From contig CM060731.1 in the NCBI GenBank assembly GCA_030704615.1, positions 89,590,001 through 89,654,000 of the forward strand: DNA of 64,000 bases, read 5' to 3'. Positions 1 through 64,000 of the stretch are shown piece by piece; positions within the stretch are counted from its first letter, which is position 1, and each line of letters opens with the position of its first letter. The notes beneath the pieces were generated by a model. The model was given only the letters and a program-made list of their open reading frames with translations. It ran no database searches and was not told the origin of the DNA. Both the position numbers and the translations under genes were made by a program. Source of the DNA: Takakia lepidozioides. Lineage: Eukaryota > Plantae > Bryophyta.

Positions 1-968
1 TCCTACCGTTTGGGTTGAAAAATGCTCCTGCAGAGTTTCAGAGGGTCATGGATAGGATTCTTGCGGGGCTAGACTTTGCCCGGTGCTACATTGATGACAT
101 CATCATCTTTAGTGCTACGATTGAGGAGCACGAGAGACACCTTCAGATGGTGTTTGAGCGCATGGGTTGAAATTGCACCCTGGGAAGTGCAAGTTATTTC
201 ACAACCAGATTGAGTATCTGGGCCACATGATATATCCTAGAGGATTGGGTATTCAAAAGATGAAGGTGGAGGCCATTGCACGCATTCCACGCCCCATCGA
301 TGTTAGCAGAGTTCGTGCTTTCATGGGATTGACAAACTACTTTCGACAGTTTGTCAAGGGATTTAGCAGCATTGGCAAGGCTCTTACCAAGTTGACCAAG
401 GTGGGTCAGGAGTGGCAGTGGGAGGAGGAGCAGGAGGAAGCCTTTGAGGAACTCAAGGCTCGATTGACTTCTGCGTCTATTCTGAGGCGGCCTATTCGGG
501 GGCGGTCTTTCCATACGGATTGGAGTATGTTGGGGATTGGAGCAGTGCTCACATAGGTGGATGATGAGGGAAGAGAATTCATAGTGACATATGCTAGCTG
601 CTCGAACAATGATGCCGAGGCGAAGTATAGTTCCTATAAAGGGGAGTGTCTAGCTGCAGTACGGGCAGTGACACATTTTAGATGCTACCTCTATGGCAAT
701 CTCTTCACCCTTGTCACGGATCACCAACCATTGAAGTGGTTGATGGAGTCAGACAAGTTTACATGGAAGCTTGCACGGTGGGCACTTATGCTTCAAGAGT
801 ACGACTTCCAGGTGGTGCATCGAGCCGGAATAGTCAACCGAGATGCGGATGATTGAGTCGCAATCCATGCACAAGTGAGCTTGATGATACATGAGCTCGT
901 TGGCATGGTGAGACGGACAAGGAGATGGTACCAGGATGGCACGTATCTGCCTTTTTATGCATTCTAGC
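1..968 (+). mobile_element. Degenerate Ty3/Gypsy pol fragment (RT C-terminus + RNase H), same family as the 9167-19652 element
   Basis: Encodes LPFGLKNAPAEFQR, YIDDII, HTDWSMLGIGAVL and LVTDHQPLKWL, collinear with 12020-13060(-). It has frameshifts and an in-frame TAG at 554-556, and is truncated at ~968. Confidence 0.93.
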
Positions 969-1069
969 AAGGGGAGCTCAACAATTTAGGAGAAAAAGTC
1001 AAACTACCCCACTGGTCGTTTAAGGGTTAAACTTAGTTGAAATGTTCATGTAACCATTAGAAATGGACC

Positions 1070-1300
1070 ATCAATCAATAACTCAGCTGGATGGTGCATT
1101 GAGTGCCACTCAAAAGTCAGATGATACGGGAGTGATAGGTTCTTCTCCCCTTTCCATAGGGCCGAGTCTCGTGTGAAAACCTACATGGTGACTGTGAAAG
1201 AGATTATTTTCTCCTCTCACTATAATTAAGGAGCCTGATTTGTGAGCTGTGGGTCCTAGCGTCCTAGCCTGGTGTTTCCCTTTCCTTTATTATTGAAAAT
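1070..1300 (+). mobile_element. Possible tRNA-derived SINE
   Basis: A-box-like TAACTCAGCTGG (1079-1090), B-box-like GGTTCTTCTCCC (~1138-1149) and an AT-rich 3' end. No TSD was identified. Confidence 0.3.
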
Positions 1301-4300
1301 AATTTGATTCAAAGCTTCCAGTCATCACATTCCATTTTCAGAAGACCTAAATATGTAACAATACAATCAATATCATAAAAATTCAGATTAGGTCCCTAAG
1401 TCCATACCAACTGAAAATTACTGTACATCATTAAACTCGACAATGTAAAATAATTTATGCATCTTCCTAACTCTTACATAGCACATTTTCACTCAATTTT
1501 GTGTTGGGTAAGTAGTGGCAAGCAACGCTAGTAAGCCTTTATATCCAAATAACACTTCAACCTAAAAACACAATCATCAAAAAGATACATAATGAAGTTG
1601 AAAAAGTAATAAAATAGAACATACACTACAACAGATCGGGTATATATGACTACCAACCCGCGGTAGTCATGGCTTTCCTGACTATAACCATGACTTCCCT
1701 GTATTTCTAGACCAAATTGAGCTTTACGTAGTTGTTCAGATGACTATTTGACTACGTAGTCATCTGAACGACTACGTTGGTAGACGCCTTCATGACTGCA
1801 GGACTCCGCACTGGACGTAAGGCTGGTCAACGATGGTTGACCAACGCGAGCTCACCACCAAATAGTTGCCTGAATGACTTCTAGTGCAAGCCTTGTAGCC
1901 AAAAGGTTAAAAAATTCAAAAAGTTGCTTATAGGGTTGCCCATTATGGTAGCCATGAAGAGAGGGTTGGGACTTGGCCTCCTTCATGGGCTTTTGCTTAG
2001 TATCGAGCCGAGAGCATGGAACGCGACGAGGTCAGCATTCTGCGAGATAGACATAGGTCGGCGAATGGATTACCTTCAATCTCCTTCCGAGTTCTTTGTA
2101 CAAGAAACAACCAGAAAACACCACAGTGCAGGAGCGCTCAAGAAACTCCACAAAAATCTTGCGCATGGGGCCGCTAGTGGTTGTCCCACAAACAGCAATG
2201 GTGATATTACCAGCCCATTACTCTCTCGCTCCAATTCCTTTTGTCTATGCAAGTATTCCTAATGCCTTTTCTCTCCCTTCAGTGTCTTGATTGCCAACTC
2301 CACTTTTTGTCAGAGCACCAGACAATGACTTTCACTTGGCTGACACAGGTCACTTGAAGACTCAAATATTTGGGAGCTCAGATCAGTTTCTCCATGCTTT
2401 GTTCCACAGTAACCAATCTCTGCATCTTTTGTTGTTCGACTTTTACCCCCACCTTTGGTGCCTTGTCATTTACAGCGCCTCCTCCTTTGCTGGTGCATGT
2501 TCTTCTGAATGGAAAGCAACATATCCCCCTACCTTTGAGTTGCCAAAAACTAGCTGCGACAACTTATTCCACATGCTCAGCGCCGGACATGAAGTCCTCT
2601 TGTTTGCATGGTAAGCACCCATCCTTTCATTTGCTGCAACTTGGCTTTTCTCAATCTGTCCCCTTTAATTCTAGGTATGGCTCTACTTTGGATCCCTTTG
2701 CTTGTGACAACAAAATTGACATGCCCATTTTGCATACTTCAACTCATCTCAAACAAGTTTTGTCGCCCTTATTCATACATGTGGTGATCCAATTGCAGGG
2801 TTATTACTTGGCATCTTCATCCCTTTCTCCCGCTCAATGCACTGTTACTAATTAGTGACCCCAACAGCTCCAGCCTTTGCTTGTGTCAACACCTCATCTC
2901 CAGGTTTGCACTCCAGACCTTGTTCCCACCTTTGCTTTTCAGTCCATTTCTTTGCTTGGGTTTTTGACTGAACATAATCACTCAACTTTCAGATTCAAGT
3001 ACAACCTATTTCTGGCTCCTCGATGATGGTATATTCTGGTACTTCCAGCCTGGAACTTGTACTTCTACTTCATACCGCTGGTTCAAAACTTTGCTTACCT
3101 CCAGTCCCCTCACCTTGTGACGACCTATTTGTAGCAACACCTCATGTTCCCTCCGTTGTGTTCCAATCTGCTTTATTCTGTACCCTTGTTGAACTGTTTT
3201 TTGTTGCTCCTGCCCTGATTTCCAGATTGGTTCACAAGGTTTGGCATCCATATCAGTCCCACATGTACCTTCATTCCACCCTTCAACAAATTTGTCTCCA
3301 GCTATCTTCTAAACCACAAGTCTTCATTGCATTGTTAGATGTTGTAGCTTCAATATGGCCATCACATCTTGGACTTTGGCATGAGTTTTTAAGAGGTCCT
3401 TCACAATGGTGGGACAACCACAGTTGCAAGGTGTGGCTTTCTTAATGACATCTGATGTGAACAAGTTTGTCTATGGTAGTTTGGAATGATTGTGACATGT
3501 TATTGCATTGCCAATGTGGCAGCTGTGAAAAGCAAAAACCAACTTGAAGAGGAGAAGCTTTTCTTCAAATATTTTTGGACCCCAGTCAATGGTTTACAAG
3601 GTTCTTTGGAGAGTCAGCTTGGTCTTAGCAGGCCGTGTTTCAATCCCTGCCTGTTCAGCTGCACCGTGGTGGTTCTCACAGACCAATCCGACATTACCTG
3701 ACTACAGACACAAGCAGCACACACAAGAGGTCCTTTTGGGTTGATGGTCGGTTAAATCCTCCATGGGTCATGACACAAGGTCAAGGATAATGTGGTGAGG
3801 CACCTTCTTCTTCAACCTATTTCAGTCTGTTTTGCCCTCTCCTCATTAGGGTTGGGGTGTTTGCTGGAAGAACTTCACGCCGTCAGTGTCAGCAAGGCTG
3901 AGGATGTATTCATCATTTATACACAGGCAGGGATAGCTGAAGGACCAGGTCCATAGAGGTTCAGATTCATCCAAGAGGGCTAGATTTCAAACACAAGATT
4001 ACTTCTGATTCCCTGTGGATCGATAGCTACAAGAAATCTGCGTGGATAGATGGTCAACTGGAAACAGCAGTGGCAGCAGCACAATTGATAGAACAAGACA
4101 CAGCTAATGAAGGCACCTTCTTCAACACATTTCAGCCTGTTTTTCCCTGTTATCAGAGTCGTCCCTAATTTCATGTTGAATTCTGCAAGTTAGCTGGTTG
4201 AGTGAACCTTTGATAGTTTGGAGTGATGATACTGCCAATGTGACAACAGCAATGGTGGGACAATCGTGGCAAGAAGGTGAATGCCTGTTGGATTATAGAG

Positions 4301-4684
4301 TAGCAGATGCAATTGAGCATAGGAACTAGTGTGATAAGTTGAGGTGGGTGTTTCCTAGAACAAATTTAGGCTGTCATCGTCAGCTGCTAGCAGCAAGGCA
4401 AGGATGTATGCATGATTTGGCATGGGTAGCTGAAGGAGCAGGGAAGAGGGCCAGATTTCAAGCTCCAGATTACCTATGATTCCTTGTGGATCAATAGCTA
4501 CAAGAAACCTGCATGGGTAGATGGTCAACTAAAGGCACCAGCTGCAGCACTAAGGGTCCCCTCTGTGGGCATGTAAATACAGCCCACAAAGAGGTTCTTC
4601 CTACTCACGCCGCAAGCAGGCCGCTGCCGCACCAGCAGCCAGCCACCAGCAACAGGCCCCTGCACTTGGTGAGTATTTTCAATT

Positions 4685-4820
4685 GTCCTTCACTTAATAT
4701 ACATGTTAACAAGGCATTATATCAAAATGTCTGGCTTAGATCCAGTTTGGATAATGTGAACATGAACTTGCCCACCAGCTTCCAAGCTTTCTTCCTTATG
4801 CACTCATGCAAGAGACAGCT
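4685..4820 (-). pseudogene. Second short PPR (L-motif-like) fragment in opposite orientation
   Basis: The reverse strand reads, across frameshifts, LLHECIRKKA-EAGGQVHVHIIQTGSKPDI...LVNMY. Confidence 0.55.
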
Positions 4821-4894
4821 AAGTATTGAATCTGCTGAATTGTTTCCTTGGTTTATAGGGGGCAGGGCAAAGAATCATAGGTAGTTTTGTGCTT

Positions 4895-5200
4895 GAAATG
4901 GAGCCCTCGTGGACATGTACATGCAAAATGTGGGTGCATCCGAGGATGCAAAGGGAGTGTTCGACAGTATGGCTGAACAAAATGTGGTGTCGTGGAGTGC
5001 GATGATTGCAGGATATGCACAGCAAGGGCATGGGATGGAGGCTTTGGAGACCTATGAGCAAATGATGTCCGAAGGGGTGAAGCCCAACCCGTTTGTTTGC
5101 ATTTGCAATGCATGTGCAAGCCTAGCAGCCCTGGGAACGGGCAAAGAGGTCCATGGTGACATCGTCAAATCTGGAATTGTACCCGATGTCATTCTGAACA
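4895..5200 (+). pseudogene. PLS-class pentatricopeptide repeat (PPR) gene fragment inside CACTA
   Basis: ALVDMY..EDAKGVFDSMAEQNVVSWSAMIAGYAQQGHGMEALETYEQMMSEGVKPN..CNACASLAALGTGKEVHGDIVKSG is a typical S-P-L motif run. It is truncated and frameshifted. Confidence 0.88.
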
Positions 5201-6348
5201 TTGTCCTGGTGATACAGGGTGATGAATTACTTGTGTCATCAAGTTTTGAAATACAGGGTGATGAACTTTTTGACTTGGTTCTTTCCTCTGATTCTTGTCT
5301 ATGAATAAAAGCATTGATTTGCACAGTCATTTCTTGTCACTTTGTTCTTTCCTGTGAATCTTTCCTGTGAATGAGGTTCCTTTGATTCATTGTGACATCT
5401 TGATGACCAGTAGTTGCTACGCTTGGGTGGGTCATGTGGGTTACTGCAGTCAGTAGTTAGATTCACTATAGCAGTCCAAGTGCAGATTACAAAAAGACGC
5501 TTGCACTACTAGGGTTCTACTATATAAGCATTATCACTTTAACACCACTAAACAACCTGCAATCATACATTGACACATGTCATATCCAATAGAAAACACT
5601 TGGCATAGTCTTGGTTTTGACTGTTAAATACATTTAAAATTTCAAAACAAACCCATTATATGATGCCACGTGTCCAGATATTAGCTTGTTTGTAGTCAGG
5701 AGAATGACTGCAGGACCTCCTCATGAGATGCCACGTGTCAATTCCTGCGAGTGCCATATGGCGCACATCCAAAAATCTCCCGGAATTATTAAAAAGAGAC
5801 ACGTGTACAGTTTGCAGCACTAAGTCAAATATGGTAGAAGTACATATGACTGCCAAATGACAGTGAGATGTATCACTTCGCTCATCTGACTCCAGTCATC
5901 CATGACCGACCATCCTGTACTCATTGTATTCACTTGGTTTGCACGACTTGCAGTCATAGCAGTCATATGTACCGTTTATGACTACAAGATAGTCATATAT
6001 ACAGTCATAAATACCGCGATCTGTTGTAGTGATATTCGCTTCGACACTTCAATCATCGCAACACTCTTTTGTAGCACCTATACATGTTCGCTTCAACACG
6101 TCAATCAACGCAACACTCATTTGTAGCACTTATACATATCACTCATACATAGCACTTAGGCCAATGTTGTTAAAACCATTAGTTACGTGTTGGAATTGAA
6201 ACCTTTATATTATCCAAACGACACAACATATATCAAATTCGATTTCAACACCTCAAAATAAAATTCAATTCCAGAATTTATTCGCAACACTTAATATTTA
6301 TTAATACTGACACCTAGGTCAAAACATCAAAACATTAGAGAAAAGAAA

Positions 6349-7091
6349 TTAAGAAATTATGGGACGACCTCCACTCGCCATCAGACTTACGTAGGGTGGG
6401 CCAGGTAGGTTATATACAGGTGGGGGTGGGAAGGATGTGATAGCCATGTCGTGAGTGTCGGACAATAAGCTGGTTTTAACGTGGGTGGGGAAGTCTGGAG
6501 GTATATGGGTATGGGAAGCATTGTGGACTAACATGATTAGGGTTAGGGTGGATTCTTTGTGGTGTAGATATTTTGGGAAGGGTAGGTTGCGTATGTATCT
6601 AAGTTGTTTGGGTTCAATGGCTACCAATGGGGTGACGTTAAGAGGGAGTTGGAAGAGTGGGTGTTGATGGTCGGACATTTTTTGTTGTGTTAAAATGAGG
6701 ATGGTGGAGGTGGCAGGGGAGGAGTGTGTGGCATGACGAGCCATCGTAGGGCTTCGTGTGCGAGTGGCCCTGCGGGCGGGTGAACAAGGCCGCCTCCAGC
6801 CCAAGTGTGTTGGGTAGCGGATCCCGAGACACCGAATATACAGTCGCGGGGATGTGGACTGTCGTATGAAGAGAGTTCCATGGGGCAGGTAAGTGGGCTG
6901 GAGTAATATGAGTGGGTCAACTGAAATGAGGTGATGAGGAGTTTGAGGATGTCTGGAAGGAGGGTATTATGGGAATGGGCTTAAGCTAGTTTGTTGAGAT
7001 TACGCGGTTTTTTGGTGGGGATGTCGTCAAGGTATCGATTAAAAAGCCAACTGACCTCTGTGACGAAGTCTTGTTTCGGTGGTTGTAGCTG
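6349..7091 (-). pseudogene. PCIF1/CAPAM-like N6-adenine methyltransferase domain relic (probable retroelement fragment)
   Basis: Reads FVTEVSWLFNRY..NTLLPDILKLLITSFQLTHSYYSSPLTC..YDSPHPRDCIFGVSG..GGGLVHPP..SSPATSTILIL..LTLIMLVHN. This parallels the recalled PCIF1 motif order (LLRRY; LP..VFEALHRLFGVSFECFASPLNC; YCSAFPDTDGYFGSRG; GSFEANPPF; SFIVFIP; VLFLQN). One stop and one frameshift. Confidence 0.72.
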
Positions 7092-9166
7092 CACTACAGC
7101 AAATGGGGGGGTTTGCGACGCCAGCCGCGCCCCCACGCCGAGCCCGCGGCGCTTTTTTCAAACGCTCCGGCGTCGCAATCCCTTGCTGCGACACAATTAC
7201 GACGCCCAGCCGTCGTAAGGTGGCATGAAGGGGGAAAGAAGGCCCTCGCTGCGACGGATTTTTTTTCTTGCGACACCCCGGCGTCGGAATTTTGTTTTTT
7301 ATTTTTTATTTTTTTGGACGTTGCGACGCCTCGGCGTCGCAAAAGCGTCACTAAGGGCGCCCCAGCGCCTTTGCGACGCCAGGTCGTCGCAATAGCATCA
7401 CCACAGTGGAAGTTTGTTTTTGTTTGTTTTTTTTTTTGGGCTTTGCGGCCCTCAATTTCACAAAAGCGTCGCTGGGGGCGCCCCGCGCTGGGACGCTTTG
7501 AAATACTGGCTCTAATGAGGTGTGCTCTCTGTGGTCTGAAGGAGCCGAGGTATTTTTACCATAGCTGATTTCCAGTGGAATTGTCACCCATCATCTTGAT
7601 CTCTCCATGTATCCTTATCTCTGATGTTCTAAAGTCGACCAACCACTGTCCACTCTGAAAGTCAGAGCCAAGAGTGACAACAAAGATGAAAACTTTCGGG
7701 AGTTCAAGCATAGCTTTGCAATGGACGGTGGTGAAGTCAGAGGACATGCATGGGGTTGAAGCACAAATGGCAGCAGGATGGCGAATGCAATCCGCCGCAA
7801 AATGTGTCTCTATTTCTTGGCAGTTTGATAATTTGATTGCCAAATAATCGCTGCGTATATCAACAAGGATGTTGTGGAGGTACTTTTGCGTTGATTTTAC
7901 TTCATGGCTACAGCTTGTGGGCTCTCTGATGATTGTCTATGTCAATCGATAGATACAAGATTCCAAGTTCGGTTCTTGTGATGTTCAGCGATGTTGGAGT
8001 GCAAGAAGCTCGACTACAGGATCAATGAACTGGAGTTTGGCATTGTGAATGTGAGGGCCTAGGATGCGAAGAACTGTCTTCAGGAATAAAAGATCATGCA
8101 TGATTCAGAACGTGAGGAATCTTACACCTGTTTGCAATTTCTTAAGCACTGTGATGCGAGGTGCTCGGAATGTTTTGCAGGGGAAAGAAAATGATATCTT
8201 ATTCATGTTAGGGGAATTGAAGTGAAGCACTGCAGGTCTCTGCAGGGGTAGTGGTGGGGTTGGCCATTGTTGGCTTTGCCATTTGGTATGGTCGGCGAAG
8301 AAAGCCCTGTTGGTTATGAGACTATGCATAGATTTGTACATACTTCTTGGTAGCAGTAGTGATGGCTAGATCAGGCATGTCTCATAGGCCAGTTGCAATT
8401 TATTTAGATGGTGAGCTTGGAGAAAGTACATGAGATAACATCAAAGCTGTTTCTCCATCTGTTGGTGTATGGTTCCAATTAGCCATTGGATACCATGCAG
8501 TCTCGTTCGCAATTCTTATCTCGTTGAAGCGTGTCTCTCCATTCTGAAGCATTGGAGCTCACATGACAGGAGGGCAGTAAACATGCTACCCATTCAAAAC
8601 CATGAATGGCTTAGATACTGCGAAGGATGCTGGGTAGTTCCAATCGCATGATCCTCCAAAGAGATTCAAACCATACACACCATGTTATATACTGTTATGA
8701 GTTGCATTATGTTATGTGGATGTAGATTGCCTCCACTCGCTCTATGTTTGCATAGAGGAAAAAAAAAAAAAAAAAAAAAACATACTTTGCAATGTAGAAT
8801 TAGCACCATTCGGGGGTCGCAAAGTGCGACGCCCAGACGTCACAATTTAAGGGGGTACATTTGAATTTAGGCGGGAAAATTTGAATTTGAAATTTGAATT
8901 TCAAAAACTTGTTGACCATTGACTCCGGTTCTGTCTAATGGCAATGTGTTCATTGTTCTACATATATCATGCAATGCATACTTAAACCTAAGACCTCCAC
9001 GTTATAACATTTCTAAGGCACTACAAACTAACCAACACACCTACACTACATCTATGTATCACAAAAACAATCTAAATATATAAATATATATATATATATA
9101 TATAAAGATTTTCTTCAAGTTCTTTCAAGTTCTTTCTAAGGGGGTCTCTCTTGTGACGCCGGGGAG
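7092..9166. mobile_element. Second CACTA element, main body (other terminus at 10258-10443, inverted)
   Basis: Terminus CACTACAGCAAATGGGGGGG at 7092 with dense TGCGACGCC subterminal repeats, preceded by CTG (CAG on the minus strand). The interior is degenerate and unassignable. Confidence 0.85.
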
Positions 9167-9410
9167 TTGCAACCTCCACAGCCTAAGTGCCCAGCCCCAG
9201 CCCCAGCCAGCGTCATTGCCGTTGTTGCACTTCCCACCGCCAGGATTGCAAGACGGCGACTAACGATGGGGTTGCTCTTGTACCCGGCCTCTTGGTCTAT
9301 AGAGTTTGAGTACAATAGGGACAGTGATAGAGGACTTAGTACGGCTGTGGCTATTACATTTTGTAGCTATCTGGAGTTAGAGGGACCTAACCACCAGCTA
9401 GGGGGGCGAT

Positions 9411-9495
9411 TGTGGTATAGCTTTCTAGGATTGTGTGCTTAGATTGTGTGGTGGACATCGATGTATGTTGTGGCACGATGCTTAGGTGCACGACA
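9411..9495 (+). repeat. 85-bp terminal repeat X, copy 1 (directly after the polypurine tract)
   Basis: TGTGGTATAG...GCACGACA, with 2 mismatches to 9899-9983. Follows AGGGGGGCGAT. Confidence 0.95.
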
Positions 9496-9497
9496 GC

Positions 9498-9897
9498 TGT
9501 CATGGTTTTAGTCATGGTTATCTAGAATTACCTACTTCTAGTTAACTAGGACATTTTAGATATTTATATTTATATTTTGTGTGTTGGGACTTCATTTGGT
9601 CTCACATGCCAAGTGAGGTGTCGAGCCTCACTTGAGACATGGAGATAGGTTTTCCCCTTGTGAGTGTTGAGGAGGTTCATCTTCTTGTAGTTGAGCCTCC
9701 ATGAGCTTCTCTCACCTCCATAGCTCTAGAGGGTTTTGTAGGGTTGATTCCTTTAGCAAAGGTGCCCTTGGCTTGACTTAGATTATCTGATAGAGTGGAT
9801 TTCACTGGGAAGGACTAGGGCTTGTTCTTCATGTGATTGCTTCATGCTTTGAGAGCTTTCATTGTCTTCTACTTCTCTCATTTCTCATTTCTTATCA
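9498..9897 (+). repeat. 3' LTR segment A (400 bp)
   Basis: Matches the reverse complement of 19233-19652. Confidence 0.95.
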
Positions 9898-9898
9898 T

Positions 9899-9983
9899 TG
9901 TGGTATAGCTTTCTAGGATTGTGTGCTTAGATTGTGTGGTGGACAGCGATGTATGTTGTGGCACGATGCTTAGGTGCATGACA
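9899..9983 (+). repeat. 85-bp terminal repeat X, copy 2 (element terminus)
   Basis: TGTGGTATAG...GCATGACA followed by the TSD AAGA. Confidence 0.95.
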
Positions 9984-10064
9984 AAGATTATAATTATTCA
10001 TCTTGTGTTACAATAGAGCGAAGTCCTTGGAGAATTAATTCACATCATGAATATATAATGTTAA

Positions 10065-10257
10065 CTACAATATCCAAATACACATCACATAATGCAACCC
10101 AGACAAAGACATTATGCATGGTCCCCCCCTCATATGCCCCAACCCAACAAAATCCAACATCTACACAATCAACGGTAGTTTTGTCGGGTCTATCTCCAAC
10201 ACGCGGCTTACTTGGCTCTGGTACAAATACTCCACCTCCACCACACATATTAACCAG
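10065..10257 (+). pseudogene. N-terminal continuation of the PCIF1-like relic, displaced by inversion
   Basis: CNPDKDI..NIYTINGSFVGSISNTRLTWLWYKYSTSTTHINQ joins in frame to QLQPPKQDF (7091 down) through the shared CAG target-site duplication of the CACTA. Confidence 0.7.
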
Positions 10258-10443
10258 CACTACATGAAAAGGGGAGGGGTTTTCGACGTCGCGGCGTCGT
10301 AAAACAGCCCTTTTCAGGCAGGGGGGAAGAACCAAATTTGCGACGCCCGGGCGTCGCAAGCCCGTCGCAAGGGCGTCGCCAAAAAAACGTCGCAAATTTG
10401 CAACCAATGGAGATCGCAACGGCGTCGCCACAGGGGGTCGCAA
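10258..10443. mobile_element. Second CACTA element, displaced opposite terminus
   Basis: CACTACATGAAAAGGGG at 10258 preceded by CAG, with the same TGCGACGCC/GGCGTCGCAA subterminal repeats. Confidence 0.85.
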
Positions 10444-10536
10444 TGGTGTTGTGGTCAGCTTAGGTCATCACAAGGATGTCACTTGGGGCTTGGCCTTGCA
10501 TTTCTTGTTAGCCTTCCATGGTTGTATCCACTCCTA

Positions 10537-13500
10537 CTATCCAATGCAATGCGGACATAACCAATCCCCATCAGGAACCATCTCAAGAGGTGGAGTCAAG
10601 CATCCCATATGCCAACCTCTAGAGCATTGATCACACACCAGCATGGTGGTTGCCCTTCTAGCAGACCCACACAACATGCACCTCAAACATGCAGGTACCA
10701 CTGCCAGGTTTGGGTCAACCCTTCCATCAACATTTGGAAGGTGACATGGCGCGCAATTACGCACATGGTCCTTCCAAATCATGCCATCTCGACCCTCCAA
10801 GATCAGGACTCCTGAGGGCAACACCTCTCGAACCCTCAAAATAGTACGTCCTGCAGTCACATCCAAGGTCGTAGGAGCAGTTTGTTGCAGATAAACATAG
10901 TCACCAAGGTTAAATCTCCGAACCCCAGGACGATAGCCCCCACCACGTATGGTAGCATACCTCAACGTATCACGATGTTGTGCAATGACAAGGTTCTCGA
11001 AAGCCATGGGCATGACTTTCTTGAACAACTCTGCACGCTGATCACATGTACGTGCCCACATGTCCGGATCGTCAAGGTTGAGAACTGTAGTAGCTTCTCT
11101 ACGAATGGATGCAGACAAATCCGGCTCTCGGCCAAAGAGAAGAAAATATGGTGAGAAGGAGGCAAGTGATGCTTGCTTGCTAAACTTGTAGCCCATGGCT
11201 AACCAAGGTAACTGAAGGTCCCAATCTCCTAGGTGTCCCTTCTGCAAGCCATATTTGCGCAAACCCCTCTTCACTGTCTGAACAACCTTCTCTGCCAAGC
11301 CATCGGCCTCAGGATGATCCCGAGAAGTGGTGCGGTGGTCTACCAAGGCCTTGTCACACAATGCCTGAAACTCCCCCAAGAACTCTCTCCCTTGGTCCGT
11401 GAGTACCTCAGCTGGAGCACCGAATCGGCTAAGTACACAATCCAAGAATGTATACGCAGCTCCCTCACTAGCCTTATCACGCAATGGAACCAACTCGATC
11501 CACTTGGAGAAGTGCTCCACCATCACCAACACGTATTTGTTGTGGCGCATGGTCAGTGGCAACGGCCCTGCGAAGTCAAGACTCCACCTGTAGCCCAATC
11601 CCATGATCGGAAGAGGGTGCAATTGTGGAGTAGGGGCGTTGAATGAAGCATGCACCCTGTCACACACCATGCACCTAGCCACAAATTGTTGCACCTCTGT
11701 GTGCATACCAGGCCACCAATACTGCCCATGCAGTAGACTATGAGTGCGTCGCACCCCAAAATGCCCCAACTCCTCATGGGCATGCCGCACTAACCGTGCC
11801 CGCTGTGTTGGGTGAGGCACAATCCTCACTCGATCAACCTCCCACACTCGGAGCAGGTGTGTCCCCTCCCACTTGAACCTCTTGGCTCGTTGTAGGATCC
11901 GATCCATCTCCTTGGCAGTCACAGTGGCTGCCGTGTCTCCAGTGCGGAGGTAGTCCAACACAGCTGAATCCTCATGTATATCTTTGGCGCCACCTTGCTC
12001 ATTGCTGGCCTCAGGGTCCTCAGACACTCGGTCTACAGTCATCCCTGTTGTAGGTCCAACCTGGCCTTCCGCTGCCAAGATACACAGAAATGCAGATGCA
12101 TGCCATCCGGGCACCATCTCCTCGTCCGTCTCACCATGCCACCGAGCTCCAGTATCATTCTGCTGGCTCGTGCATGGATTGCGACTCAACCCATCTGCAT
12201 TCCGATTGACCAAACCCGGTCGATGCACAACCTGAAAGTCATACTCTTGAATGATGAGTGCCCACCATGCAAGCTTCCCCGTAAGCTTGTCTAACTCCAT
12301 CAACCACTTGAGTGGTTGGTGATCCGTTATAAGGGTGAAGAGATTGCCGTATAGAAAGCACCTAAAGTGTGCCACGGCCCACACTACAGCTAAGCATTCT
12401 CCCTCATATGAGCTATACTTAGACTCTGCAGCGTTGTTCAAGCGGCTAGCATAAGCCACTACGAACTCTCTTCCCTCATCATCCACCTGTGTGAGCACCG
12501 CTCCAAGCCCCAGCATGCTCCAATCTGTATGCAGCTGAAAAGGACGCCCCCTGATAGGTCGTCTCAAGATGGGTGCCGAGGTCAACCTCGCCTTGAGCTC
12601 TTGAAAAGCTTGTTCTTGCTCATCTTCCCACTGCCACTCCTGGTCCACCTTGGTCAGTTTGGTTAGAGCTTTTGCAATGGCACTAAATCCCTTAACAAAC
12701 CATCTATAATAGTTTGCTAACCCCATGAAAGCTCGAACTCGGCTCACATCCGTGGGGCGTGGAATCTGTGCAATGGACTCTACCTTAGTCTGCTGTACCC
12801 CCAATCCTCCAGGATATATCATGTGACCCAGATACTCAATTTGGTTGTAGAAAACTTGCACTTCCTCGGATGTAACTTCAATCCGTGCGCCCTCAAGCGC
12901 TCAAATATCACCTGAAGGTGTCTCTCATGCTCCTCCACCGTAGCACTAAAGATAATGATGTCATTTATGTAGCACTGAGCAAACTCCACCCCTGCTAGAA
13001 TCTTGTCCATGACTCTCAGAAACTCTGCTGGAGCGTTCTTAAGCCCAAATGGTAAGAACCGCCACTGGTATAGGCAATCCTTCCTGTGCTCATTGATCCC
13101 CCAGAATGTCGTCTTCTGCTTATCCGCCTCCTTGATCGGCAACTGGTGATATCCGGATCGTAAATCCAAAGTGCTAAAGACCTTGGCATGCCCAATGACA
13201 TCAAAGATCTCTTCTGGTGTCGGCATGACATACCTATCGGACTTGGTCTGACGATTTCCAGGCCGGTAATTACCGCATATACGTCTCTCCGTCCAATTGC
13301 CATAGACATCATTCTTGGCTGGCATCACTGTGGCTGAAGCATACTCTCCCCCAGATAGCTCCACCAAACCAGCCTCCCAAAGGTCCTGAGTTCTCATCTG
13401 AATCAAGGACCTCTCCATGTCACTGTATCTATAGGGTCTCCGAAAGATTGGCGTGTCAGTAGCCAATTCAATGCGAATCTCTTGACCCTTCAGTGCTCCT

Positions 13501-13544
13501 AAGTCCTTCAAATTGAAGGCAAAGCAGTTCCTGTAAGCCCTCAA
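10537..13544 (-). pseudogene. Gypsy RT - RNase H - integrase - PHD finger
   Basis: RT: FSTLDLRSGYHQL, PFGLKNAP, YINDI (YIDD mutated). RH: HTDWS, TDHQPL. INT: HEELGH..CMVC, SLDFAG, LTDQG, GLAEK. C-terminal C4HC3 PHD CMLC..CDQC..H..C..WLCPHC. One frameshift at ~12850. Confidence 0.95.
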
Positions 13545-13984
13545 GAACCGCCGTATACGTCGTCTTTCTCCTCCGGTGACTATAGGTCCAACATTAGGCT
13601 CCCAGTTGTCCTCCGTGACTGCAACCTTGAGTCCAGCAGGCTTAGAGGTAGAAGACGCGTCCCGTGGTTGCTATGCTGCAACCTCTTGAGCAGTGACCAC
13701 TGCCTTCTCTGTCAGTGACAATGTCTCATCCTACCCCATCATCCCATCCTTGAGGACCTCCTCAACCCGAGAAAAATCCCCAACCTCATCCATCACGGCC
13801 GCCTTGGCTGCCAACTCATTTTGAACCTCGAGCACCTCCCACGTGTGCCATAGATATGGCCTGCACCTTGTGGTCCTCATCTGTTCGCCCCCACTCGCTG
13901 CCTGTACCGTCTCGGTAGGTAGGGAGACCATCAAGGGAAGTGTACTCTGTACTCTGCGCTGCTCAGCCATAGCCAAGCTGATAA

Positions 13985-14920
13985 TCCAGGTCAAGCAATT
14001 GAGATCCATTGCTTGCCCCAACACCTGACGACGTGATGCCTCAGAAAGAGATGGCACCGCCATGGTACCAGTGGTGAAACCCATTGCCCGTTCGCGCTCG
14101 TCAGCATTGGGCTCCACTGACTGCTCCAACTGGCTATCCCACAAGAGGCCAGGTCCACCATCCCGGAAAGCATGAGATCCTGGAAAGCTGAGCAGTGTAG
14201 GCAATGCTGCTCGTGGGTGACCCACCTTATTGACCACTGCCAAAGGTGATCGGTCATCGTGTCTCACACGCTAAGACTGCCTCCCTATGTCCAAAATGCT
14301 ATCCACCGTCAAGTGGCCGCTGCACCCCATCAAATGCACGCTTGAGCAATGCAGGTGGCATCAAGTTGGTCCACCATAGTCGTGGGCGATGAGCCCGTGA
14401 CCCCACTGCAACTGCATCCAGCAACACTGTTGACCCAAGCCAAGACCGCACTTGATGTACACTGGCCATCACCTTGGCCCGAGAATCACCCATCAATGGC
14501 ACATTCTCCAAGATATATGCCGGAGAGTCTGTCTGCTGAAGCTGTAAATAGCGCAGGACCCTCAACATCTCCCAAAACAGGCGTGACTTTGAGTCTTGTA
14601 ACCCATTGCCATACCCAGCTGATGAAAGCCCTTGGCAGGGCCAACCTGCCACTACTAAGTGAATAGGGCCAACCCGCTCCAAATCATGCGCCCCCAGCAA
14701 GGAGATGTCTGCTGGCAAGGCTTGTTGGTATCCACAAACTGCAGACACTGGCAACAAATCAGGGTACTGCTGCACCAACTGAGCAACATGGCGTAGTGAG
14801 ATACGTCGTGCAGTCTCATCCCTCTCCACATATAGGTAAAGTCGAACTCGTACACCTGCCTACAGCACTGCAGCCAATCCAGTGTTAATCCCGCCAAACA
14901 AGTCTAGAAGGCATATGCCT
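13985..14920 (-). pseudogene. C5 cytosine DNA methyltransferase domain within the Gypsy polyprotein
   Basis: Motif I LLDLFGGINTG, motif IV VAGWPCQGLS (catalytic PC), motif VI ILENV, motif VIII HRPRLWWTN, and motifs IX/X ERERAMGF...VLGQAMD, all in canonical order. Two TAG stops and one frameshift. Confidence 0.93.
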
Positions 14921-15200
14921 TCATCCGGGCACTACCACAAAAGAGGTGTGATGTCCAATGGCGACAACTGAGGTGGTCGTGGTGCAATCACCGCACTCTC
15001 CTCCTCTCCTGACGGTACAAAGGCCTCTACCTAGGTTGTTGCACCCGTCTATCAGCAGCCTGCTGCAAATCCTTGCTCGTACCCCACAATGGAGTGTGAG
15101 CAACCATGGCAGACAACTGCGCCGTACCATGCATGTCATCCTGCTCTGCTGGAGGTGGCACATCCTCTGCATGGGCATTGCCATCCAGCAACTCTCCAAG

Positions 15201-17903
15201 TTAACTAACTGCAGCTGTGAAGGCTGCTAGTGTTGGCATCTTGCTCCGTTGGGCAGCAGCAACACCCCCAATGAATGTCACAAGAAGTTGTACACGCCGA
15301 CCATCCCCTGACTGCCATCCAGGCCTGTAGGATGCCGACTCCTCCCAAAAATCCAGGGTGAAGCCCATGGGATACAACACTGCCCCACCAACGAGGACAT
15401 CGTAAGAGACCGCTTCTGCCACAATGGCCTTGGCTCGCATCACTGAGCCATCTATAGGATGATCCGGCTGTAGTCTAATGGCCAACTCACGCCGTGTCAT
15501 GCCCCGAGCCTGCTCTGATCCTCCCAGAGATGTCTGTATCTGTAAGGGACAAGGCTCCATATCCGCCTCCATGAGGCCCAAACCTGCAATAGCGGCTTTG
15601 CCCAACATCAGTGGCTGAGCTCCCAAGTCCAACAAGACCCGCAGTGGCCGGTACCTCTTGCCTGCCGCTCCACTCAAAGAGAAAATGCCATCCTGGTTGT
15701 CTAACAAGACAACTCGAGGTGTCACCATGGCGCGCTCAAAGGCTGGCCTAGCTGGCAGCTCCGTCAACCTGGCAGCTGCAGCTTGCCATGGCGCAGTCGT
15801 GGCAGTCTTGACCCTCAAATCCGAGGATCTCTCTGCCACTACACCTTCCACTAACTCCGCAGAAGATGAAGTGACCTCCCCACTCTCACAGAGTGTTGCT
15901 GCTAGTCTGAACACTACAGCTGGTCTTACCCCCGGCGTCGCAATCATGGTTGCCGAGAACAGTGGGGCCTGACACACAGAGGTGGCCGCCCCCAACAACA
16001 CACTGGCTGCACTAGCCTTGGCAGCAGGTGTCAGTGCTGCACGTGTAGCTCTTCCCAATGGCACAATAACCTTCGCCTCGGTATCCGTGGGGCGAGAATT
16101 AGGTGCCATGGATGTCGTCGACACTGTCTCCGCCAAGATGAATGATTGAGGCAACCTAGCCTGACGGCTTGCCTCCCCACGTTGTGAATCCAACTCCACC
16201 TCTGCACCTCGTGGCTCAGGAACTCGTGCTGCTCCTCGAGTGATGGCTGCAGCAGACTCCACCTGCACTAGTGGTAGTGCTGCCCCACACATAAATCCCA
16301 TGTCTCCTCCGTCAGGATGACGCTGCTGAGGAGGAACAGGAGGTGGACCCTCAGGTCTTGGAGCAGGTACCACCTGAGCTGTGGCCATGGCAGCGAGCCT
16401 TTGCTCTAGCTGCTGAAGCCGGTTGGCCATACCTTGGTCAACGCCCTGACCTCCACGTCCTTGGCCATACTGTGCTGCACCTCGTCCTGCACCTCGTGCC
16501 TGAGCACCTCGTCCTCTTTGAGGTGCTCCACCTCGCCCTCGGCCACCATTGTTCCCTTGGAACTGGCCTCGCCGCAACTCAGGGTGCAAGTCATAACACC
16601 GGGCATCTCCATGCCCATACTTGCCACAATGCCCACACTATAACTGTGCAGGCTGTGCTTGTGCCGGCCCTTTGCCACTTTCTGGGCAATCTTTCTTGAC
16701 ATGAGGTCCTCCACATGTCCAACATACCACCCCTGGTTGCTGTTGGCCTGCAAAAGAAGATACTGGCCTCTACACCTGAGGTCCCATGTAAGCTCCATGG
16801 AATTTGGGTTGGGCAACCTTGCCCCCCTGACCACGCTATTGGGCAGTCCCTTGTACCTGTTGGCTGGCAGCTGCGCCTCGTGCAGACATGTCCTTGCCAA
16901 ATCCAATGGTAACAACTCACTCCTCCACCATGTTGAGCTCAATCCGCTCAGCCAGCAGAAACACATCCGCTAATGTGGGTTGGGCCGCTTGTAACAGGGT
17001 TGCATCCCGCACCCTTCTCCTGAGCTCCTTGTCCAAAATTCCATACTAGAACTGGACTGCCTGAGCTTCAGTAACCCTTTGGGTCACACTTATCAAGCGC
17101 CTCATACGAGTGTAGGCCTCTCGCAAGCTATCACTGGATTTGCGCTGGAAGTCTTGCAAACTTCGCAGCTTCTCTGTCCGTACACCTTGGTAGTTCCTCC
17201 GCAACTCCTGGAAGAACTCCACCACTGGGTTGAATCTAGGCACATGTGTTGTAGTCGTGGCAGGAGGAGTAGTAGCACCTTTTGAACTGGTACCACCTGC
17301 AGAAGTACGGACACTACTTGTTCCACTACTAGTGCTTGTAGTTGGAGATGTTTGTATAGCTGCTGGTGTCACCGCTGCCCTTGTGCCTCTAGTAATTGAG
17401 ACATAGTTAGGTGACCAATACTCTCTCACTCCTCAATCTCCACCGCATGTCCCCGCCTAAATTCATGGTAATCATCCATGGGCGGCCCCTCAAGGTGCTG
17501 GAATAACCCCTTCCACGCCATAAAGGGCGTAAACAGTTGTGGATTGCGTATTTGCTGCAAATCATACCAACTGTCAAACTCTTGTATAAAGTCATCAAGC
17601 TCGATGGTGCCCACAGCTCCAGAGTACCTACGTGGCCCCTTGGTAGCTCCATACATCTCCTCCATCGTGTCCCACAACAATGGCACGGAAATGACTTGCA
17701 CCCTCGGCAAGAATCCTCCTGACTCCGAGTCTGAACCTTCCTTAGAAGACACTGAAGGTGAAAGTGGCCTAAACCGCACACCTCGTCTTGTGTACCCACT
17801 AGTATCGCTGGTGCTCGTACCGGCACTCCCCTCAGCAGCTGGTGGCACCTCCGTGATGAAAACTCACAACCCAATCGGTTGTCAACCTGTCTCTAATCCC
17901 CAT
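15201..17903 (-). pseudogene. Gypsy gag (two zinc knuckles) and aspartic protease
   Basis: Capsid-like ELDDFIQEFDSW and FQRKSSDSLREAYTRM. Knuckles CWTCGGPHVKKDC and CGHCGKYGHGDARC. Protease site VLLDLGAQ. Several stops and frameshifts; the start is uncertain. Confidence 0.85.
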
Positions 17904-19220
17904 TTTCTAACAGAGGTATAGTCTGAGCATACACTACTAGGGTTTGTAATGAAGAGCTAGAATGCAAGTCCTTGACTTCTATGCTTCTACTCAAGCAAAA
18001 ATATGGTCTCTAGGTGGTCATAAGAGGGATCTTCTTGCTCTCTTCCACCCCAATGTGCAACCAAGAGTGGTCCAACTCAACTTGCAAGTCATTGTCCACC
18101 AAATCAATCCCCCTTCTAGTCCTTGGGATTTGATTGCAAACTACCATATCTCCATTGCCGAGCAATCATGCATTTGTCTCCTCATCACTTGACAATTGCT
18201 CCAAATCAACACAAATTATCTTAATGTGTAGGAGCAATGCTTGTCACTTACAATAATGCTCCCAAGCAATCCGCCTTGGATCCCACTCTCACGCCATATG
18301 CCTCATTTGGGGTCTCGCACCAATCCATCATCCATGTGCTCCCCGTGGTCATTTGAATGCATGTTCCATGACCTCTTGGCCTATGTGTTGCTCTCCTTTA
18401 TCATAACATGAATCAACACCTCTCCACTTCACACACAAATGGATCTCAAAAGCCTTCACCTCTTCCTAGTTCAAGAGCTCCCTTTCTCAAACTTGAACTT
18501 ACAAACTTAAGCGAGCATGCTCCACACATGCACCACTTGCTTGGTCAACTATCCACCACAAAGCTCGCACTACCAAGAGCATGAATAGCCAAGTATTGCC
18601 TCCCCCTCTTACATTACATAGTTAGGGTGAAGCTATGCATACATTGAATGATGATTTCCCTTCAAGGATTTCCCACCACATGTTCTCCAAGCCCTTCCAA
18701 TGGCACCCTAAGCTTGGCTCCACACCACCATGATTGGAAGATTTCTTCACATGCTCCCTTTCAAAACCTCTTGAGCTTCTTAGTGCTCTCCAAGTGCTTG
18801 CCCTTGTTGTCTTCAAGCCCAAACATATATAGCTCATTGGCTTTTCTTCCACAACATCCACACTTTGAACTTGCTTAACCCTAGCTTGATAGTGAAATGA
18901 GCACTAACAAGCCTTTAGTCACTCTCCACAAGCCATGGCGCACACCATCGACTCCATAATGCATATAAATGATTCTCAAACCCTAGAATCCATGCTTCCA
19001 CACACATAAGACTTCCTCCTTACAATCCTTGCAAAATCTTGTGACTCAAGAGCTTTCTTCTCAAGCTCTCCAACTCTTTGGTGCATGCAATACTCGAGCA
19101 CCTTTCCTTGCAACCCCTTGCAAGCCTTGTGATACAAGAGCTAAATTCTCCTAGCTCTCAACCTCTTTAAAATACAGTGCAAAACTAATCCTTACAGTCC
19201 GCACTCACAAGCATAAGGTG

Positions 19221-19232
19221 ATCTTCTTGTAG
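19221..19232 (-). promoter_or_regulatory. Putative self-priming primer-binding site
   Basis: CTACAAGAAGAT lies immediately 3' of the 5' LTR and is perfectly complementary to ATCTTCTTGTAG inside the LTR (19461-19472). It lacks the TGG of a canonical tRNA PBS. Confidence 0.7.
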
Positions 19233-19652
19233 TGATAAGAGATGAGAAATGAGAGAAGTAGAAGACAATGAAAGCTCTCAAAGCATGAAGCAATCACTTG
19301 AAGAACAAGCCCTAGTCCTTCCAAGTGAAATCCACTCTATCACATAAACTAAGTCAAGCCAAGGGCACCTTTGCTAAAGGAATCCACCCTACAAAGCCCT
19401 CAACACACTCCCTCTCAATACCTAGAGCTATGGAGGTGAGAGAAGCTCATGGAGGCTCAACTACAAGAAGATGAGCCTCCTCAACACTCACAAGGGGAAA
19501 ACCTATCTCCATGTCTCAAGTGAGGCTCGACACCTCACTTGGCATGTGAGACCAAATGAAGTCCCAACACACAAAATATAAATATAAATATCTAAAATGT
19601 CTAGTTAACTAGAAGTAGGTAATTCTAGATAACCATGACTAAAACCATGACA
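19233..19652 (-). repeat. 5' LTR segment A (420 bp, TGTCATGG...CTTATCA)
   Basis: Near-identical reverse complement of 9498-9897 apart from a ~21-bp indel and scattered substitutions. TG...CA ends. Confidence 0.95.
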
Positions 19653-22600
19653 TCTTTCAAAGAAATTTGAGATTGTGGATATGCATGAGATCCGCTATTA
19701 TTTCGAGTTCTAGCTATCTTGTGTTTTTATTTGAACAAATGTAAATATCCTAGATTTGGAAACAATGAGCAGTGGACATGTACAAGACTAGATATCGTAT
19801 AAGCTAAAGTTGGGGTAGTAGTTCATTCAAGTGAAAAGAGACAACACCCACATCGGAAGAGGCTCCTATCTATCCTAGCTTCAGCTAACGTCATATATAT
19901 ATACTATGGTGATGACAGATCAATTGTATTATGAGATTTTAGGAGATAGGGTTTAGGATTTAAGCAAAAGTATCAATGACAAAAAAATATGCAAGAGTAT
20001 TTATGACCTTGTCAGTGTTTGCAACGACACCCATTTTCGGAGCTTTTCGGACGTTCATGACCACCCAAATTCAAATTGAGAGATTTTGAGGGTCTAAAAG
20101 ATCTAAGTGCGTCCTACGACAGCTGGTGGATGAAGTTTCTACCTACCAATTGAAAATGGATAATATCTTTCGTCATCCGTGAATAATTGGATATTCCATC
20201 CATCAATGTTTTATTGTTTTTCTATATAAAAACTTTCAATCCAATATCCCAACCACTCTATTGTACCCCAAAGCTGACTTCTTGATGCTCGAGCTAATTG
20301 TACCATTTGTCAGCAAGAAATATATTCAGATATTGTGACTATCATGGTGACTCATCAATATTTTTAGTCCAATATACATCATGATAGCCACTGACATTTG
20401 TGATGTTCTGAGCAATGTTATAGACTCTATGCACCATAGCTTGGTCCAAATGACCATTATCAATACTCCATCCAAAACATAGACCAAAGTCAATTGTTGC
20501 AGATCAGCAGCCGCCTAGATCCATGATTCGGAAGAATCCTATGGACTAGTACACAATTGGATTTAGTTGTTAACCATGTCCCTACAACAAAGGAGTGGGA
20601 TATCCATCAGAAACCATATGTTAGCTCCAAACATCTCCCCCCTTAAGGACCATCAACCAAGCTCCGCTCCATATGACACCAACTTCTTGGTGCAAGTCAG
20701 AAGTATTATTGCCTGTTTTGCAAATCTACGCCATTACCTCATCCAGTCTGTTCATCAAGTCATCCGACAATTCCATGGTTGTCTGGGCCATGTTTAATTG
20801 CCTTGGATTGGGGCTCTCTTTCAAAATGCTTTGTCTCATTGCAATTGAGACATATGCTCTTTGGCATTGCTTGCTGAGACCCATCGTGTCTCCACACTTA
20901 TGATTTTCTTTTCGAGCCTCCACAGTTCTGTTCCAGGTGGGAAGTTGCCTTTAGCTTCCAATCTACATTTTTGTCACATGGCTTATCCTACTTATCCTAC
21001 TTCTCTACCGGATAGAAAGAATCACGCTCCTCTTGTGGTTCCTCTTGTGGTTCGATTCCGAACGGTTGGGCAAGACGGACAAAAGGTACAAAGACAAAAT
21101 CTGGACCGTCTATAATGTCAGAAGTTTTAGATCTAGAATTGGGCCAGTGTGATATATGTATAAAAGGGAAACTGGTACCCCAAGCGACCGCTCACAAACC
21201 AGGCCCCTAAGTTATAAATAAATAAATACACTAACACCAGTAGTAATGATAATATATGACACCTCCCCCAGGTGCATCAAGCCTGCGGTTTCATAATTTT
21301 TGGACGACAGATTGAATTTCAAGTATTTTTGTCACTGGAAATTCATGAAAAGACCCGAGTCTTTTGTAGTAACTTAGTTGCGCTCAATGCACACTGAGCC
21401 ACAGTAGTATGTATTTATGGTTCCAAGTAGGTGTTTTCCACGGAACAGTCAAAATATATCCACTTGGAGGAACCAGAGGAGTCAGAAGAGGCCGATCCAA
21501 AGGGAAGCAGCCTGCAGAGAAGCACTGAGGTCCATGACTGTACTATATGACAGTTGCTGTATGTGAGGGAGCCTGCCTACCATCTCTTCAGTGAGGAATC
21601 TTGACTCTCTGGGGATACCACTCCTGGCTACTCTATTCACTCCATGTCAACTGCAGGTAGAAAAAGATACAAGCCACCTGGATAAATAAGTCCACCATAG
21701 CTCTCACCTGGGTTGTATGGAGCATACAAGAGAGGAGAGGGAACGGGCTTGGGAAGAGCACGACATCGCCAAAGCCTTGTGGTTGTAGTATAGAAACCAA
21801 CTCTGAGATTACCGAAAGCCCCCTAGTGATGGAATGGAGAGTGTATTAGGAAGATGTGTATGTGGAGCTGCCTACATGGGCATTGTAGTGCCAGAGGTGC
21901 TACTGATCCTTTCCAATCTGTCTTGCACTCACAGAAAGCATTGGATGGAAGGGGCATGCATTAACCTTCCTAACATAGGTGTAGTGTTAGCCTTTCCATC
22001 TATTGACATGGAGAGAAGAATCTTTAGTGTGCCGGTTGTCTAAGACAGTTGTTTTAAGGAATACTGTTCACCGCAGGCCATTTTGCTGTGCGAAGTCATT
22101 CAACAAAATAAAAAAAGGAAAGGTGTTGCTATAGTTGCACGGGAGGGAGACAAAAGGGCAGGAACAAAGTTATCCATCTGTGTAACAGCTACAGAGGGTT
22201 GATGACCAGTTGATCGATGGTAGTCCAAACTTGCAAGTAGGAGAAGTCTCAAATGAAATGCTAGCATAGATATATCACTCACTAGATATCCCTGGCATAG
22301 TTTTTCGAGGCAGTTTAGGATTCCCAGTTTGCTAGGTTCTCAATTTCATATATGATCTTTCTAAGCATTATCCCTAATGCACATTACACCTACTCATGCA
22401 AGAGCTGAAGGCGACAAAGACCTATATGAGGTCATGGAGAATCATTTTTGCTGGTTTCCTGATGCCTGCAAATTTAGGTGGCATGTGCTCTTGGTAGAGT
22501 GTGTTCAAAGCCTAAACAGATGACCAAAAACTCCTTGGTTATGCTACAAAATGTCCTGGCAAGCTCTGCCTTAATTGCTTCTCTTTGGATCTGGAGCTTC

Positions 22601-22844
22601 CAAGATTATGGATAGTGCTGCTTAGGGTTTCTTACGGATTTTGGAGAGAAGGCTAAACACTCGCTGCCTGTGCCTACGAACAGGCGCCCTAGATAGAGGT
22701 GATGTATCGTACCCACACATATCTTCACCACAGCACAACTTCATATTGATGAGAATGGTTTGCTACCAGAACCTAAAGTTTCCAAAGAACCCACAAGGGA
22801 GATTTTGGGGAAAAATTGCAACATTTCCTCTCGAAGGGGCATTT

Positions 22845-24052
22845 CTAGGCCCCACCTGCACCCTTTCCTTTCTTCTTCTGAATCTTTCTCTGGTAAAACT
22901 CAAGCTCCCTCCCCTCCAATATGTACCTGCCCAAGTCCCACACCAATACCCAGGTCAGCCAATCTCTTCAGTGATGCAGTTCATCTGCTTGCATGACGGC
23001 CTTGGTGTACAGACCTCTTGAAAAACCTTATGTTGGCATGAATTCAAATTGGTTGTGGCATTGTCAAACCGCAATACATACCCATCTGCACGGCCGCACT
23101 GTCCAGGCCGAGATGCGAGACAGGCAAACAACCTGCCACTGGCAAATTGGTCCTCCAGATGGGGATCCAGCTTCTGGCCCTCCTGCCTCTTGGAGACTTT
23201 GCGTTGGACATGGTTGCTCGCCTTTTTCTCCTCCTCCCCAGCCACACCCTCCTGTGCAATAGTGAACGCATGCCAAACCATATCCTGAGATCAGAAGGTG
23301 CAGGCACTCCTATACCAATGTAAAGATGACGCAACAACAGTCTTCGGGACCACCTTCTCCAGCTACTCTTTACGCTACTGCACACCAGTAAGTGGTGGGT
23401 ATCTCTACCCCCTTGACAAGACCCCCAAACGTTAGAACGCCTCGCTTGCAGAGGAAACGGAGAATATTTACCTCAGCACTTTCCTTCTTGGAAACAGCCA
23501 CCTTCTTCTTCTTGCCAATGTCAATATTGTAGTGCTGGTTGTACCATTGACGGAAGGGGGCAGCATCCACCTGGACGATGGCGTTCTTCACGAGCGTTTG
23601 AGTGCGCACAAGCTCATTGTTCGACGAATTGTAGACCACGTCCAATATACGAACCTTGCGAGTCACAGCCTCGGACCCCCATGAAAAGTTGCCCGTATCG
23701 AGACGAAGTGCCCGAAACTTGAAGTTACCTCCACGCACTCGAATGCCCCGCACTGTCTTGTTGCTCGACAGCTTGGTCATCGCTGGCTGCCTCCCGAGCT
23801 CGTACCTGTCCAGAACCACCAGCCCTTCCTCAGCCCCCATCACGAACATGCACCGAATTTGAACTCACCGATGCTAGGTCCATTCAGTTTCCATCACCAG
23901 CTGTTCTCTCACTTCAGATTGGAGTGCCCCTCAGTCTGATTGCTTCATACACTACAGCAAACAGCACACACTTACTTGCGCTTCTTGCGCCATGACTTCT
24001 TCTTGCCTCCAGTCGCCCGTCTCTTGTGGGTGGAGTCCCGCGAGATACCCAT
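22845..24052 (-). CDS. RPS8: 40S ribosomal protein S8 (eS8); exons 24052-23976, 23805-23472, 23251-23082, 22926-22845
   Basis: [82 protein letters not shown] introns preserve the frame. Confidence 0.98.
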
Positions 24053-25373
24053 CCTGCTGCTGCTGCGCTCCCAGCTCGCAGCGAGGCATGCAAAGAGGGT
24101 GGCTTGGGTGTAGGGTTCGTGGGTCTGTTCAGACAACCGACGTCCGTTGTCTGTTGTTCATACTACACGGCTGGGACGGACGGACGGACGGACGTGGTCG
24201 TCGCCCAATTTAAGCCTACAGTCCCCAAAAATAGACCCTCCTTCGGCATCACAATGTCACGGTACCTGTGGTTTTTCCACACAAAAGGTGATATCGATTC
24301 GAAGTATGCATGTTGTATCTGGTGGGCAAGCTTCCATACACAACCAAAGTGACAAGGATTTGGACAGAAAGTGCAGCTGTTCATCTGGCCTCATCTTGGT
24401 AGCATTTATGGCTTCGTATACACAAGAGGCCTACGCACTTCAACTCTCACATGCAGCGAGGAGGACCTCTTCAGCAGAAGTAAGCAACCAAAGAATATAT
24501 ACCAGAGTTACGATCCCACTTACGACTGTTCCCAATTTTTTGTTTCTTTTGTTCCCTCATTCAAAGAAAAGCAAATCGTCTTTGGGGGCACTCCGAATTT
24601 CTGCCAAGGGGGGGATAGATTCACTTGCTGTCGACACAACTTATCGGTGGGTGAGTCCGCTATAGCCCACCAAGGTGCTCCCTCTTCCACATGCGAGGCG
24701 AGAGATGGAAAGTTGTTAAAGCGTGAAAGAGTTGCAATACGGTCTGCTCTGTATATCATCGGACGTGAACCATGTTCTTTCTCTCCTTACCGCATATCTA
24801 CGTCCTTTCCCTTCGTCTTCTTGGGAAAGGATCCAGTACCGCACGTCTTTCAGAAGACCCACCATTTCAGCCTCAACCTCACCCCACTTCTTCTTCAAAG
24901 CTTCAAGTGGTCGTACATTCTTCTCTCTGTAGAGACATATCTGTGCATTGCCGGCCCCCAGCTCTCTAAAGTATAATGTTTTTACGTGTATTTTTCATTC
25001 AATCAAAATCATGAGTTGAGAGTGATGAGCATGCATGAGGGGGAAAATGTGAAGAGATTGGCAAGGAATGTGCTTGCAGGTCGAACTTGGGAAACAATGG
25101 AGCGTTCTTTACTCCTTTTTCAGGCAAGCATCATCTCACCTGTGTCGCCAGAGCCAGATGACTTTGCCTTTCCATTCAGTTGCCACTGAGGCGTTTTCTC
25201 TTGAGACTAGCCTTCAGTGTCACATCAATGAATATCTACAGTGGAACAAAGAGGAAACTCTTCAAGATTACCGTCTTTGAGTGCAACCGAATGCACTGAG
25301 GATGTTAGACTGCTGTTACCTTTAGTATACATAATCAATTTGTACGAGTTCCTGGCTCATTTCTATGTGAAAA

Positions 25374-28300
25374 TCAATGCACTATGTAAACAAGATCGCC
25401 TGCTACCAGGACGTCAGTGGGAACAGGGTTAGTGTAGACATAAGAGACAATGGAGCCATTAGTACCCACGGGCCGATAGAGGCCTAAAGCCAATGCATTG
25501 TCATTGTGTAGCATACCCACGAACAGCTCTTTAAATGTCCGGCCCACATAATACTTGGGTACTGCCAATTGATCAAGCTTTCGCACCACTATCGGTTTAC
25601 TGAATTCATCTGCCTCCGGAATAGTGCCTCCCCAGATCAACTGATCCACTATGGTCACTGTCTGACGGTTGTAGAAAGTTGAATACCTGCAAAAAAAAGA
25701 AAAACAAGGGTGTTGTGAATGGAAAGATTTTATTGTAACATTGAAATGAACTAGTCCAAAGCAACAACCAAAACCACTCACATTAGGACTCCAAGAGCTG
25801 CAGGACAAAATCCTTTCCCCTCGATGTAAGCAGCTGCAAACTGGAAGGTGGCTGCCCGGTGGCGGCGGTACATCTCATTGTCAAAAAGGCGCCGATCAAA
25901 TGTCCATGTGGGCTGCAAGTACGGAATTTCTGTCTCTTCCCGCAATTCTACTGAAACACGGCCCCTTGATGGACGCAGCAGCCGCTCCACCTGGCATGTC
26001 AGACCAAGTCCATGGATTCACTAAAGCAGAAGATGGTCAGAGTTAATCACAAGCCCACCTAGTTTCAAAGCACTTCCATCATACTGCACACTTTAACACA
26101 TCTTAGGTCCTACCTGCTGTTATGCTACGGATGCAATGACAAGAATGATCTGTGAGGATGACAACAGTAATTTAAAACTTCAAAAAATTGTCCCAACAAA
26201 GATGGAGAGTACTTGAGATAGAGCCACGTGTGTTGGTAGCACAAAACGTTGGCAATCTGCGTTTTTGAACTGACTTGTAGATGCTGACATTGCTTCTGTG
26301 AGTGACAACAGCTCCCCAGACTTTTTGACTATCTAAGTGGGATATACAAGTACCAAAACCTTTGCAGAATGTGACAGACCAGATTTCACAAACAGCAACC
26401 GTGCACTCTCTCGAGACAATCAGAAGGAATTTTCTCAGTTTCAACCTGCAGTCTATTGCATGTCTGTAACAAAGTTGAGTAAAAAGGCATAGCTACCGTT
26501 GCCGCGATAAGCACATTGTTCACGTCGAGTGTAAATAATTTCAATGAAGGTGTTAGGTGGTCATCATCACTCGCAATCTCCAGCACTGGTTGCTCTATCT
26601 CGAAGCCCTGGGTCAATATCACCACCTTCTCTGCTACAACATACACATTCCACTGAGGATGTAACTGCGAGGAAAAACAGGCGACTCAGCATCCTGCCTA
26701 GCCCAAGAATGGAAGTTGAGGAGTACCTGAGAACTGCTACACTGGACAAGCAAATTGTGTTGGTAACTTCTACGAGAGAAATCGTTCAGTACAGGGCCTA
26801 CTGTTCATACACCCATCAGCTACATAGAAGACATGATTCAATTAGAGCTTAACCGGTTGCGTCAAAACCTGCTCAAAATTTTGGGGTGAAGTATCGTGAA
26901 GAGTTCCCCCTTGCCAGCACAGAACAAAGTTGATCAATTAAAAAACTTCAAGGGACATAGATGTCTGTTTAAGGGTAAAAGAGAATAACAGATTCCTGTG
27001 GAATGAGGACGCACCTGCTTGCAGTACCCCGGCCCGCACCAAATCTAGCTCATAGATAGGACACCCTTTTACAAAATAAACGTCCTCGTAAAAGCCAACG
27101 CAGCCCCAATCAGGAGCACTGGGCTCTTTCGGGTGCAGAATTACGATTGCTGGGTTGGGCATGACAGGAGTTCGCAGAAGTGACACAAAGTAGAACAGAC
27201 TAGTGGGCCATTGGCCCTGTATACACAGCAGTACATGGGGCACCTGGAGCTTGACTACATTCAAAGTTCGTTCCTTCAGGTTTTCCTGAATTTCCTTTGC
27301 TCGTCTTTCCAGGATTGGGGGATCGGGTTTGCTGAACTTCTGAAGAGGAGGCCAGCTCATAGTCATGTTGATGGCCTCCTCTAATGAGACTACGCCTTTG
27401 ATCGCTAACCGGGGTGTATCTGAACTCTTCCTAGAACTTTCACTATCGTCTTCACCGGTAGAAGAGGTCGATATAAAATGCTGAAGGTGGTGCGTTGGCA
27501 CATTGCTTCCCCCTACAGGTTTCCCCACTGACCCAGTTAAGGACTCCCTGAACTGTGTCAGTTCGAGGTCAGAGCTTGTCATCGAAATTTTGTGGTCCAT
27601 AATATTGGTAGTCAATCCATCTTGTTTGGAAGCTGTTGGTTCACTCCTTTTGACTTGTTGCAACAGATTGTCTTCCTCTGACAGTTTTTGAAAGATTTTT
27701 TGGCGAAGACAAGGGACAAAGTGCCAACCACACCATGGGTGTAGGCTATCTTTCCCAAATTTTGACACCTGTTCAGCAGTCGGCAGGTCCTTCGCAATGG
27801 CCAAACCAACATCTGTGCCTTGTATAGCACGTCCTCTTGGATAGAGAAGCACTTCCCGCAGATTTTCTTGGTCATCAATTGAAACATCAAGACCAAACAG
27901 AATGACACTGTATCTGAGGTACACCAGTTCTGCAGCCTGTAGGAACTGTCCCATTCAGATTACCACCATACTAATCTTTTTCATTGGCTCCTTTCATCTG
28001 CTTTTGTTGAAACTTGGACTACACGATTACCCAGAGTTCTGTGCTTGTCTCAACAGCACAGGTAGCTGGAAGTTCCGAAGGTTTAAAAGTACCAGGGGGC
28101 TTAAGGAACTGAACATGTTTAGAATTCACAGATATCAGTATGGTCATTCATGAGCAACAGAGACTTAGACTGGATTTTGGGAACATATTATTCAGGCCCT
28201 ATCCTAAACTGATTTCCATCACCAACCTCTTAGTCCTGGAAGATACAAAAGCTGCAATTATATTTCGAACAGCCCAGGGCACCAGACAGTAGTAGACGGT

Positions 28301-31300
28301 TGACCAAGATTTCCATAGCAAGTTTTATGTTGGTGAAAGTAATCATCACACCTGCTTATGGCCAAGGGCATGACTCACCTGCTCAAAGAGTAAGCCCTCC
28401 CTATGAAAGCAGGCAGGTAAGATTACGGGGAAGACTTCTTGATGAAGACCATGCACGTATTGCATAATCCAATGCCCTGGTATGGGTTTCGAGAGTGTTA
28501 ATCCTGACCGAAATAGATTGATCACAAAAGTTGTCAATCCTTTGATGTGGCAGCTGCACAACATATAAGGTGTTGTTTGGTTAAGTGATTGCCAATACTT
28601 GGCGCGGAAAATTCTCATGATCTGTCAGCCTCTCTGCCCAATGGCAGAATAAACGCTTGTTTCCTTTCTGAGCTGTGAGATGGAGCAAGATCTCAAATGT
28701 TTAATTTATCTTTTGACAAAGCTGACAATGAGAGGAGACGGTCAGAACCTGCGTGCAAGAAGCTTGAAGCGGATAACATCGAGGCAGATGATCTCAATAC
28801 CACTCTCAGTTTCATCCCAGATTGCGCTTGCCTGCTTTTCAGGCTTCAGTAACTCCACGATGACTCGCACCTGTGGTCCACAATGGCGGTGCACTGAAAG
28901 TGTCCTCACAATTTGCGCCGCATCCTCAGCATCTGGATCCTGTGCTCTGCATTGATTGTCATTGTCCAAGAATACTAGCTCATATGTATGGATGATTGGA
29001 TCCCCACCAACAAACACCTTAATCTTAATCCAAGAACATCTCATGATTGTAAGGGCCCAGGTCTTGTTTGTGGGTACCATTTCTTGTCCTGGTAAATTTC
29101 TTTAATGAATGTCATTGCAGCTCCTTAGGGCAGTGCCTTGATTCTTTCTATATGTTTGTGTCCTCTTGTCTGTTGCCTCTTAATTAATGTTCAAGTTGGC
29201 AATATTTCATTCACTAGTACCGGGGCTGGCTCTAACTGGTCATTCCTCACCTCAAACTGTGCACCCCAATCACTGCTGGTGGTCATGGGTGGCAAGTTCT
29301 CTCCCGTTTCTCCCACTTGAGCATCTGTGGACTTGCATCTGTGGACTTGCCCACATGATTTACAGAATGCAAGTAGATCATAAGAACAGCCCATGGTTTC
29401 TTTGATCTTTGTCTGTGCGACTACTCCACGAACTTTCTTATTATTGTTCTGCTGAGAGCTAGAACCGGTCCAAAGTTTCAGACAACTCATCCTTCTCTGA
29501 GACTGGCAAGAGCTGTAAGCCCCATGGGTAACTCTTTCAATCCAAAAAGTGATTCTAACCCTTTAATAAAAAAATCTGAGCTCTAATAAATGTAGCATTG
29601 AGGTCACAGAAGCACATGAGACATGACAGATTATTCTATATTACCTTGGCTTGCCGATCGGCCAGTAAATAAAATGCAGAGGCGATCCTTGCACACACTC
29701 GGTCCAGGTCTGAATCTTTCACTGGTGTGCCCTGTATAAACTCAACCCGATCTTTGTAGTGTATTAACAGTGTCTTAAGCTCAAACCTGGCAAGACCAAA
29801 ACAAGCAATGTGTTATCCCACTTGATCCCACTGTTTTGTGGTACAGTGTTTCTTTCTGTATCTGCAAAGTATACAACGGAGATGCAAGGGCTAGCTAAGC
29901 CAACATGTGTCAGCAGACTTCACTCAGTTACCTCAAGTTCAGGCATGCTGGCTGGAAACGAAAGACAAACTAGTGACCGCAGTGGAAACTGAATTCATGG
30001 TTCAAATCTTGCTGAGTTTACAGACACTAGAATAATCATGGCAGAGGTTAATAAGAGAAGTGAAATGAAATGATACTTTATAATTTCCACGAGAAGCATA
30101 AAGAGCTTATGGGACAAGGAGGAAGAAAGAAACAAGAAGAGAGAGGGGCCACAAACAGCCCAAAAGCAAAGGAGTGAGCACGCACGAGGGCTTAAATGGA
30201 GCCAAAATCACCACCCGCAGAGGGTACGCAGGCATGTCTGCATCCATAATCACAGCTGCTTAGAGTCCTCCCCATTTTGAAAGGAACATACTTCCAGTAG
30301 GATTATTCTAAAGCTGATGAAAGCTCATAGGTAGAACAGCCATAGAAACATTCTTAAAATGGAACTCAATGACAAGGTGATTCCCCTCCAGCATGTCACT
30401 CCCACCTTCTAGTGATTGCTGAATCTCATGAAGTTGTTTCAGGTAGTGTCCTTTTAAAAATGCACTCCCTCTCTCCTAAGCCCTGGTAGACTACATCAGA
30501 CACACCTTTAATATGACTGGGATGGTAGAATTCTGCCAGGAAGTCTTGCACAGTGCGATATGATAAGTTGCCACTCACAATAACGAATCGTGAACCCACC
30601 ACCTTCCTCAGTGTCAACCTCCCTCCATAAGGTCTGCTTGTGAGGATTATCATCCATCCATCCACTACAACTGTGACCAACATGTATTTACTAAATCTGA
30701 ATAGAGTTGGAGAAATGTTGCCCTGGAACTATATGGCAAGTTGTGGCATTCAAACAATTTCACACAATGAAAGGTGCAGCAGTATGGTCAGCTTCAACAC
30801 TGAAACAGAAAAAAGCAGAAAGGAAACCACATTGAACATTCTAGAAAGTACAAGAACAAAGTGGAGTTGAGTACCCATGCGACACATAACAATACTGTCA
30901 GTCAAGAAGAGGTTATGTGGGGTAAAACTGCCAGACTGCTCTGCCCTCGTTGATGAGAACAATGAATTCTTGGTCCACATCAAGTGGGATCCCTCTCCAT
31001 TTCAGCAACTACATCTTGCAGTAGGCAGAAAGCACTGGTTTTTGTTTTTTTCATGTACTATGTACAGTTAAAGATTTCACATTGGTTGCATGGATACATT
31101 CAAAACATTGCACCCCATTCCATAAGACCAGCCTTCAGCCATAACCACAGGATTTTTCCAGTATTTGACAAATGTGTAGAACAGCAACTCGTAGGGATAA
31201 CAATTGTCTGTATAAGACTGGAATTGCCTTCCCTTGCAGGGGGCATACCTGGACCAGTTTTATACTTGAAGAACTTCAGCAGTTTAGCAGACACCAACTA

Positions 31301-34300
31301 ATCAAAACCACTATAATTTCTTCTAAAAGGCACTCTTTGAATACCCAGCTGGTACAGATATAGATGGATAGATGCATGTACCTGCGGGAGGCAAGCTGCA
31401 AGATGTGGTTTATTTGGGCAGGTAAAATCACCAGTGCTCCGATGATGGTACACATAGCTACAAACCTTCCCCACTGGGAGCTGGGTGTGATATCCCCATA
31501 GCCAACAGTAGATATCTGTGACAGCAGCAAAGTGCCATCAACGAATGCTAGACCAAATTGTAGAAGGTCACCAATGAAGAACATTAAATGATATAGCTTT
31601 GTTGAAAACCATATGTAGTACCTAGAGCAATGGAGAAACCCAAACTTCACCAAAACAAGAGGACGCCCCACAAAGTTTTGGATCTGCTAGACTAACTTGG
31701 GGGGTTGGAAAGACGACCCACCGTAACAATCATGAAGTAAAAGGCATCATAAAAAGTCCAGCAACCCCAAGGGGGACACCGCTTGTCTTTTTTGACACTA
31801 GGTGGAGTTGCCCTGTTGTCCACCCACTGTAAGATGCCAGCCGCTATGAACACTGCACAACACTAGACGCTTCAAGGTTACTATCAATTATCAAGCTATT
31901 TGTAGTTTGCCTTTATCTACCCTTCATGCAAAAAAATCTATATTCCCTTGATAAAACAGATGGTATCTACAAAATTGCATTGCACTCTTTTTTCTTATAA
32001 TCAAGTTGACTTGGACCGAATTTCTGACTTCAAAAAAAGTAGAGTATGCAAGAGATTACCACAGTCTAAGACCAAAAACGATGAATTGCTAGGCTTGTTA
32101 TATGTGAGCACGCACGCATATCCAGCCCAGGACTAAGATTCATACCCACTCCAAACGTGTACATAGCAAGAATAAAAATCTGTTCTTTGATGGCAGACCC
32201 CGTAAGCCCCGCCACTGAGGTAATTAAGGGCGCAACTCTACGTCAAAAGCATTCCAACAAACTGGTCAGCAACTCGATTTCATTCATTAAAGTACAAATT
32301 GTCATAGAGATAAATGTGAAAAGTCTCTGAAGCCAACTCTCGAATCTCAATGGGCTTGCTCACATGGGCCTGACAACACCTATTTAAACCAATAATGTTG
32401 AGAAAGCAAAGGTTTGAATAATTTCTCTACACACAAGTTAGTTAGCAACGATCTTTGTAGATCAGATCCGAAAGGCCTCTTCAAAACATCACTTCAGAAG
32501 TCACCAAAACAACGTAGATATCACCTTAAAACACGAAAGAAGAGCAGTATAGCAGCGCCATTGTCCTTCCGGGAGCTGTGTACACATTCCAAATGCAAAA
32601 CATCATAACTCAATTACTCTTCTGTTAGCATTCAACGTTCCAGGGCTGTCCCCTGCTGCAAACACTCTCGACTTGCAAATGAGATGAAACCACCAAACAG
32701 CACTAGTCACATTTGTGGATTAATAAAATTAATTGATCTGTAGAGGTGGTGGGTGTGGTGGTGCACCTCCAGTATACGATAATAGGAAGAGTGCTGATGA
32801 GATCGACTATGCCAGTGCCTGACAAGATATAGTAAAGGCGAACAGGCGCACTGCGGAACAAACGTAAAAAGTCGCAATGAATATAATAATCTGAACTAGG
32901 TGTTATACACTCCCGGGCTTACTTTTTGGCAATTGCATAGAGGGAAGGTGCTAATGTGGCAATGTTCTACCTTTAGTCTTTTACAACCATTCCAGCGAGA
33001 TAACTACTGCAGGAAGCGAAACTGGTCCAAATATTACCCTACGCCAAACTTTCAAGTGGTAAGTTGAGGCAATTATATAAGGCCCCTTTCAAAATCACCT
33101 TATTACTGCTCTCTGTTCTCGGCATATCGCAAAACATATCGCAGCGCTTAAGTTACCTTACAGTCAAGATGGAACTAGGGTCACAAAGCGGCCCGATACC
33201 TGTAGAGCTTAAGGAGATAATCCACCACAAAGAATAGCCCACATGATAGTTCCACGATCCTGATCCAGTCCTCTGTTACATCATGTGTGTATCTGCTGGC
33301 AACAAACTTAGCTAGTTACTATATGTACATAGATCTATCTATAGTGAGATTTTACAGCATTCTGAAAACTGTGAACAGGGGCAACCCTGCCATATCGGAA
33401 TTGCTGTAAGACAAGTTTGTTCACGCCAAAAAGAAGCTGGTAGTTGAAATATGAGTCACTCGGACTAGGAAATAGAGGGACTTCATGCTGAAGCTGCTGA
33501 CAAGAGGCACGCTAGGACCGTTCCAGCTGGATCTGAACCTGTATTTAGGTGACAAACGCATACACATACTTTAGAAGTGAAACTTCAGTCATGTTACAAC
33601 AGACACTTACGTTGATTGTACATAGAGAAGTACTGATGTCATCGCCGCCAGAAACTCCAGCTGCAAGCTGACAGGGAATCTGTTACCACGATAACTTGAC
33701 AACGGATATTTCGAGCTCGAAAATGAAAATTCTTGATGCTCTATAGAAGGGCTTTCAAGAACAAGTAAACACAGCAAATCTGCGCATGTAACGCTCTACT
33801 TCACCCGCCATAGGAAACCACTTCATGCCTTGTACAACTGCACCTGGACAGCCAGGTCTCCATAACTAGTGATCAATGCTGAAACGAATCACCTGCTTTG
33901 ACAGATAAAAATTTATCCTTTACTGCAAGGAATTACGACATCTACAAATATAGACTAATTTGATTGCTCCGTAGGACGAAATAAAACGTACAAAACATGT
34001 ATATAGAGAGAGCATTAGGAGGTAAGAAGAAAGCCATATAGTCCATGGATGTCCAGAGATCCAAGTAGGCCTCACCCAGTGTAGTAAGGAACTCAGCGGT
34101 CCTTCACGAATGGCGACTCGCACTTTGGTTGTGAACGGTACTTTCCCATACAAAAATGAGTCGTGATACGTTGAAAGAACATCCTACATTCAACTCTAGC
34201 AAAAACAACCTTTGAGTCATATGTCTACTTGATAAAGTCATGCTTGTCCAGACACCCCAGTGACATTGGATGCTGATTTCCAGCTATCACCATAGGATTC

Positions 34301-36396
34301 AGTGATAGGAGTTCCTTGAAAAGTTCTTATTCAGAACAGAGTTGATCGCCAACTCCGGAGAAAGTAAAATTTATACAGGAGACAATCAGAGAATTTCCAT
34401 TCCTGAGAAGCTCGGACATGAGTCGTACATGCGCTAGAATATATAAGGTCCTGCAGCTACTCTCCGAGTACATCGCAAATCTTAGCTGGTACCCTATTTG
34501 TATTTACACAATCTCGAGGTCAAATCGTTTTGGGCGAACTCGTACTGATCCAAGTTTAATCCAGCCCTTCCTCGAGAACTCATTGATCAACAGTCAGTCT
34601 ACAGTGAGTAAATTATCAAATGGAGCCCGACCGGTTACCTGGTGAGCATTGACCTGCTTGTCCATGCCTTGTTTCATAAGCCACAGAAAGCCATCGATAA
34701 TCTTGTCCTCAAGTGAACCCGTACGTCTGCCCAACGCGAAGCGCTGCGATAACATCTTCCTCTCGGCCGGTACAGATTTTTCTTGGAAAGTCTCTTCTCT
34801 TTCATGGCGTGCCTCACCCTCATCATCCACCATGGGTGTGCACTCCCCACTAGGTGAAATGAGCAACCTACGCTTTAAAGAATCAGTATCAATTGATGAA
34901 AAAAGTGTAAGAAGGGAGGAATGCTAGTATAAAGGAAACTAGATATACACTGGAGAGGAGCCCCTGAGCCTTCCCCATCTGGAGATTGCGGCCTGTTCGA
35001 AATGTGTATATATGGCCATGTCGAGTGTGAACAATATAATATAGACCTGTCGGCCTATGTAGATGCGATTAAAAAGGTGTAGAAGATAAAACCGAATTGG
35101 AATTGAGTTCGATGATCAGAAACCAACCTCCGTGAGCATGTACGCGCCCGGTTAAACGCCTGGGGGTGGGCAACATCCTCGCGCATTTCATCTAGTGCAG
35201 GAACCGTAACCTCCATGGGGTCCACCTCATCTAGTTGCTTCAAGCTCTCTACGCGGCTGCATTCAGCAAATTATGCGAACAGCAAGTCAAGGGTACAATC
35301 TGTAGCTTGGACAGGAGGCCTTGAAAACGTTCATGACATGCGGACAGTATACATGTGGCTTTATTTACGGGAATGCTTTGAACACGCCGCTTCCTTCAGA
35401 ATCCAGAATCCAGTCTGATCTATGCTTCATGTCTAGATGTCAAGGTTGTCATATTAATTACATCTCCTACAGCTGGCGCTCTATTTCGACGTCAAACCAG
35501 GTAACAATTGAGCATTTTCGATATGTACGTACACATGTTTCTGGGCATCTACTTTGTTTAGAGGTGCATGGCAAGCTTGCATACTAATTTTTAGCTGGCC
35601 TGTCGTGGTCCTCGGGAGTTCACCTATCGCAATTCCACTATCTGTGTCATTTCGGTACGAGTACTACGGACTGCTCACGGACTGACGATTGTTACAAATT
35701 ACATTACAGAGGGCTATGATTTAACAAAGTGACAGTTTGAGCCGGATGCAGAGCTTGCAAATTAAATAAAGCAGACGTACGTTCTAGATAACGAATTTTC
35801 CAGGTCTGGCTTCTTCCACTGCTGAGCCTCTGGGTGGGTCACACACCTCAGAAATGAGCGCGAGAAAGGGGATGGGAAAGGAGGAAAGGAACATATATGT
35901 ATTCGCATGTGAAAGAGAATCTTGAGCCAAGAATTTTGGGGGGCAAGAGCAGTGTAGCAATCATCAACGATATCTGTTCAGACTAAAAGACCAGAACTGG
36001 ACCAGAACTACGACGGACTTAGCATGAGGAGCTCGAATAGTTATAATCAATGTTTAAATTCATCAACTTTATAGACATAGCCGTAAGGCAATATTTAAAC
36101 TTCCGCCAACGTGATTTGGAAACCGGTCGGCTTTCATGATCCAGGTCAGACTCCTAGAAAACCAGCTGGACATCAAGAAGAACAAATCGGAAAAGCACAG
36201 ACTTGAATCGTCACACATGTGTAGGAAACTCATGCAACGTAATTTAAAGAATCCTTGACGCGGGAAGAGGGGGAGATAGAGACCTTATGGTTCGACGTTT
36301 TCGAAACTTCTGTAATTTTCCACTGACGTCGATCACTGGTGGTGCCATGGCGATTGTTACCTCACGCTGCAGCTTTGGTGAATGAGGTCGTCTCAT
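25374..36396 (-). CDS. BK/Slo-family (calcium-activated-type) potassium channel, multi-exon; start uncertain
   Basis: Pore YDAFYFMIVT-ISTVGYGDITP, S6 GRFVAMCTIIGAL. RCK-domain exons FVIVSGNLSYRTVQDFLAEFYHPSH, EFIQGTPVKDSDLDRV, DPDAEDAAQIVRTLSV, FKLLARSCHIKGLTTFVINL, YFVKGCPIYELDLVRAGV. C-terminus YVYTNPVPTDVLVAGDLVYIVH*. Confidence 0.9.
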
Positions 36397-37443
36397 GAAG
36401 ACCGCGCGGTGCACAATTTTTGAAGCGTGCACATCAGCTGTAACTTCATCAGATGTCGTCAAATAATTATAAGTACTCTTATATCAGCGGTCGTGTTTTA
36501 AAGTGTAACTTGACTCACTGGTTACAACCAGACAACACTTCCGAAGAACAATCCCTGGCCAGCTTGAATCCTGGTTTCCTAGTTTCACTTGTAGGAACAT
36601 ATTAGTGTATACAACAATCTAATTATTCTAATCTCCAGATTGAAACACAGTTTGATGCTCCCTGAGTGCACCAAAAAGATGCAAAACAGATGCATACATG
36701 TATGTATTTTCAAGAGTGGGGGACTTCCCAAAACCATCCCGAGGTTGAGCGGGGTCTAAACTACTGCAGCTCGCTATTTGATCTCTACTGCATCCCAGGC
36801 GATCCCCCTATCATGACTTCAGCGAAAAGAAAACACCTTTATTAACCAGGAAATTTCTCGAGGGCTGTGCAAAGCAGACTGGCCGATTAAAGACGTCTCA
36901 AACACAATGTAACACCGCGGTTCCCACAAGCGAGGTATATTACAACCGCGACTTTCATACTCCCAGGTGTGCATCCATGAATTGCAAGTCTCAAGAGAGT
37001 CTAAATCTACGACTCAGTCGGGCGCTAACCTCAAATCCGTGCTACGCTTTGGTTCATCCAGCGCAGCGTGGAGAGCCAGCAGGCAGGCAGCCCGCTGCGG
37101 TGACGAGGACAGCCACTTGAGAGCGCCGCCTTCCGTTGTAATCTGCCTCCATCACCTCTCGGAACTGCTCTGCTACGCTGTCACCTTCGTACGTACGTAC
37201 GTTCGTATTTGGTAGGTGCTGCTTACCTACCTAGGTTGTTGCGCGAATCGGGCGCGACGTAATTTTTCATTCATCCGAGGTGTCTCCTCAGATGGATGCT
37301 GTACTGTGGGGTGAACGACTGCAAAACATTCATTCTTCATGTAGACTAGGGTAACCTGTGCCGGTGGCCCAAGTGTCGAGGGTCATGTAAGCCCAAGTGC
37401 AATCTCCTATGAGATGTTGGCCCAAGTGTCCAATGTCATCTAA

Positions 37444-37800
37444 GGGCCGCTTTACGCTACCGCCCAAGCCCAAGAAATCGTTGGCCCGATTTCTACCACT
37501 CTTGGGCTGGTCTTGGGCCAACTTCAACGATCATGATCGCACAAAAATAGTCTATTTTAATACCAAACTTCTTGGGCCAAAGAGCTTAGAGTTGGGTCGC
37601 CATTCTAGGACGGTTCCTTTTTCTTGGTCCGGCCCAAGAAGTTGGCGCCAAAACTTGTGCCATGTAGGCAAATCACCCACTTCCATTTCCTTGGGCTCGG
37701 CCCGTAGCGTAAAGCCGTTGGGCCCAATTTAACGGCCTCCGCCAATTGGAATGCTCCATTCTCACTTGGTCTTGGGCTTGGCCCTAGTGTAAAGCGGCCC
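37444..37800. mobile_element. PIF/Harbinger (Tourist-like) MITE
   Basis: TIRs GGGCCGCTTTAC / GTAAAGCGGCCC, TSD TAA at 37441-37443 and 37801-37803, internal GCCCAA repeats. Confidence 0.9.
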
Positions 37801-37884
37801 TAAGTCATCCAAGTCTAATCATATTTTTCCACGGAATCTATGATCTGAGACCTTGATATCTCTCCTGTCGAGGCTCTAATCATT

Positions 37885-38050
37885 GTGTCCACTTTCCAGC
37901 GACCAAAAGTACTTGAAATTCGACATCTCCCACAGTGCAGGTCCAAAAATCATCAGACCAAGCCCGTGCACCCCTCCTCCTCGAGGGCTTTCCAATGGTA
38001 CCAAGCACCAGGGCTGGGGCCTCGCGGTTGGGGACATCGAAACAAACAAA
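37885..38050. repeat. Dispersed repeat fragment (related inverted copy at ~21270-21345)
   Basis: TTCCAGCGACCAAAAGTACTTGAAATTC..GTCCAAAAAT matches the reverse complement of ATTTTTGGAC..GAATTTCAAGTATTTTTGTCACTGGAA. Confidence 0.55.
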
Positions 38051-38665
38051 ACAAAACAAATGTCTCGATTCATATATTGATTGGTGAGGTGTTTAAATCT
38101 GACGGATGATGGATGTCGACCAATTGTTTCTTTTAGGTGGCGATCAGTCAACTGCTTTGGTGTCAATGAAAATAGCTTAGCCAGGTGATCTCTAATTTCG
38201 TGTACAAGTTCATCAGGTTGGTTGTTGATGGGAAGGGAACAATCTAGCTTACAAAGAGCCTGTCCTTTAAGGGCAGCATTCCATACATTCCGTGTCGTGT
38301 CTGACCATACGGGGCTCCTTTGGTGTTCGTCACAACTACCGTCTAAGGAAGACCTACAGCTATCCTCTCTTCCTTCACCTTCACAGCTTCAACTTTGGCT
38401 GTGCTATTAGCCCTCAAAGCATTGGTTCTATCTTTCTTTGTATTGGCATCCTCCCCTCCTTCATAGACCTCCGTTTGCACAGGAGAATTCACGGCAGGAT
38501 CCCGTCAAGTAGGGAATGGTGGCCATGGCTGTTGGCCAGAAGGCCGAGGACCATACTAGCCATACTGTCCATAAGCAGGAGGATAGTTTGGTGGTCTGCC
38601 ACCCCCATAGCTATTAGGGGGTGGCAAATATGAACGAAATACAGGATAGTGATGATGCCACTTAC

Positions 38666-38900
38666 CAAGAGTGCCTCCACCATTGCCTTCCCACCACGGC
38701 CAATTTTGGTAGGATTTTGAATTGCACCATTTGCCTTCTTCATGTTGCCCGACACTTTCTGGAACACCTCTGTCTGCCAATAACTTACAAGCTTGTTCCA
38801 TGTGTCGTCAGATACAGTAATGGGTTTCCCCTTGCCACTCAACCACGCAGTGTGTGAATCAAAACGCTGGCTCTTCATTATACGATGGATGAAAACTTCG
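38666..38900 (-). pseudogene. CACTA TnpA-like (Ptta/En/Spm transposase_24-like) fragment
   Basis: KPITVSDDTWNKLVSYWQTEVFQKVSGNMKKANGAIQNPTKIGRGG resembles the P..V..D.W..LV.YW......S..N..NR......G..G signature. It is followed by a GTAAGT donor-like site. Confidence 0.7.
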
Positions 38901-39262
38901 ATATTCCGAATTATTGGAACCAGAACGATCAGAGTTCAAATAGCGAGTCTTCAAAGAAAGAACCCCCATAAAGGTTTTTCCAACATCAAACTTTTCTTTG
39001 TTCTTGCTCAGATTCATGGCATAACAACGCTCATTCTCTCGTTTGCTACAGAGAGGGTCATGGTGCTGGCCAAGCTACCATTCCCTTTAGACCACAAATG
39101 AGCCTCGATGGGGCCAAACCAAAATCCTCAGGAGCTCAGGTACACTACACTACCCATGGAGTTGATTGCTGGTGATATCCTTTGGCAGTCGAGCAAGAAA
39201 CTACCTGCTTTCCATCAAACCTCTGACATCCTGTTTGTTTTCTTTGGAATTCGATTGTCTAC

Positions 39263-42200
39263 CTACTGATCCTCGGCAGCTGCACTTGCCGCACTCAGAT
39301 CCACAGAAAGGTCCAGGACCTGCCACAGCCATCCACAACCCTGACACTTACACTCAGAACTAAATGTTTCCTTGCCTGTCATGTTTTCCTCATTAGTTTT
39401 GGAAGTGAGTATGAAGTAAGTTAACTGACAATCACATCGGCAACACTTATCCGAAAACAACAATGCTGAGATAAGACTTCGTGGACCATACGTCTCTGCT
39501 TTTAAAGGACATAGGTGAAGGCACTCAGGTCTCTAATTCCACATTGGTTAACGAAATTGAAAGGACCCGGTTCTAGCTTCCTTTTGAAGGAGATGGAGGG
39601 ACACACTCACCACATTACACGACACATGCATGCGCAAGCAAAAGCCTCACCAAAATTGGTCTCTTCTAGATGTTAAGATGTAATCATCAGTAGATTCCAA
39701 TTTTTTGGCTGTTACAAGTTTTTGCAAGAGCAAAACCTTGATGGTAAGGCAAATGAGGTGAATCTGAATGACTGATAAGATACCTTGTGCAAAAAGGAAG
39801 CACGAAGAGTCAATTCACCTTGCCGGTGATTCTGGTGTACATAGTAAGGACGTCATTTACTGTTGTCTCAAAATGTGTGGTCGGATCGTAGCTCTGCACA
39901 AATATTATGACGTTATCAGTGCAACAGGGTAAATCAATTTCGTCTGGAAGTTTCTTATTCTCTGTAGATACTTTTCAATAAATTGGAAGAGACACACAAA
40001 GAATTGCTAACTGGTAGAGAGCACTTAGGCAGATGGCATTGAAGTTCATGCTCTGGTTATTGGAAACCAGAGGAGATTGAAACCAATTGTATTCCAGTGG
40101 GCTACTTGTTGTTAGGCTACTTGAACCATCACTCTCCATGGAATACTGGACGAAAGCACAATCTCCTCCTCTCTTCTAGACTACCAACTGCTTGATTAGA
40201 CCCGTGTCTCTACAGCTTAGCTGCCTTCCTTGCCACGTTTCTGTGAATCCCCTCTTGGATCTGGATGGACTGCACACAACCATGACTTCCAAGTTGATCG
40301 TATCCTTATATACCATCAACATCAAATTAACAAAATGACAACCCTCAGACCACAAAGAATCCCACAATGGGTCCAGGGTACAGAGATTGTACTTTGGATA
40401 CGAAACAATTGTCCTGGGTAGAATCATTGGTGGGCTCGTAACTATCGAAGACCTCAATAAACATTTCATCGATGGGCCCCAGCAGACTGAGACCTGCTTC
40501 AAGCTCTGTCTCAGGCCTGTCTGTTTCGGCCTCTGCAGATACAAATGCAATGTACTTGCCCTTGGGTGCCACATTGTGGGAGTTTGAGCAACAGAACACA
40601 TATCTACCAAACACACAACAAAATCAATCAGTGTGCTCATAATTTTCTCTCAAGAATGGTAACGGGGCAATGAAATGAAACTTTATAACGTCCGTGGAAA
40701 GCTCAAAGAGCTTATGGGACAAGAGAAGGCATGAAACAAGAGAGAGGGGATAAGGGAGAGAGGGATAAGGGAAGAAAGGAATATCCATTAGAAAGCATGA
40801 CTGTTACAGTGCCAGATCAAAATCATGCTTCTGAGCATGTGACAACACCCTCCCTTGAATGAACAATCAACTCCACAACCGGGATTAAGAAATATTGAAA
40901 TTGATTCATCACCTTGTTTGCTTAAATCTCCCTGATTGTCTCCAGGGGGATTAGTTTTCTGCAGGGACTCAAAGATATGTCCTAGCCGATGTCAGAAGGA
41001 CGAGTACATCTATCCAGCACGCAACAGATAGACATGGTTGATCTAGTCCATGGGAGATCCTGTGAATTTCTCTGAAATCATTGGCAAGTAAAGCAGATGG
41101 ATGAAGAGAGATTAGAGTCGATGTCAGAGACTGGGAAAAAGACTGTATCAAGTATGGAGTTGACATCACAGAACTTGCAATTTAAGTACATACACAGGGG
41201 GGAGGTGAGGAAAATTTTACATATCAGAATTGCGCCCAACTTGCTTTTGGGGCAGAATTAGCTGCACTGACCCGCAGTCGTCTGTATTGGGGATGGGGTG
41301 ACTCATGAAGCAAATGGCACGCACCACTTTTCCCACGACCCTCACCTGCGAATTAGCCACCCAGGGCTTCAATGTGACATTTTTGCATAGAAATTGTTTA
41401 ATAAAACAGGACACTGGAATCCCTAGGTCACTGAAGGTCACTGAATTGTCCACCAGATGGAATGGTTCATGCAACAGTTTGAGTGAACTAGAGCCTAACT
41501 TGTGAAAATTGTTACACGTTTGCAACCATGAGCGTAAAAGCAGCAACATGAGCATTGCTTTAACGCCTCTGGCACTAAAAATACCTTCTCAAGAAGATAT
41601 GAAGGATCACACACGACTTTCTTGGCCCTCGCGGTCTCACCTTGGGATGTGACTCCCATCACTTTTCCCTCCTCATCAAACTCAACCTGCACTCTCCATC
41701 CAGGTCCAAGTGTTGTATTTTGGAGTACTACCTCTTAGTCCTCTCCTAAGCTAGTATGCCTGGTGGAAGTCCTCAGACAAGAAAAGCAGCAGCTTCGTTG
41801 GGGCTGATGTGACAACAACGCCTGGGATGGCCAGTAATGACCAAATAGTGCCTCCAAGAAAAATCCATCACCTTGGATCCCAACCGGTTTATTTGGCTGC
41901 GTGATACACAAGTTTTTGGATCTCCCTTAGTCCATTGAGTTGCCCTTGTCTCTTCCAATGAAGGCATTTCCAGCGTTGTCTAATAGCGGTTTGTAAAGTA
42001 GGTTCACAGTTATCATGAATTGTGCAATGTTGAAGCAAGCCCCACAGGTCTCCAATAATGACCAATTGACAGGCGCCCATGTAGAAAGAATGTTGCACAC
42101 TTTCCCCTGTCAGAAATTAACCACCTTCTGCAAATTGTTGTCTGCTCAAAGCAGCTAGACTACAAGTGCTGTTGTTTCTGCTCAGAAGCGAAGAGAAATG

Positions 42201-44423
42201 ACATGAAATGGTGCTTTATAACGTCCGCGGAAAGAAAGAAAGAAATGAAAGAAATGAAACAAAATTGTACTTTACAGAAAGTGAGAACGTCCACAGGGGA
42301 CCCGAAGCCCAAGGGAAACAAGAACACAAGTAGAGAGAAATTTACTCACAAGACGTTGTTTGCCGTAGCTTTGTGGCCAAGGACCCCGTGCCCAGTTTGG
42401 GCAGAACGAAAGGGAACAGATACTACCTTTGTGAGGGGCTCACTCCGGTAGTGTGACTTACCATGATGAAGAAATTTATTTCGGATATCCTCTAGAAAGC
42501 CCTTCACAAAAGTATCAACTTGCTGAGTGTGAGCTGCCCAGCAAGTAGAGAATGTACTCATAAGACGTTGTAGAGAGAGAGTAGAGAGAGAGAGAGAGAG
42601 AGAGAGAGAAGTCTACCTTGCAATCGGGCTTGGCAAGCATGTAAGTCCCACCATACACTGCACTAAGCCTAGCAAATGCCTGCAACAACACAAATCCCAC
42701 ATAGCCACACCCAGGTGCACATCAGATGGGTCTCACCTACCATAAATTGCTTATGACACATTCATACTACATCATATTGCAATAGAAATCTTTCTCTTCA
42801 GCTTGTGCCAAGACTATGATCAAAACCAATTCAAGGGCCTGGCATCACTCAGGCTGGGCTGGCTGAGTTGGCCTACTTCAAAACCTGAAACACACATACT
42901 ATCAAGTTACCATGTGACATGTATTCCAGAATCACGATCTGTCCTGGCCATCTTATGGCTCTGCTGATACTTGGATCATTTCCACCAGTGTAAGGTAAAC
43001 AACATGTTTACAACAATTTAGTGTACCACTTAGTTGAGCGAATCTGCCCACTTCAGCCTTAGATATTTCAAAGCAGCAGTGTAACCACTAACCTGCGGAA
43101 GCTCCCCAAGACCATAGAGTGGATAGATATAGGGTGAGCCTCCTTGAAAACGATTCATTGATTCTGCATACAACTGCAACAGCCAAAAAAGTTAAGTCTA
43201 CAACAGCACAAGCACAGTTTGGAACTGAGACTAAAACTGTGGAAGGGGTTAAGGAAGTTCTGAGGAGAAAAGAAAAGAAATGAAATGAAATGGTACTTTA
43301 TAATGTCCACGGAAAGCTCAAATAGCAAAATGGGAAAAAAAGAGAGAGGACACAAAACCAGAGCCAAAAAAAGAAAGAGAGAAATGAAATGATACTTTAT
43401 AACATCCGCGGAAATCTCAAAGAGCTTATGGGACAAGAGAAAGCATGAAACAAGAAAGAGAGACGGGCCGTCCACAAGGAGCCAAAAAACAACTATTGCT
43501 CAAGGGTTTGTCTTAGAGTCAATGCCTCATGCAGATATGCAGCTAAGCATTTCTGATCCTCATAATGGAAGATGTCTGTGACAGATTGGGTATCTTGGAA
43601 TAGACAATAGCATCTCCCACAGATCTCATAGTAGAAAGGACTGTGAAAGAAAAATTGTTCTTCCTTTCGATCTTCCTGATGTTTCCAGTACAAGCAGAGC
43701 ACAGGCCGTCCTCACGTTCAGGTTGTCCCACCTACCAGTTTCTCTATCTGCAAAGTGGGGGAGCCCACCCTACACCTCCCCACTGCCCTCAGAAGAGTGG
43801 AGATATGCTGCAGAGAGGTAATTGGGCCTAAAGCTTCTATTGTCACGGAGGACCAAGAATGTCTCCCAATAGAACTGCAGTTTTGTCATAAGATAGGCTG
43901 ATTTCCATGCTCGCCTGATGTGAAGTTCCTTAAGTTCTTGTCTGATGCATCTATTGCAGTCCTGCTTGGACGAAATTTCCATCCCCTCAGTATTTTGTGG
44001 CAGTAGGGAAGCAACAGAGAATCCATGTTGCTCATGGGACAAAATAGAACAAGAAGAAACTACTTAAGAAAACATGCAAGCTACCAGCCACTTCTGCTCC
44101 CCACAGCAGAAGGCCTCAGTGAACGACTGGAAGTCTCTAAGAGCAGTAGTATCTGCCCCAGCTCTCCCAGTACGTAGGACAAGAGAAAGAAAGAGAGTTA
44201 TAACGTCTGGAGGAGAGCCGAAGGCCCCAAGGGATACAAATAGATCAACACAGTAAACCACAGAAACCAAAGAACAACTGAAAGCTCAAGTCTTCCCAAA
44301 AGCAGAATGCTTCATGCAGGTAACCAGTTTGGGTCCTCGTGGATAAAGAACTTCCATAGATAGAGAAATGAAATGAAATGTAACTTTATAACGTCTGCGG
44401 AAAGCTCATAGAGCTTATGGGAC

Positions 44424-44456
<33 letters not shown>

Positions 44457-47400
44457 AATGAAATGAGCCCGACATCCTCACGTGGCTCTATTCTCCCTTT
44501 GCCGTCATCTCCCTATATTAAAGTGTTATCACTAAGGGTTATTACTAACCCTAATTAGTGCACTGCTTTAGGGTAATTGCAGCATCTTAGAGATGGTTAG
44601 GTTATGTCCTTGTAATTATCTTAAAGATATCTAGGATCAACCAAACCAAAGGTTGTAGAGGGAGAGAGAGAGAGAGAGAGAGAGGGCTAGTCATGTCAAG
44701 ACTTGAAAAGAAGAAGTCTGAATCAGGTTGTTTATTTTAATGAAAGACATCATGAGCCTTGGAAAAGGCTCCATCAACAAACCCCGATAGCAACAAGCTA
44801 TAGAACAATCAGTCTTTGTGAGTATATAGGTGGTTATTTGAAACCCACCTTAGAATATAGCAAAGAACTTCAATATAGAGGAACAAAACTACAATAGCAG
44901 GTCAGACCTACGAATTCACAAATATAATTGAACAATAACAATGAATGACCAAGTAGCAGCACCAGCAGCAAACTAAAAGAGTATTCTATAATAACAGTAA
45001 AGTTGAATGCATGGCAGAAATTGTGATTACCTTAACTCTATGTACAGTGTCCAAAGCAGGTTGGTCCAAGTAGGCATCATTTCGGTGCAATGCCACCGCA
45101 TGGCCAACAAAGTCAATGGTATTCTCCTCCAGTCCAAACTTGCTTTGTCATATCACAAGGGAATCACCAGCATTAGATTCCTTGTATATCCCTATGTCCC
45201 TCTGCTCTCTCTTCACTTGGGGGACTGCCCTTTCCAAACTTCTCAGTCCCAGGTTTTAAAGAAAGTGATAGGGTGTATTCCGATCTACCTTCACAGCCAC
45301 TGTCTTCCCTCCACTCTTCTATGCTATGTGGAGTAGATGGACACAAGGGTAGGCCAAGGAATACATCTGTATGTCTCCCTGTCTTTCACTTCCTGGGAAA
45401 TGCCTAGACCTTTCTTTGATTTTCCAAAGGACCTTAATGCCATCTGGACCTACGATTCCACCTTTGAACCAAATTCATGCTAGATGTCTACTGTGGGTAA
45501 GCAGGCTTCTCACGCAAATAGCTCCTTAGTTGTGACTCTACTCAAGTCCATATTGTCATGTGTCTTAGGGTCGTTCTCATCATAGTTCTGGACGTAAATA
45601 AAACAGTTGCGCATGCGGCGCTTCTCAAATAATCCCATGAGGGGAGACTTCAAGGCCTCAGCATCGGTTGCTGGAACCTTGTAAACCTGCAGGAATGTTT
45701 CATACCAGTGGTTCAGATGTAGTGCACTCATGGCATACCTCCTAGTTCATGAAAAAACTTAGAAAGTACGTGTGGTTTTGACTGGTAGTGGATCTACATA
45801 GAAGGGCTCATAGAATGATCTCAACGTCAACCAAGACCTGTAAGAAAACTCTCATAAGTTAAGGACTACACGCACATAGGAAGCACAAAGGGAGAAGTAC
45901 GATATTGTTATGCAACATGCTCAAGCAACCAACCAGTAACAGTGGTTCTGTTCATGGAAATGGAAATAACTCATTCTTCTGAAATGTACACTTCAATTAG
46001 TTGCAGACTCTGAAGCACCCTTGCTATTGTCCAACAAACCTAGTAAGGGTTTCAAGCCATTCATGCATTTATTGAACTGCTGCTATCTATCAAATTGTTG
46101 CTTAAATTCAAGTACTTCATGGCTGTTAGGATTGCCATTCTAATAGTTGTGATATTTGCATATCCAATTAACAAGCAGTAAGCATACCTTGCCCTGCTTG
46201 TAGACGTAGCTGCCATCCACGGCCTTGAATAACAGGTACTTGGTTACATCTGTGTAAATTAGAATTCTAACAAGCGCCCCATTCGCCATCATAAACTGCC
46301 ATTTGGACCTTGCATAAGAACTTGCAAACAGATTCAGAACTGGAACATATTGAATGCTTAGTAGTGCAGAACCAGGAGGTGACAATATTCTACATACAAT
46401 GCACTTGATAGACATCACAAAATAGTACTTTGGAAGAGATTATGCTAATTGGTAGAATCCAATCAGATTTAAATCTTCGTGATCTTACTCATCTGAATCA
46501 TTAAACATAAACGACTAACCTTGGGAACTGTGTCCACATTGTAATCTCTTTTTGAACCCAGGTATTCTGGCGGCTTGTCACTGCCCCTGAACTTCTGCCA
46601 TAGCTGTGGCAAAGAAACCAGCAACAAATAGCACTCAAAACCTAAATTGCCTATGTCTTAACTCAAATCCCAAGCAGACTAGGGTGCGTTAGCATCAACT
46701 TGGACTTCCATGCAAAATGCCTTGATTGTATTTGAATACAAAGTATGCCTCACATATCTCCCAGTATTCCAAATTTCCTTGCTTTACGGGATGAACAAAA
46801 GCTCAGGTAGGCCACCTGAGTGAGAGTGAGGGACGCGGATGCTCCACCATAGTAGTCATTTCTGTCCACGTGCAACACCTGTACGTCCAAACCAAAAAGT
46901 ACAATGCATTGAAGTCACCCTATAAAGCCCAACGTCCAGCACAACCACAGGAATTCATTCAAGAGTCACCCACACATGCGGATTTCCAGGAGCCTCAGGA
47001 ATGAGGGGGTTGGGGGTCTGAGCCATCAGAACTCGTGCACACCCATGTGGAAGCTGACTTCAAGATGGTAAGTAGATTTTGTAGGGCAGTGCATGAATGT
47101 GCATTACTACGCTTGAATTTGTCTACATTGCCATCAAGAATTCTTGGGAAGAGAGCCCTCTCCCCCAATCACAGTCCTCCTCTCAGCTCTGGCTCAGTTC
47201 AGTGCTCAACTAGGAGTCCCTTGCTTTGAGAAAAGAAACCTCGGATTTGCCAATGATCATTTTCCACTGCAAGCAACTGTTCCGAGAAGTTTCAAATGTA
47301 ATTTGCATTGCCAGGTTACCAATCACTACCACGGGCACATATAATGTCTACATGGGCAAGTTGCTTGCAACGACCAGAATCAAAAGAGTTGTCATTAAAA

Positions 47401-47574
47401 AAAAATCCTGCCTCGCCCCTTCATTCTCTTTCCTTCGTCTGTGCCGTCTGCCCGTCTCACTCGTGAGGGATAGTGGTAGTAAGGAACCTTGAGACGATCC
47501 ACTGATAGAAGGCCACTGAGAATGCATTCCTTCAGACCCGTGCCAAGCACAATGACATCGTACTCCTCATCCAT
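39263..47574 (-). CDS. GDI: Rab GDP-dissociation inhibitor, multi-exon
   Basis: [144 protein letters not shown]. Confidence 0.97.
42342..42570 (-). mobile_element. Older 3'-end remnants of the same LINE family in a RabGDI intron
   Basis: Encodes ..[18 protein letters not shown] second 3' tip (TGTACTCATAAGACGTTGT) lies at ~42552-42570 next to (GA)n. Confidence 0.85.
43381..43480 (-). repeat. (CATTT)n-tailed short interspersed repeat, representative copy (others ~30059, 40670, 42196, 43277, 44365)
   Basis: Shared core GAAATGAAATG..ACTTTATAACGTCC.CGGAAAGCTCAAAGAGCTTATGGGACAA. Confidence 0.8.
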
Positions 47575-48335
47575 TGCGCCTCTTCTCCCAAAACCTTAGG
47601 CACCCAAATGCCGAATCCACCTTCAAAACACCAGACAAATAATTTGACAAAACGCACCGAACTCTTCAAGAACGATGCCTCTCAAATAGTAAATTGACGA
47701 AATGGAGTTAATTTCCCTCTAATCATGTCTCACTCTACGCAGCTGCTACCTCCAAGAGATACTGAGTCCTGTAACCCTCGTCTTCCCTCTCTATAAGAAC
47801 AACAGGAAGCCATCTCTTCTGTCGCAGAATCAAGACACACCATGAATTGAAAGGTGCTCTCAGGCTGGCGAGATCGTGGAGATCCACTCCGAGGTTCGGG
47901 ATTAGGTTCGGCTGCTCACATTTTGAAGTCAAGTGCTTCAACTAGCCCTGGTTTGTTAACGACGTCGATAGTTGGAAAAGAGTCTGGTTGGTTCTGTTAA
48001 GTAGCATATGTTCCTAATTCGTTAGTTAACTGAGTCATAATGCTGTGGCTGTTTTTAGCTCAAGTGCAGAGGGAAGAGATTGGTCCTGCAAGTGCGATGG
48101 TGGAGAAGAGATTGGGCATAGACAGACAACAGGAAAGTGAACCTTGCGCGAGTGGCCATTGGAAGTCAGCATTAATTATGTGAGAGAGAAGATACAATGG
48201 TAGATACGGGAGCCCTTGGAGGTGAAAATCAGCATTGGGTTTGAGAGAGATAGAGAGAGGCAGCACTGCGCTAGTTATTTGGAAGAAACAGGTAGAGGAG
48301 TACAGGACATAGCGATAGCTCAAAAGGAGAGGGTG
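47575..48335. promoter_or_regulatory. Divergent (head-to-head) intergenic region between RabGDI and APC5
   Basis: The start codons are 761 bp apart on opposite strands. Confidence 0.6.
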
Positions 48336-51300
48336 ATGGCGGGAACTGGGTTTGTGCTGACACCCCACAAACTAGCAATGTGCATGCTCATGCATGTGTA
48401 TGCCGCACCATCATCAGCTTCTCCACCATTTTGTACCTTGCCTTCACCTGCCCGCCATCGCCTTGCCCTCTTCTTGCTGCACCATTCTAAGGTTGGTGCT
48501 CCGCGTTATCATGGATGGGGGGGTGTGTTGGAATTGAAGTGAGAAAGGGAGATATTGTGCAGGTTCAGTTTGAGGGGACTGATTGGATGTTTGGTGTATT
48601 CATCACATTTCACTGCCCTTCGGTCTTTGTAACGTCATGTCTGCAGGCCCTTGATCACGGGGCTAGCAGGGGTTTAGGGTTTTTCATTTCTCCTGATGAC
48701 TACACACTGATCAATGTCGTATGAGATGGAATTTCAAAATTCCTGACGAAGAGCATGTTGGTGGGTTGAGACGTGGATGATAATGGATTTTATGTAGCAT
48801 ATTTGTGCTCAATTAGCTCTACAATTTATTGGGCGGGGCATGCTGTAACCAAAAGAACTGGAAGGCCGGAAGGAGTCGTTGGGTGTGGAAGTCCTCCTTT
48901 GATTGTGCTAGCTGTAGGTTGTGACCATAGCCGTTGCTCCTGGTTTTGGATGATGAGAAAGAATTTCTCACAGCGTTGGAGGCCCAACACAAGTTGAACA
49001 GTCAAGAATCACAGAAAACAGACAATAGAACCACAAAAGCCAAAGAAAGGTATTTCTCTTTCAGCTCACAGGATTTGCAATGCTGTAGGCATCCGATGGA
49101 TTTCTCGAGCCCACATTGGAAGATCTTGGACATCAGCTCAAGGGGGCTCTTGCTGTTGTTGGTAGCATGCTTGCTGAGCAGCTTGGCAGCCGCCTGCCCT
49201 CTTTCTCTTCACCTGAGGACTTGTTCCACTTCTTCATCACTTTGAGAGGTAATGTATGGTCCAATCTGTCTGAGATCTTCTACTTTGAGCTGGGTAAGGA
49301 AAGAAAGGGGGTTTTCACTCACCAGGGTACAAACTTCAGTCATGACAATCCAGTTCTGGGATGTTTCAGTTTTGGACAAAGGTTGTTCACATCAGGAGTT
49401 AGCATACACTCACACCCCTAGTTTATATCGACATGGCATATGCACACTCGATCGAACTATATTTGTGTAAGAAGACAGAAAGAGATATTGCCTCCATGGG
49501 GCCCCCAGAGGTCCCATGTGACAAAGTAGAACCACAAGAGAAAACTAAGAGATTGCATCGAAATACCTCTCAGATATGATGTCAAAGCACTAATGTTCCT
49601 CAAAGCTAGAGGCCTCTGCTGGATGAGGAATCTGTATAGAGAGAGAGATAGGGCTTGTCTTGTCAGGACTTGACCAGCTCAGAAAGTTTTTTTTAAAGAC
49701 CAGGACATGACAGCTTTGCATTGCAAGGCACCATCACCCTTCTCCTAAACCACTGTCTTGCTCCTGATTTGTTTCACACTTCTGGGTGATTGGGGTGGGT
49801 GGTGGGGTTTGTTAGAAACCCTTCAAAAACCCTTCATAGTGACAGGCATCATACTGAACAGTATTCATATTCACAGTACTGTCATACTGGCATTTCCAGA
49901 AAACCGAAGTTCGTGCTTTTTAGCATGTGGACTGTAGGTCAGTGACCTCCAAGTCACCTCAGCCTTTATTTAAGCAAATCAGTGCTTGCTTAAAACCATA
50001 GAGATCACTGCCCACAGTAAATGTCTGAGCATAGAGGATAATTCTATTTCATCAAAGTAGCGTCAACACAAATACTTCCCTGAAAATCACATGTCTCAAA
50101 ACGGAGACAAATCCAAGTCTTCCACCATAGCCCAAATGTGGTGTACTGCCATGTCTTAAAACAAAACAAACACAGTATTCAAAATGAAACCACTCAGCTG
50201 GGCTGTAAAATGAGATTGATCCAAGTCAATGCGGGTTTTGATCAAACAGCTCAGACCTTGGACAACTTGCGTTCTGGAAATGAGCTCATGATAAGATAAC
50301 ATACCTCATAGTGATAGATTGTGCCAATGCACTATATCACTAACCTAACAGATTGGAAAAATCTCAGACAATAGGTTAGATACCTGGAGAGGGGAACCCG
50401 CTGATATTGTTTCCTGAAGTCCTCTCGTAGGTAGTGGCACCATAACATTAGTTGCTCATTGCAAGTAAGCAACCTTCTCATATCTCAAGACAACTCCATA
50501 TCCAGCTCTGTGATTTCAGACACAAACCCAAAAATTCATAGAAGAAGAGATGCACTCCCTCACCTGCACCCGTCCCCAAAAACACCACAAGCATATGATG
50601 TGGGTTAGTGAGGATGTGCGAGGTGAATGGCAGGCCCTCTTGCATGCTATAGCTTTCCAAATGAATCAGTAAGTGTAATGACCAATATCAGAGTGCAACC
50701 CCACTTGGGTACAACCATGCAAGGGAGTCATAGGAGTAGATCACTTAACCGCCACCACCTGAAGCATTTGAGTAGAAAGGGGCTACGATATCTTTAGCAA
50801 AACCTGGGGCCGATGCCACTGGTACCACAGAATGATAAAGCCAAGAAGAAAATCCAGAGGCCTCTCTTGGTCAAAAGATTGTTACAGAAGTACTGTTTCT
50901 GTCATACTTCCCTTGTTCATATAGTGCATATTAGCAGCTCATAGAACAGTACCACTAATTCGACTTCGTAGGGTTGAGTGGCTGGAAGTAAGGAGTGCCA
51001 TTGACTCGACTTAAGCAGGAGTCCAGTGGTTGGTACTAATTTTGTTCTCATTTTCAGGTTTCCTAATTCTGACACAAGGCATTGGCTACAGTAGACCAGC
51101 CAGAAGAGCAATGTACATTGACCGGATCATGTAGAAGGTGTACACATATACTCCAGTATGCTGCTACAGGGCCTAGCACAAGATATCAGAGATTAGTTTG
51201 CGATCAAATGTCATGTTGGTTCGTTAGGAACCTGCACAGAAGTACCATTCTCCTTTCTGTCTTTGCATACCATGTATGCAGTAGTAGCAGATAGTGGAAG

Positions 51301-54300
51301 GCACAAAACCCTAATTCCACTTTGGCATAAGAAAGGATAATCCAGAATAGACTATCAAATTTCTCCTAAGAGAAATATAAGAAACAGATATGTGCTGCTT
51401 TCATAAGAGAGAGAGATTGTACTCATAAGACGTTGTTTGCCGTAGCCTTGTGGCCATTGACCCCTCGCCCAGTTTGAGCGGGAACAAAAGGGACAGAACC
51501 TACCTCTGTCAGGGGCTGACGTTGGTAGTAAGACTTACCTCCATATATAGAACTAATCCGGGTTTTCCAGATATCCTCTAGAAATCCCTTCACACAAGCA
51601 TCAATCTGCTGTGTGTGATTTGCCCAAAAACTAGGCCTCAGGAGGGCCTGGGCTTTTGGCTCAGCCTCGAGACTTTCAAAGTTGGTAAACAGGGGTACAG
51701 GCACAATACCCTTAATAGATTTGAAGAGAGCGTCTCTTTGGTGAGAGAACCCCGGACGGTGTATCAGAAAATGAATACTGTCTTCAGATTGCCCACACAA
51801 CGGGCAATTGCACTCTCCCTTTCCTCTCTGCTTCTGTTTGCTGTTCAAAGGTAGGCTTCCTGCCCTGAGTTTAAATTTCAGTCTAGTACCGAGAGTGGGT
51901 AGACCCTTGAGGTCATCCAAGATGTCCTCCCCCATGTCACAGACTGGAAACAAGTTCAGGGAAGTTTTCTGCCTAACTTTCATCAGACAATCTCATGGCA
52001 ACAGACATGGCTGAGGACACTACAGCCTCTAAGTCAGATTTATCCAGCAGGGTCAAGACTTGCGGATCCAGGTCCTATGTCAAAGAAGTTGGACTTCTGT
52101 CCGTTAACAGTGACACAGCTTTTGGTGTGAGCATACAAGTTGTGGACAACTCTCCACATCTTTCCCTTGATCCCACAAGACCAGAGGCGGAACCATAGGC
52201 CATCTCTCCACACTGTGTCATAAGCCTTTTTGACATCCAGGAAAAAGACATAAGTGGGTTTCCCTTCTTTTTTCCTTCCCTGGATAATCTGGCTTAGAGT
52301 GAAGATATGATCCACACAGCCCCTGTTTCGCCGAAAGCCAGCTTGGCCTTCGTGGAAACAACCTCTAGACTCCAGATCAACCTCGAGACGAGTACTTATA
52401 ACTCTGCAGAATGTCTTGCCAACAGCATTGAGGAGCGTGATGCCACGGTAGTTCCCCGGTTCTTCTCTGTCACCCTTCTTGTATAGATTGACAATGACCC
52501 CCTGTCGCCAGCGAAAGGGGAAAAGAGAGAGAGAGAGAGAGAGATAGAGAGATTGTGCTGCGCTGAAGACATGGTACGTGTGGCAGAGCTGCTGGCGCCT
52601 GTGCCTTACACAACCCCTGAAGGTGGGGGAGGGGACGATGAACCTCTCCTAGTGGAGCCCAACAGCTTGCTTGGCCTATTTCTGCGCCGCTGTATCCTCT
52701 CATTCAATCTTCTGTCATTTGAGGTAACAGCGAAAATCCATTTGTCGGGTTCAGACTTGTACTCTCCAATTGCTTGGGGTTTGGTCTGCCAAAGGTTTTA
52801 CTGTTAGTACCAAAATCAGCATGTTTTCTGCAAACAAACTAGGTAGCACCTTTTGCTGTGATGTTAAGTCAATCACAAGAAAGCAAATTCTCAGGCTGTA
52901 GGATGCAGATTTTCCCAATTTATTCTTGCTGGCCGGTGTAGAAGTAGTTTTGTCATTTATGAGGAAGTCCTTTGAACCACACCACTTACAGCACACTTTT
53001 ATGTCACATCTGATATGCCCTAAGTCAAACTGGTATGCCAATGCTACTTGTGGATATTCTGTGTTTTTCATCTCTCAGAAAATCAGTTCTGCATTCTCTT
53101 CCCTAATATTTAATTGACATACCATAGAGCTGTCATGTTTAGCGGTGGTATTGTCCCCTCGTATGTCCCATGTCACCTTCATGTGTGAGACCAACTGGAG
53201 TAAAAGCTCAATGGGGAAGTGGAGGTGGTTGGTTAACAGAGCTATGGAAGTTCCATCATCCAAATAGGGGGCTGATACTCCAAAGGTTCAGTAACTGCGA
53301 CAGCATTTCCTGATGGGCAAAGCATTAATACAGATACAACTGTCTCCCTTTTCTGCTTTGGAGTCAGGAGACTGCCTTGTTTTAGTGGAGATTGGAGACA
53401 TGATCCTTTGTCTATTATTATGGTATAAACAGGGTACATGCAGGCTGGTGACTGAGCTGGATGCCTACCGCCGGCCAGCTCTTACCATTGCCTGTGGCAT
53501 CTCCATTGACAAGGACTACTCTCTGGGAAAACTCTCTGAGGAAGATGAAGAAGGAGAAGATCTTGATGATGAGAATTTTGATGGGGGAGGTTTGCTTTCA
53601 GAGCGGCAGTCAAGTGGGGTTGCTGCTGGTATCAGTGGGACAAATGCTTTTCATCGTGTGTTTGGTGAGTCACTCTGGAGTGTGGCCGTTGCGTTGTAAG
53701 TTGGTAGTATCTCCTCTGCCTCGGACTTGCAAACATCTAGATAGAGGGATACATTACCAAGCTCCCTTGGTTCAATTTTACTGACTTTAGTTTCACCTGT
53801 CTCTCTGTATGTTATAAAGTTTCACCTTTCTTTTTTTCTCTCTGTTTCTCTCTCTCAGGGTAATGTTCCTTCCAATGTGGGGGCGTCTATGGCCACAGGC
53901 TACTGCAAACAACGTCTTATGAGTATGTTCTTTCAGGCTAATCTAGGTTTTTATCTTTTAGTAACTTCAAATTTTCAGCAGGGAGGCACACACAGGAGTT
54001 ACATGAGCTCACAGACTCTGGCCGGCCTGGGGGTGGCGGTGTGAGGGATGGGGGCTTTGCCTTCGCGTTTGGTGATGCAGCCAGCCGAGGGGAGAGTGCT
54101 ACCAAATCAAACTTTCTGCGGACTGCTGGTCAAGTAGAGGGATATTTGAAGGAGCAAGCGTGCCTCATTGAAAAGTAAGCTAGTTTTACTTTGGAGTGTA
54201 TTGTAATTTTGTGGTTCTATTTGTTTAAACAGGCCTGCGAGTCACGGTGGGGTTCAGTGATTTCTAGGTGTAGATCTGTTCTATGCTTGAATGGTCTCAA

Positions 54301-57300
54301 TCTCTCTTTTTCTTTAAAGGGCAGGATTTTCGAATACATTGGATGTTGTCTATATCATGCCTTCCATAGACATACTATGTGTTTTAAGCTTATCTTAGCT
54401 CACTAAAGTTGGGTTGGTTCTGAACCAGAGGACTTTTCATGTAGGATACTTCGTCTTTCGAACACTTATAGTTACTCGTATGATTATATGAGTGACTATG
54501 TCATGCTTTGCATAAATGTATGAAATGCATGGCAAACTTCACTACTACTTCGTTGTCTAAGTTCTGAATGTCTGAGAAGACAGATTTTCCCTTTGTTTAG
54601 AATATGATGTCCCTTTCACCTCATAGCCACTTGTATGGCTTTGATACAGGGAAGTGGGCCGGATGCCTACATCGCAACTTGATGAGAACTTGGATAATCT
54701 TGAAAAGCTTGCTCCAGATATGCCTCGGGTACATTTAACACTCTTAACTTTTTGCTTCTTTTGTACAACCCATCCAAATGTTGGGTTGTTCAGTGGCCTG
54801 AGAGAGGTGTTTCTGATCACAAAATAGACTGCCACAGCAATTGAGAGAAGGCTGAACGCAACAAGAGGTCAATATGTAGTACTTGAGAAAGGAGGAAGAC
54901 AGAAATTTTAACATGTCCACAGGGGGCTGCCAGAGCCGTTCGACAAGTACAATAATGAGTACCCCACTTCATTAGTCACCCAAGGATGAAGTGCATCATG
55001 ACACGTCAGCCCCCAAAAGCTGAAGGCCTTTGCCAATGACTGGAAGTCTTTTAAGAGAAGGGACTTTGAGGTGAAAAAAGAAACAAACAAATAAACAAAC
55101 TTGCAATGTCCATAGGCATCCCAAGGGCCCATGCGACAGAGGAGACAAACTAGAAAACTACATCAAAGAACGCAAAATGTTGCCTTGAGACGAAGTGCCT
55201 CTTGCAGGTAAGTTGCTAAGCACTAATGGTCCTCAAACTTTAACGGAAGATCTCTAAAGCGACTCAAGTATCGACCCCCTGATCTCATAGCATGTTGGAC
55301 AGGAGAAACAGAAATGAGACCGTCTCTACTTCTTGGGTAAGCACGTGCCCAAGAGAAGAAAAAAGAGAGGGACTCCATAACGTCCACAGAAGGGCATGAA
55401 GACCATGGGGCAAAGGTAGAATGAACCAATAACTACTTCAGGATACATCAAGTGTCACCAAGACAAAGGAAGCAGGAAGAAAGATGTACTTATAGGCTAT
55501 GATTGCTAAATGTTGTGGCCAGGAAGTTCGATGGAATTTGGGCACAGAAGACAAGTTGTGGGTTTTTCTTTTGGATGGGAAGAGAGACAAGACAGTAAAC
55601 AGAAAGGATTTTTGACAATTTGAATGGTGGGTTGAGAAGGCACACTATCTGCGTTATCTCAATTACCTGCACAATGTGGATTATCCTGCAGCCATGGACA
55701 GCCTTCACCGCTACTTCGATTACAGGTCAGTGATTCTATCACTGCCATGCAAGAGTTATGAAAGTTCTGCTGGCTTTGTGGTTTGATCCATTTCTGAAAT
55801 TACCAAGAAAGGAGAACATGGTATGTGATCATGGGCTGGGCCTATGGTGTGCAGTGCTGGAAAGGGGGGAATCAATACTAGTGGTGCTTCTTCAGATGCA
55901 AGTGTGGGCAGGTTTCAAGCAGGCCTGCTCAGTCTGGGATCTATGCATGCCCACTTCGGCCACGTCACCCAAGCCTTGCAGGTGACATACCTTCTGGCTA
56001 CCCTCCACATCTGCAGTGGCCATTCCATTTACATTCAATCATCGACAGGGTAAATTCCTCCGGTCGCTGACAAGATGTGGTAACACCGGTTCTCATTCTC
56101 TGGGCCCCATAACTAGACGGACAGGGCACCTTGTTAGCAGAGAGGAGGAAGAAAGAAAGACTGAAAGATATTGGCTGCAGGGGAGGGGGGCCATGGGATG
56201 ATGTAGAACAACAGTAAACGTCATTCGAAGACAAAGCTGGATGCAGTTAGGCTGCCAAGAACTTTTTGTTCTCAAAGCTGAAAGCCCGCCCATGATTAGG
56301 AGTCTCTCAAAAGAGACAGTAGTATCTGCCCTGGATCGTATGTAGGACAGGAGAAGAGGAAATGGTACTATCTTCTTGGGTGGTAGAGATAGGACAGATT
56401 TTATAGCCTCAGGGGGAAAGAGAGAGGCATACAAATTGAGCATTAGATTTGCAGCCTGATTATTTGCCTGGTGGGTGCAGGCTTTGAATGAAGCTGTCCG
56501 GATTGCGCAGCAGGTAAGGCGCTGTTACTCTCTACAGCTGCATCTCAAATGTAGCTATGGTGTATGTAAGTGTAAGATTTCACATGTGTCTTACATAGAA
56601 AACAAAGGAAGTGGAATGTTGTTGGTCTCTGTCTGGCTGTCTTGTAAGGTGCTACCTTCTTGCATTGTCATAATTATTTTAGTGAACTGCACTCAGCTGC
56701 TTTTTGTGTTTCCAGGGAGTGCTTCTGGCAGTGGTCTGATTGAGGAAGGGCTTATATCAACTTTGAATTGTCTACACAAGAGACAAGCTAATACACTGCA
56801 TAATTCATAGAGTCAAGGATGAAAGTAGCAAGGGAGCTAAAAAGAAAGGTGAACCTTTTACAACATTCATGGAGAGATTGGAGCCCGAGGGAGGAACCGA
56901 GTTCTTTCTCTTAGAGCACTGTCGGTCTTGCAGAACAACGATGATTCATGTCTTGCGCATGCTTTGGCGGCTTTATGCCATCTGCTGTCAGAAGTGGGGA
57001 TGGCAACTGCCACCAGTGCCATAGGGGAAGCAGCTGCACTCCAAGGCATACTCACAAACACATGTTTTGAAATGAAAGGAATGCTGGTTTGTTAATTACT
57101 AGTGAGCTTTTCTTATTGTATCTATGAAATGTAGCAGGGTAGAGGACAGTGAAGCTGATGGTGACTGCCAGATACCACTGCCACTGATAGCATGAAGGAG
57201 CTATGAGTGGACCCCTACTGCCTCTAGGGGTTAGCCTGACCAGAATCATATGACTGATGAGTATGGAAGTCTCGGAGTGCCCAGAGATTATCTGAAAGGT

Positions 57301-58659
57301 TGTGCCCATCAGTTGATGTGCTGGGGTGGCTTGTCTAAATTTATATTGGTATGGCTGAAGGTGTTACTGTTCTGTCGGACTGACTAGAAAGGGTGTTCAC
57401 TGTCATGATTACAGGCCTAGACCTTGGGAATGGGCCTGCACTCGCAATCCAACAGCAGCTTCTCCTCTTGCTGAGGCGCTGCCTCCGACGGGCATTGGAG
57501 CTTAAACTCCCCCACCTAGTTGCCTTTAGTCGTCTTGCACTTGCCAAATTTGACCTGAAGGTCAGTATCTGCCCTGGCATGCCCAACCTGTATATACAAG
57601 ACATGATAGTTCATGCGCAGTCTCTCTGGTACTTTCTGTATGTTCCCTGCCGGGGAGCATGGCTCTACTGAACTAGTGATGTTGCCTTGAATAGGACATT
57701 ACTTGTCGAGTGCTTTGTGATTTCAACTTTTCACTTGTAGGTTTGTAAACTGTGACCAGTTCCCCTTTCTCTGATAGTTTTGATTAGATCGAGGTAGAAA
57801 TAGGCAGCTCCTTCTGCTTCATTGACATCAAATCCAATTTCTGCATCATTATAATAAGAATACTTTTGCTGAGAATAAGCGTGTTGGGTGGCACATTCAA
57901 ATCAGCATGTTCGCAGGTTGCCTGCTTCCGGTGGACTAAAAAATTCAGGTCAACTTGGCACCTCCCCACTGGATGTTTGTAAGGTACAAAGACAACTTCT
58001 AGTTTGGTCTAAGATCTGTCATAAATAACTTATTTTTAATTTCATTTCTGTTTGGAAATTCTACCAAAATATGTCAAGCTCCCTACAAGTCTGCACTGCA
58101 CAGATGTCCTGAAAGCTGACAACAATAGGCCCAACGCATTAGGAATAATTCATTCATATACTCCCGCCTGTGGCTTGGCAGACACTCCGGTTAAGTCCAT
58201 ACCTCCTCAGTGATTCAGTTAGCAACACTGTCTCACTCCACTCAGCAGTTTCAGCCAATTTCTCCACAGCCAATCAGCAACGAGCAAATGGCACCACTTC
58301 AGCACCTTTTACGGCACCACCTCTCACAATGTCGGGAAGCATGAGTGGTGGAGGTGGAGCATCGACCATGAGTGGTCGGCTGGGCCCTATGCCTGACTCC
58401 GTTCTGAAACTTGCAGGGACCTCACACTTACTTCGAGCAGGTTCTTGGGAGCTCTATGGCAGGTCAGTTGGAGCTTGAAAGTGTTACGGAAATTGCCCTT
58501 GGTTTTGTACCATTAATGAGTTAGATTGGGCTCTCAGGAATTGGCAAGGACTCAGGATCTTCACCTGATGGAAGGATTGGTATTGAATGACTGTGGCAGT
58601 GCTCCATTGGTACGAGTGAGTGCATTGGTGCATGCGACTTGTTATGCTGATGTGGCAAG
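48336..58659 (+). CDS. APC5: Anaphase-promoting complex subunit 5, multi-exon, 5' part (continues past the LINE beyond the window)
   Basis: MAGTGFVLTPHKLAMC, SSPEDLFHFF, NSLLGLFLRRCILSFNLLSFE, DYPAAMDSLHRYFDY, SLGSMHAHFGHVTQALQALNEAVRIAQQNNDDSCLAHAL, HLLRAGSWELYGSAPLVR. Confidence 0.93.
51417..52521 (-). mobile_element. 5'-truncated, internally deleted copy of the same LINE
   Basis: Near-identical to 58841-~59505 joined to ~60320-60767. Flanked by (GA)n on both sides. Confidence 0.95.
53888..53926 (+). mobile_element. Tiny 3' tip of the same LINE family, opposite orientation
   Basis: ATGGCCACAGGCTACTGCAAACAACGTCTTATGAGTA is the LINE 3' end in sense orientation. Confidence 0.7.
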
Positions 58660-58840
58660 GTGAGCTGGCATTTAGCCCAATGGTTTTCCTGCAGTTAGTA
58701 TTAAGAACTCTTTTTATCTCCTGTGCACATGTTGATCATTTTTCAAATATGGAGGAATGGTCTTGGCATTGTAAGCTACCTGCAAGAAAAGCCAGATATC
58801 GGTTAACTAATCTAAGGTTTGTGCAATTTATATAGAGAGA

Positions 58841-61800
58841 TTGTACTCATAAGACGTTGTTTGCCGTAGCCTTGTGGCCATTGACCCCGCGCCCAGTTTG
58901 AGCGGGAACAAAAGGGACAGAACCTACCTCTGTCAGGGGCTGACGTTGGTAGTAAGACTTACCTCCATATAAAGAACTAATCCGGGTTTTCCAGATATCC
59001 TCTAGAAATCCCTTCACACAAGCATCAATCTGCTGTGTGTGATTTGCCCAAAAACTAGGCCTCAGGAGGGCCTGGGCTTTTGGCTCAGCCTCGAGACTTT
59101 CAAAGTTGGTAAACAGGGGTACAGGCACAATTCCCTTAATAGATTTGAAGAGAGCGTCTCTTTGGTGAGAGAACCCCGGACAGTGTATCAGAAAATGAAT
59201 ACTGTCTTCAGATTGCCCACACAACGGGCAATTGCACTCTCCCTTTCCTCTCTGCTTCTGTTTGCTGTTCAAAGGTAGGCTTCCTGCCCTGAGTTTAAAT
59301 TTCAGTCTAGCGCCGAGAGTGGGTAGACCCTTGAGGTCATCCAAGATGTCCTCCCCCATGTCACAGACTGGAAACAAGTTCAGGGAAGTTTTCTGCCTAA
59401 CTTCATTTTCATCAGACAATCTCATGGCAACAGACATGGCTGAGGACACTACAGCCTCTAAGTCAGATTTATCCAGCAGGGTCAAGACTAGCGGATGCAG
59501 GTCCAGGTCCTTGAGAATCTCTTCTACTCTCTTCTGCCAGGACTTAGCCTGTTTGACAGGGCGGTCCTGTTTCCAAGATATAGAGTCGATTAACTTAGGA
59601 TATCTGGTGTTGGGCATATGTTGCAGCTGACCCCACCATCTGACCTTGAATTCATCTCGTCGGGAGTTTAAGGACGGAATGCCAAACTCACCCCGAACAG
59701 CCACATTGGCTGTTTTGGAGCATGCTGACATACACTCCTTAAGCACCCCCACTTGAATGGATTCTAGAGACTTAGCCTGGTTGGAGTTATCAACCCATAT
59801 AGCAGATCTGTACTCCAAGGCAGGTCTAATAACGCGACAAAGCATGGTTTTCTTAACCTCAGAGTCGACCCCTCTGCAGTGGAAAAATTTAGTGAGCCCC
59901 AGAGCTTTGCCCTTGCCAGTTTGAACAACTTTCCGGATATGTGCATCCCAATTACAATTGGAGGAGAACTCAACGCCCAGGTAAGTGTAGGAAGGGAGGA
60001 CCGGGATCTCTGGCTACCCCACTGCCACTTAAGATCACTTCCTCCCTCTCCTCTGTCGTTGAATGCTACCACTGCACATTTGCTGACATTAGCCTCTAGC
60101 CCCAAAGATCACAGTATCTCTTTGCGCAATCAATCAACTCCTGGAGATTGGTTGGAGTCTCCCCTATGCCTGCGAAGTCATCCGCAAACATAAGGGCTGG
60201 TATGGTGGTATCAACCACCCGTAACCCAAATCCCTCACTTTCCACATCCTCGAGGAGTTGATTGATGAAAACATTGAAGAGCAGAGGGGAGAGAGTACAT
60301 CCTTGAGCTACACCTTGGTCTATGTCAAAGAAGATGGACTTCTGTCCGTTAACAGTGACACAGCTTTTCGTGTGAGCATACAAGTTGTGGACAACTCTCC
60401 ACATCTTTCCCTTGATCCCACAAGACCAGAGGTGGAACCATAGGCCATCTCTCCACACTGTGTCATAAGCCTTTTTGACATCCAGGAAAAAGACATAAGT
60501 GGGTTTCCCTTCTTTTTTCCTTCCCTGGATAATCTGGCTTAGAGTGAAGATATGATCCACACAGCCCCTGTTTCGCCGAAAGCCAGCTTGGCCTTCGTGG
60601 AAACAACCTCTAGACTCCAGATCAACCTCGAGACGAGTACTTATAACTCTGCAGAATGTCTTGCCAACAGCATTGAGGAGCGTGATGCCACGGTAGTTCC
60701 CCGGTTCTTCTCTGTCACCCTTCTTGTATAGATTGACAATGACCCCCTGTCGCCAGCGAAAGGGGATCATTTCAGTCTTCCAGATAAGGTTAAAGAGGAG
60801 AACTAGGGCCTCTATCATGGGATCGCCACCGTGCTTGATAAGCTCGTTGACAATACCATCAGGTCCACCAGCTTTATATCCATTTAAATGTTCAATTGCT
60901 TCCACAATCTCAGAACTAATGGGAGCATTATAAGCCATTGAATATACTCCAGTTCATCAGGGCTGTTTTGAATCATAGGGACAGTTTTTCCAACTGTGTC
61001 CCTCCATTCAGCAGAAGACCCCTCACTGTTAGACCTAGAAGTTCTGCCAAGGATACTGTAGTGAGTTTCAAAGGTTTTGACAATGTCAACCGATGAAGTC
61101 ACCACTGCACCTTTAGTAGTCTTCAGCGCTTGTGCTGACCGTTTTTCGGCTTGTACAAATGTTGAAGGGCCAACCAGAATTTCTTGTCATTACCACCATG
61201 GTGGTTTGAGTTAATTTCACTGTATAACTTGTCCAGTATACTTTCTTCTGAGACCTAACAAGCTGATTGATATCTTTACGGAGCTGGTAGTACCTCGCCC
61301 ACAATTCTCTGTTGGTTTCCAAATTGCAGCACTCTTTATAGAGGGCTCGTCTCTCAGCTATCTTGAGTTTAATCTCATTAGTCCACCAATTAACTGCTCT
61401 ACCGCAGACAATTAGTTTCCTCCCAATGATCTTGTCAGCCACGGAGGAAACGAAACTCTCCCAAGAGTCCACTGCTCTTTCGACTTCATTTCTTGCGTTA
61501 ACAGAGCGTGACTGAAGTTCTTGGAGCGATTGGACAAAATGAGGGAGAGCCTCTTGCAAGGCCTGGACGTACTCAGCCTTGACCTCCTCATTGTGGAATT
61601 TTTCTATGCGCCACTTCCGAATCGAACGTTTCACAGATCTCTTGGTGGTGGGAAAACACCTTTTGATCTCAGTCCAAACCAGGAAGTGGTCAGAGGTACC
61701 AATATCAGTTCTGTCGATCAACACATTGGCACACTGGGGGAACAAAATTTTGTCCACTATGATATAGTCCACAATGGACGTTCCCCAGTTTGGGATTTCT

Positions 61801-63703
61801 CACGAGTCCACTGCACTTGGTCACCTCTTGTCCTGTTATTCAAGGTCAAAAGCTGAAGCTCTTCTAGACAGTTAATTAACCGTCTGCCATTAGAATTCAG
61901 CTCGTCCTCACCAAAAGGTCCAATGATATCATCCTGATGGATCCCTTTGCCCACCCGGGCATTGAAGTCCCCCAATAGTACCACCTGACCTCTGGCAAGG
62001 AACGAAGCACAGTCCAGCTTTACATCTTCGAAGGCCTTGTCTGCGTCAGCACTAAGGGTCCCCTCTGTGGGCATGTAAACACAACCAACAAAGAGGTCCT
62101 TTGTACTCATGTCGCCCTTCAAATTCAGTTTTAGCCAGATACTATGCTCGTACCTCAAACCCTTGTTGATAATTTCACAAATGTCAAACAAGAAATCACG
62201 GACAAAGAATCCGACCCCTTTTTTACCGCGTTTGGCAGAGGCTGCCTTGAGAGTACACATCTTACCTGCCCATTTATAACCAATGACATCTCCAACCAGT
62301 TTATCCGACGTTTCCCATGTTTCTTGCCCAGCACAGATATGAATATCATTAGTCTGAAGGACTTGTCCCACTTCAAGTTGTTTCCTTTGGTTGGTCAACC
62401 CTGAGAAGTTGAAAGTGGCCAGCCGCAAGCCAGCCCTTTGCGTGTGAATTGTTTGTCGTCTAGGTAGCTTGTGATTGCTCCTGGACGGCCAACCGTTCTG
62501 CAAAGGGGGGACAGTTACCCCATGTGTAGATTTTGCTCGTCTTGTGTAAACTTTGAGAATTGGTAAACCATTCAGGGTACCAAATCTTTCAGTTACACGA
62601 CGCTCAGGCTCCGCACACATAGGGGCAGATTGTCCGTCAGACTGCTTGGGGACAATTACCCCGTGTATAGATTTTGCTCGTCTTGTGTAGACTTTGAGGA
62701 TTGGTAAACCATTTAGAGTACCAAATCCTTCAGTTACACGACGTTCAGGCTCTGCACACTTAGGGACAGATTGTCCATCTGACGGCTTGGGGACAATTAC
62801 CCCGTGTATAGAATTTGTTCGTCTTGTGTAAACCTTGAGGATTGGCAAACCATTCAGAGTACCAAATCCTTCAGATTCAGGACGTTCAGGTTCCGTACAC
62901 TTAGGGGCAACTTGTCCTTCTGGCTGTTTGGATTCAACCTCATCCAGAGCATCAAACCGATTAGAAACTCTCAAGTTGAAGTTGTTGCCCTTGGTTGTCT
63001 TCCTAGAGCGCCCCATTGAATCACCAATGTCTAAGACCGCTCTCCAGCCAGTCAAGGGACAAACTTCTTTGAGATTGAATTGATGCGGGACTCTTTTAGA
63101 AGCACTTTTGGTCATTGCAACCTTCAACGTACCCCTGTTATCAAGTCTCGAGATGGTACCATTAGCCATGAAATCCAAGCCTAAGCTAGAGCATGTAGTT
63201 TTAAAGGACACATCGTCCATCCTGGGATTCACCCCAAAAACTACACATGAAGCCCTAGATTTGGCATAAGTAACCAATTCCCAGGGATCACCCTGAGGAG
63301 TGTTGATGTTGATAGGAGCTAAATTTTTGATTGTTTTCGCAGACCATAAGTTTAAGCACAGGAACCAACCCGAGCCCAAGTGCCGAGTATGCTAGACAGA
63401 GCATACGACTGCCCAATTTGGGCAGAGGGGCTGCCCCCAAGCGGTAGGAGTCCGCTTGTTACCATTCAGAGATCACACTCCAGGGAGTTGCAGGGAATGG
63501 CCCGTGTAGGCATATTCTAAAGAGGGAAAGGCCCCAAGCTTTCCAACTAAATCCAATGCACTACCTTACCTGAAGCAAAGCGCTTCAGGTCGAAACAAAC
63601 AAGGACACGAGGTCACAAGGCCGGCATTTAGTCACAGAGACATTAATGTACTCCCGTTTCAAGTCCACCCAATGTCAATAGGCTTCCTAGAGGACAGGGA
63701 GAG
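58841..63703 (-). mobile_element. Near full-length non-LTR retrotransposon (APE endonuclease + RT), in an APC5 intron
   Basis: APE: ATFNFSG, GQETW, LLGDFNARVG, DYIIV, SDHFLV. RT: NYRGITLL, QAGFR, LDVKKAYD, GVAQGCTLSPLLF, FADD. C-terminal CPLC..HFL..C. 16-bp TSD AATTTATATAGAGAGA at 58825-58840 and 63704-63719. Several frameshifts. Confidence 0.95.
62507..62920 (-). repeat. Three 141-bp (47-aa) in-frame tandem repeats in the LINE N-terminal region
   Basis: The ACA(G/A)TTACCCC motif recurs at 62511, 62652 and 62793. Peptide unit ..EPER..EGFGTLNGLPILKVYTRR..SIHGVIVP. Confidence 0.95.
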
Positions 63704-64000
63704 AATTTATATAGAGAGAGAGATGGAGGGAGTCTTAGGTTGCGCACATCACCTCATAGGCTTCTTGTCCATGAGACACGAGACTGCTTGGTGTCTTACG
63801 TCCAAAGCATTGGTCTTCTTCAATATAGCACTTCACTTTTGCTGCCCCCTGACACATAGAGGTTTTCCATCGGCTGTGGGTTCTCAGTGCAGATGATCTT
63901 TCGCTTGCTTATGTCAAGCTTGGGCAACATCTTGCGACTTTTAAGGGCTATTCAGGTGCCTCTTGAATCTGTCTTGTATCTTTTATTCCAACTTCCGGTC

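Follow-up and report, generated by a model that had tools for sequence, protein, structure and literature searches.

The region studied is a window of 64,000 nucleotides from the moss Takakia lepidozioides (contig CM060731.1, positions 89,590,001 to 89,654,000). It contains a coding relic split by a CACTA transposon, two copies of a long terminal repeat (LTR) and a Gypsy element, arranged as follows:

6349 to 7088, minus strand: piece B of the relic, with the Rossmann methyltransferase-fold core (YSSPLTC, D..FG, HPPA; profile columns 108-320) and part of a linker that in intact relatives leads to RNase H
7089 to 7091, minus strand: second copy of the CACTA target-site duplication (CTG on the plus strand, CAG on the minus strand)
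7092 to 7500, plus strand: one end of the CACTA element, inner limit approximate
9498 to 9983, plus strand: first LTR copy (TGTCATG...CATGACA), an inversion breakpoint, with AAGA as right flank
10069 to 10257, plus strand: piece A of the relic, the N-terminal subdomain (beta-sheet plus helix) of a PCIF1-like domain, located by tblastn, profile columns 46-107 and shuffles; it ends with the codon that forms the CACTA target site
10255 to 10257, plus strand: first copy of the target-site duplication (CAG)
10258 to 10460, plus strand: the CACTA's other end, which carries subterminal repeats; inner limit approximate
10540 to 17863, minus strand: internal region of a Gypsy element, outside the relic, nested in the CACTA within the inverted segment
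19235 to 19652, minus strand: second LTR copy, inverted, comprising the first ~420 nt of the same LTR; the other breakpoint, with AAGA as outer flank

Pieces A and B, that is, 10069-10257(+) and 7088-6349(−), are confirmed as a single coding relic of 929 nt. When a family profile built from 82 relatives, the window sequence excluded, was aligned to the locus, 10069-10254(+) matched columns 46-107 and 7091-6720(−) matched columns 108-228, so that the pieces meet at neighbouring columns (107|108); 6768-6424(−), in another frame, matched columns 213-320. The same junction was found by tblastn with P0002, an intact relative: residues 77-130 map to 10069-10230(+) (E 1e-5), residues 139-260 to 7097-6732(−) (57% identity, E 5e-38) and residues 230-330 to 6825-6523 in a second minus frame. 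Piece A scored 58.7 bits, whereas the best of the shuffles scored (969 of 1000) reached 7.4. The original prediction that the two pieces join in frame across the CACTA target site is thus upheld, and the motifs that it listed in PCIF1 order, as well as HPPA at the position of NPPF, are all present in the window. It had also held that the relic could be recovered only by removing the CACTA and undoing the inversion. This is not so: a 96-aa piece at 6693-6980(−) suffices by itself, as it matches Pfam PF12237 (E 0.004, below the curated cut-off) and is 63% identical to P0002, while the same core found no match in the PDB by phmmer. In addition, four runs from one sample each contain a single contig that connects 7085 with 10247 across opposite strands. 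Such contigs are most simply explained by an uninterrupted paralogue, but they were matched at 85% likeness with a short side of 44 letters and carry supporting weight only.

The history proposed for the interruption also stands. The CACTA termini begin at 7092(+) and 10258(+), and both ends now point the same way because of an inversion. About 20 subterminal repeat motifs per kb are found in these ends, compared with 0.08 in 11000-64000. The two LTR copies are identical at 388 of 396 aligned bases, and the final 87 nt of the first recur at 9409-9495. When the segment between the inverted LTR copies was flipped in silico, both sets of duplications were restored: a CACTA of 11.8 kb with its termini, subterminal repeats and 3-bp CAG duplications, and an LTR flanked by AAGA duplications. 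No transposase was found among the CACTA-internal ORFs scanned, and those at 7559-9439 had no credible Pfam match. The junctions are observed, and the order of events may have been as follows. A CACTA would have entered the coding sequence of the relic, duplicating CAG; an LTR would have inserted ~85 nt upstream of piece A, duplicating AAGA; a Gypsy with a second, inverted LTR copy would have ended up inside the CACTA; and recombination between the LTRs would have inverted ~9.3-10 kb, carrying piece A and one CACTA end to the other strand. The inversion could also be a mis-assembly through the 400-nt repeat, as the contigs matched there are too short to span it.

The nested Gypsy is very abundant in reads and encodes, in this order, a C5-cytosine methyltransferase (at about 14000-14916), reverse transcriptase (RT), RNase H, integrase and PHD. 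Its methyltransferase gene is interrupted, and no homology was found between the relic family and this enzyme (probability 0.1%). A 5mC writer and a putative m6A writer, both borne by transposable elements, had been proposed to lie side by side. Their vicinity is, however, an accident of nesting, since the Gypsy lies inside the interrupting CACTA and its methyltransferase is broken too. A functional pairing was accordingly rejected: the Gypsy is an unrelated, broken, nested insertion.

The window copy of the relic is dead. It harbors two stop codons (10090 in piece A, 6983 in piece B) and a frameshift near 6740 in piece B, and its flanking domains are absent. As these lesions break the frame of ~310 codons, ILIL and LVHN lie in a different frame from HPP. 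An intron was rejected as the cause of the frame change because the offset is a single base. Hence, the view of an intronless relic of ~300 codons holds in that there is one coding relic, but not in the sense of an open frame. Remnants of RT, chromo, RNase H or the restriction-like endonuclease (RLE) of the relic's element were not found elsewhere in the window, including the region beyond the second LTR. The relic stops short of RNase H, and hence no 3' end is left to show the (ATT)n-type tail or long target duplication of Dualen/RandI elements.

The relic is one of many copies. In run X3, 372 contigs matched 6150-7150, and position 6983 was a sense codon in the seven contigs counted. In a tree of the domain (39 of 42 rows, with P0006, P0007 and P0015 left out, and no outgroup), the window is sister to P0002 within a ‘YSSPLTC’ clade that has 100/100 support. 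This clade is distinct and has many copies in the genome of the window. Two presumed-RNA runs matched only 47 nt of a paralogue and are not informative on expression.

The intact relatives were used to examine the fold. With an AlphaFold2 model of P0002, the top six Foldseek matches were all CAPAM (E 3e-10 to 5e-9), and superposition on human CAPAM 417-668 gave a VIA Z of 16.9 (rmsd 4.6, 229 residues aligned), the next family reaching 8.0. The domain model of P0087 (pLDDT 85.7; TM 0.68) gave a Z of 20.2 (rmsd 3.2, 236 aligned) in a comparison with 48,161 chains, the next reaching 8.0; against Dam, Z was 6.2 for T4 and 6.0 for E. coli. Profiles that contain RNase H are swamped by RT/RNase H entries. 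A domain-only profile matched nothing but PCIF1 below E 1 in the PDB (6irx, E 6e-8, and 6irv, E 7e-6; two of the nine matches listed), and its alignment places NPPF on HPP. Pfam also assigned PF12237 to relatives, down to E 4e-14; their identity to CAPAM is only 16-20%. No WW domain was hit by Pfam in the relatives, and the structural alignment begins at CAPAM residue 417/422, so that the WW and most of the helical domain are missing. In the available text of PMC10544176, the helical domain is credited with cap binding. Altogether, profile and structure searches bear out the PCIF1/CAPAM-like fold that had been suggested, and the domain of intact relatives is predicted to be a PCIF1/CAPAM-type methyltransferase fold.

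The context of the domain was examined in 30 fetched proteins of at least 440 aa that carry it. RNase H follows the domain in 28 of them, RLE is present in 23, RT precedes the domain in 15, and eight (six clusters) have both an APE endonuclease and RLE; the order never differs. Intact relatives are single ORFs that read (Josephin)-APE-RT-(chromo/PHD)-PCIF1-like-RNase H-CCHC/RLE. APE was found independently by Pfam in P0094, P0130 and P0159; Josephin was detected in P0087/P0154 below the cut-off (Pfam E 2e-4 and 4.5e-3) and partially in P0130; and the C-terminal profile matches the R2 nuclease (E 1e-13). This layout is that of Dualen/RandI LINEs. Dualen is one of the oldest LINE groups. The earlier view of the relic as part of a non-LTR polyprotein, rather than a spliced single-copy host gene, is therefore borne out by the chromo, RT, RNase H and endonuclease domains that flank it in relatives. 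If the relic were a decayed host PCIF1 copy or a processed pseudogene of one, an intronless sequence and a PCIF1 fold would also be expected. However, in the relatives nearest to it (57-63% identity), the domain is joined to chromo, RT-thumb, RNase H and RLE, likeness to CAPAM is low, and the same genome holds many paralogues. This origin was rejected as exceedingly improbable, as the polyprotein context largely refutes it. An origin from DIRS or DAM-LTR elements was likewise rejected because no integrase or recombinase was hit by Pfam in the 21 + 11 relatives scanned.

Within the clade of the window, non-LTR RT followed by RNase H, CCHC and RLE could be pieced together from overlapping fragments: RT-chromo-domain-RNase H in P0003, L001 and L006, and domain-RNase H-CCHC-RLE in P0004 and P0008, with RLE also in P0162. 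The window itself lacks these domains. No APE was seen in proteins of this clade, all of which are fragments too short to reach the APE position; from 33 pattern matches, the metagenome scan recovered seven loci, which at 1-2.2 kb do not extend to APE. Word-indexed searches gave 1 of 340 and 1 of 639 candidates. As the clade's own fragments show no APE, Dualen membership of the window rests on the sister clade. One might envisage a non-LTR lineage that carries the PCIF1 domain but is sister to Dualen, with RLE as its only nuclease or another N-terminal half. The long branch (100/100) that separates the window's clade from APE-bearing proteins in the domain tree would fit such a lineage, as would the missing APE. 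We consider it quite improbable, however, as every fragment ends short of the APE position and the available pieces (RT, RNase H and RLE) follow the arrangement of the Dualen-type proteins that they match. The relic is thus likely Dualen/RandI-like.

At the catalytic motif, the relic reads HPPA and does not keep NPPF, and the canonical [DNSH]PP[YFW] is found in only three of 51 sequences and in one of 14 long relatives. Motif variation is inflated in this census, since many of its sequences come from decayed copies. Positions 3-4 of the catalytic tetrad vary, whereas D..FG and W persist in 26-27 of 28 rows and in 13-14 of 14. Selection on the domain was estimated by comparing L001 with L002-L005, loci of one metagenome assembly found through a conserved motif that was excluded from the count. 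The dN/dS values (0.08-0.14 in the N-subdomain, 0.14-0.25 in the core and 0.26-0.33 in the flanks, which are likewise under constraint) indicate that the domain is under purifying selection.

These observations admit more than one explanation. One is that, in at least some Dualen lineages, the same element with the same history has an active N6-adenine methyltransferase with an altered motif (NPEY, HPPF or HPP[DN]), which would mark element RNA at the cap-adjacent A, or new cDNA or target DNA. The whole fold is retained with high model confidence, both clades conserve the motifs on the cofactor side and the [NH]P that opens the catalytic loop, NPEY is found in P0087, P0092 and P0098 (three of the 14 long relatives) and HPPF in P0058 (one of 14), and purifying selection would agree with activity. 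A cellular row of the PCIF1 clade also reads HPPF in the part of the supplement of Iyer et al. (PMC4738411) available. Furthermore, several relatives have a chromo or PHD reader directly upstream of the domain, as do DAM-carrying LTR elements with raised 6mA (bioRxiv preprint 10.64898/2026.05.21.726589). This explanation seems, however, rather unlikely. Most rows lack the aromatic fourth residue, 35 of 51 having D or N instead, and the loci with signs of purifying selection read FPTD, FPMD or HPSD at the motif. In excerpts of PMC10544176, NPPF→APPA is the standard inactive PCIF1 mutant; DAMs of retrotransposons showed no activity when expressed in E. coli (10.64898/2026.05.21.726589); and related DIRS1 domains were judged inactive (Iyer et al., PMC4738411). 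The original label of putative m6A writer is not supported, given that the window holds a dead copy and that most of the family has lost the aromatic residue of the catalytic motif.

As purifying selection coexists with rare retention of NPPF, a non-catalytic RNA/SAM-binding module is the more likely role in live elements. In intact elements, the domain sits between the RT thumb, with its chromo/PHD reader, and RNase H; with its fold and cofactor-pocket motifs kept and the adenine-stacking aromatic of NPPF lost, it might help the polyprotein to grip its own RNA, possibly at a capped 5' end, during target-primed reverse transcription. Our favored interpretation, which we regard as reasonably probable as a whole, is that the locus holds a dead internal fragment of a non-LTR ORF, likely Dualen/RandI, encoding a domain with a predicted PCIF1/CAPAM fold; in live elements, this domain would probably act as such a module and not as an adenine methylase. 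A bolder and unlikely scenario is that Dualen captured PCIF1 early and fixed it as a part of the polyprotein from algae into land plants, some lineages still having an active adenine methylase that acts on their own RNA cap or new DNA copy. If so, a LINE would write its own m6A.

The locus is a fossil, but it points to a PCIF1-fold domain that is conserved in the polyproteins of Dualen-type LINEs and seems to have escaped annotation; its methyltransferase identity may have been hidden by the Pfam name ‘PCIF1_WW’. It also suggests that a group which the literature, in the portions available, places in algae has a branch in land plants. As an active Dualen is reported from Chlamydomonas in the available part of PMC9977147, the reason why retroelements retain domains of this kind could be addressed experimentally. 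We found no paper on a PCIF1-like domain in Dualen/RandI or on Dualen in land plants; the founding paper, Repbase, theses and supplements were outside the scope of the search and could record it.

Among known systems, PCIF1/CAPAM (PDB 6IRV, 6IRW, 6IRX-6IS0) shares with the family a fold over ~230 residues (CAPAM 417-673) that takes in the subdomain ahead of the Rossmann core, and the FASPL/YSSPL and D..FG motifs align. The relic family differs in having no WW, in the loss of most of the helical domain, in the replacement of NPPF (HPPA in the window) and in being set in a retrotransposon polyprotein.

Dualen/RandI elements are described from green algae and cryptophytes (available parts of PMC5029228, PMC4640811, PMC8557442 and PMC9977147). 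A single long ORF encodes their N-terminal cysteine protease (Josephin or C48), APE, RT, RNase H, CCHC finger and RLE, a layout seen also in relatives, with Josephin below the Pfam cut-off. The domain lists in those parts name no PCIF1-like or adenine-methyltransferase domain; a cryptophyte element is listed with an N-terminal SET methyltransferase (PMC5029228, same portion). A table in PMC3747384, as far as accessible, has no RandI families for flowering plants. The window copy, in contrast, is a dead 0.9-kb fragment in a land-plant genome.

The window Gypsy resembles KnitGypsy-Dnmt3 of Klebsormidium, which has a C5-cytosine methyltransferase in Pol (excerpts of PMC5890265). It is nevertheless separate, with a C-terminal PHD and a land-plant host, and its methyltransferase is a putative Dnmt3-like enzyme.

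Finally, DIRS elements with a Dam-like methyltransferase and DAM-LTR/EpiLTR elements (PMC4738411; 10.64898/2026.05.21.726589) also bear an N6-adenine methyltransferase fold of the broad PCIF1 clade, commonly have a chromodomain, and their domain is often judged inactive. The main text of 10.64898/2026.05.21.726589 has no mention of PCIF1, Dualen or RandI. These are tyrosine-recombinase or integrase elements with Pfam Dam (PF05869), which was hit in one of 21 relatives scanned (E 0.002), whereas the relic family has PF12237, placed between the RT and RNase H of a LINE. Non-LTR elements join the retroelements known to carry adenine-methyltransferase folds, in their case of PCIF1-like and not of Dam-like origin.

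A dead fragment of a probable Dualen-type LINE in a land plant reveals a domain of predicted PCIF1 fold as a constant part of the polyprotein of its relatives. The fragment consists of piece A (10069-10257, forward strand) and piece B (7088-6349, reverse strand), which the original prediction had joined into one relic, and the reconstruction proved correct. When the window is matched to a profile of 82 relatives that excludes its own sequence, 10069-10254(+) falls on columns 46-107 and 7091-6720(-) on 108-228, so that the pieces meet at adjoining columns 107 and 108; the same profile carries on in another frame down to 6424. Piece A scores 58.7 bits, compared with a maximum of 7.4 among shuffles (969 of 1000 scored). 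The stop-free core (6693-6980, reverse strand; 96 aa) matches Pfam PF12237 with E 0.004, under the curated cut-off, and its nearest intact relative is P0002, a protein of 444 aa with 63% identity to the core (one match among 340 candidates). As for the expected joined relic of about 300 codons, P0002 does run colinear with pieces A and B in that order, but the frame is broken: two stops (10090 and 6983) and one frameshift (near 6740) interrupt the 929 nt of the relic.

Reads from the same organism contain a contig that links 7085 to 10247 on opposite strands, found in all four runs of one sample. Many paralogues of the relic are present in the reads (in run X3, 372 contigs fall on 6150-7150, with 16 or fewer at any one position), and position 6983 is a sense codon in the seven contigs counted. 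A 47-nt stretch, 6585-6631, matches a relic paralogue in read runs X6 and X7, guessed to be RNA assemblies and belonging to different studies; their contig ends around the match are identical and continue into unrelated sequence. This may, tentatively, be an exonised fragment.

The separation of the two pieces is explained by the surrounding elements, which are listed here together with other features of the window:

9498-9983, forward strand: LTR copy 1 (TGTCATG...CATGACA)
19652-19235, reverse strand: LTR copy 2, the first ~420 nt of the same LTR, inverted (388 of 396 aligned bases identical)
10540-17863, reverse strand: Gypsy element with a C5-cytosine methyltransferase ahead of RT and a C-terminal PHD finger
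1624-6031: second, intact CACTA with an ATA target duplication
58850-63391, reverse strand: APE-RT LINE of another type
~25400-31700, reverse strand: Slo/BK-type potassium channel gene

The CACTA termini at 7092(+) and 10258(+) point in the same direction, and the three bases outside each are CAG, on opposite strands. Flipping the segment between the LTR copies restores both the LTR, with AAGA at either side, and an 11.8-kb CACTA with CAG at either side. In the window the restored words occur at frequencies of 0.006 and 0.018, so a single flip recovers two independent target-site pairs. Recombination between the inverted LTRs would be the simplest cause; mis-assembly through the LTR repeat keeps its place as an alternative because the contigs are too short to span the repeat. 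The stretch 9399-9983 has a purine tract, then the terminal 87 nt of the LTR, a 2-base spacer and a complete LTR; in the unflipped arrangement it reads as a circularly permuted LTR, for which an LTR circle or template switching could be the source. Inside the CACTA, 7500-8780 is a low-depth sequence that ends in a poly(A) run (~8759-8780) and has no Pfam match; it is possibly a captured retrocopy.

The Gypsy methyltransferase matches PF00145 (E 1e-10), and RT, RNase H, integrase and PHD were also matched in Pfam; its gene is broken by a stop at ~14861 and a frame switch near 14300. The Gypsy lies inside the restored CACTA, so it is nesting that has brought it close to the relic; the 5mC writer and the putative m6A writer, though side by side, have no link. 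Summed contig depth (which, here as for the relic, does not equal copy number) is 1e5-1e6 over the Gypsy region, whereas single contigs in unique DNA have 14-115; this land-plant genome therefore holds a very abundant Gypsy family. Gypsy-Dnmt3 of Klebsormidium, as described in the accessible text of De Mendoza et al. (PMC5890265), is a precedent, and no fern or lycophyte report of such a Gypsy was found among literature titles.

The second CACTA carries PPR gene fragments (4897-5301 matches PPR families in Pfam), a Pack-CACTA-like gene capture, and a plant CACTA transposase fragment is present in the window. The APE-RT LINE has three ~141-nt tandem repeats (62507-62931) in its N-terminal coding region and a rearranged partial copy, 98-99% identical, at 51410-52648. 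Among the 23 matches of the BK-channel gene, all named species are moss, liverwort, lycophyte or gymnosperm. Together with the PPR and transposase fragments, this points to a host among the non-flowering land plants.

The intact relatives bear out the predicted origin in a non-LTR retroelement polyprotein: RT, RNase H, chromodomain and endonuclease (RLE) lie beside the domain. P0002 has a chromodomain upstream; P0003 (839 aa) begins like an RT thumb and continues with a weak chromodomain, the PCIF1-like domain and RNase H. A profile from their alignment retrieved 1614 proteins at E <= 0.001 from 1.84 billion representatives, a count that takes in matches to its RT-side and RNase H parts; the domain is carried by 109 of 181 proteins examined, the window piece and near-duplicates included. 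Among the 30 carriers of at least 440 aa, RNase H follows the domain in 28, RLE is present in 23 and RT precedes the domain in 15; APE and RLE occur together in eight (six clusters; three with cut-off APE only). The order (Josephin)-APE-RT-domain-RNase H-RLE is invariant. Local profiles for the flanking domains were seeded from two of these relatives, P0087 and P0094, with independent support from Pfam and an R2 nuclease match (E 1e-13). A domain tree (39 of 42 rows, no outgroup) separates 14 long proteins of the ERFASP clade from 25 YSSPLTC sequences (100/100) and makes the window sister to P0002 (95/93). In the window's clade, overlapping fragments provide RT, chromo, RNase H, CCHC and RLE, and no APE was found in them.

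The P0002 AlphaFold2 model is confident across residues 86-357, and its best six Foldseek matches are all CAPAM (E 3e-10 to 5e-9). Against human CAPAM 417-668 (VIA) it gives Z 16.9, rmsd 4.6 and 229 aligned residues, versus Z 8.0 for the next match. The P0087 domain model (pLDDT 85.7, pTM 0.85) gives TM 0.68 and, in a comparison with 48,161 chains, Z 20.2, rmsd 3.2 and 236 aligned residues, where Dam enzymes score Z 6.0-6.2; an Atlas model agrees (TM 0.68 to PCIF1 versus 0.47 to a Dam cluster). The match covers the subdomain encoded by piece A. With CAPAM on top in these structure searches, the suspected PCIF1/CAPAM fold is predicted for the relatives' domain. The Atlas cluster nearest to the P0002 domain is mostly Chlorophyta (three records). 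The second and third nearest (P0002 residues 80-335) hold compact, mostly viral PCIF1-domain proteins, one cluster being mainly Nucleocytoviricota; such proteins are candidate donors or recipients.

Aligned to a domain-only profile, FASPL, D.FFGS.G and NPPF of PCIF1 correspond to YSSPL, D..FGS.G and HPP. In both clades almost every row retains the S-P of motif one, the D, the FG and the W after it, residues that we take to line the SAM pocket in CAPAM structures; positions three and four of the catalytic tetrad vary. Of 95 aligned segments in a census, 62 could be read at the anchor and the other 33 were left out. Canonical [DNSH]PP[YFW] occurs in 3/51 YSSPLTC-type and 1/11 long-type rows; D or N fills the fourth position in 35/51 of the YSSPLTC-type rows. 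A set of 14 long-type rows has NPEY three times, HPPF once, HPPA (the window's own reading) once and nine other readings. In the accessible text of PMC10544176, N553 and F556 are required in PCIF1 and the usual dead mutant is APPA. For locus L001 against L002-L005, all from one metagenome assembly, dN/dS is 0.08-0.14 and 0.14-0.25 in the domain's two parts versus 0.26-0.33 in the flanks; the domain is maintained by purifying selection despite decay of the catalytic motif.

With the canonical motif scarce and the relic dead, the putative m6A writer is probably not working. We consider it somewhat probable that in live elements the domain would be a PCIF1-derived, mostly non-catalytic module, binding SAM and/or the element's RNA, placed next to RT and RNase H. 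The main rival, in which the domain of some lineages is an active methylase whose motif has changed, appears rather unlikely, even with NPEY and HPPF members among the relatives and a cellular PCIF1-clade row with HPPF in the accessible part of the supplement of Iyer et al. (PMC4738411).

In the papers accessible to search, neither a PCIF1-like domain in Dualen nor a land-plant Dualen was found to be described. The accessible portions of PMC8226300, PMC3747384 and PMC6338049 contain no such PCIF1-like domain. A 2026 preprint (10.64898/2026.05.21.726589) treats DIRS and LTR retrotransposons carrying DAM, detected by a Dam profile, and its main text, as accessible, never names PCIF1, Dualen or RandI. 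Long relatives exceed the Pfam cut-off (up to 53 bits versus 31), which makes it quite possible, with a substantial though minority chance, that Repbase or a thesis already records the domain. Iyer et al. assigned DIRS1 methyltransferase domains to the PCIF1 clade and judged them likely inactive (PMC4738411, in part); the supplement text, with long lines incomplete, gives 0 matches for 'non-LTR' or 'Josephin'. According to the accessible text of PMC5029228, PMC4640811 and PMC9977147, APE and RLE within one ORF are the hallmark of Dualen/RandI, of which Josephin is already a known domain (PMC8557442, in part). Some long relatives, of the sister clade to the window's own, resemble that group in a single ORF with APE, RLE and, at times, a putative Josephin. 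The retroelement domain differs from PCIF1 in that most of the cap-binding helical domain is absent.

What the first reader, a model, noticed from the sequence alone, without database searches (positions are those of the whole stretch)
9400..19656. Integrase-encoding Gypsy element with split, permuted ends (A...X-A-X): signature of integration from a 2-LTR circle cut at an internal palindrome
Seen: the 5' end is segment A only (19652-19233, starts TGTCATG). The 3' end is PPT(9400-9409)-T-X(9411-9495)-GC-A(9498-9897)-T-X(9899-9983, ends CATGACA). The 4-bp TSD AAGA flanks the first A and the last X. The outer termini form a perfect 7-bp inverted repeat, and the internal X/A joint is the near-perfect palindrome CA(C/T)GACA-GC-TGTCATG. 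The central GC is absent at the outer ends. Established: PPT and PBS positions define the cDNA ends, so the reverse-transcribed LTR should be X-GC-A. The A..B-A-B split direct repeat layout is known from tyrosine-recombinase PAT/Ngaro elements, which integrate from circles. Retroviral integrases can cut palindromic LTR-LTR junctions. Inference: linear cDNA XA-internal-XA was ligated into a 2-LTR circle (the A-T-X joint keeps the extra T that follows the PPT). The DDE integrase then opened it at the att-like palindrome inside the LTR. If this holds family-wide, it is a circle-based integration route for a DDE-integrase LTR element that I do not know to be described, and standard LTR finders would mis-call its ends.
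Basis: partly seen in the sequence, partly recalled or inferred. Interest (0 to 1): 0.92.

Follow-up and report, generated by a model that had tools for sequence, protein, structure and literature searches.

The report
Gypsy clade inserting via internal palindrome
This plant jumping gene and its relatives begin and end at the two halves of a short palindrome that sits inside their end repeat, so their integrase likely cuts there after the copied DNA's true ends have been joined, which would be a route that the well-studied LTR elements do not normally use.

Summary
Real and family-wide, with one correction. A 1.28-kb local inversion (9207-10488), which also splits a CACTA element, must be undone to get A..XAX with the AAGA duplication. 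The element is a broken Ty3/Gypsy with DDE integrase, PHD finger and Dnmt3-like methyltransferase; no tyrosine recombinase was found. In the host species dozens of contigs leave the element at the X end or A start into unrelated flanks. In 80 related loci, 16 distinct insertions end X-A-X and 13-14 end in X; 5 of 7 with both ends have exact 4-bp duplications. The GACA-nn-TGTC joint and a self-priming site recur in families with otherwise unrelated repeats. No AXA..X was seen (0 of 8 5' ends), which argues against a circle cut equally at either palindrome. The repeat layout is already in print for Klebsormidium KnitGypsy-Dnmt3 (one figure legend, no mechanism). The palindrome-as-att mechanism was not found in nine literature searches; it is inferred, untested biochemically.

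The parts
19653..19656 (-). 4-bp target duplication AAGA, left copy
   Evidence: pairs with 9984-9987 once 9207-10488 is inverted back
19233..19652 (-). 5' segment A (420 nt), starts TGTCATG = right half of the palindrome
   Evidence: 20 contigs (X1) and 18 (X2) enter the family here from unrelated flanks
19461..19472 (-). 12-nt complement of the primer site inside A; predicted transcript start (self-primer)
   Evidence: role inferred from Tf1-type self-priming
19221..19232 (-). self-priming primer-binding site, directly after A
   Evidence: 10 contigs continue this way from the A end
17046..17863 (-). gag, in pieces (stops and frame breaks)
   Evidence: (Retrotrans_gag E 0.003, below cut-off)
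15201..16637 (-). gag C-terminal / likely protease region
   Evidence: no Pfam hit; protease motif recognised from recall only
13731..14859 (-). Dnmt3-like C5 cytosine methyltransferase, in pieces
   Evidence: PF00145 E 1e-10; best PDB hits DNMT3B/3A, E 5e-9
12819..13670 (-). reverse transcriptase; frame break before RNase H
   Evidence: RVT_1 E 7e-26
10537..12900 (-). open 787-aa frame: RNase H, H2C2, DDE integrase (D..D-35-E), PHD finger
   Evidence: best hit Ty3 Gag-Pol E 1.6e-19
10489..10536 (-). 3' UTR, first part, up to the inversion break
9207..10488 (.). locally inverted segment (about 1.28 kb)
10258..10488 (+). one end of a CACTA-type element in the flank, carried along by the inversion
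7092..9206 (-). remainder of that CACTA-type element (inner limits approximate)
   Evidence: similar terminal repeats, CAG duplication
9207..9399 (+). 3' UTR, second part
   Evidence: matches 3' UTR of L005
9400..9409 (+). polypurine tract
   Evidence: same tract before X in related loci
9411..9495 (+). X1 (85 nt), predicted left end of the cDNA LTR
9489..9504 (.). att-like palindrome CA(C/T)GACA-GC-TGTCATG at the X/A joint
9498..9897 (+). 3' copy of A (400 nt)
9898..9898 (+). T at the A/X joint, same base that follows the PPT; predicted cDNA end-to-end joint
   Evidence: joint present in contigs of X1 and X7, table 8
9899..9983 (+). terminal X2, ends CATGACA = left half of the palindrome
   Evidence: 42 contigs (X1) and 26 (X2) leave the family at the X end into unrelated flanks
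9984..9987 (+). 4-bp target duplication AAGA, right copy

Best explanation
This is a Dnmt3/PHD-carrying Ty3/Gypsy element whose genomic copies start and stop at the halves of a palindrome inside the LTR; its self-primed cDNA is predicted to be XA-internal-XA, whose ends are likely joined into a circle that the DDE integrase likely opens at the palindrome of the upstream LTR and inserts, giving A-internal-XA-X. Steps: (1) shown: insertion ends at TGTCA../..GACA with 4-bp duplications, loss of the central 2 nt, PPT before X, self-complementary primer site after A; (2) inferred from standard reverse transcription: LTR = X-GC-A; (3) inferred: end-to-end joining makes the A/X joint; (4) inferred: a staggered cut after CA on both strands leaves a 2-nt 5' overhang (GC) that is trimmed at repair, as in ordinary retroviral integration; (5) inferred: the upstream palindrome is preferred, for an unknown reason; A..X copies come from X-X recombination, 1-LTR circles, double cutting or assembly collapse. 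Only A..XAX keeps a promoter-side A and a 3' A, so it would regenerate itself at each cycle. This copy was later broken by point changes and by a 1.28-kb inversion.
For: Host species: loose ends behind the X end in 42 (X1), 26 (X2), 17 (X4) contigs and before the A start in 20 (X1), 18 (X2), letter agreement 0.36-0.41 = unrelated flanks (X1, X2, X4 are one sample); also 1-3 contigs in a second study (X5) and a second organism (X7, X8). Behind the A end the listed row is 10 contigs, all the primer site. Related loci: 49 of 80 show end repeats; 33 distinct 3' ends = 16 XAX, 14 X (one of them, L040, is X-joint at a contig end), 1 AX, 2 XA; one locus appears as XAX and as X and is counted under XAX. 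Both ends seen in 7: exact 4-bp duplications in 5, none 5 bp; chance about 1e-10. Joint GACA-nn-T(G/A)TC in 9 of 9 examples from at least 5 families with little other repeat similarity; L052 and L062 have different perfect 7-bp arms. Self-priming pair with different letters in 6 families. A/X joints: 2 of 11 in one family carry extra PPT-like bases, one with a short insert, as end-joining gives (read by eye). A fold-back copy (L031/L033) also stops exactly at the palindrome half. HIV-1 integrase cuts its palindromic junction after CA on both strands in vitro (PMC1905944, passages).
Against: No circle, cDNA end or cleavage was observed; all mechanism is inferred from integrated copies. 0 of 8 distinct 5' ends are AXA, including 0 of 5 X-ended elements, so a freely cut circle does not fit and an unexplained bias must be added. 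2 of 7 complete elements lack an exact duplication (L032 one mismatch, L071 none). TG at the X start and CA at the A end are kept in two families, which would suit ordinary att use (but a third family ends A in TTTGA). L011, L052, L062 run PPT-X-A-primer site with no second X and show no element end. Loose-end tables were cut (660 and 93 rows unseen), so rare insertions ending at the cDNA ends are not excluded. Related contigs are short-read assemblies of probably few host genomes and may be mosaics (L066 A copies 79% alike against 87.5% for X).
Confidence: 0.6

Rival explanations
1. Integrate first, join later: the integrase cuts the linear cDNA at the upstream palindrome, inserts both new ends, and host repair then joins the two free cDNA ends. 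Same att site, no circle.
For: Gives exactly A..XAX with a 4-bp duplication; repair-like joints in L006 and L020.
Against: Should leave more damaged joints and many copies with the X piece lost or trimmed; 9 of 11 joints in one family are of exact length. Does not explain the lack of AXA..X either.
Confidence: 0.17
2. Reverse transcriptase makes the A/X joint: the finished plus strand jumps from the A end to the free 3' end of the minus strand and copies X; the integrase then cuts the first palindrome it meets, which is the upstream one.
For: Explains the one-sided outcome (0 AXA of 8); a single shared A lies at the joint and at the PPT end in three families; the fold-back copy L031/L033 shows the plus-strand end does switch templates.
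Against: One shared base is weak; the insert at the L006 joint looks like host end-joining. End-jumping by this enzyme is recalled from other reverse transcriptases, not tested.
Confidence: 0.15
3. The true LTR is A-X with ordinary TG..CA ends, and this copy is a one-off rearrangement or assembly artefact.
For: A-X does carry a perfect 7-bp terminal inverted repeat; this locus really is rearranged.
Against: The primer site follows A directly and the PPT precedes X in every family; 16 other insertions end X-A-X and no 5' end has A-X before the primer site; the inversion breaks lie about 200 and 500 nt from the repeats.
Confidence: 0.04
4. A PAT/Ngaro-like route through a tyrosine recombinase, own or supplied in trans.
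For: Same A..B-A-B layout (PMC5890265 Fig. 1e legend; PMC7192593 Fig. 1 legend).
Against: No recombinase family in any of 54 frames of 70 aa or more across the element; D-D35-E integrase present; CA ends, 2-nt loss and 4-bp duplications of unrelated sequence are DDE hallmarks.
Confidence: 0.03

Closest known systems
KnitGypsy-Dnmt3 of Klebsormidium nitens (PMC5890265; abstract, passages and section 9 read, figure not seen)
   Same: Gypsy pol with a Dnmt3-like methyltransferase; DIRS-like repeat layout (A-coding-B-A-B) with Gypsy domains; K. nitens integrase homologues at 51-56% identity.
   Different: The sections read give no palindrome, duplication length, priming mode or mechanism, and report it for one alga; here it is seen in a land plant, with protein homologues in Marchantia, Calypogeia, Riccia and Sphagnum.
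Retroviral 2-LTR circle cleavage (HIV-1: PMC1905944 abstract and passages; PMC4372172 abstract and section list)
   Same: DDE integrase cuts a CA..TG palindrome on both strands; circles can feed integration.
   Different: There the palindrome IS the end-to-end joint, the product has two whole LTRs and the route is a side path. Here the palindrome lies inside the LTR, 85 nt from the joint, and gives permuted ends as the normal product.
PAT/Ngaro/VIPER tyrosine-recombinase retrotransposons with split direct repeats (PMC7192593 passages; TOC1 recalled)
   Same: A..B-A-B layout; proposed circular intermediate.
   Different: Recombinase instead of DDE integrase; this element has CA ends and 4-bp duplications.
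Tf1/Sushi/Tcn1 self-priming Gypsy elements (PMC6317226 passages)
   Same: No tRNA site; primer site complementary to a stretch inside the LTR.
   Different: Ordinary two-LTR ends and chromodomains there; PHD finger, methyltransferase and split ends here.
IS3/IS911-type copy-out-paste-in insertion sequences (recalled, not looked up)
   Same: DDE enzyme opens a circle at two abutted ends separated by a few bases.
   Different: DNA transposons of bacteria; no reverse transcription; the joint is made by the transposase.

Membership tests
Ty3/Gypsy LTR retrotransposons | pol order RT-RNase H-integrase with DDE catalytic triad | tested here: met
Ty3/Gypsy LTR retrotransposons | PPT before the 3' LTR, primer site after the 5' LTR | tested here: met
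   (self-priming type)
Ty3/Gypsy LTR retrotransposons | TG..CA ends with 4-6 bp target duplication | tested here: met
   4 bp here (after undoing the inversion) and in 5 of 7 relatives
Ty3/Gypsy LTR retrotransposons | two complete direct LTRs at the element ends | tested here: not met
   A..XAX or A..X; 0 of 8 5' ends carry X. Filed as Gypsy by its proteins, as a structural variant
KnitGypsy-Dnmt3-like elements | Dnmt3-like methyltransferase within pol | tested here: met
   also in most long related loci
KnitGypsy-Dnmt3-like elements | DIRS-like A-coding-B-A-B repeats with Gypsy domains | tested here: met
KnitGypsy-Dnmt3-like elements | same clade in an RT/integrase tree | tested here: inconclusive
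   K. nitens integrases 51-56% identical; no K. nitens protein among 41 methyltransferase hits (longer proteins only); no tree built
PAT/Ngaro (YR) retrotransposons | tyrosine recombinase, no DDE integrase | tested here: not met
PAT/Ngaro (YR) retrotransposons | split direct repeats | tested here: met
Chromovirus Tcn1 / Tf1-Sushi | C-terminal chromodomain on integrase | tested here: not met
   PHD finger instead
Circle-integrating DDE elements | closed circle is the integration substrate; enzyme cuts the palindrome | not testable with these tools
   only integrated copies and contigs were available

The most novel reading that the evidence does not exclude
A whole clade of green-lineage Gypsy elements has moved its integrase attachment site from the cDNA ends into the LTR and must join its cDNA ends and be reopened there to insert: the first LTR retrotransposon lineage for which an end-joined (2-LTR-circle-like) DNA is the obligatory integration precursor, with a built-in choice of the upstream palindrome.
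Probability: 0.55. Interest if true: 0.92.

Novelty: new variant of a known kind. Interest (0 to 1): 0.8.

Why it matters
Whether 2-LTR circles are dead ends or integration precursors is an old question in retrovirology, with only side-path evidence. A natural lineage that likely uses that route as its rule, with relatives in Marchantia, gives a direct test system and an integrase that would recognise an internal 10-16 bp site. Practically, pipelines that demand two whole LTRs (such as the survey in PMC6317226) would miss or mis-bound these high-copy elements, call A-X the LTR, and misdate them. It also suggests that split repeats can arise without a tyrosine recombinase.

Tried and rejected
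No whole genome is held for the window, so copies could not be counted in the assembly. Viral contigs gave no loci. No RNA holder listed, so the transcript start was not tested. Earlier-finding look-ups by place and sequence were empty. No tRNA-type primer site; no tRNA genes in the window. Testing whether the single X of L036 is a recombinant of the two X of L024 (same flank) was inconclusive. 31 of 80 loci gave no repeat hit: 20 had under 400 nt downstream of the integrase, 4 (L009, L011, L052, L062) were other families with the same joint, 7 were interrupted or unresolved. L068, L077 and L078 were left out of the 5'-end count because the A start was not reached. Target 4-mers of 30 distinct ends show no fixed motif. 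No contig listed bridges this copy's own X2/flank or inversion breaks; the tables were cut, so this proves nothing. Literature searches found no paper on an LTR-internal att palindrome; the library lacks most subscription journals and Repbase Reports. The supplements held for PMC5890265 (3 text files) had no passage on these ends; its figures were not visible and may show more.
Full report
1. The observation. All segments lie at the stated coordinates: PPT 9400-9409, T, X1 9411-9495, GC, A 9498-9897, T, X2 9899-9983, AAGA; and A 19652-19233 preceded by AAGA. X1 and X2 differ at 2 of 85 sites, the A copies at 8 of 399 plus two indels, so both pairs have a similar age. But the two A copies are inverted repeats in the window: the 5' A and the coding frames are on the minus strand and the 3' block on the plus strand.

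2. The inversion is local and later than the insertion. Contigs from the host sample join 10489 to 9206/9207 on opposite strands, and contigs from a second study and a second organism join 10488 to 9244, one of them 5,009 nt long. A CACTA-type element in the flank is split by the same event: its ends at 10258 and 7092 have similar terminal repeats and share a CAG duplication only in the restored order, and both breaks carry AGCCCCA. The breaks lie about 200 and 500 nt from the repeats, so they do not explain the second X. Whether the inversion is real or an assembly error is open.

3. What the element encodes. Pfam gives gag (weak), C5 methyltransferase, RT, RNase H, H2C2, rve and PHD. The integrase has D..D-35-E spacing and its best solved relative is Ty3 Gag-Pol. 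The methyltransferase is closest to DNMT3B/3A. No recombinase family was found in 54 frames of 70 aa or more (7, 47). Gag, methyltransferase and RT are broken; the RNase H-integrase-PHD frame is open for 787 aa. Named homologues come from Calypogeia, Marchantia, Riccia, Sphagnum, Klebsormidium and Haematococcus.

4. Where reverse transcription sets the ends. There is no tRNA site after A. The 12 nt after A are a perfect complement of A positions 181-192, the self-priming arrangement reported for Tf1/Sushi and Tcn1 elements (PMC6317226, passages). Such a pair, with different letters, occurs in five other families; it is decayed or absent in 2 of 8 related 5' ends tested (L036, L071). The PPT precedes X in the related loci. 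By standard reverse transcription the cDNA LTR is therefore X-GC-A (inference).

5. Family-wide test in the host species. No genome was held, so public contigs were laid on the repeats. Behind the X end, 42 (X1), 26 (X2) and 17 (X4) contigs run into unrelated sequence; before the A start, 20 (X1) and 18 (X2) do; agreement 0.36-0.41 (one sample). A second study (X5) adds 3 and 1, a second organism 1 and 1. The listed row behind the A end is 10 contigs, all the primer site. The tables were cut (660 and 93 rows unseen).

6. Test across the clade. The metagenome scan kept the best 80 of 539 confirmed matches from a capped list. 49 loci show the repeats and fall into 33 distinct 3' ends: 16 PPT-X-A-X-flank, 14 PPT-X (13 with flank, one at a contig end), 1 A-X after a deletion, 2 X-A (one truncated, one fold-back). 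One insertion appears as XAX in L024 and as X in L036. Seven elements show both ends: L005 and L066 are A..XAX with AAGG and CATA; L001, L036 and L046 are A..X with TGTT, TGTG and ACTA; L032 has one mismatch and L071 no match. Five exact 4-mers of 7 has a chance near 1e-10. The joint reads GACA-nn-T(G/A)TC in 9 of 9 examples from families whose X and A are otherwise nearly unalignable, with different perfect 7-bp arms in L052 and L062. The fold-back copy L031/L033 runs X-A-primer site, then back along A, and stops exactly at the palindrome half before unrelated flank.

7. What does not fit. None of 8 distinct 5' ends is XA or AXA, including 5 elements that end in a single X. With about half of all 3' ends being XAX, a circle cut equally at either palindrome would need nearly every X-ended element to start AXA. 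So the symmetric version is not supported, unless tandem A copies collapse. L011, L052 and L062 run PPT-X-A-primer site, as a collapsed assembly or tandem copy would, and show no end. The contigs are short-read assemblies from probably few hosts and some may be mosaics.

8. Mechanism. Shown: ends at the palindrome halves, loss of the central two bases, 4-bp duplications of unrelated sequence, DDE integrase. Inferred: a staggered cut after CA on both strands, as HIV-1 integrase makes at its circle junction in vitro (PMC1905944, passages). The A/X joint needs the two cDNA ends to be joined; rolling-circle copying would give A followed by the primer site instead. In one family 9 of 11 joints are of exact length and 2 carry extra PPT-like bases, one with an insert, which looks like end-joining. 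I put a joined circle opened at the upstream palindrome at 0.6, joining after integration at 0.17 and a reverse-transcriptase end-jump at 0.15; all three share the internal att site (together about 0.9). A..XAX is the only product that keeps both a 5' A and a 3' A, so the cycle would renew itself.

9. Against the literature. De Mendoza et al. 2018 (PMC5890265; abstract, passages, section 9, text supplements searched; figures not seen) state in the Fig. 4c legend that KnitGypsy-Dnmt3 has the repeat structure of a DIRS element with Gypsy domains. The layout is thus in print, without mechanism. PMC4372172 (abstract, section list) argues that HIV-1 2-LTR circles are a reserve for integration. bioRxiv 10.64898/2026.05.21.726589 (passages) and PMC7192593 (passages) add nothing on these ends. 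Searches found no description of an LTR-internal att palindrome. An earlier AI finding of this scan in another genome (e1-9812644) reached the same reading; it is not independent support, and it named the Klebsormidium paper.

10. Verdict. A real, clade-wide structural variant of Ty3/Gypsy: layout noted once before, likely mechanism not found in print, biochemistry untested. Interest 0.8.

Noticed in passing
window 1-976 (+): Second RT/RNase H fragment of the same clade, 80% identical to 12080-13057, cut off at 976.
   Followed up: no
window 1624-6031: CACTA-type element with CACTAC..GTAGTG ends and an ATA duplication; carries a PPR gene fragment at 4897-5304.
   Followed up: partly
window 7092-9206 and 10258-10488: CACTA-type element split by the same 1.28-kb inversion; CAG duplication; AGCCCCA at both breaks.
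   Followed up: yes
window 51410-63391: Two related LINE-like RT/endonuclease fragments with 98-99% identical blocks 7.4-8.2 kb apart and a 141-nt tandem repeat.
   Followed up: no
window 26938-27954 (-): 338-aa frame with a Slo-like RCK domain hit, likely part of a host gene.
   Followed up: no
L031 3361-3878, L033 1412-1929: Fold-back copy: X-A-primer site followed by the reverse complement of A 1-180, ending at the palindrome half; suggests the plus strand copied the self-primer and folded back.
   Followed up: partly
L024 7607-8171 and L036 12252-12363: Same insertion site seen as XAX in one contig and as X in another; recombination or assembly collapse not resolved.
   Followed up: partly
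L032 216-616: Degenerate A followed by X with no internal region: a likely solo A-X, the product expected from A-A recombination.
   Followed up: no
proteins P0124-P0152: Many Marchantia gene models annotated as hypothetical proteins or methyltransferases are 51-73% identical to this element's methyltransferase piece, some fused to RT/RNase H: the methyltransferase-bearing Gypsy clade reaches land plants.
   Followed up: no

Follow-up and report, generated by a model that had tools for sequence, protein, structure and literature searches.

A green-plant Gypsy retrotransposon lineage carrying a DNMT3-like methyltransferase, an integrase-fused PHD finger and split-repeat ends

The locus considered here raises the question of what a Gypsy retrotransposon does with a cytosine DNA methyltransferase (DNMT) and a PHD finger of its own, and of how such an element enters the genome. 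In the window, that is, the whole stretch of 64,000 nucleotides analysed, the element spans positions 9410-19652 and has, on the minus strand, a polyprotein of the order gag-protease-DNMT-RT-RNaseH-integrase-PHD. We will argue that it is almost certainly a dead member of an old Gypsy lineage in green plants, equipped with a methyltransferase of DNMT3-like type and with a PHD finger fused to the integrase, and that it probably inserts from circular cDNA cut inside the LTR by its own integrase. The explanation as a whole, including the roles proposed for the two domains, has in our judgement somewhat better than even prospects.

Published DNMT-carrying retrotransposons come from algae, and a review declares land plants free of them (PMC6338049); in the literature searched, the combination of DNMT3 with a permuted-repeat Gypsy design is reported only from an alga. 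The occurrence of such elements in mosses and liverworts, Marchantia polymorpha included, contradicts this stated absence. The latter is easy to work with and its methylome is known, so the benefit that a transposon draws from a methyltransferase of its own is open to study there. The permuted ends, moreover, suggest that circles are used by a retroelement with a DDE integrase. Programs that recognise LTR elements by a pair of terminal LTRs would overlook the clade, and in bryophyte annotations DNMT3 counts can come out too high through fragments of its DNMT. The importance has to be discounted in that the window copy is dead, the core design was noted in Klebsormidium nitens in 2018, and activity is predicted only.

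Anatomy and decay of the element

The order gag-PR-RT-RNaseH-integrase with a DDE integrase is that of Ty3/Gypsy elements (Table 1). The first-pass annotation had placed the feature at 10537-14920, which indeed lies inside the element but is too short, since the full element extends from 19652 to 9983/9410, with a 3' end (9244-10487) that is inverted in the window copy. The opposite-strand joint of 9244 to 10488 is seen in sequencing runs X5, X7 and X9, and the CACTA terminus inside the inverted block, at 10258, has a subterminal repeat in common with another at 7092. That the copy is inactive, as had been claimed, is borne out by 12 in-frame stops, 4 frameshifts and an RT that reads YIND; the motif is YIDDI in 34 of 52 aligned rows. 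Contig depth summed over the element far exceeds that of the flank, a figure that gives depth and no copy number.

The 5' leader holds no open frame of at least 130 aa between 17922 and 19220, and the gag region is 82% identical to the N-terminus of Marchantia protein P0008. For the protease, a Pfam search gave nothing in the window, and it is placed there by BLAST to relatives and by Asp_protease matches in 3 of 11 relatives scanned (P0203, P0245 and P0251).

Table 1. Features of the element in the window, with the evidence for each
Feature	Position	Strand	Evidence
Target-site duplication AAGA, 5' copy	19653..19656	-	same 4 letters at 9984-9987
Repeat A1, 420 nt, TG...CA, element 5' end	19233..19652	-	2.0% divergent from A2, plus 21-nt and 1-nt indels
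13-nt stretch within A1, complementary to what immediately follows A1; predicted self-primer and 5' end of the RNA	19460..19472	-	shuffle test
Predicted self-priming primer-binding site	19221..19233	-	follows A end in 8 contigs of run X2
5' leader, ~1.5 kb	17666..19220	-	covered at high identity in runs X5, X7
gag, broken, CCHC-like knuckle at its end (16637-16596)	16590..17665	-	Retrotrans_gag E 0.003, fails curated cut-off
Aspartic protease region, LLDLGA 15635-15618	15260..15760	-	BLAST to relatives
DNMT3-like C5 cytosine methyltransferase, motifs I to X	13960..14931	-	Pfam, solved-structure matches, motifs
Reverse transcriptase, YIND replacing YIDD	12855..13604	-	RVT_1 E 7e-26; LDLRSGY 13169, YINDI 12971
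RNase H	12241..12630	-	RT_RNaseH E 8e-33
DDE integrase: H2C2 finger, core (D 11574 region, D 11397, E 11292), C-terminal region	10700..11811	-	Integrase_H2C2 E 1e-16, rve E 2e-13
C4HC3 PHD finger and stop codon, Gly at aromatic-cage Trp position	10537..10680	-	Pfam PHD, structure matches
CACTA-like transposon end, foreign to the retroelement, within inverted block 9244-10487	10258..10487	+	terminus match
3' untranslated region with polypurine tract (~9396-9409), inverted here	9244..9409	+	53-nt match to locus L046
Repeat B1, 86 nt	9410..9495	+	match to B2
Near-palindromic B-A junction CACGACA-GC-TGTCATG, predicted integrase cut site	9489..9504	+	sequence
Repeat A2, 400 nt	9498..9897	+	match to A1
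Repeat B2, 86 nt, abuts A2 end; element 3' end	9898..9983	+	2.3% divergent from B1
Target-site duplication AAGA, 3' copy	9984..9987	+	pairs with 19653-19656

Identity, selection and distribution of the methyltransferase

A search with DNA_methylase and PHD profiles had been proposed at the outset, the lack of a methyltransferase hit counting against the reading. Both profiles match: DNA_methylase at 14302-14859 on the minus strand (E 1e-10), and PHD over the C-terminal 45 aa of the RNaseH-integrase ORF of 787 aa (E 3.4e-10). The latter confirms that a C4HC3 PHD stands where chromoviruses have their chromodomain, and Pfam gives no Chromo match at the integrase C-terminus. The full set of DNMT motifs described in the first-pass annotation is also found, namely I (DLFGG, 14904-14890), IV (WPCQ, 14643-14632), VI (ENV, 14508-14500), VIII (HRPR, 14391-14380), IX (ERERAMGF, 14099-14076) and X (RRQVLGQAM, 14033-14007), and these lie, as stated there, between the protease LLDLGA and the RT. 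The frame is broken by stops at 14862 and 14273 and by a frameshift near 14313. Among solved structures, DNMT3A/B are all the best matches (E 1e-21), with DRM (6e-11) and HhaI (2e-7) behind them, and the predicted structure, a modest model (pLDDT 61, 10 sequences), also matches DNMT3 first. By these comparisons, the domain is of the DNMT3 type, with unrearranged motifs I-X and nearer to DNMT3A/B than to DRM, DNMT1 or DNMT2. In the alignment, WPCQ is present in 63 of 81 rows and ENV in 74.

The domain is under purifying selection as strong as that on the RT, with dS to the window near saturation. Between the window and 80 loci, which overlap in descent or sequence to the extent that one threshold leaves 63 distinct and so do not count as independent, the dN/dS of the DNMT is 0.08-0.12 (dN 0.20-0.26, dS >2 or saturated), and the figure of about 0.1 thus answers the proposal to compute it across copies. 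The corresponding values are 0.07 for the RT, 0.08 for the integrase and 0.29 for the RNaseH-integrase linker; among the loci themselves, which are dead and decayed copies, dN/dS is 0.4-0.75, and 0.5-0.6 for the DNMT.

DNMT-bearing Gypsy relatives are found in Marchantia, Calypogeia, Sphagnum and Closterium, and in a Scenedesmus relative the DNMT is placed after RNase H, so that the domain occupies two different polyprotein positions across relatives that cover chlorophytes, zygnematophytes, mosses and liverworts. The DNMT tree and the RT-RH-IN tree each group the elements having the DNMT before the RT. The broken and rearranged state of the window copy, with its inverted 3' block, might suggest that the DNMT is a one-off nested insertion, which the first-pass annotation had named as evidence against its reading, or that the layout is an assembly artefact. 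We regard this as practically negligible: the domain order of the window copy is repeated in Marchantia and Sphagnum proteins, the RT is on the DNMT strand in 58 of 80 loci, and one 5.0-kb contig with another organism label runs from the DNMT to the PHD and into the 3' region. No protein among the 30 looked up bears the name of Klebsormidium nitens, the nearest named algae being Closterium, and 62 pattern matches in viral contigs included 0 true relatives.

As to the host, the neighbouring BK-channel gene groups the window with mosses in the one host-gene tree built (clean exons, 14 of 29 rows, named or full-length only), in agreement with the non-seed land plant suggested before. The suggested extension of range holds too, the DNMT-Gypsy being conserved across land-plant copies beyond the published range.

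Split-repeat ends and the route of insertion

The most unusual feature of the element, overlooked in the first-pass annotation, is that its ends are split repeats in the order A-internal-B-A-B, which gives an anatomical basis to the idea of circles voiced there. A1 is likely part of U3 with R and U5, and B1 likely the start of U3. The inserted copy has the TG...CA ends, 4-bp target-site duplication (TSD), polypurine tract and primer site (a predicted self-primer) of a Ty3/Gypsy element, while two complete direct LTRs are missing from its bounds. The A-to-B joint is present also in runs X1, X5 and X7, and 37 X1 contigs continue behind the B end into unlike flanks. A second target duplication, GCTC, is obtained from loose ends in run X7, and among 10 metagenome insertions with both ends, the 4-bp TSD is perfect in 7, shows a single mismatch in 2 and is lacking in 1. 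Among 22 distinct 3' ends, B-A-B is found in 5 and polypurine tract-B-flank in 11 (one at a contig end). B precedes A in 0 of 22 5' ends, and there is thus no ordinary two-LTR provirus among them.

The tRNA-type TGG is not present after A1. The 13-nt self-complementarity exceeds the longest match in 200 shuffles (10 nt); a self-primer of 10-17 nt occurs in 11 of 23 loci, and the other 12, decayed copies, have no significant one at the expected place. It varies between the window and the loci with both complementary sides changing. Between the window and locus L046 the bodies of A and B cannot be aligned, yet conservation extends to the polypurine tract, to both ends of B and to the start of A. 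The B-A-B order and the palindrome recur in a second Gypsy family, whose proteins are about 52% identical.

LTR circles are dead ends for most retroelements, and their use is an old, contested idea for retroviruses. Here, the reverse-transcribed LTR is likely B+A, and the copies in the genome have the appearance of LTR circles that a DDE integrase has opened within the LTR. In the mechanism we propose, the RNA would start inside A and self-prime on the site after A1, and the plus strand would start at the polypurine tract before B1, giving a BA-internal-BA cDNA. Its ends would join, setting the terminal CA of A against the start of B as at the A2-B2 junction, or a one-LTR circle would form. 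The integrase would then cut the palindromic B-A site with a 2-nt stagger, drop the two spacer bases and insert, a two-LTR circle yielding A-internal-B-A-B and a one-LTR circle A-internal-B. The cutting of palindromic circle junctions by integrase has precedent in the available text of PMC1180852. DNMT packaged with the RT would methylate the new DNA ahead of insertion, and the PHD, through its predicted binding of unmodified H3K4, would keep the integrase tethered at a distance from promoters that are active.

It is important to point out that a two-LTR circle holds two B-A sites, so that random cutting should give the mirror isomer A-B-A-internal-B about as often as A-internal-B-A-B, and this isomer is found in none of the 22 5' ends. 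Its absence would be accounted for if no closed circle formed and the RT instead jumped from the end of A to the start of B and recopied B, the integrase processing a linear A-internal-B-A-B; the A2-B2 junction is also a clean end-to-end join. Even so, the left B would still need exact removal at the palindrome, which amounts to an internal cut, and polypurine tract-B copies with intact TSDs (0-1 mismatch in 4 of 5 with both ends) fit a one-LTR circle more simply, so that we consider the linear route rather unlikely. Recombination of B1 x B2, or a collapse of the assembly, can produce copies of the A-internal-B form as well. A DIRS/Ngaro-type integration by a tyrosine recombinase acting in trans is largely refuted and very improbable. 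The order A1-B1-A2-B2 is, in the accessible part of PMC6681497, the hallmark of Ngaro, PAT, VIPER and TATE, but 0 tyrosine recombinases were found in the 9 ORFs scanned, the DDE integrase is conserved under selection, and TG...CA ends with varied 4-bp TSDs suit DDE chemistry.

Returning to circular cDNA, we find it slightly easier to accept than to reject that a green-plant-wide Gypsy clade has shifted its integrase attachment site to a palindrome within the LTR, with circles as its usual way of entering the genome. A CpG is retained at the B end, which reads CACGACA in 17 of 30 distinct ends and its deamination products in 11 more, and the A side reads CATGACA; a methylated C at the B end would mimic T and so perfect the palindrome. 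The second family, whose DNMT status is not established, has CATGAC at both B ends in locus L063. That the attachment site has shifted and, in addition, DNMT3 licenses or chooses it is improbable. In 4 loci, the divergence of A and B within elements is equal to or slightly below that between elements, a difference that falls short of showing a fresh copying of B2 in every cycle.

Proposed roles and comparison with known systems

C4HC3 spacing, an absent aromatic cage, an L-x-C-D strand and a G-x-W pocket are marks of H3K4me0 binding, and the sequence of the PHD has all four. The best solved matches are CHD4, PHF12, KDM5A/B PHD1, DPF3, ATXR5 and PHF21A, which include known H3K4me0 readers. Among the fingers scored, Gly stands two residues ahead of the zinc His in 48 of 54 and the cage Trp is absent. 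The PHD thus resembles H3K4me0 readers, with binding predicted. The first-pass annotation had seen DNMT and PHD as a writer/reader pair. That partnership is hypothetical: the two are ~3.3 kb apart, protease cleavage would likely separate them, and the algal Gypsy-7a_cRei has a PHD and no DNMT in its legend, as far as the available text goes (PMC9940879, PMC6673714).

The chances that the DNMT would act on the element's own DNA are evenly balanced, and that the PHD would guide insertion is a shade more probable. CpG depletion gives no sign of self-methylation, the observed/expected ratio of the element (0.49) being no more depleted than that of a LINE (0.45) or the host gene region (0.38) in the window. 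The DNMT might instead be kept for another job: it might bind DNA or RNA inside the particle, act in trans to methylate the target site or host chromatin, or hold the element in check to the host's advantage, with the PHD as an independent targeting add-on. Such a role would agree with the inactivity of the K. nitens enzyme in yeast, with a motif IV that reads ECQ in 67 of 149 distant matches against PCQ in 34, with the two polyprotein places of the DNMT, and with PHD-integrase clusters outside plants and in Gypsy-7a_cRei. We hold it to be unlikely, though well short of negligible, as the catalytic Cys, ENV and RxR are retained under selection like that on the RT, and related SymbioDIRS-Dnmt3 domains perform de novo CG methylation in the available text of PMC5890265.

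The core design was noted in KnitGypsy-Dnmt3 of K. nitens (de Mendoza et al. 2018, PMC5890265), which we compare by description. As given in the accessible text, it joins, like the present element, a Gypsy Pol to an intronless DNMT3-related domain with catalytic motifs intact in the family and purifying selection (Ka/Ks <0.2; here 0.08-0.12 between lineages, with dS near saturation), and has DIRS-like repeats A-coding-B-A-B with Gypsy domains (Fig. 4c legend). The DNMT was translated in yeast and the DNA stayed unmethylated, which the authors call inconclusive. The present element, by contrast, is in a land plant rather than an alga and carries a PHD, which has 0 mentions in that text; TSD, priming site and repeat mechanism, given here, are likewise not in it. 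The capture is there called specific to the K. nitens lineage, whereas the relatives found here span four plant and algal groups.

The A1-internal-B1-A2-B2 ends are shared with Ngaro, PAT, VIPER, TATE and SymbioDIRS-Dnmt3, the last of which also carries DNMT3 (available parts of PMC6681497 and PMC5890265), but these use a tyrosine recombinase, whereas the window element has a DDE integrase, Gypsy RT/RNase H, a polypurine tract and a 4-bp TSD. With the Tcn1/Tf1-Sushi chromoviruses, as described in the accessible text of Neumann et al. 2019 (PMC6317226), it has in common the Ty3/Gypsy order, predicted self-priming, a chromatin reader at the integrase C-terminus and non-seed plant hosts; it differs in having a PHD for the chromodomain, an extra DNMT and permuted rather than ordinary LTRs. 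That survey likely misses permuted elements, because it kept only those with two ordinary LTRs. The algal REM1 and Gypsy-7a_cRei are, in the parts available, Gypsy elements with a PHD proposed to bias insertion, the latter with intergenic insertions in excess (PMC9940879, PMC6673714). The EpiLTRs of Cymbomonas and Euglena are also LTR retrotransposons with a cytosine DNMT and a chromatin reader, but theirs are a DNMT4-related DNMT, DAM and a chromodomain, and the available text treats the 'streptophyte Gypsy-DNMT3' as a separate capture (bioRxiv 10.64898/2026.05.21.726589).

Coding content and methyltransferase

On the minus strand, the Gypsy copy encodes gag, a protease-like region, a C5 methyltransferase (DNMT), reverse transcriptase (RT), RNase H and, last in this order, a DDE integrase that ends in a PHD finger. 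Pfam matches were obtained for DNA_methylase (E 1e-10), RVT_1 (E 7e-26), RT_RNaseH (E 8e-33), rve (E 2e-13) and PHD (E 3e-10). The first-pass annotation had proposed an integrase ending in a PHD finger and six named DNMT motifs, and all of these were located in the window where it had placed them. It had also judged the copy inactive, and dead it is, since it carries 12 stops (ten of them TAG), four frameshifts and YIND in the RT. At 1-962 on the plus strand, a related Gypsy subfamily is represented by an RT/RNase H fragment ~80% identical to 12080-13057.

The methyltransferase is integral to the element family. A protein search with the DNMT fragment returned 41 longer proteins, mostly at 60-76% identity, the named matches coming from Marchantia polymorpha, Calypogeia fissa and Sphagnum. 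Among the best 80 of 151 metagenome loci, 58 have an RT and 25 a PHD finger encoded on the same strand as the DNMT and ordered as in the window, and in trees the DNMT loci cluster with Sphagnum proteins. Against solved structures, the DNMT profile matches DNMT3A with E 1e-21, DRM with 6e-11 and HhaI with 2e-7; a modest structure model is consistent with this affinity, and the enzyme is DNMT3-like. Comparing copies, as had been suggested, we obtain a DNMT dN of 0.20-0.26 between window and loci with synonymous sites near saturation, giving a dN/dS of ~0.1, similar to RT and integrase and lower than the linker (0.29). Among the loci, which are decayed, partly redundant copies (63 distinct at one threshold), the ratio is 0.4-0.75.

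Range, host and published record

A profile search covering 1.84 billion representatives yielded 579 proteins below the threshold of E < 1e-30. Domains were mapped in 162 proteins (149 profile-search matches and 13 earlier ones): 37 have the order RT-RH-DNMT-INT-PHD, a further 20 are partial forms with PHD at the end, and a smaller subset has the window-type order, with DNMT before RT. The organisms named among 30 proteins looked up are Scenedesmus, with DNMT located after RNase H, Cymbomonas, Closterium (4) and Calypogeia. In the DNMT tree, the elements with DNMT before RT, from Closterium and from land plants, form one clade (97-99, FastTree local support), and in the RT-RH-INT tree the sole complete algal-type member clusters with land-plant elements. 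From these trees, built without an outgroup or host DNMT3, we infer as the simplest reading a single old DNMT capture in green plants and one domain relocation. The family is real, under selection and widespread.

Motif IV in 149 distant relatives (P0095-P0243) reads P-C-Q in 34 and W-E-C-Q in 67, the latter an unusual substitution adjoining the catalytic Cys. Sequencing run X7 (organism B, a different label) holds an element ~94% identical over 9244-19652, at near single-copy depth and with its own 4-bp target-site duplication (TSD); this may reflect a close relative, a mixed sample or horizontal transfer.

Features of the window
Feature	Position	Strand	Remark
PPR fragment	4897-5304	+	
B1	9410-9495		followed by two bases, GC
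A2	9498-9897		adjoins B2
B2	9898-9983		end of element
gag	start 17665	-	window element
A1	from 19652		element start; 420 nt
Ribosomal protein S8e exon	23370-23864	-	
BK/Slo-type potassium channel gene	~25400-34900	-	intron-rich
Ptta/En/Spm transposase	38489-38935	-	weak match
LINE	58847-63391	-	endonuclease and RT

The longest exon of the BK-channel gene shares 39-47% identity with proteins of mosses, liverworts, lycophytes and gymnosperms. In a tree of its clean exons the gene joins the mosses (99), deep-branching and outside Sphagnum and Physcomitrium, a single-gene placement in a tree without hornworts and with paralogy possible. The AU test rejects placement with vascular plants (p 0.001), with the two liverworts (p 3e-5) and with Sphagnum (p 0.002), bearing out the non-seed land-plant host proposed earlier. 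A second, internally deleted LINE copy at 51410-52648 is 99% identical to the first, so the copies are recent. A dispersed repeat family of 94-120 nt has 4-6 copies within 30046-44454.

The window element shares DNMT3 and the DIRS-like repeat order with KnitGypsy-Dnmt3 of Klebsormidium nitens, and it extends this known design to land plants. According to a passage in PMC6338049, land plants such as tracheophytes lack transposon methylases; passages in PMC12344493 and a 2026 preprint (bioRxiv 10.64898/2026.05.21.726589) say 'streptophytes', where they cite de Mendoza et al. (2018) or repeat its statement, and name no land plant there. Searches of the open literature, as distinct from subscription journals and Repbase, turned up neither a description of the DNMT-bearing family in bryophytes nor an account of how split repeats could arise in an element with a DDE integrase. 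The supplementary figures of 2018 and the supplements of the 2026 preprint fall outside this scope and may show domain order, PHD or a wider range.

Split repeats and a proposed circle route

The window element is flanked on both sides by AAGA. An inverted 3' block is found in this copy only, three runs joining 9244 to 10488 on opposite strands. CACTA-like termini with common subterminal repeats lie at 7092 and, inside this block, at 10258-10487; one breakpoint of the inversion (9244-10487) is in the retroelement 3' region and the other beside a CACTA end, where the retroelement sequence is also ~41 nt short at the inversion.

In run X1, the B end exits into unlike flanks in 37 contigs. The 22 distinct 3' ends of the metagenome family comprise tract-B-flank (11; the tract is polypurine), B-A-B (5), B after deletions (5) and one cut end, and B precedes A in none of 22 5' ends. 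Among ten metagenome insertions with both ends, the 4-bp TSD is perfect in seven and has one mismatch in two. Window and metagenome families cannot be aligned in the bodies of A and B, yet they have in common the tract, both ends of B and the start of A. A second family, at ~52% protein identity, has the identical layout and palindrome. It is a PHD-bearing Gypsy with B-A-B ends and a B of ~157 nt (metagenome loci L063, 14592-17198, and L034, 379-2033), its palindrome being fully T-containing. At 9414-9417, many contigs of runs X1 and X2 match the tract and first B bases and then diverge; these are same-host subfamilies with different B repeats.

No tRNA-type primer site follows A1. Instead, the 13 nt there are complementary to a stretch inside A. 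Different sequence gives the same pairing over 10-17 nt in 11 of 23 metagenome loci, ~20-30 nt downstream of a TATAAA; 12 have no significant self-primer match at the expected place. In a passage of PMC6317226, Tcn1 and Tf1/Sushi elements are predicted to prime themselves.

The tract directly precedes B1, and standard reverse transcription would thus give BA-internal-BA cDNA, an arrangement never seen inserted. A-internal-B-A-B corresponds to a two-LTR circle, circularly permuted as if by opening at B|A, and A-internal-B to a one-LTR circle opened at the same site. The B|A site reads ACA-GC-TGT and looks like a circle junction cut by a DDE integrase with a 2-nt stagger; such cutting by integrase is reported for foamy virus in a passage of PMC1180852. 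The mirror isomer is seen in 0 of 22, which counts against a simple circle version. It might collapse faster via its longer repeats; alternatively, the two B|A sites may not be equivalent, methylation being one conceivable difference. The end anatomy makes the circle-integration route testable.

Likely substrate of the methyltransferase and possible role of the PHD finger

New cDNA is the likeliest substrate of the DNMT, because the enzyme is made with the RT. De Mendoza et al. argued likewise in a passage of PMC5890265, but this paper also reports the K. nitens enzyme to be inactive in yeast, and unusual CpG poverty was looked for in the window element and not found.

The PHD finger has no cage tryptophan. 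Its nearest relatives are the fingers of CHD4, KDM5 (PHD1), DPF3, ATXR5 and PHF21A, which read unmodified H3K4, and on the integrase it would work like a chromovirus chromodomain. As to the proposed chromatin writer/reader pair, both DNMT and PHD are present; a dedicated pairing is not implied, since PHD fingers are common in retrotransposons (passages in PMC6673714, PMC9940879 and bioRxiv 2021.11.30.470311). One Atlas cluster of PHD-bearing retrotransposons has mostly mollusc members.
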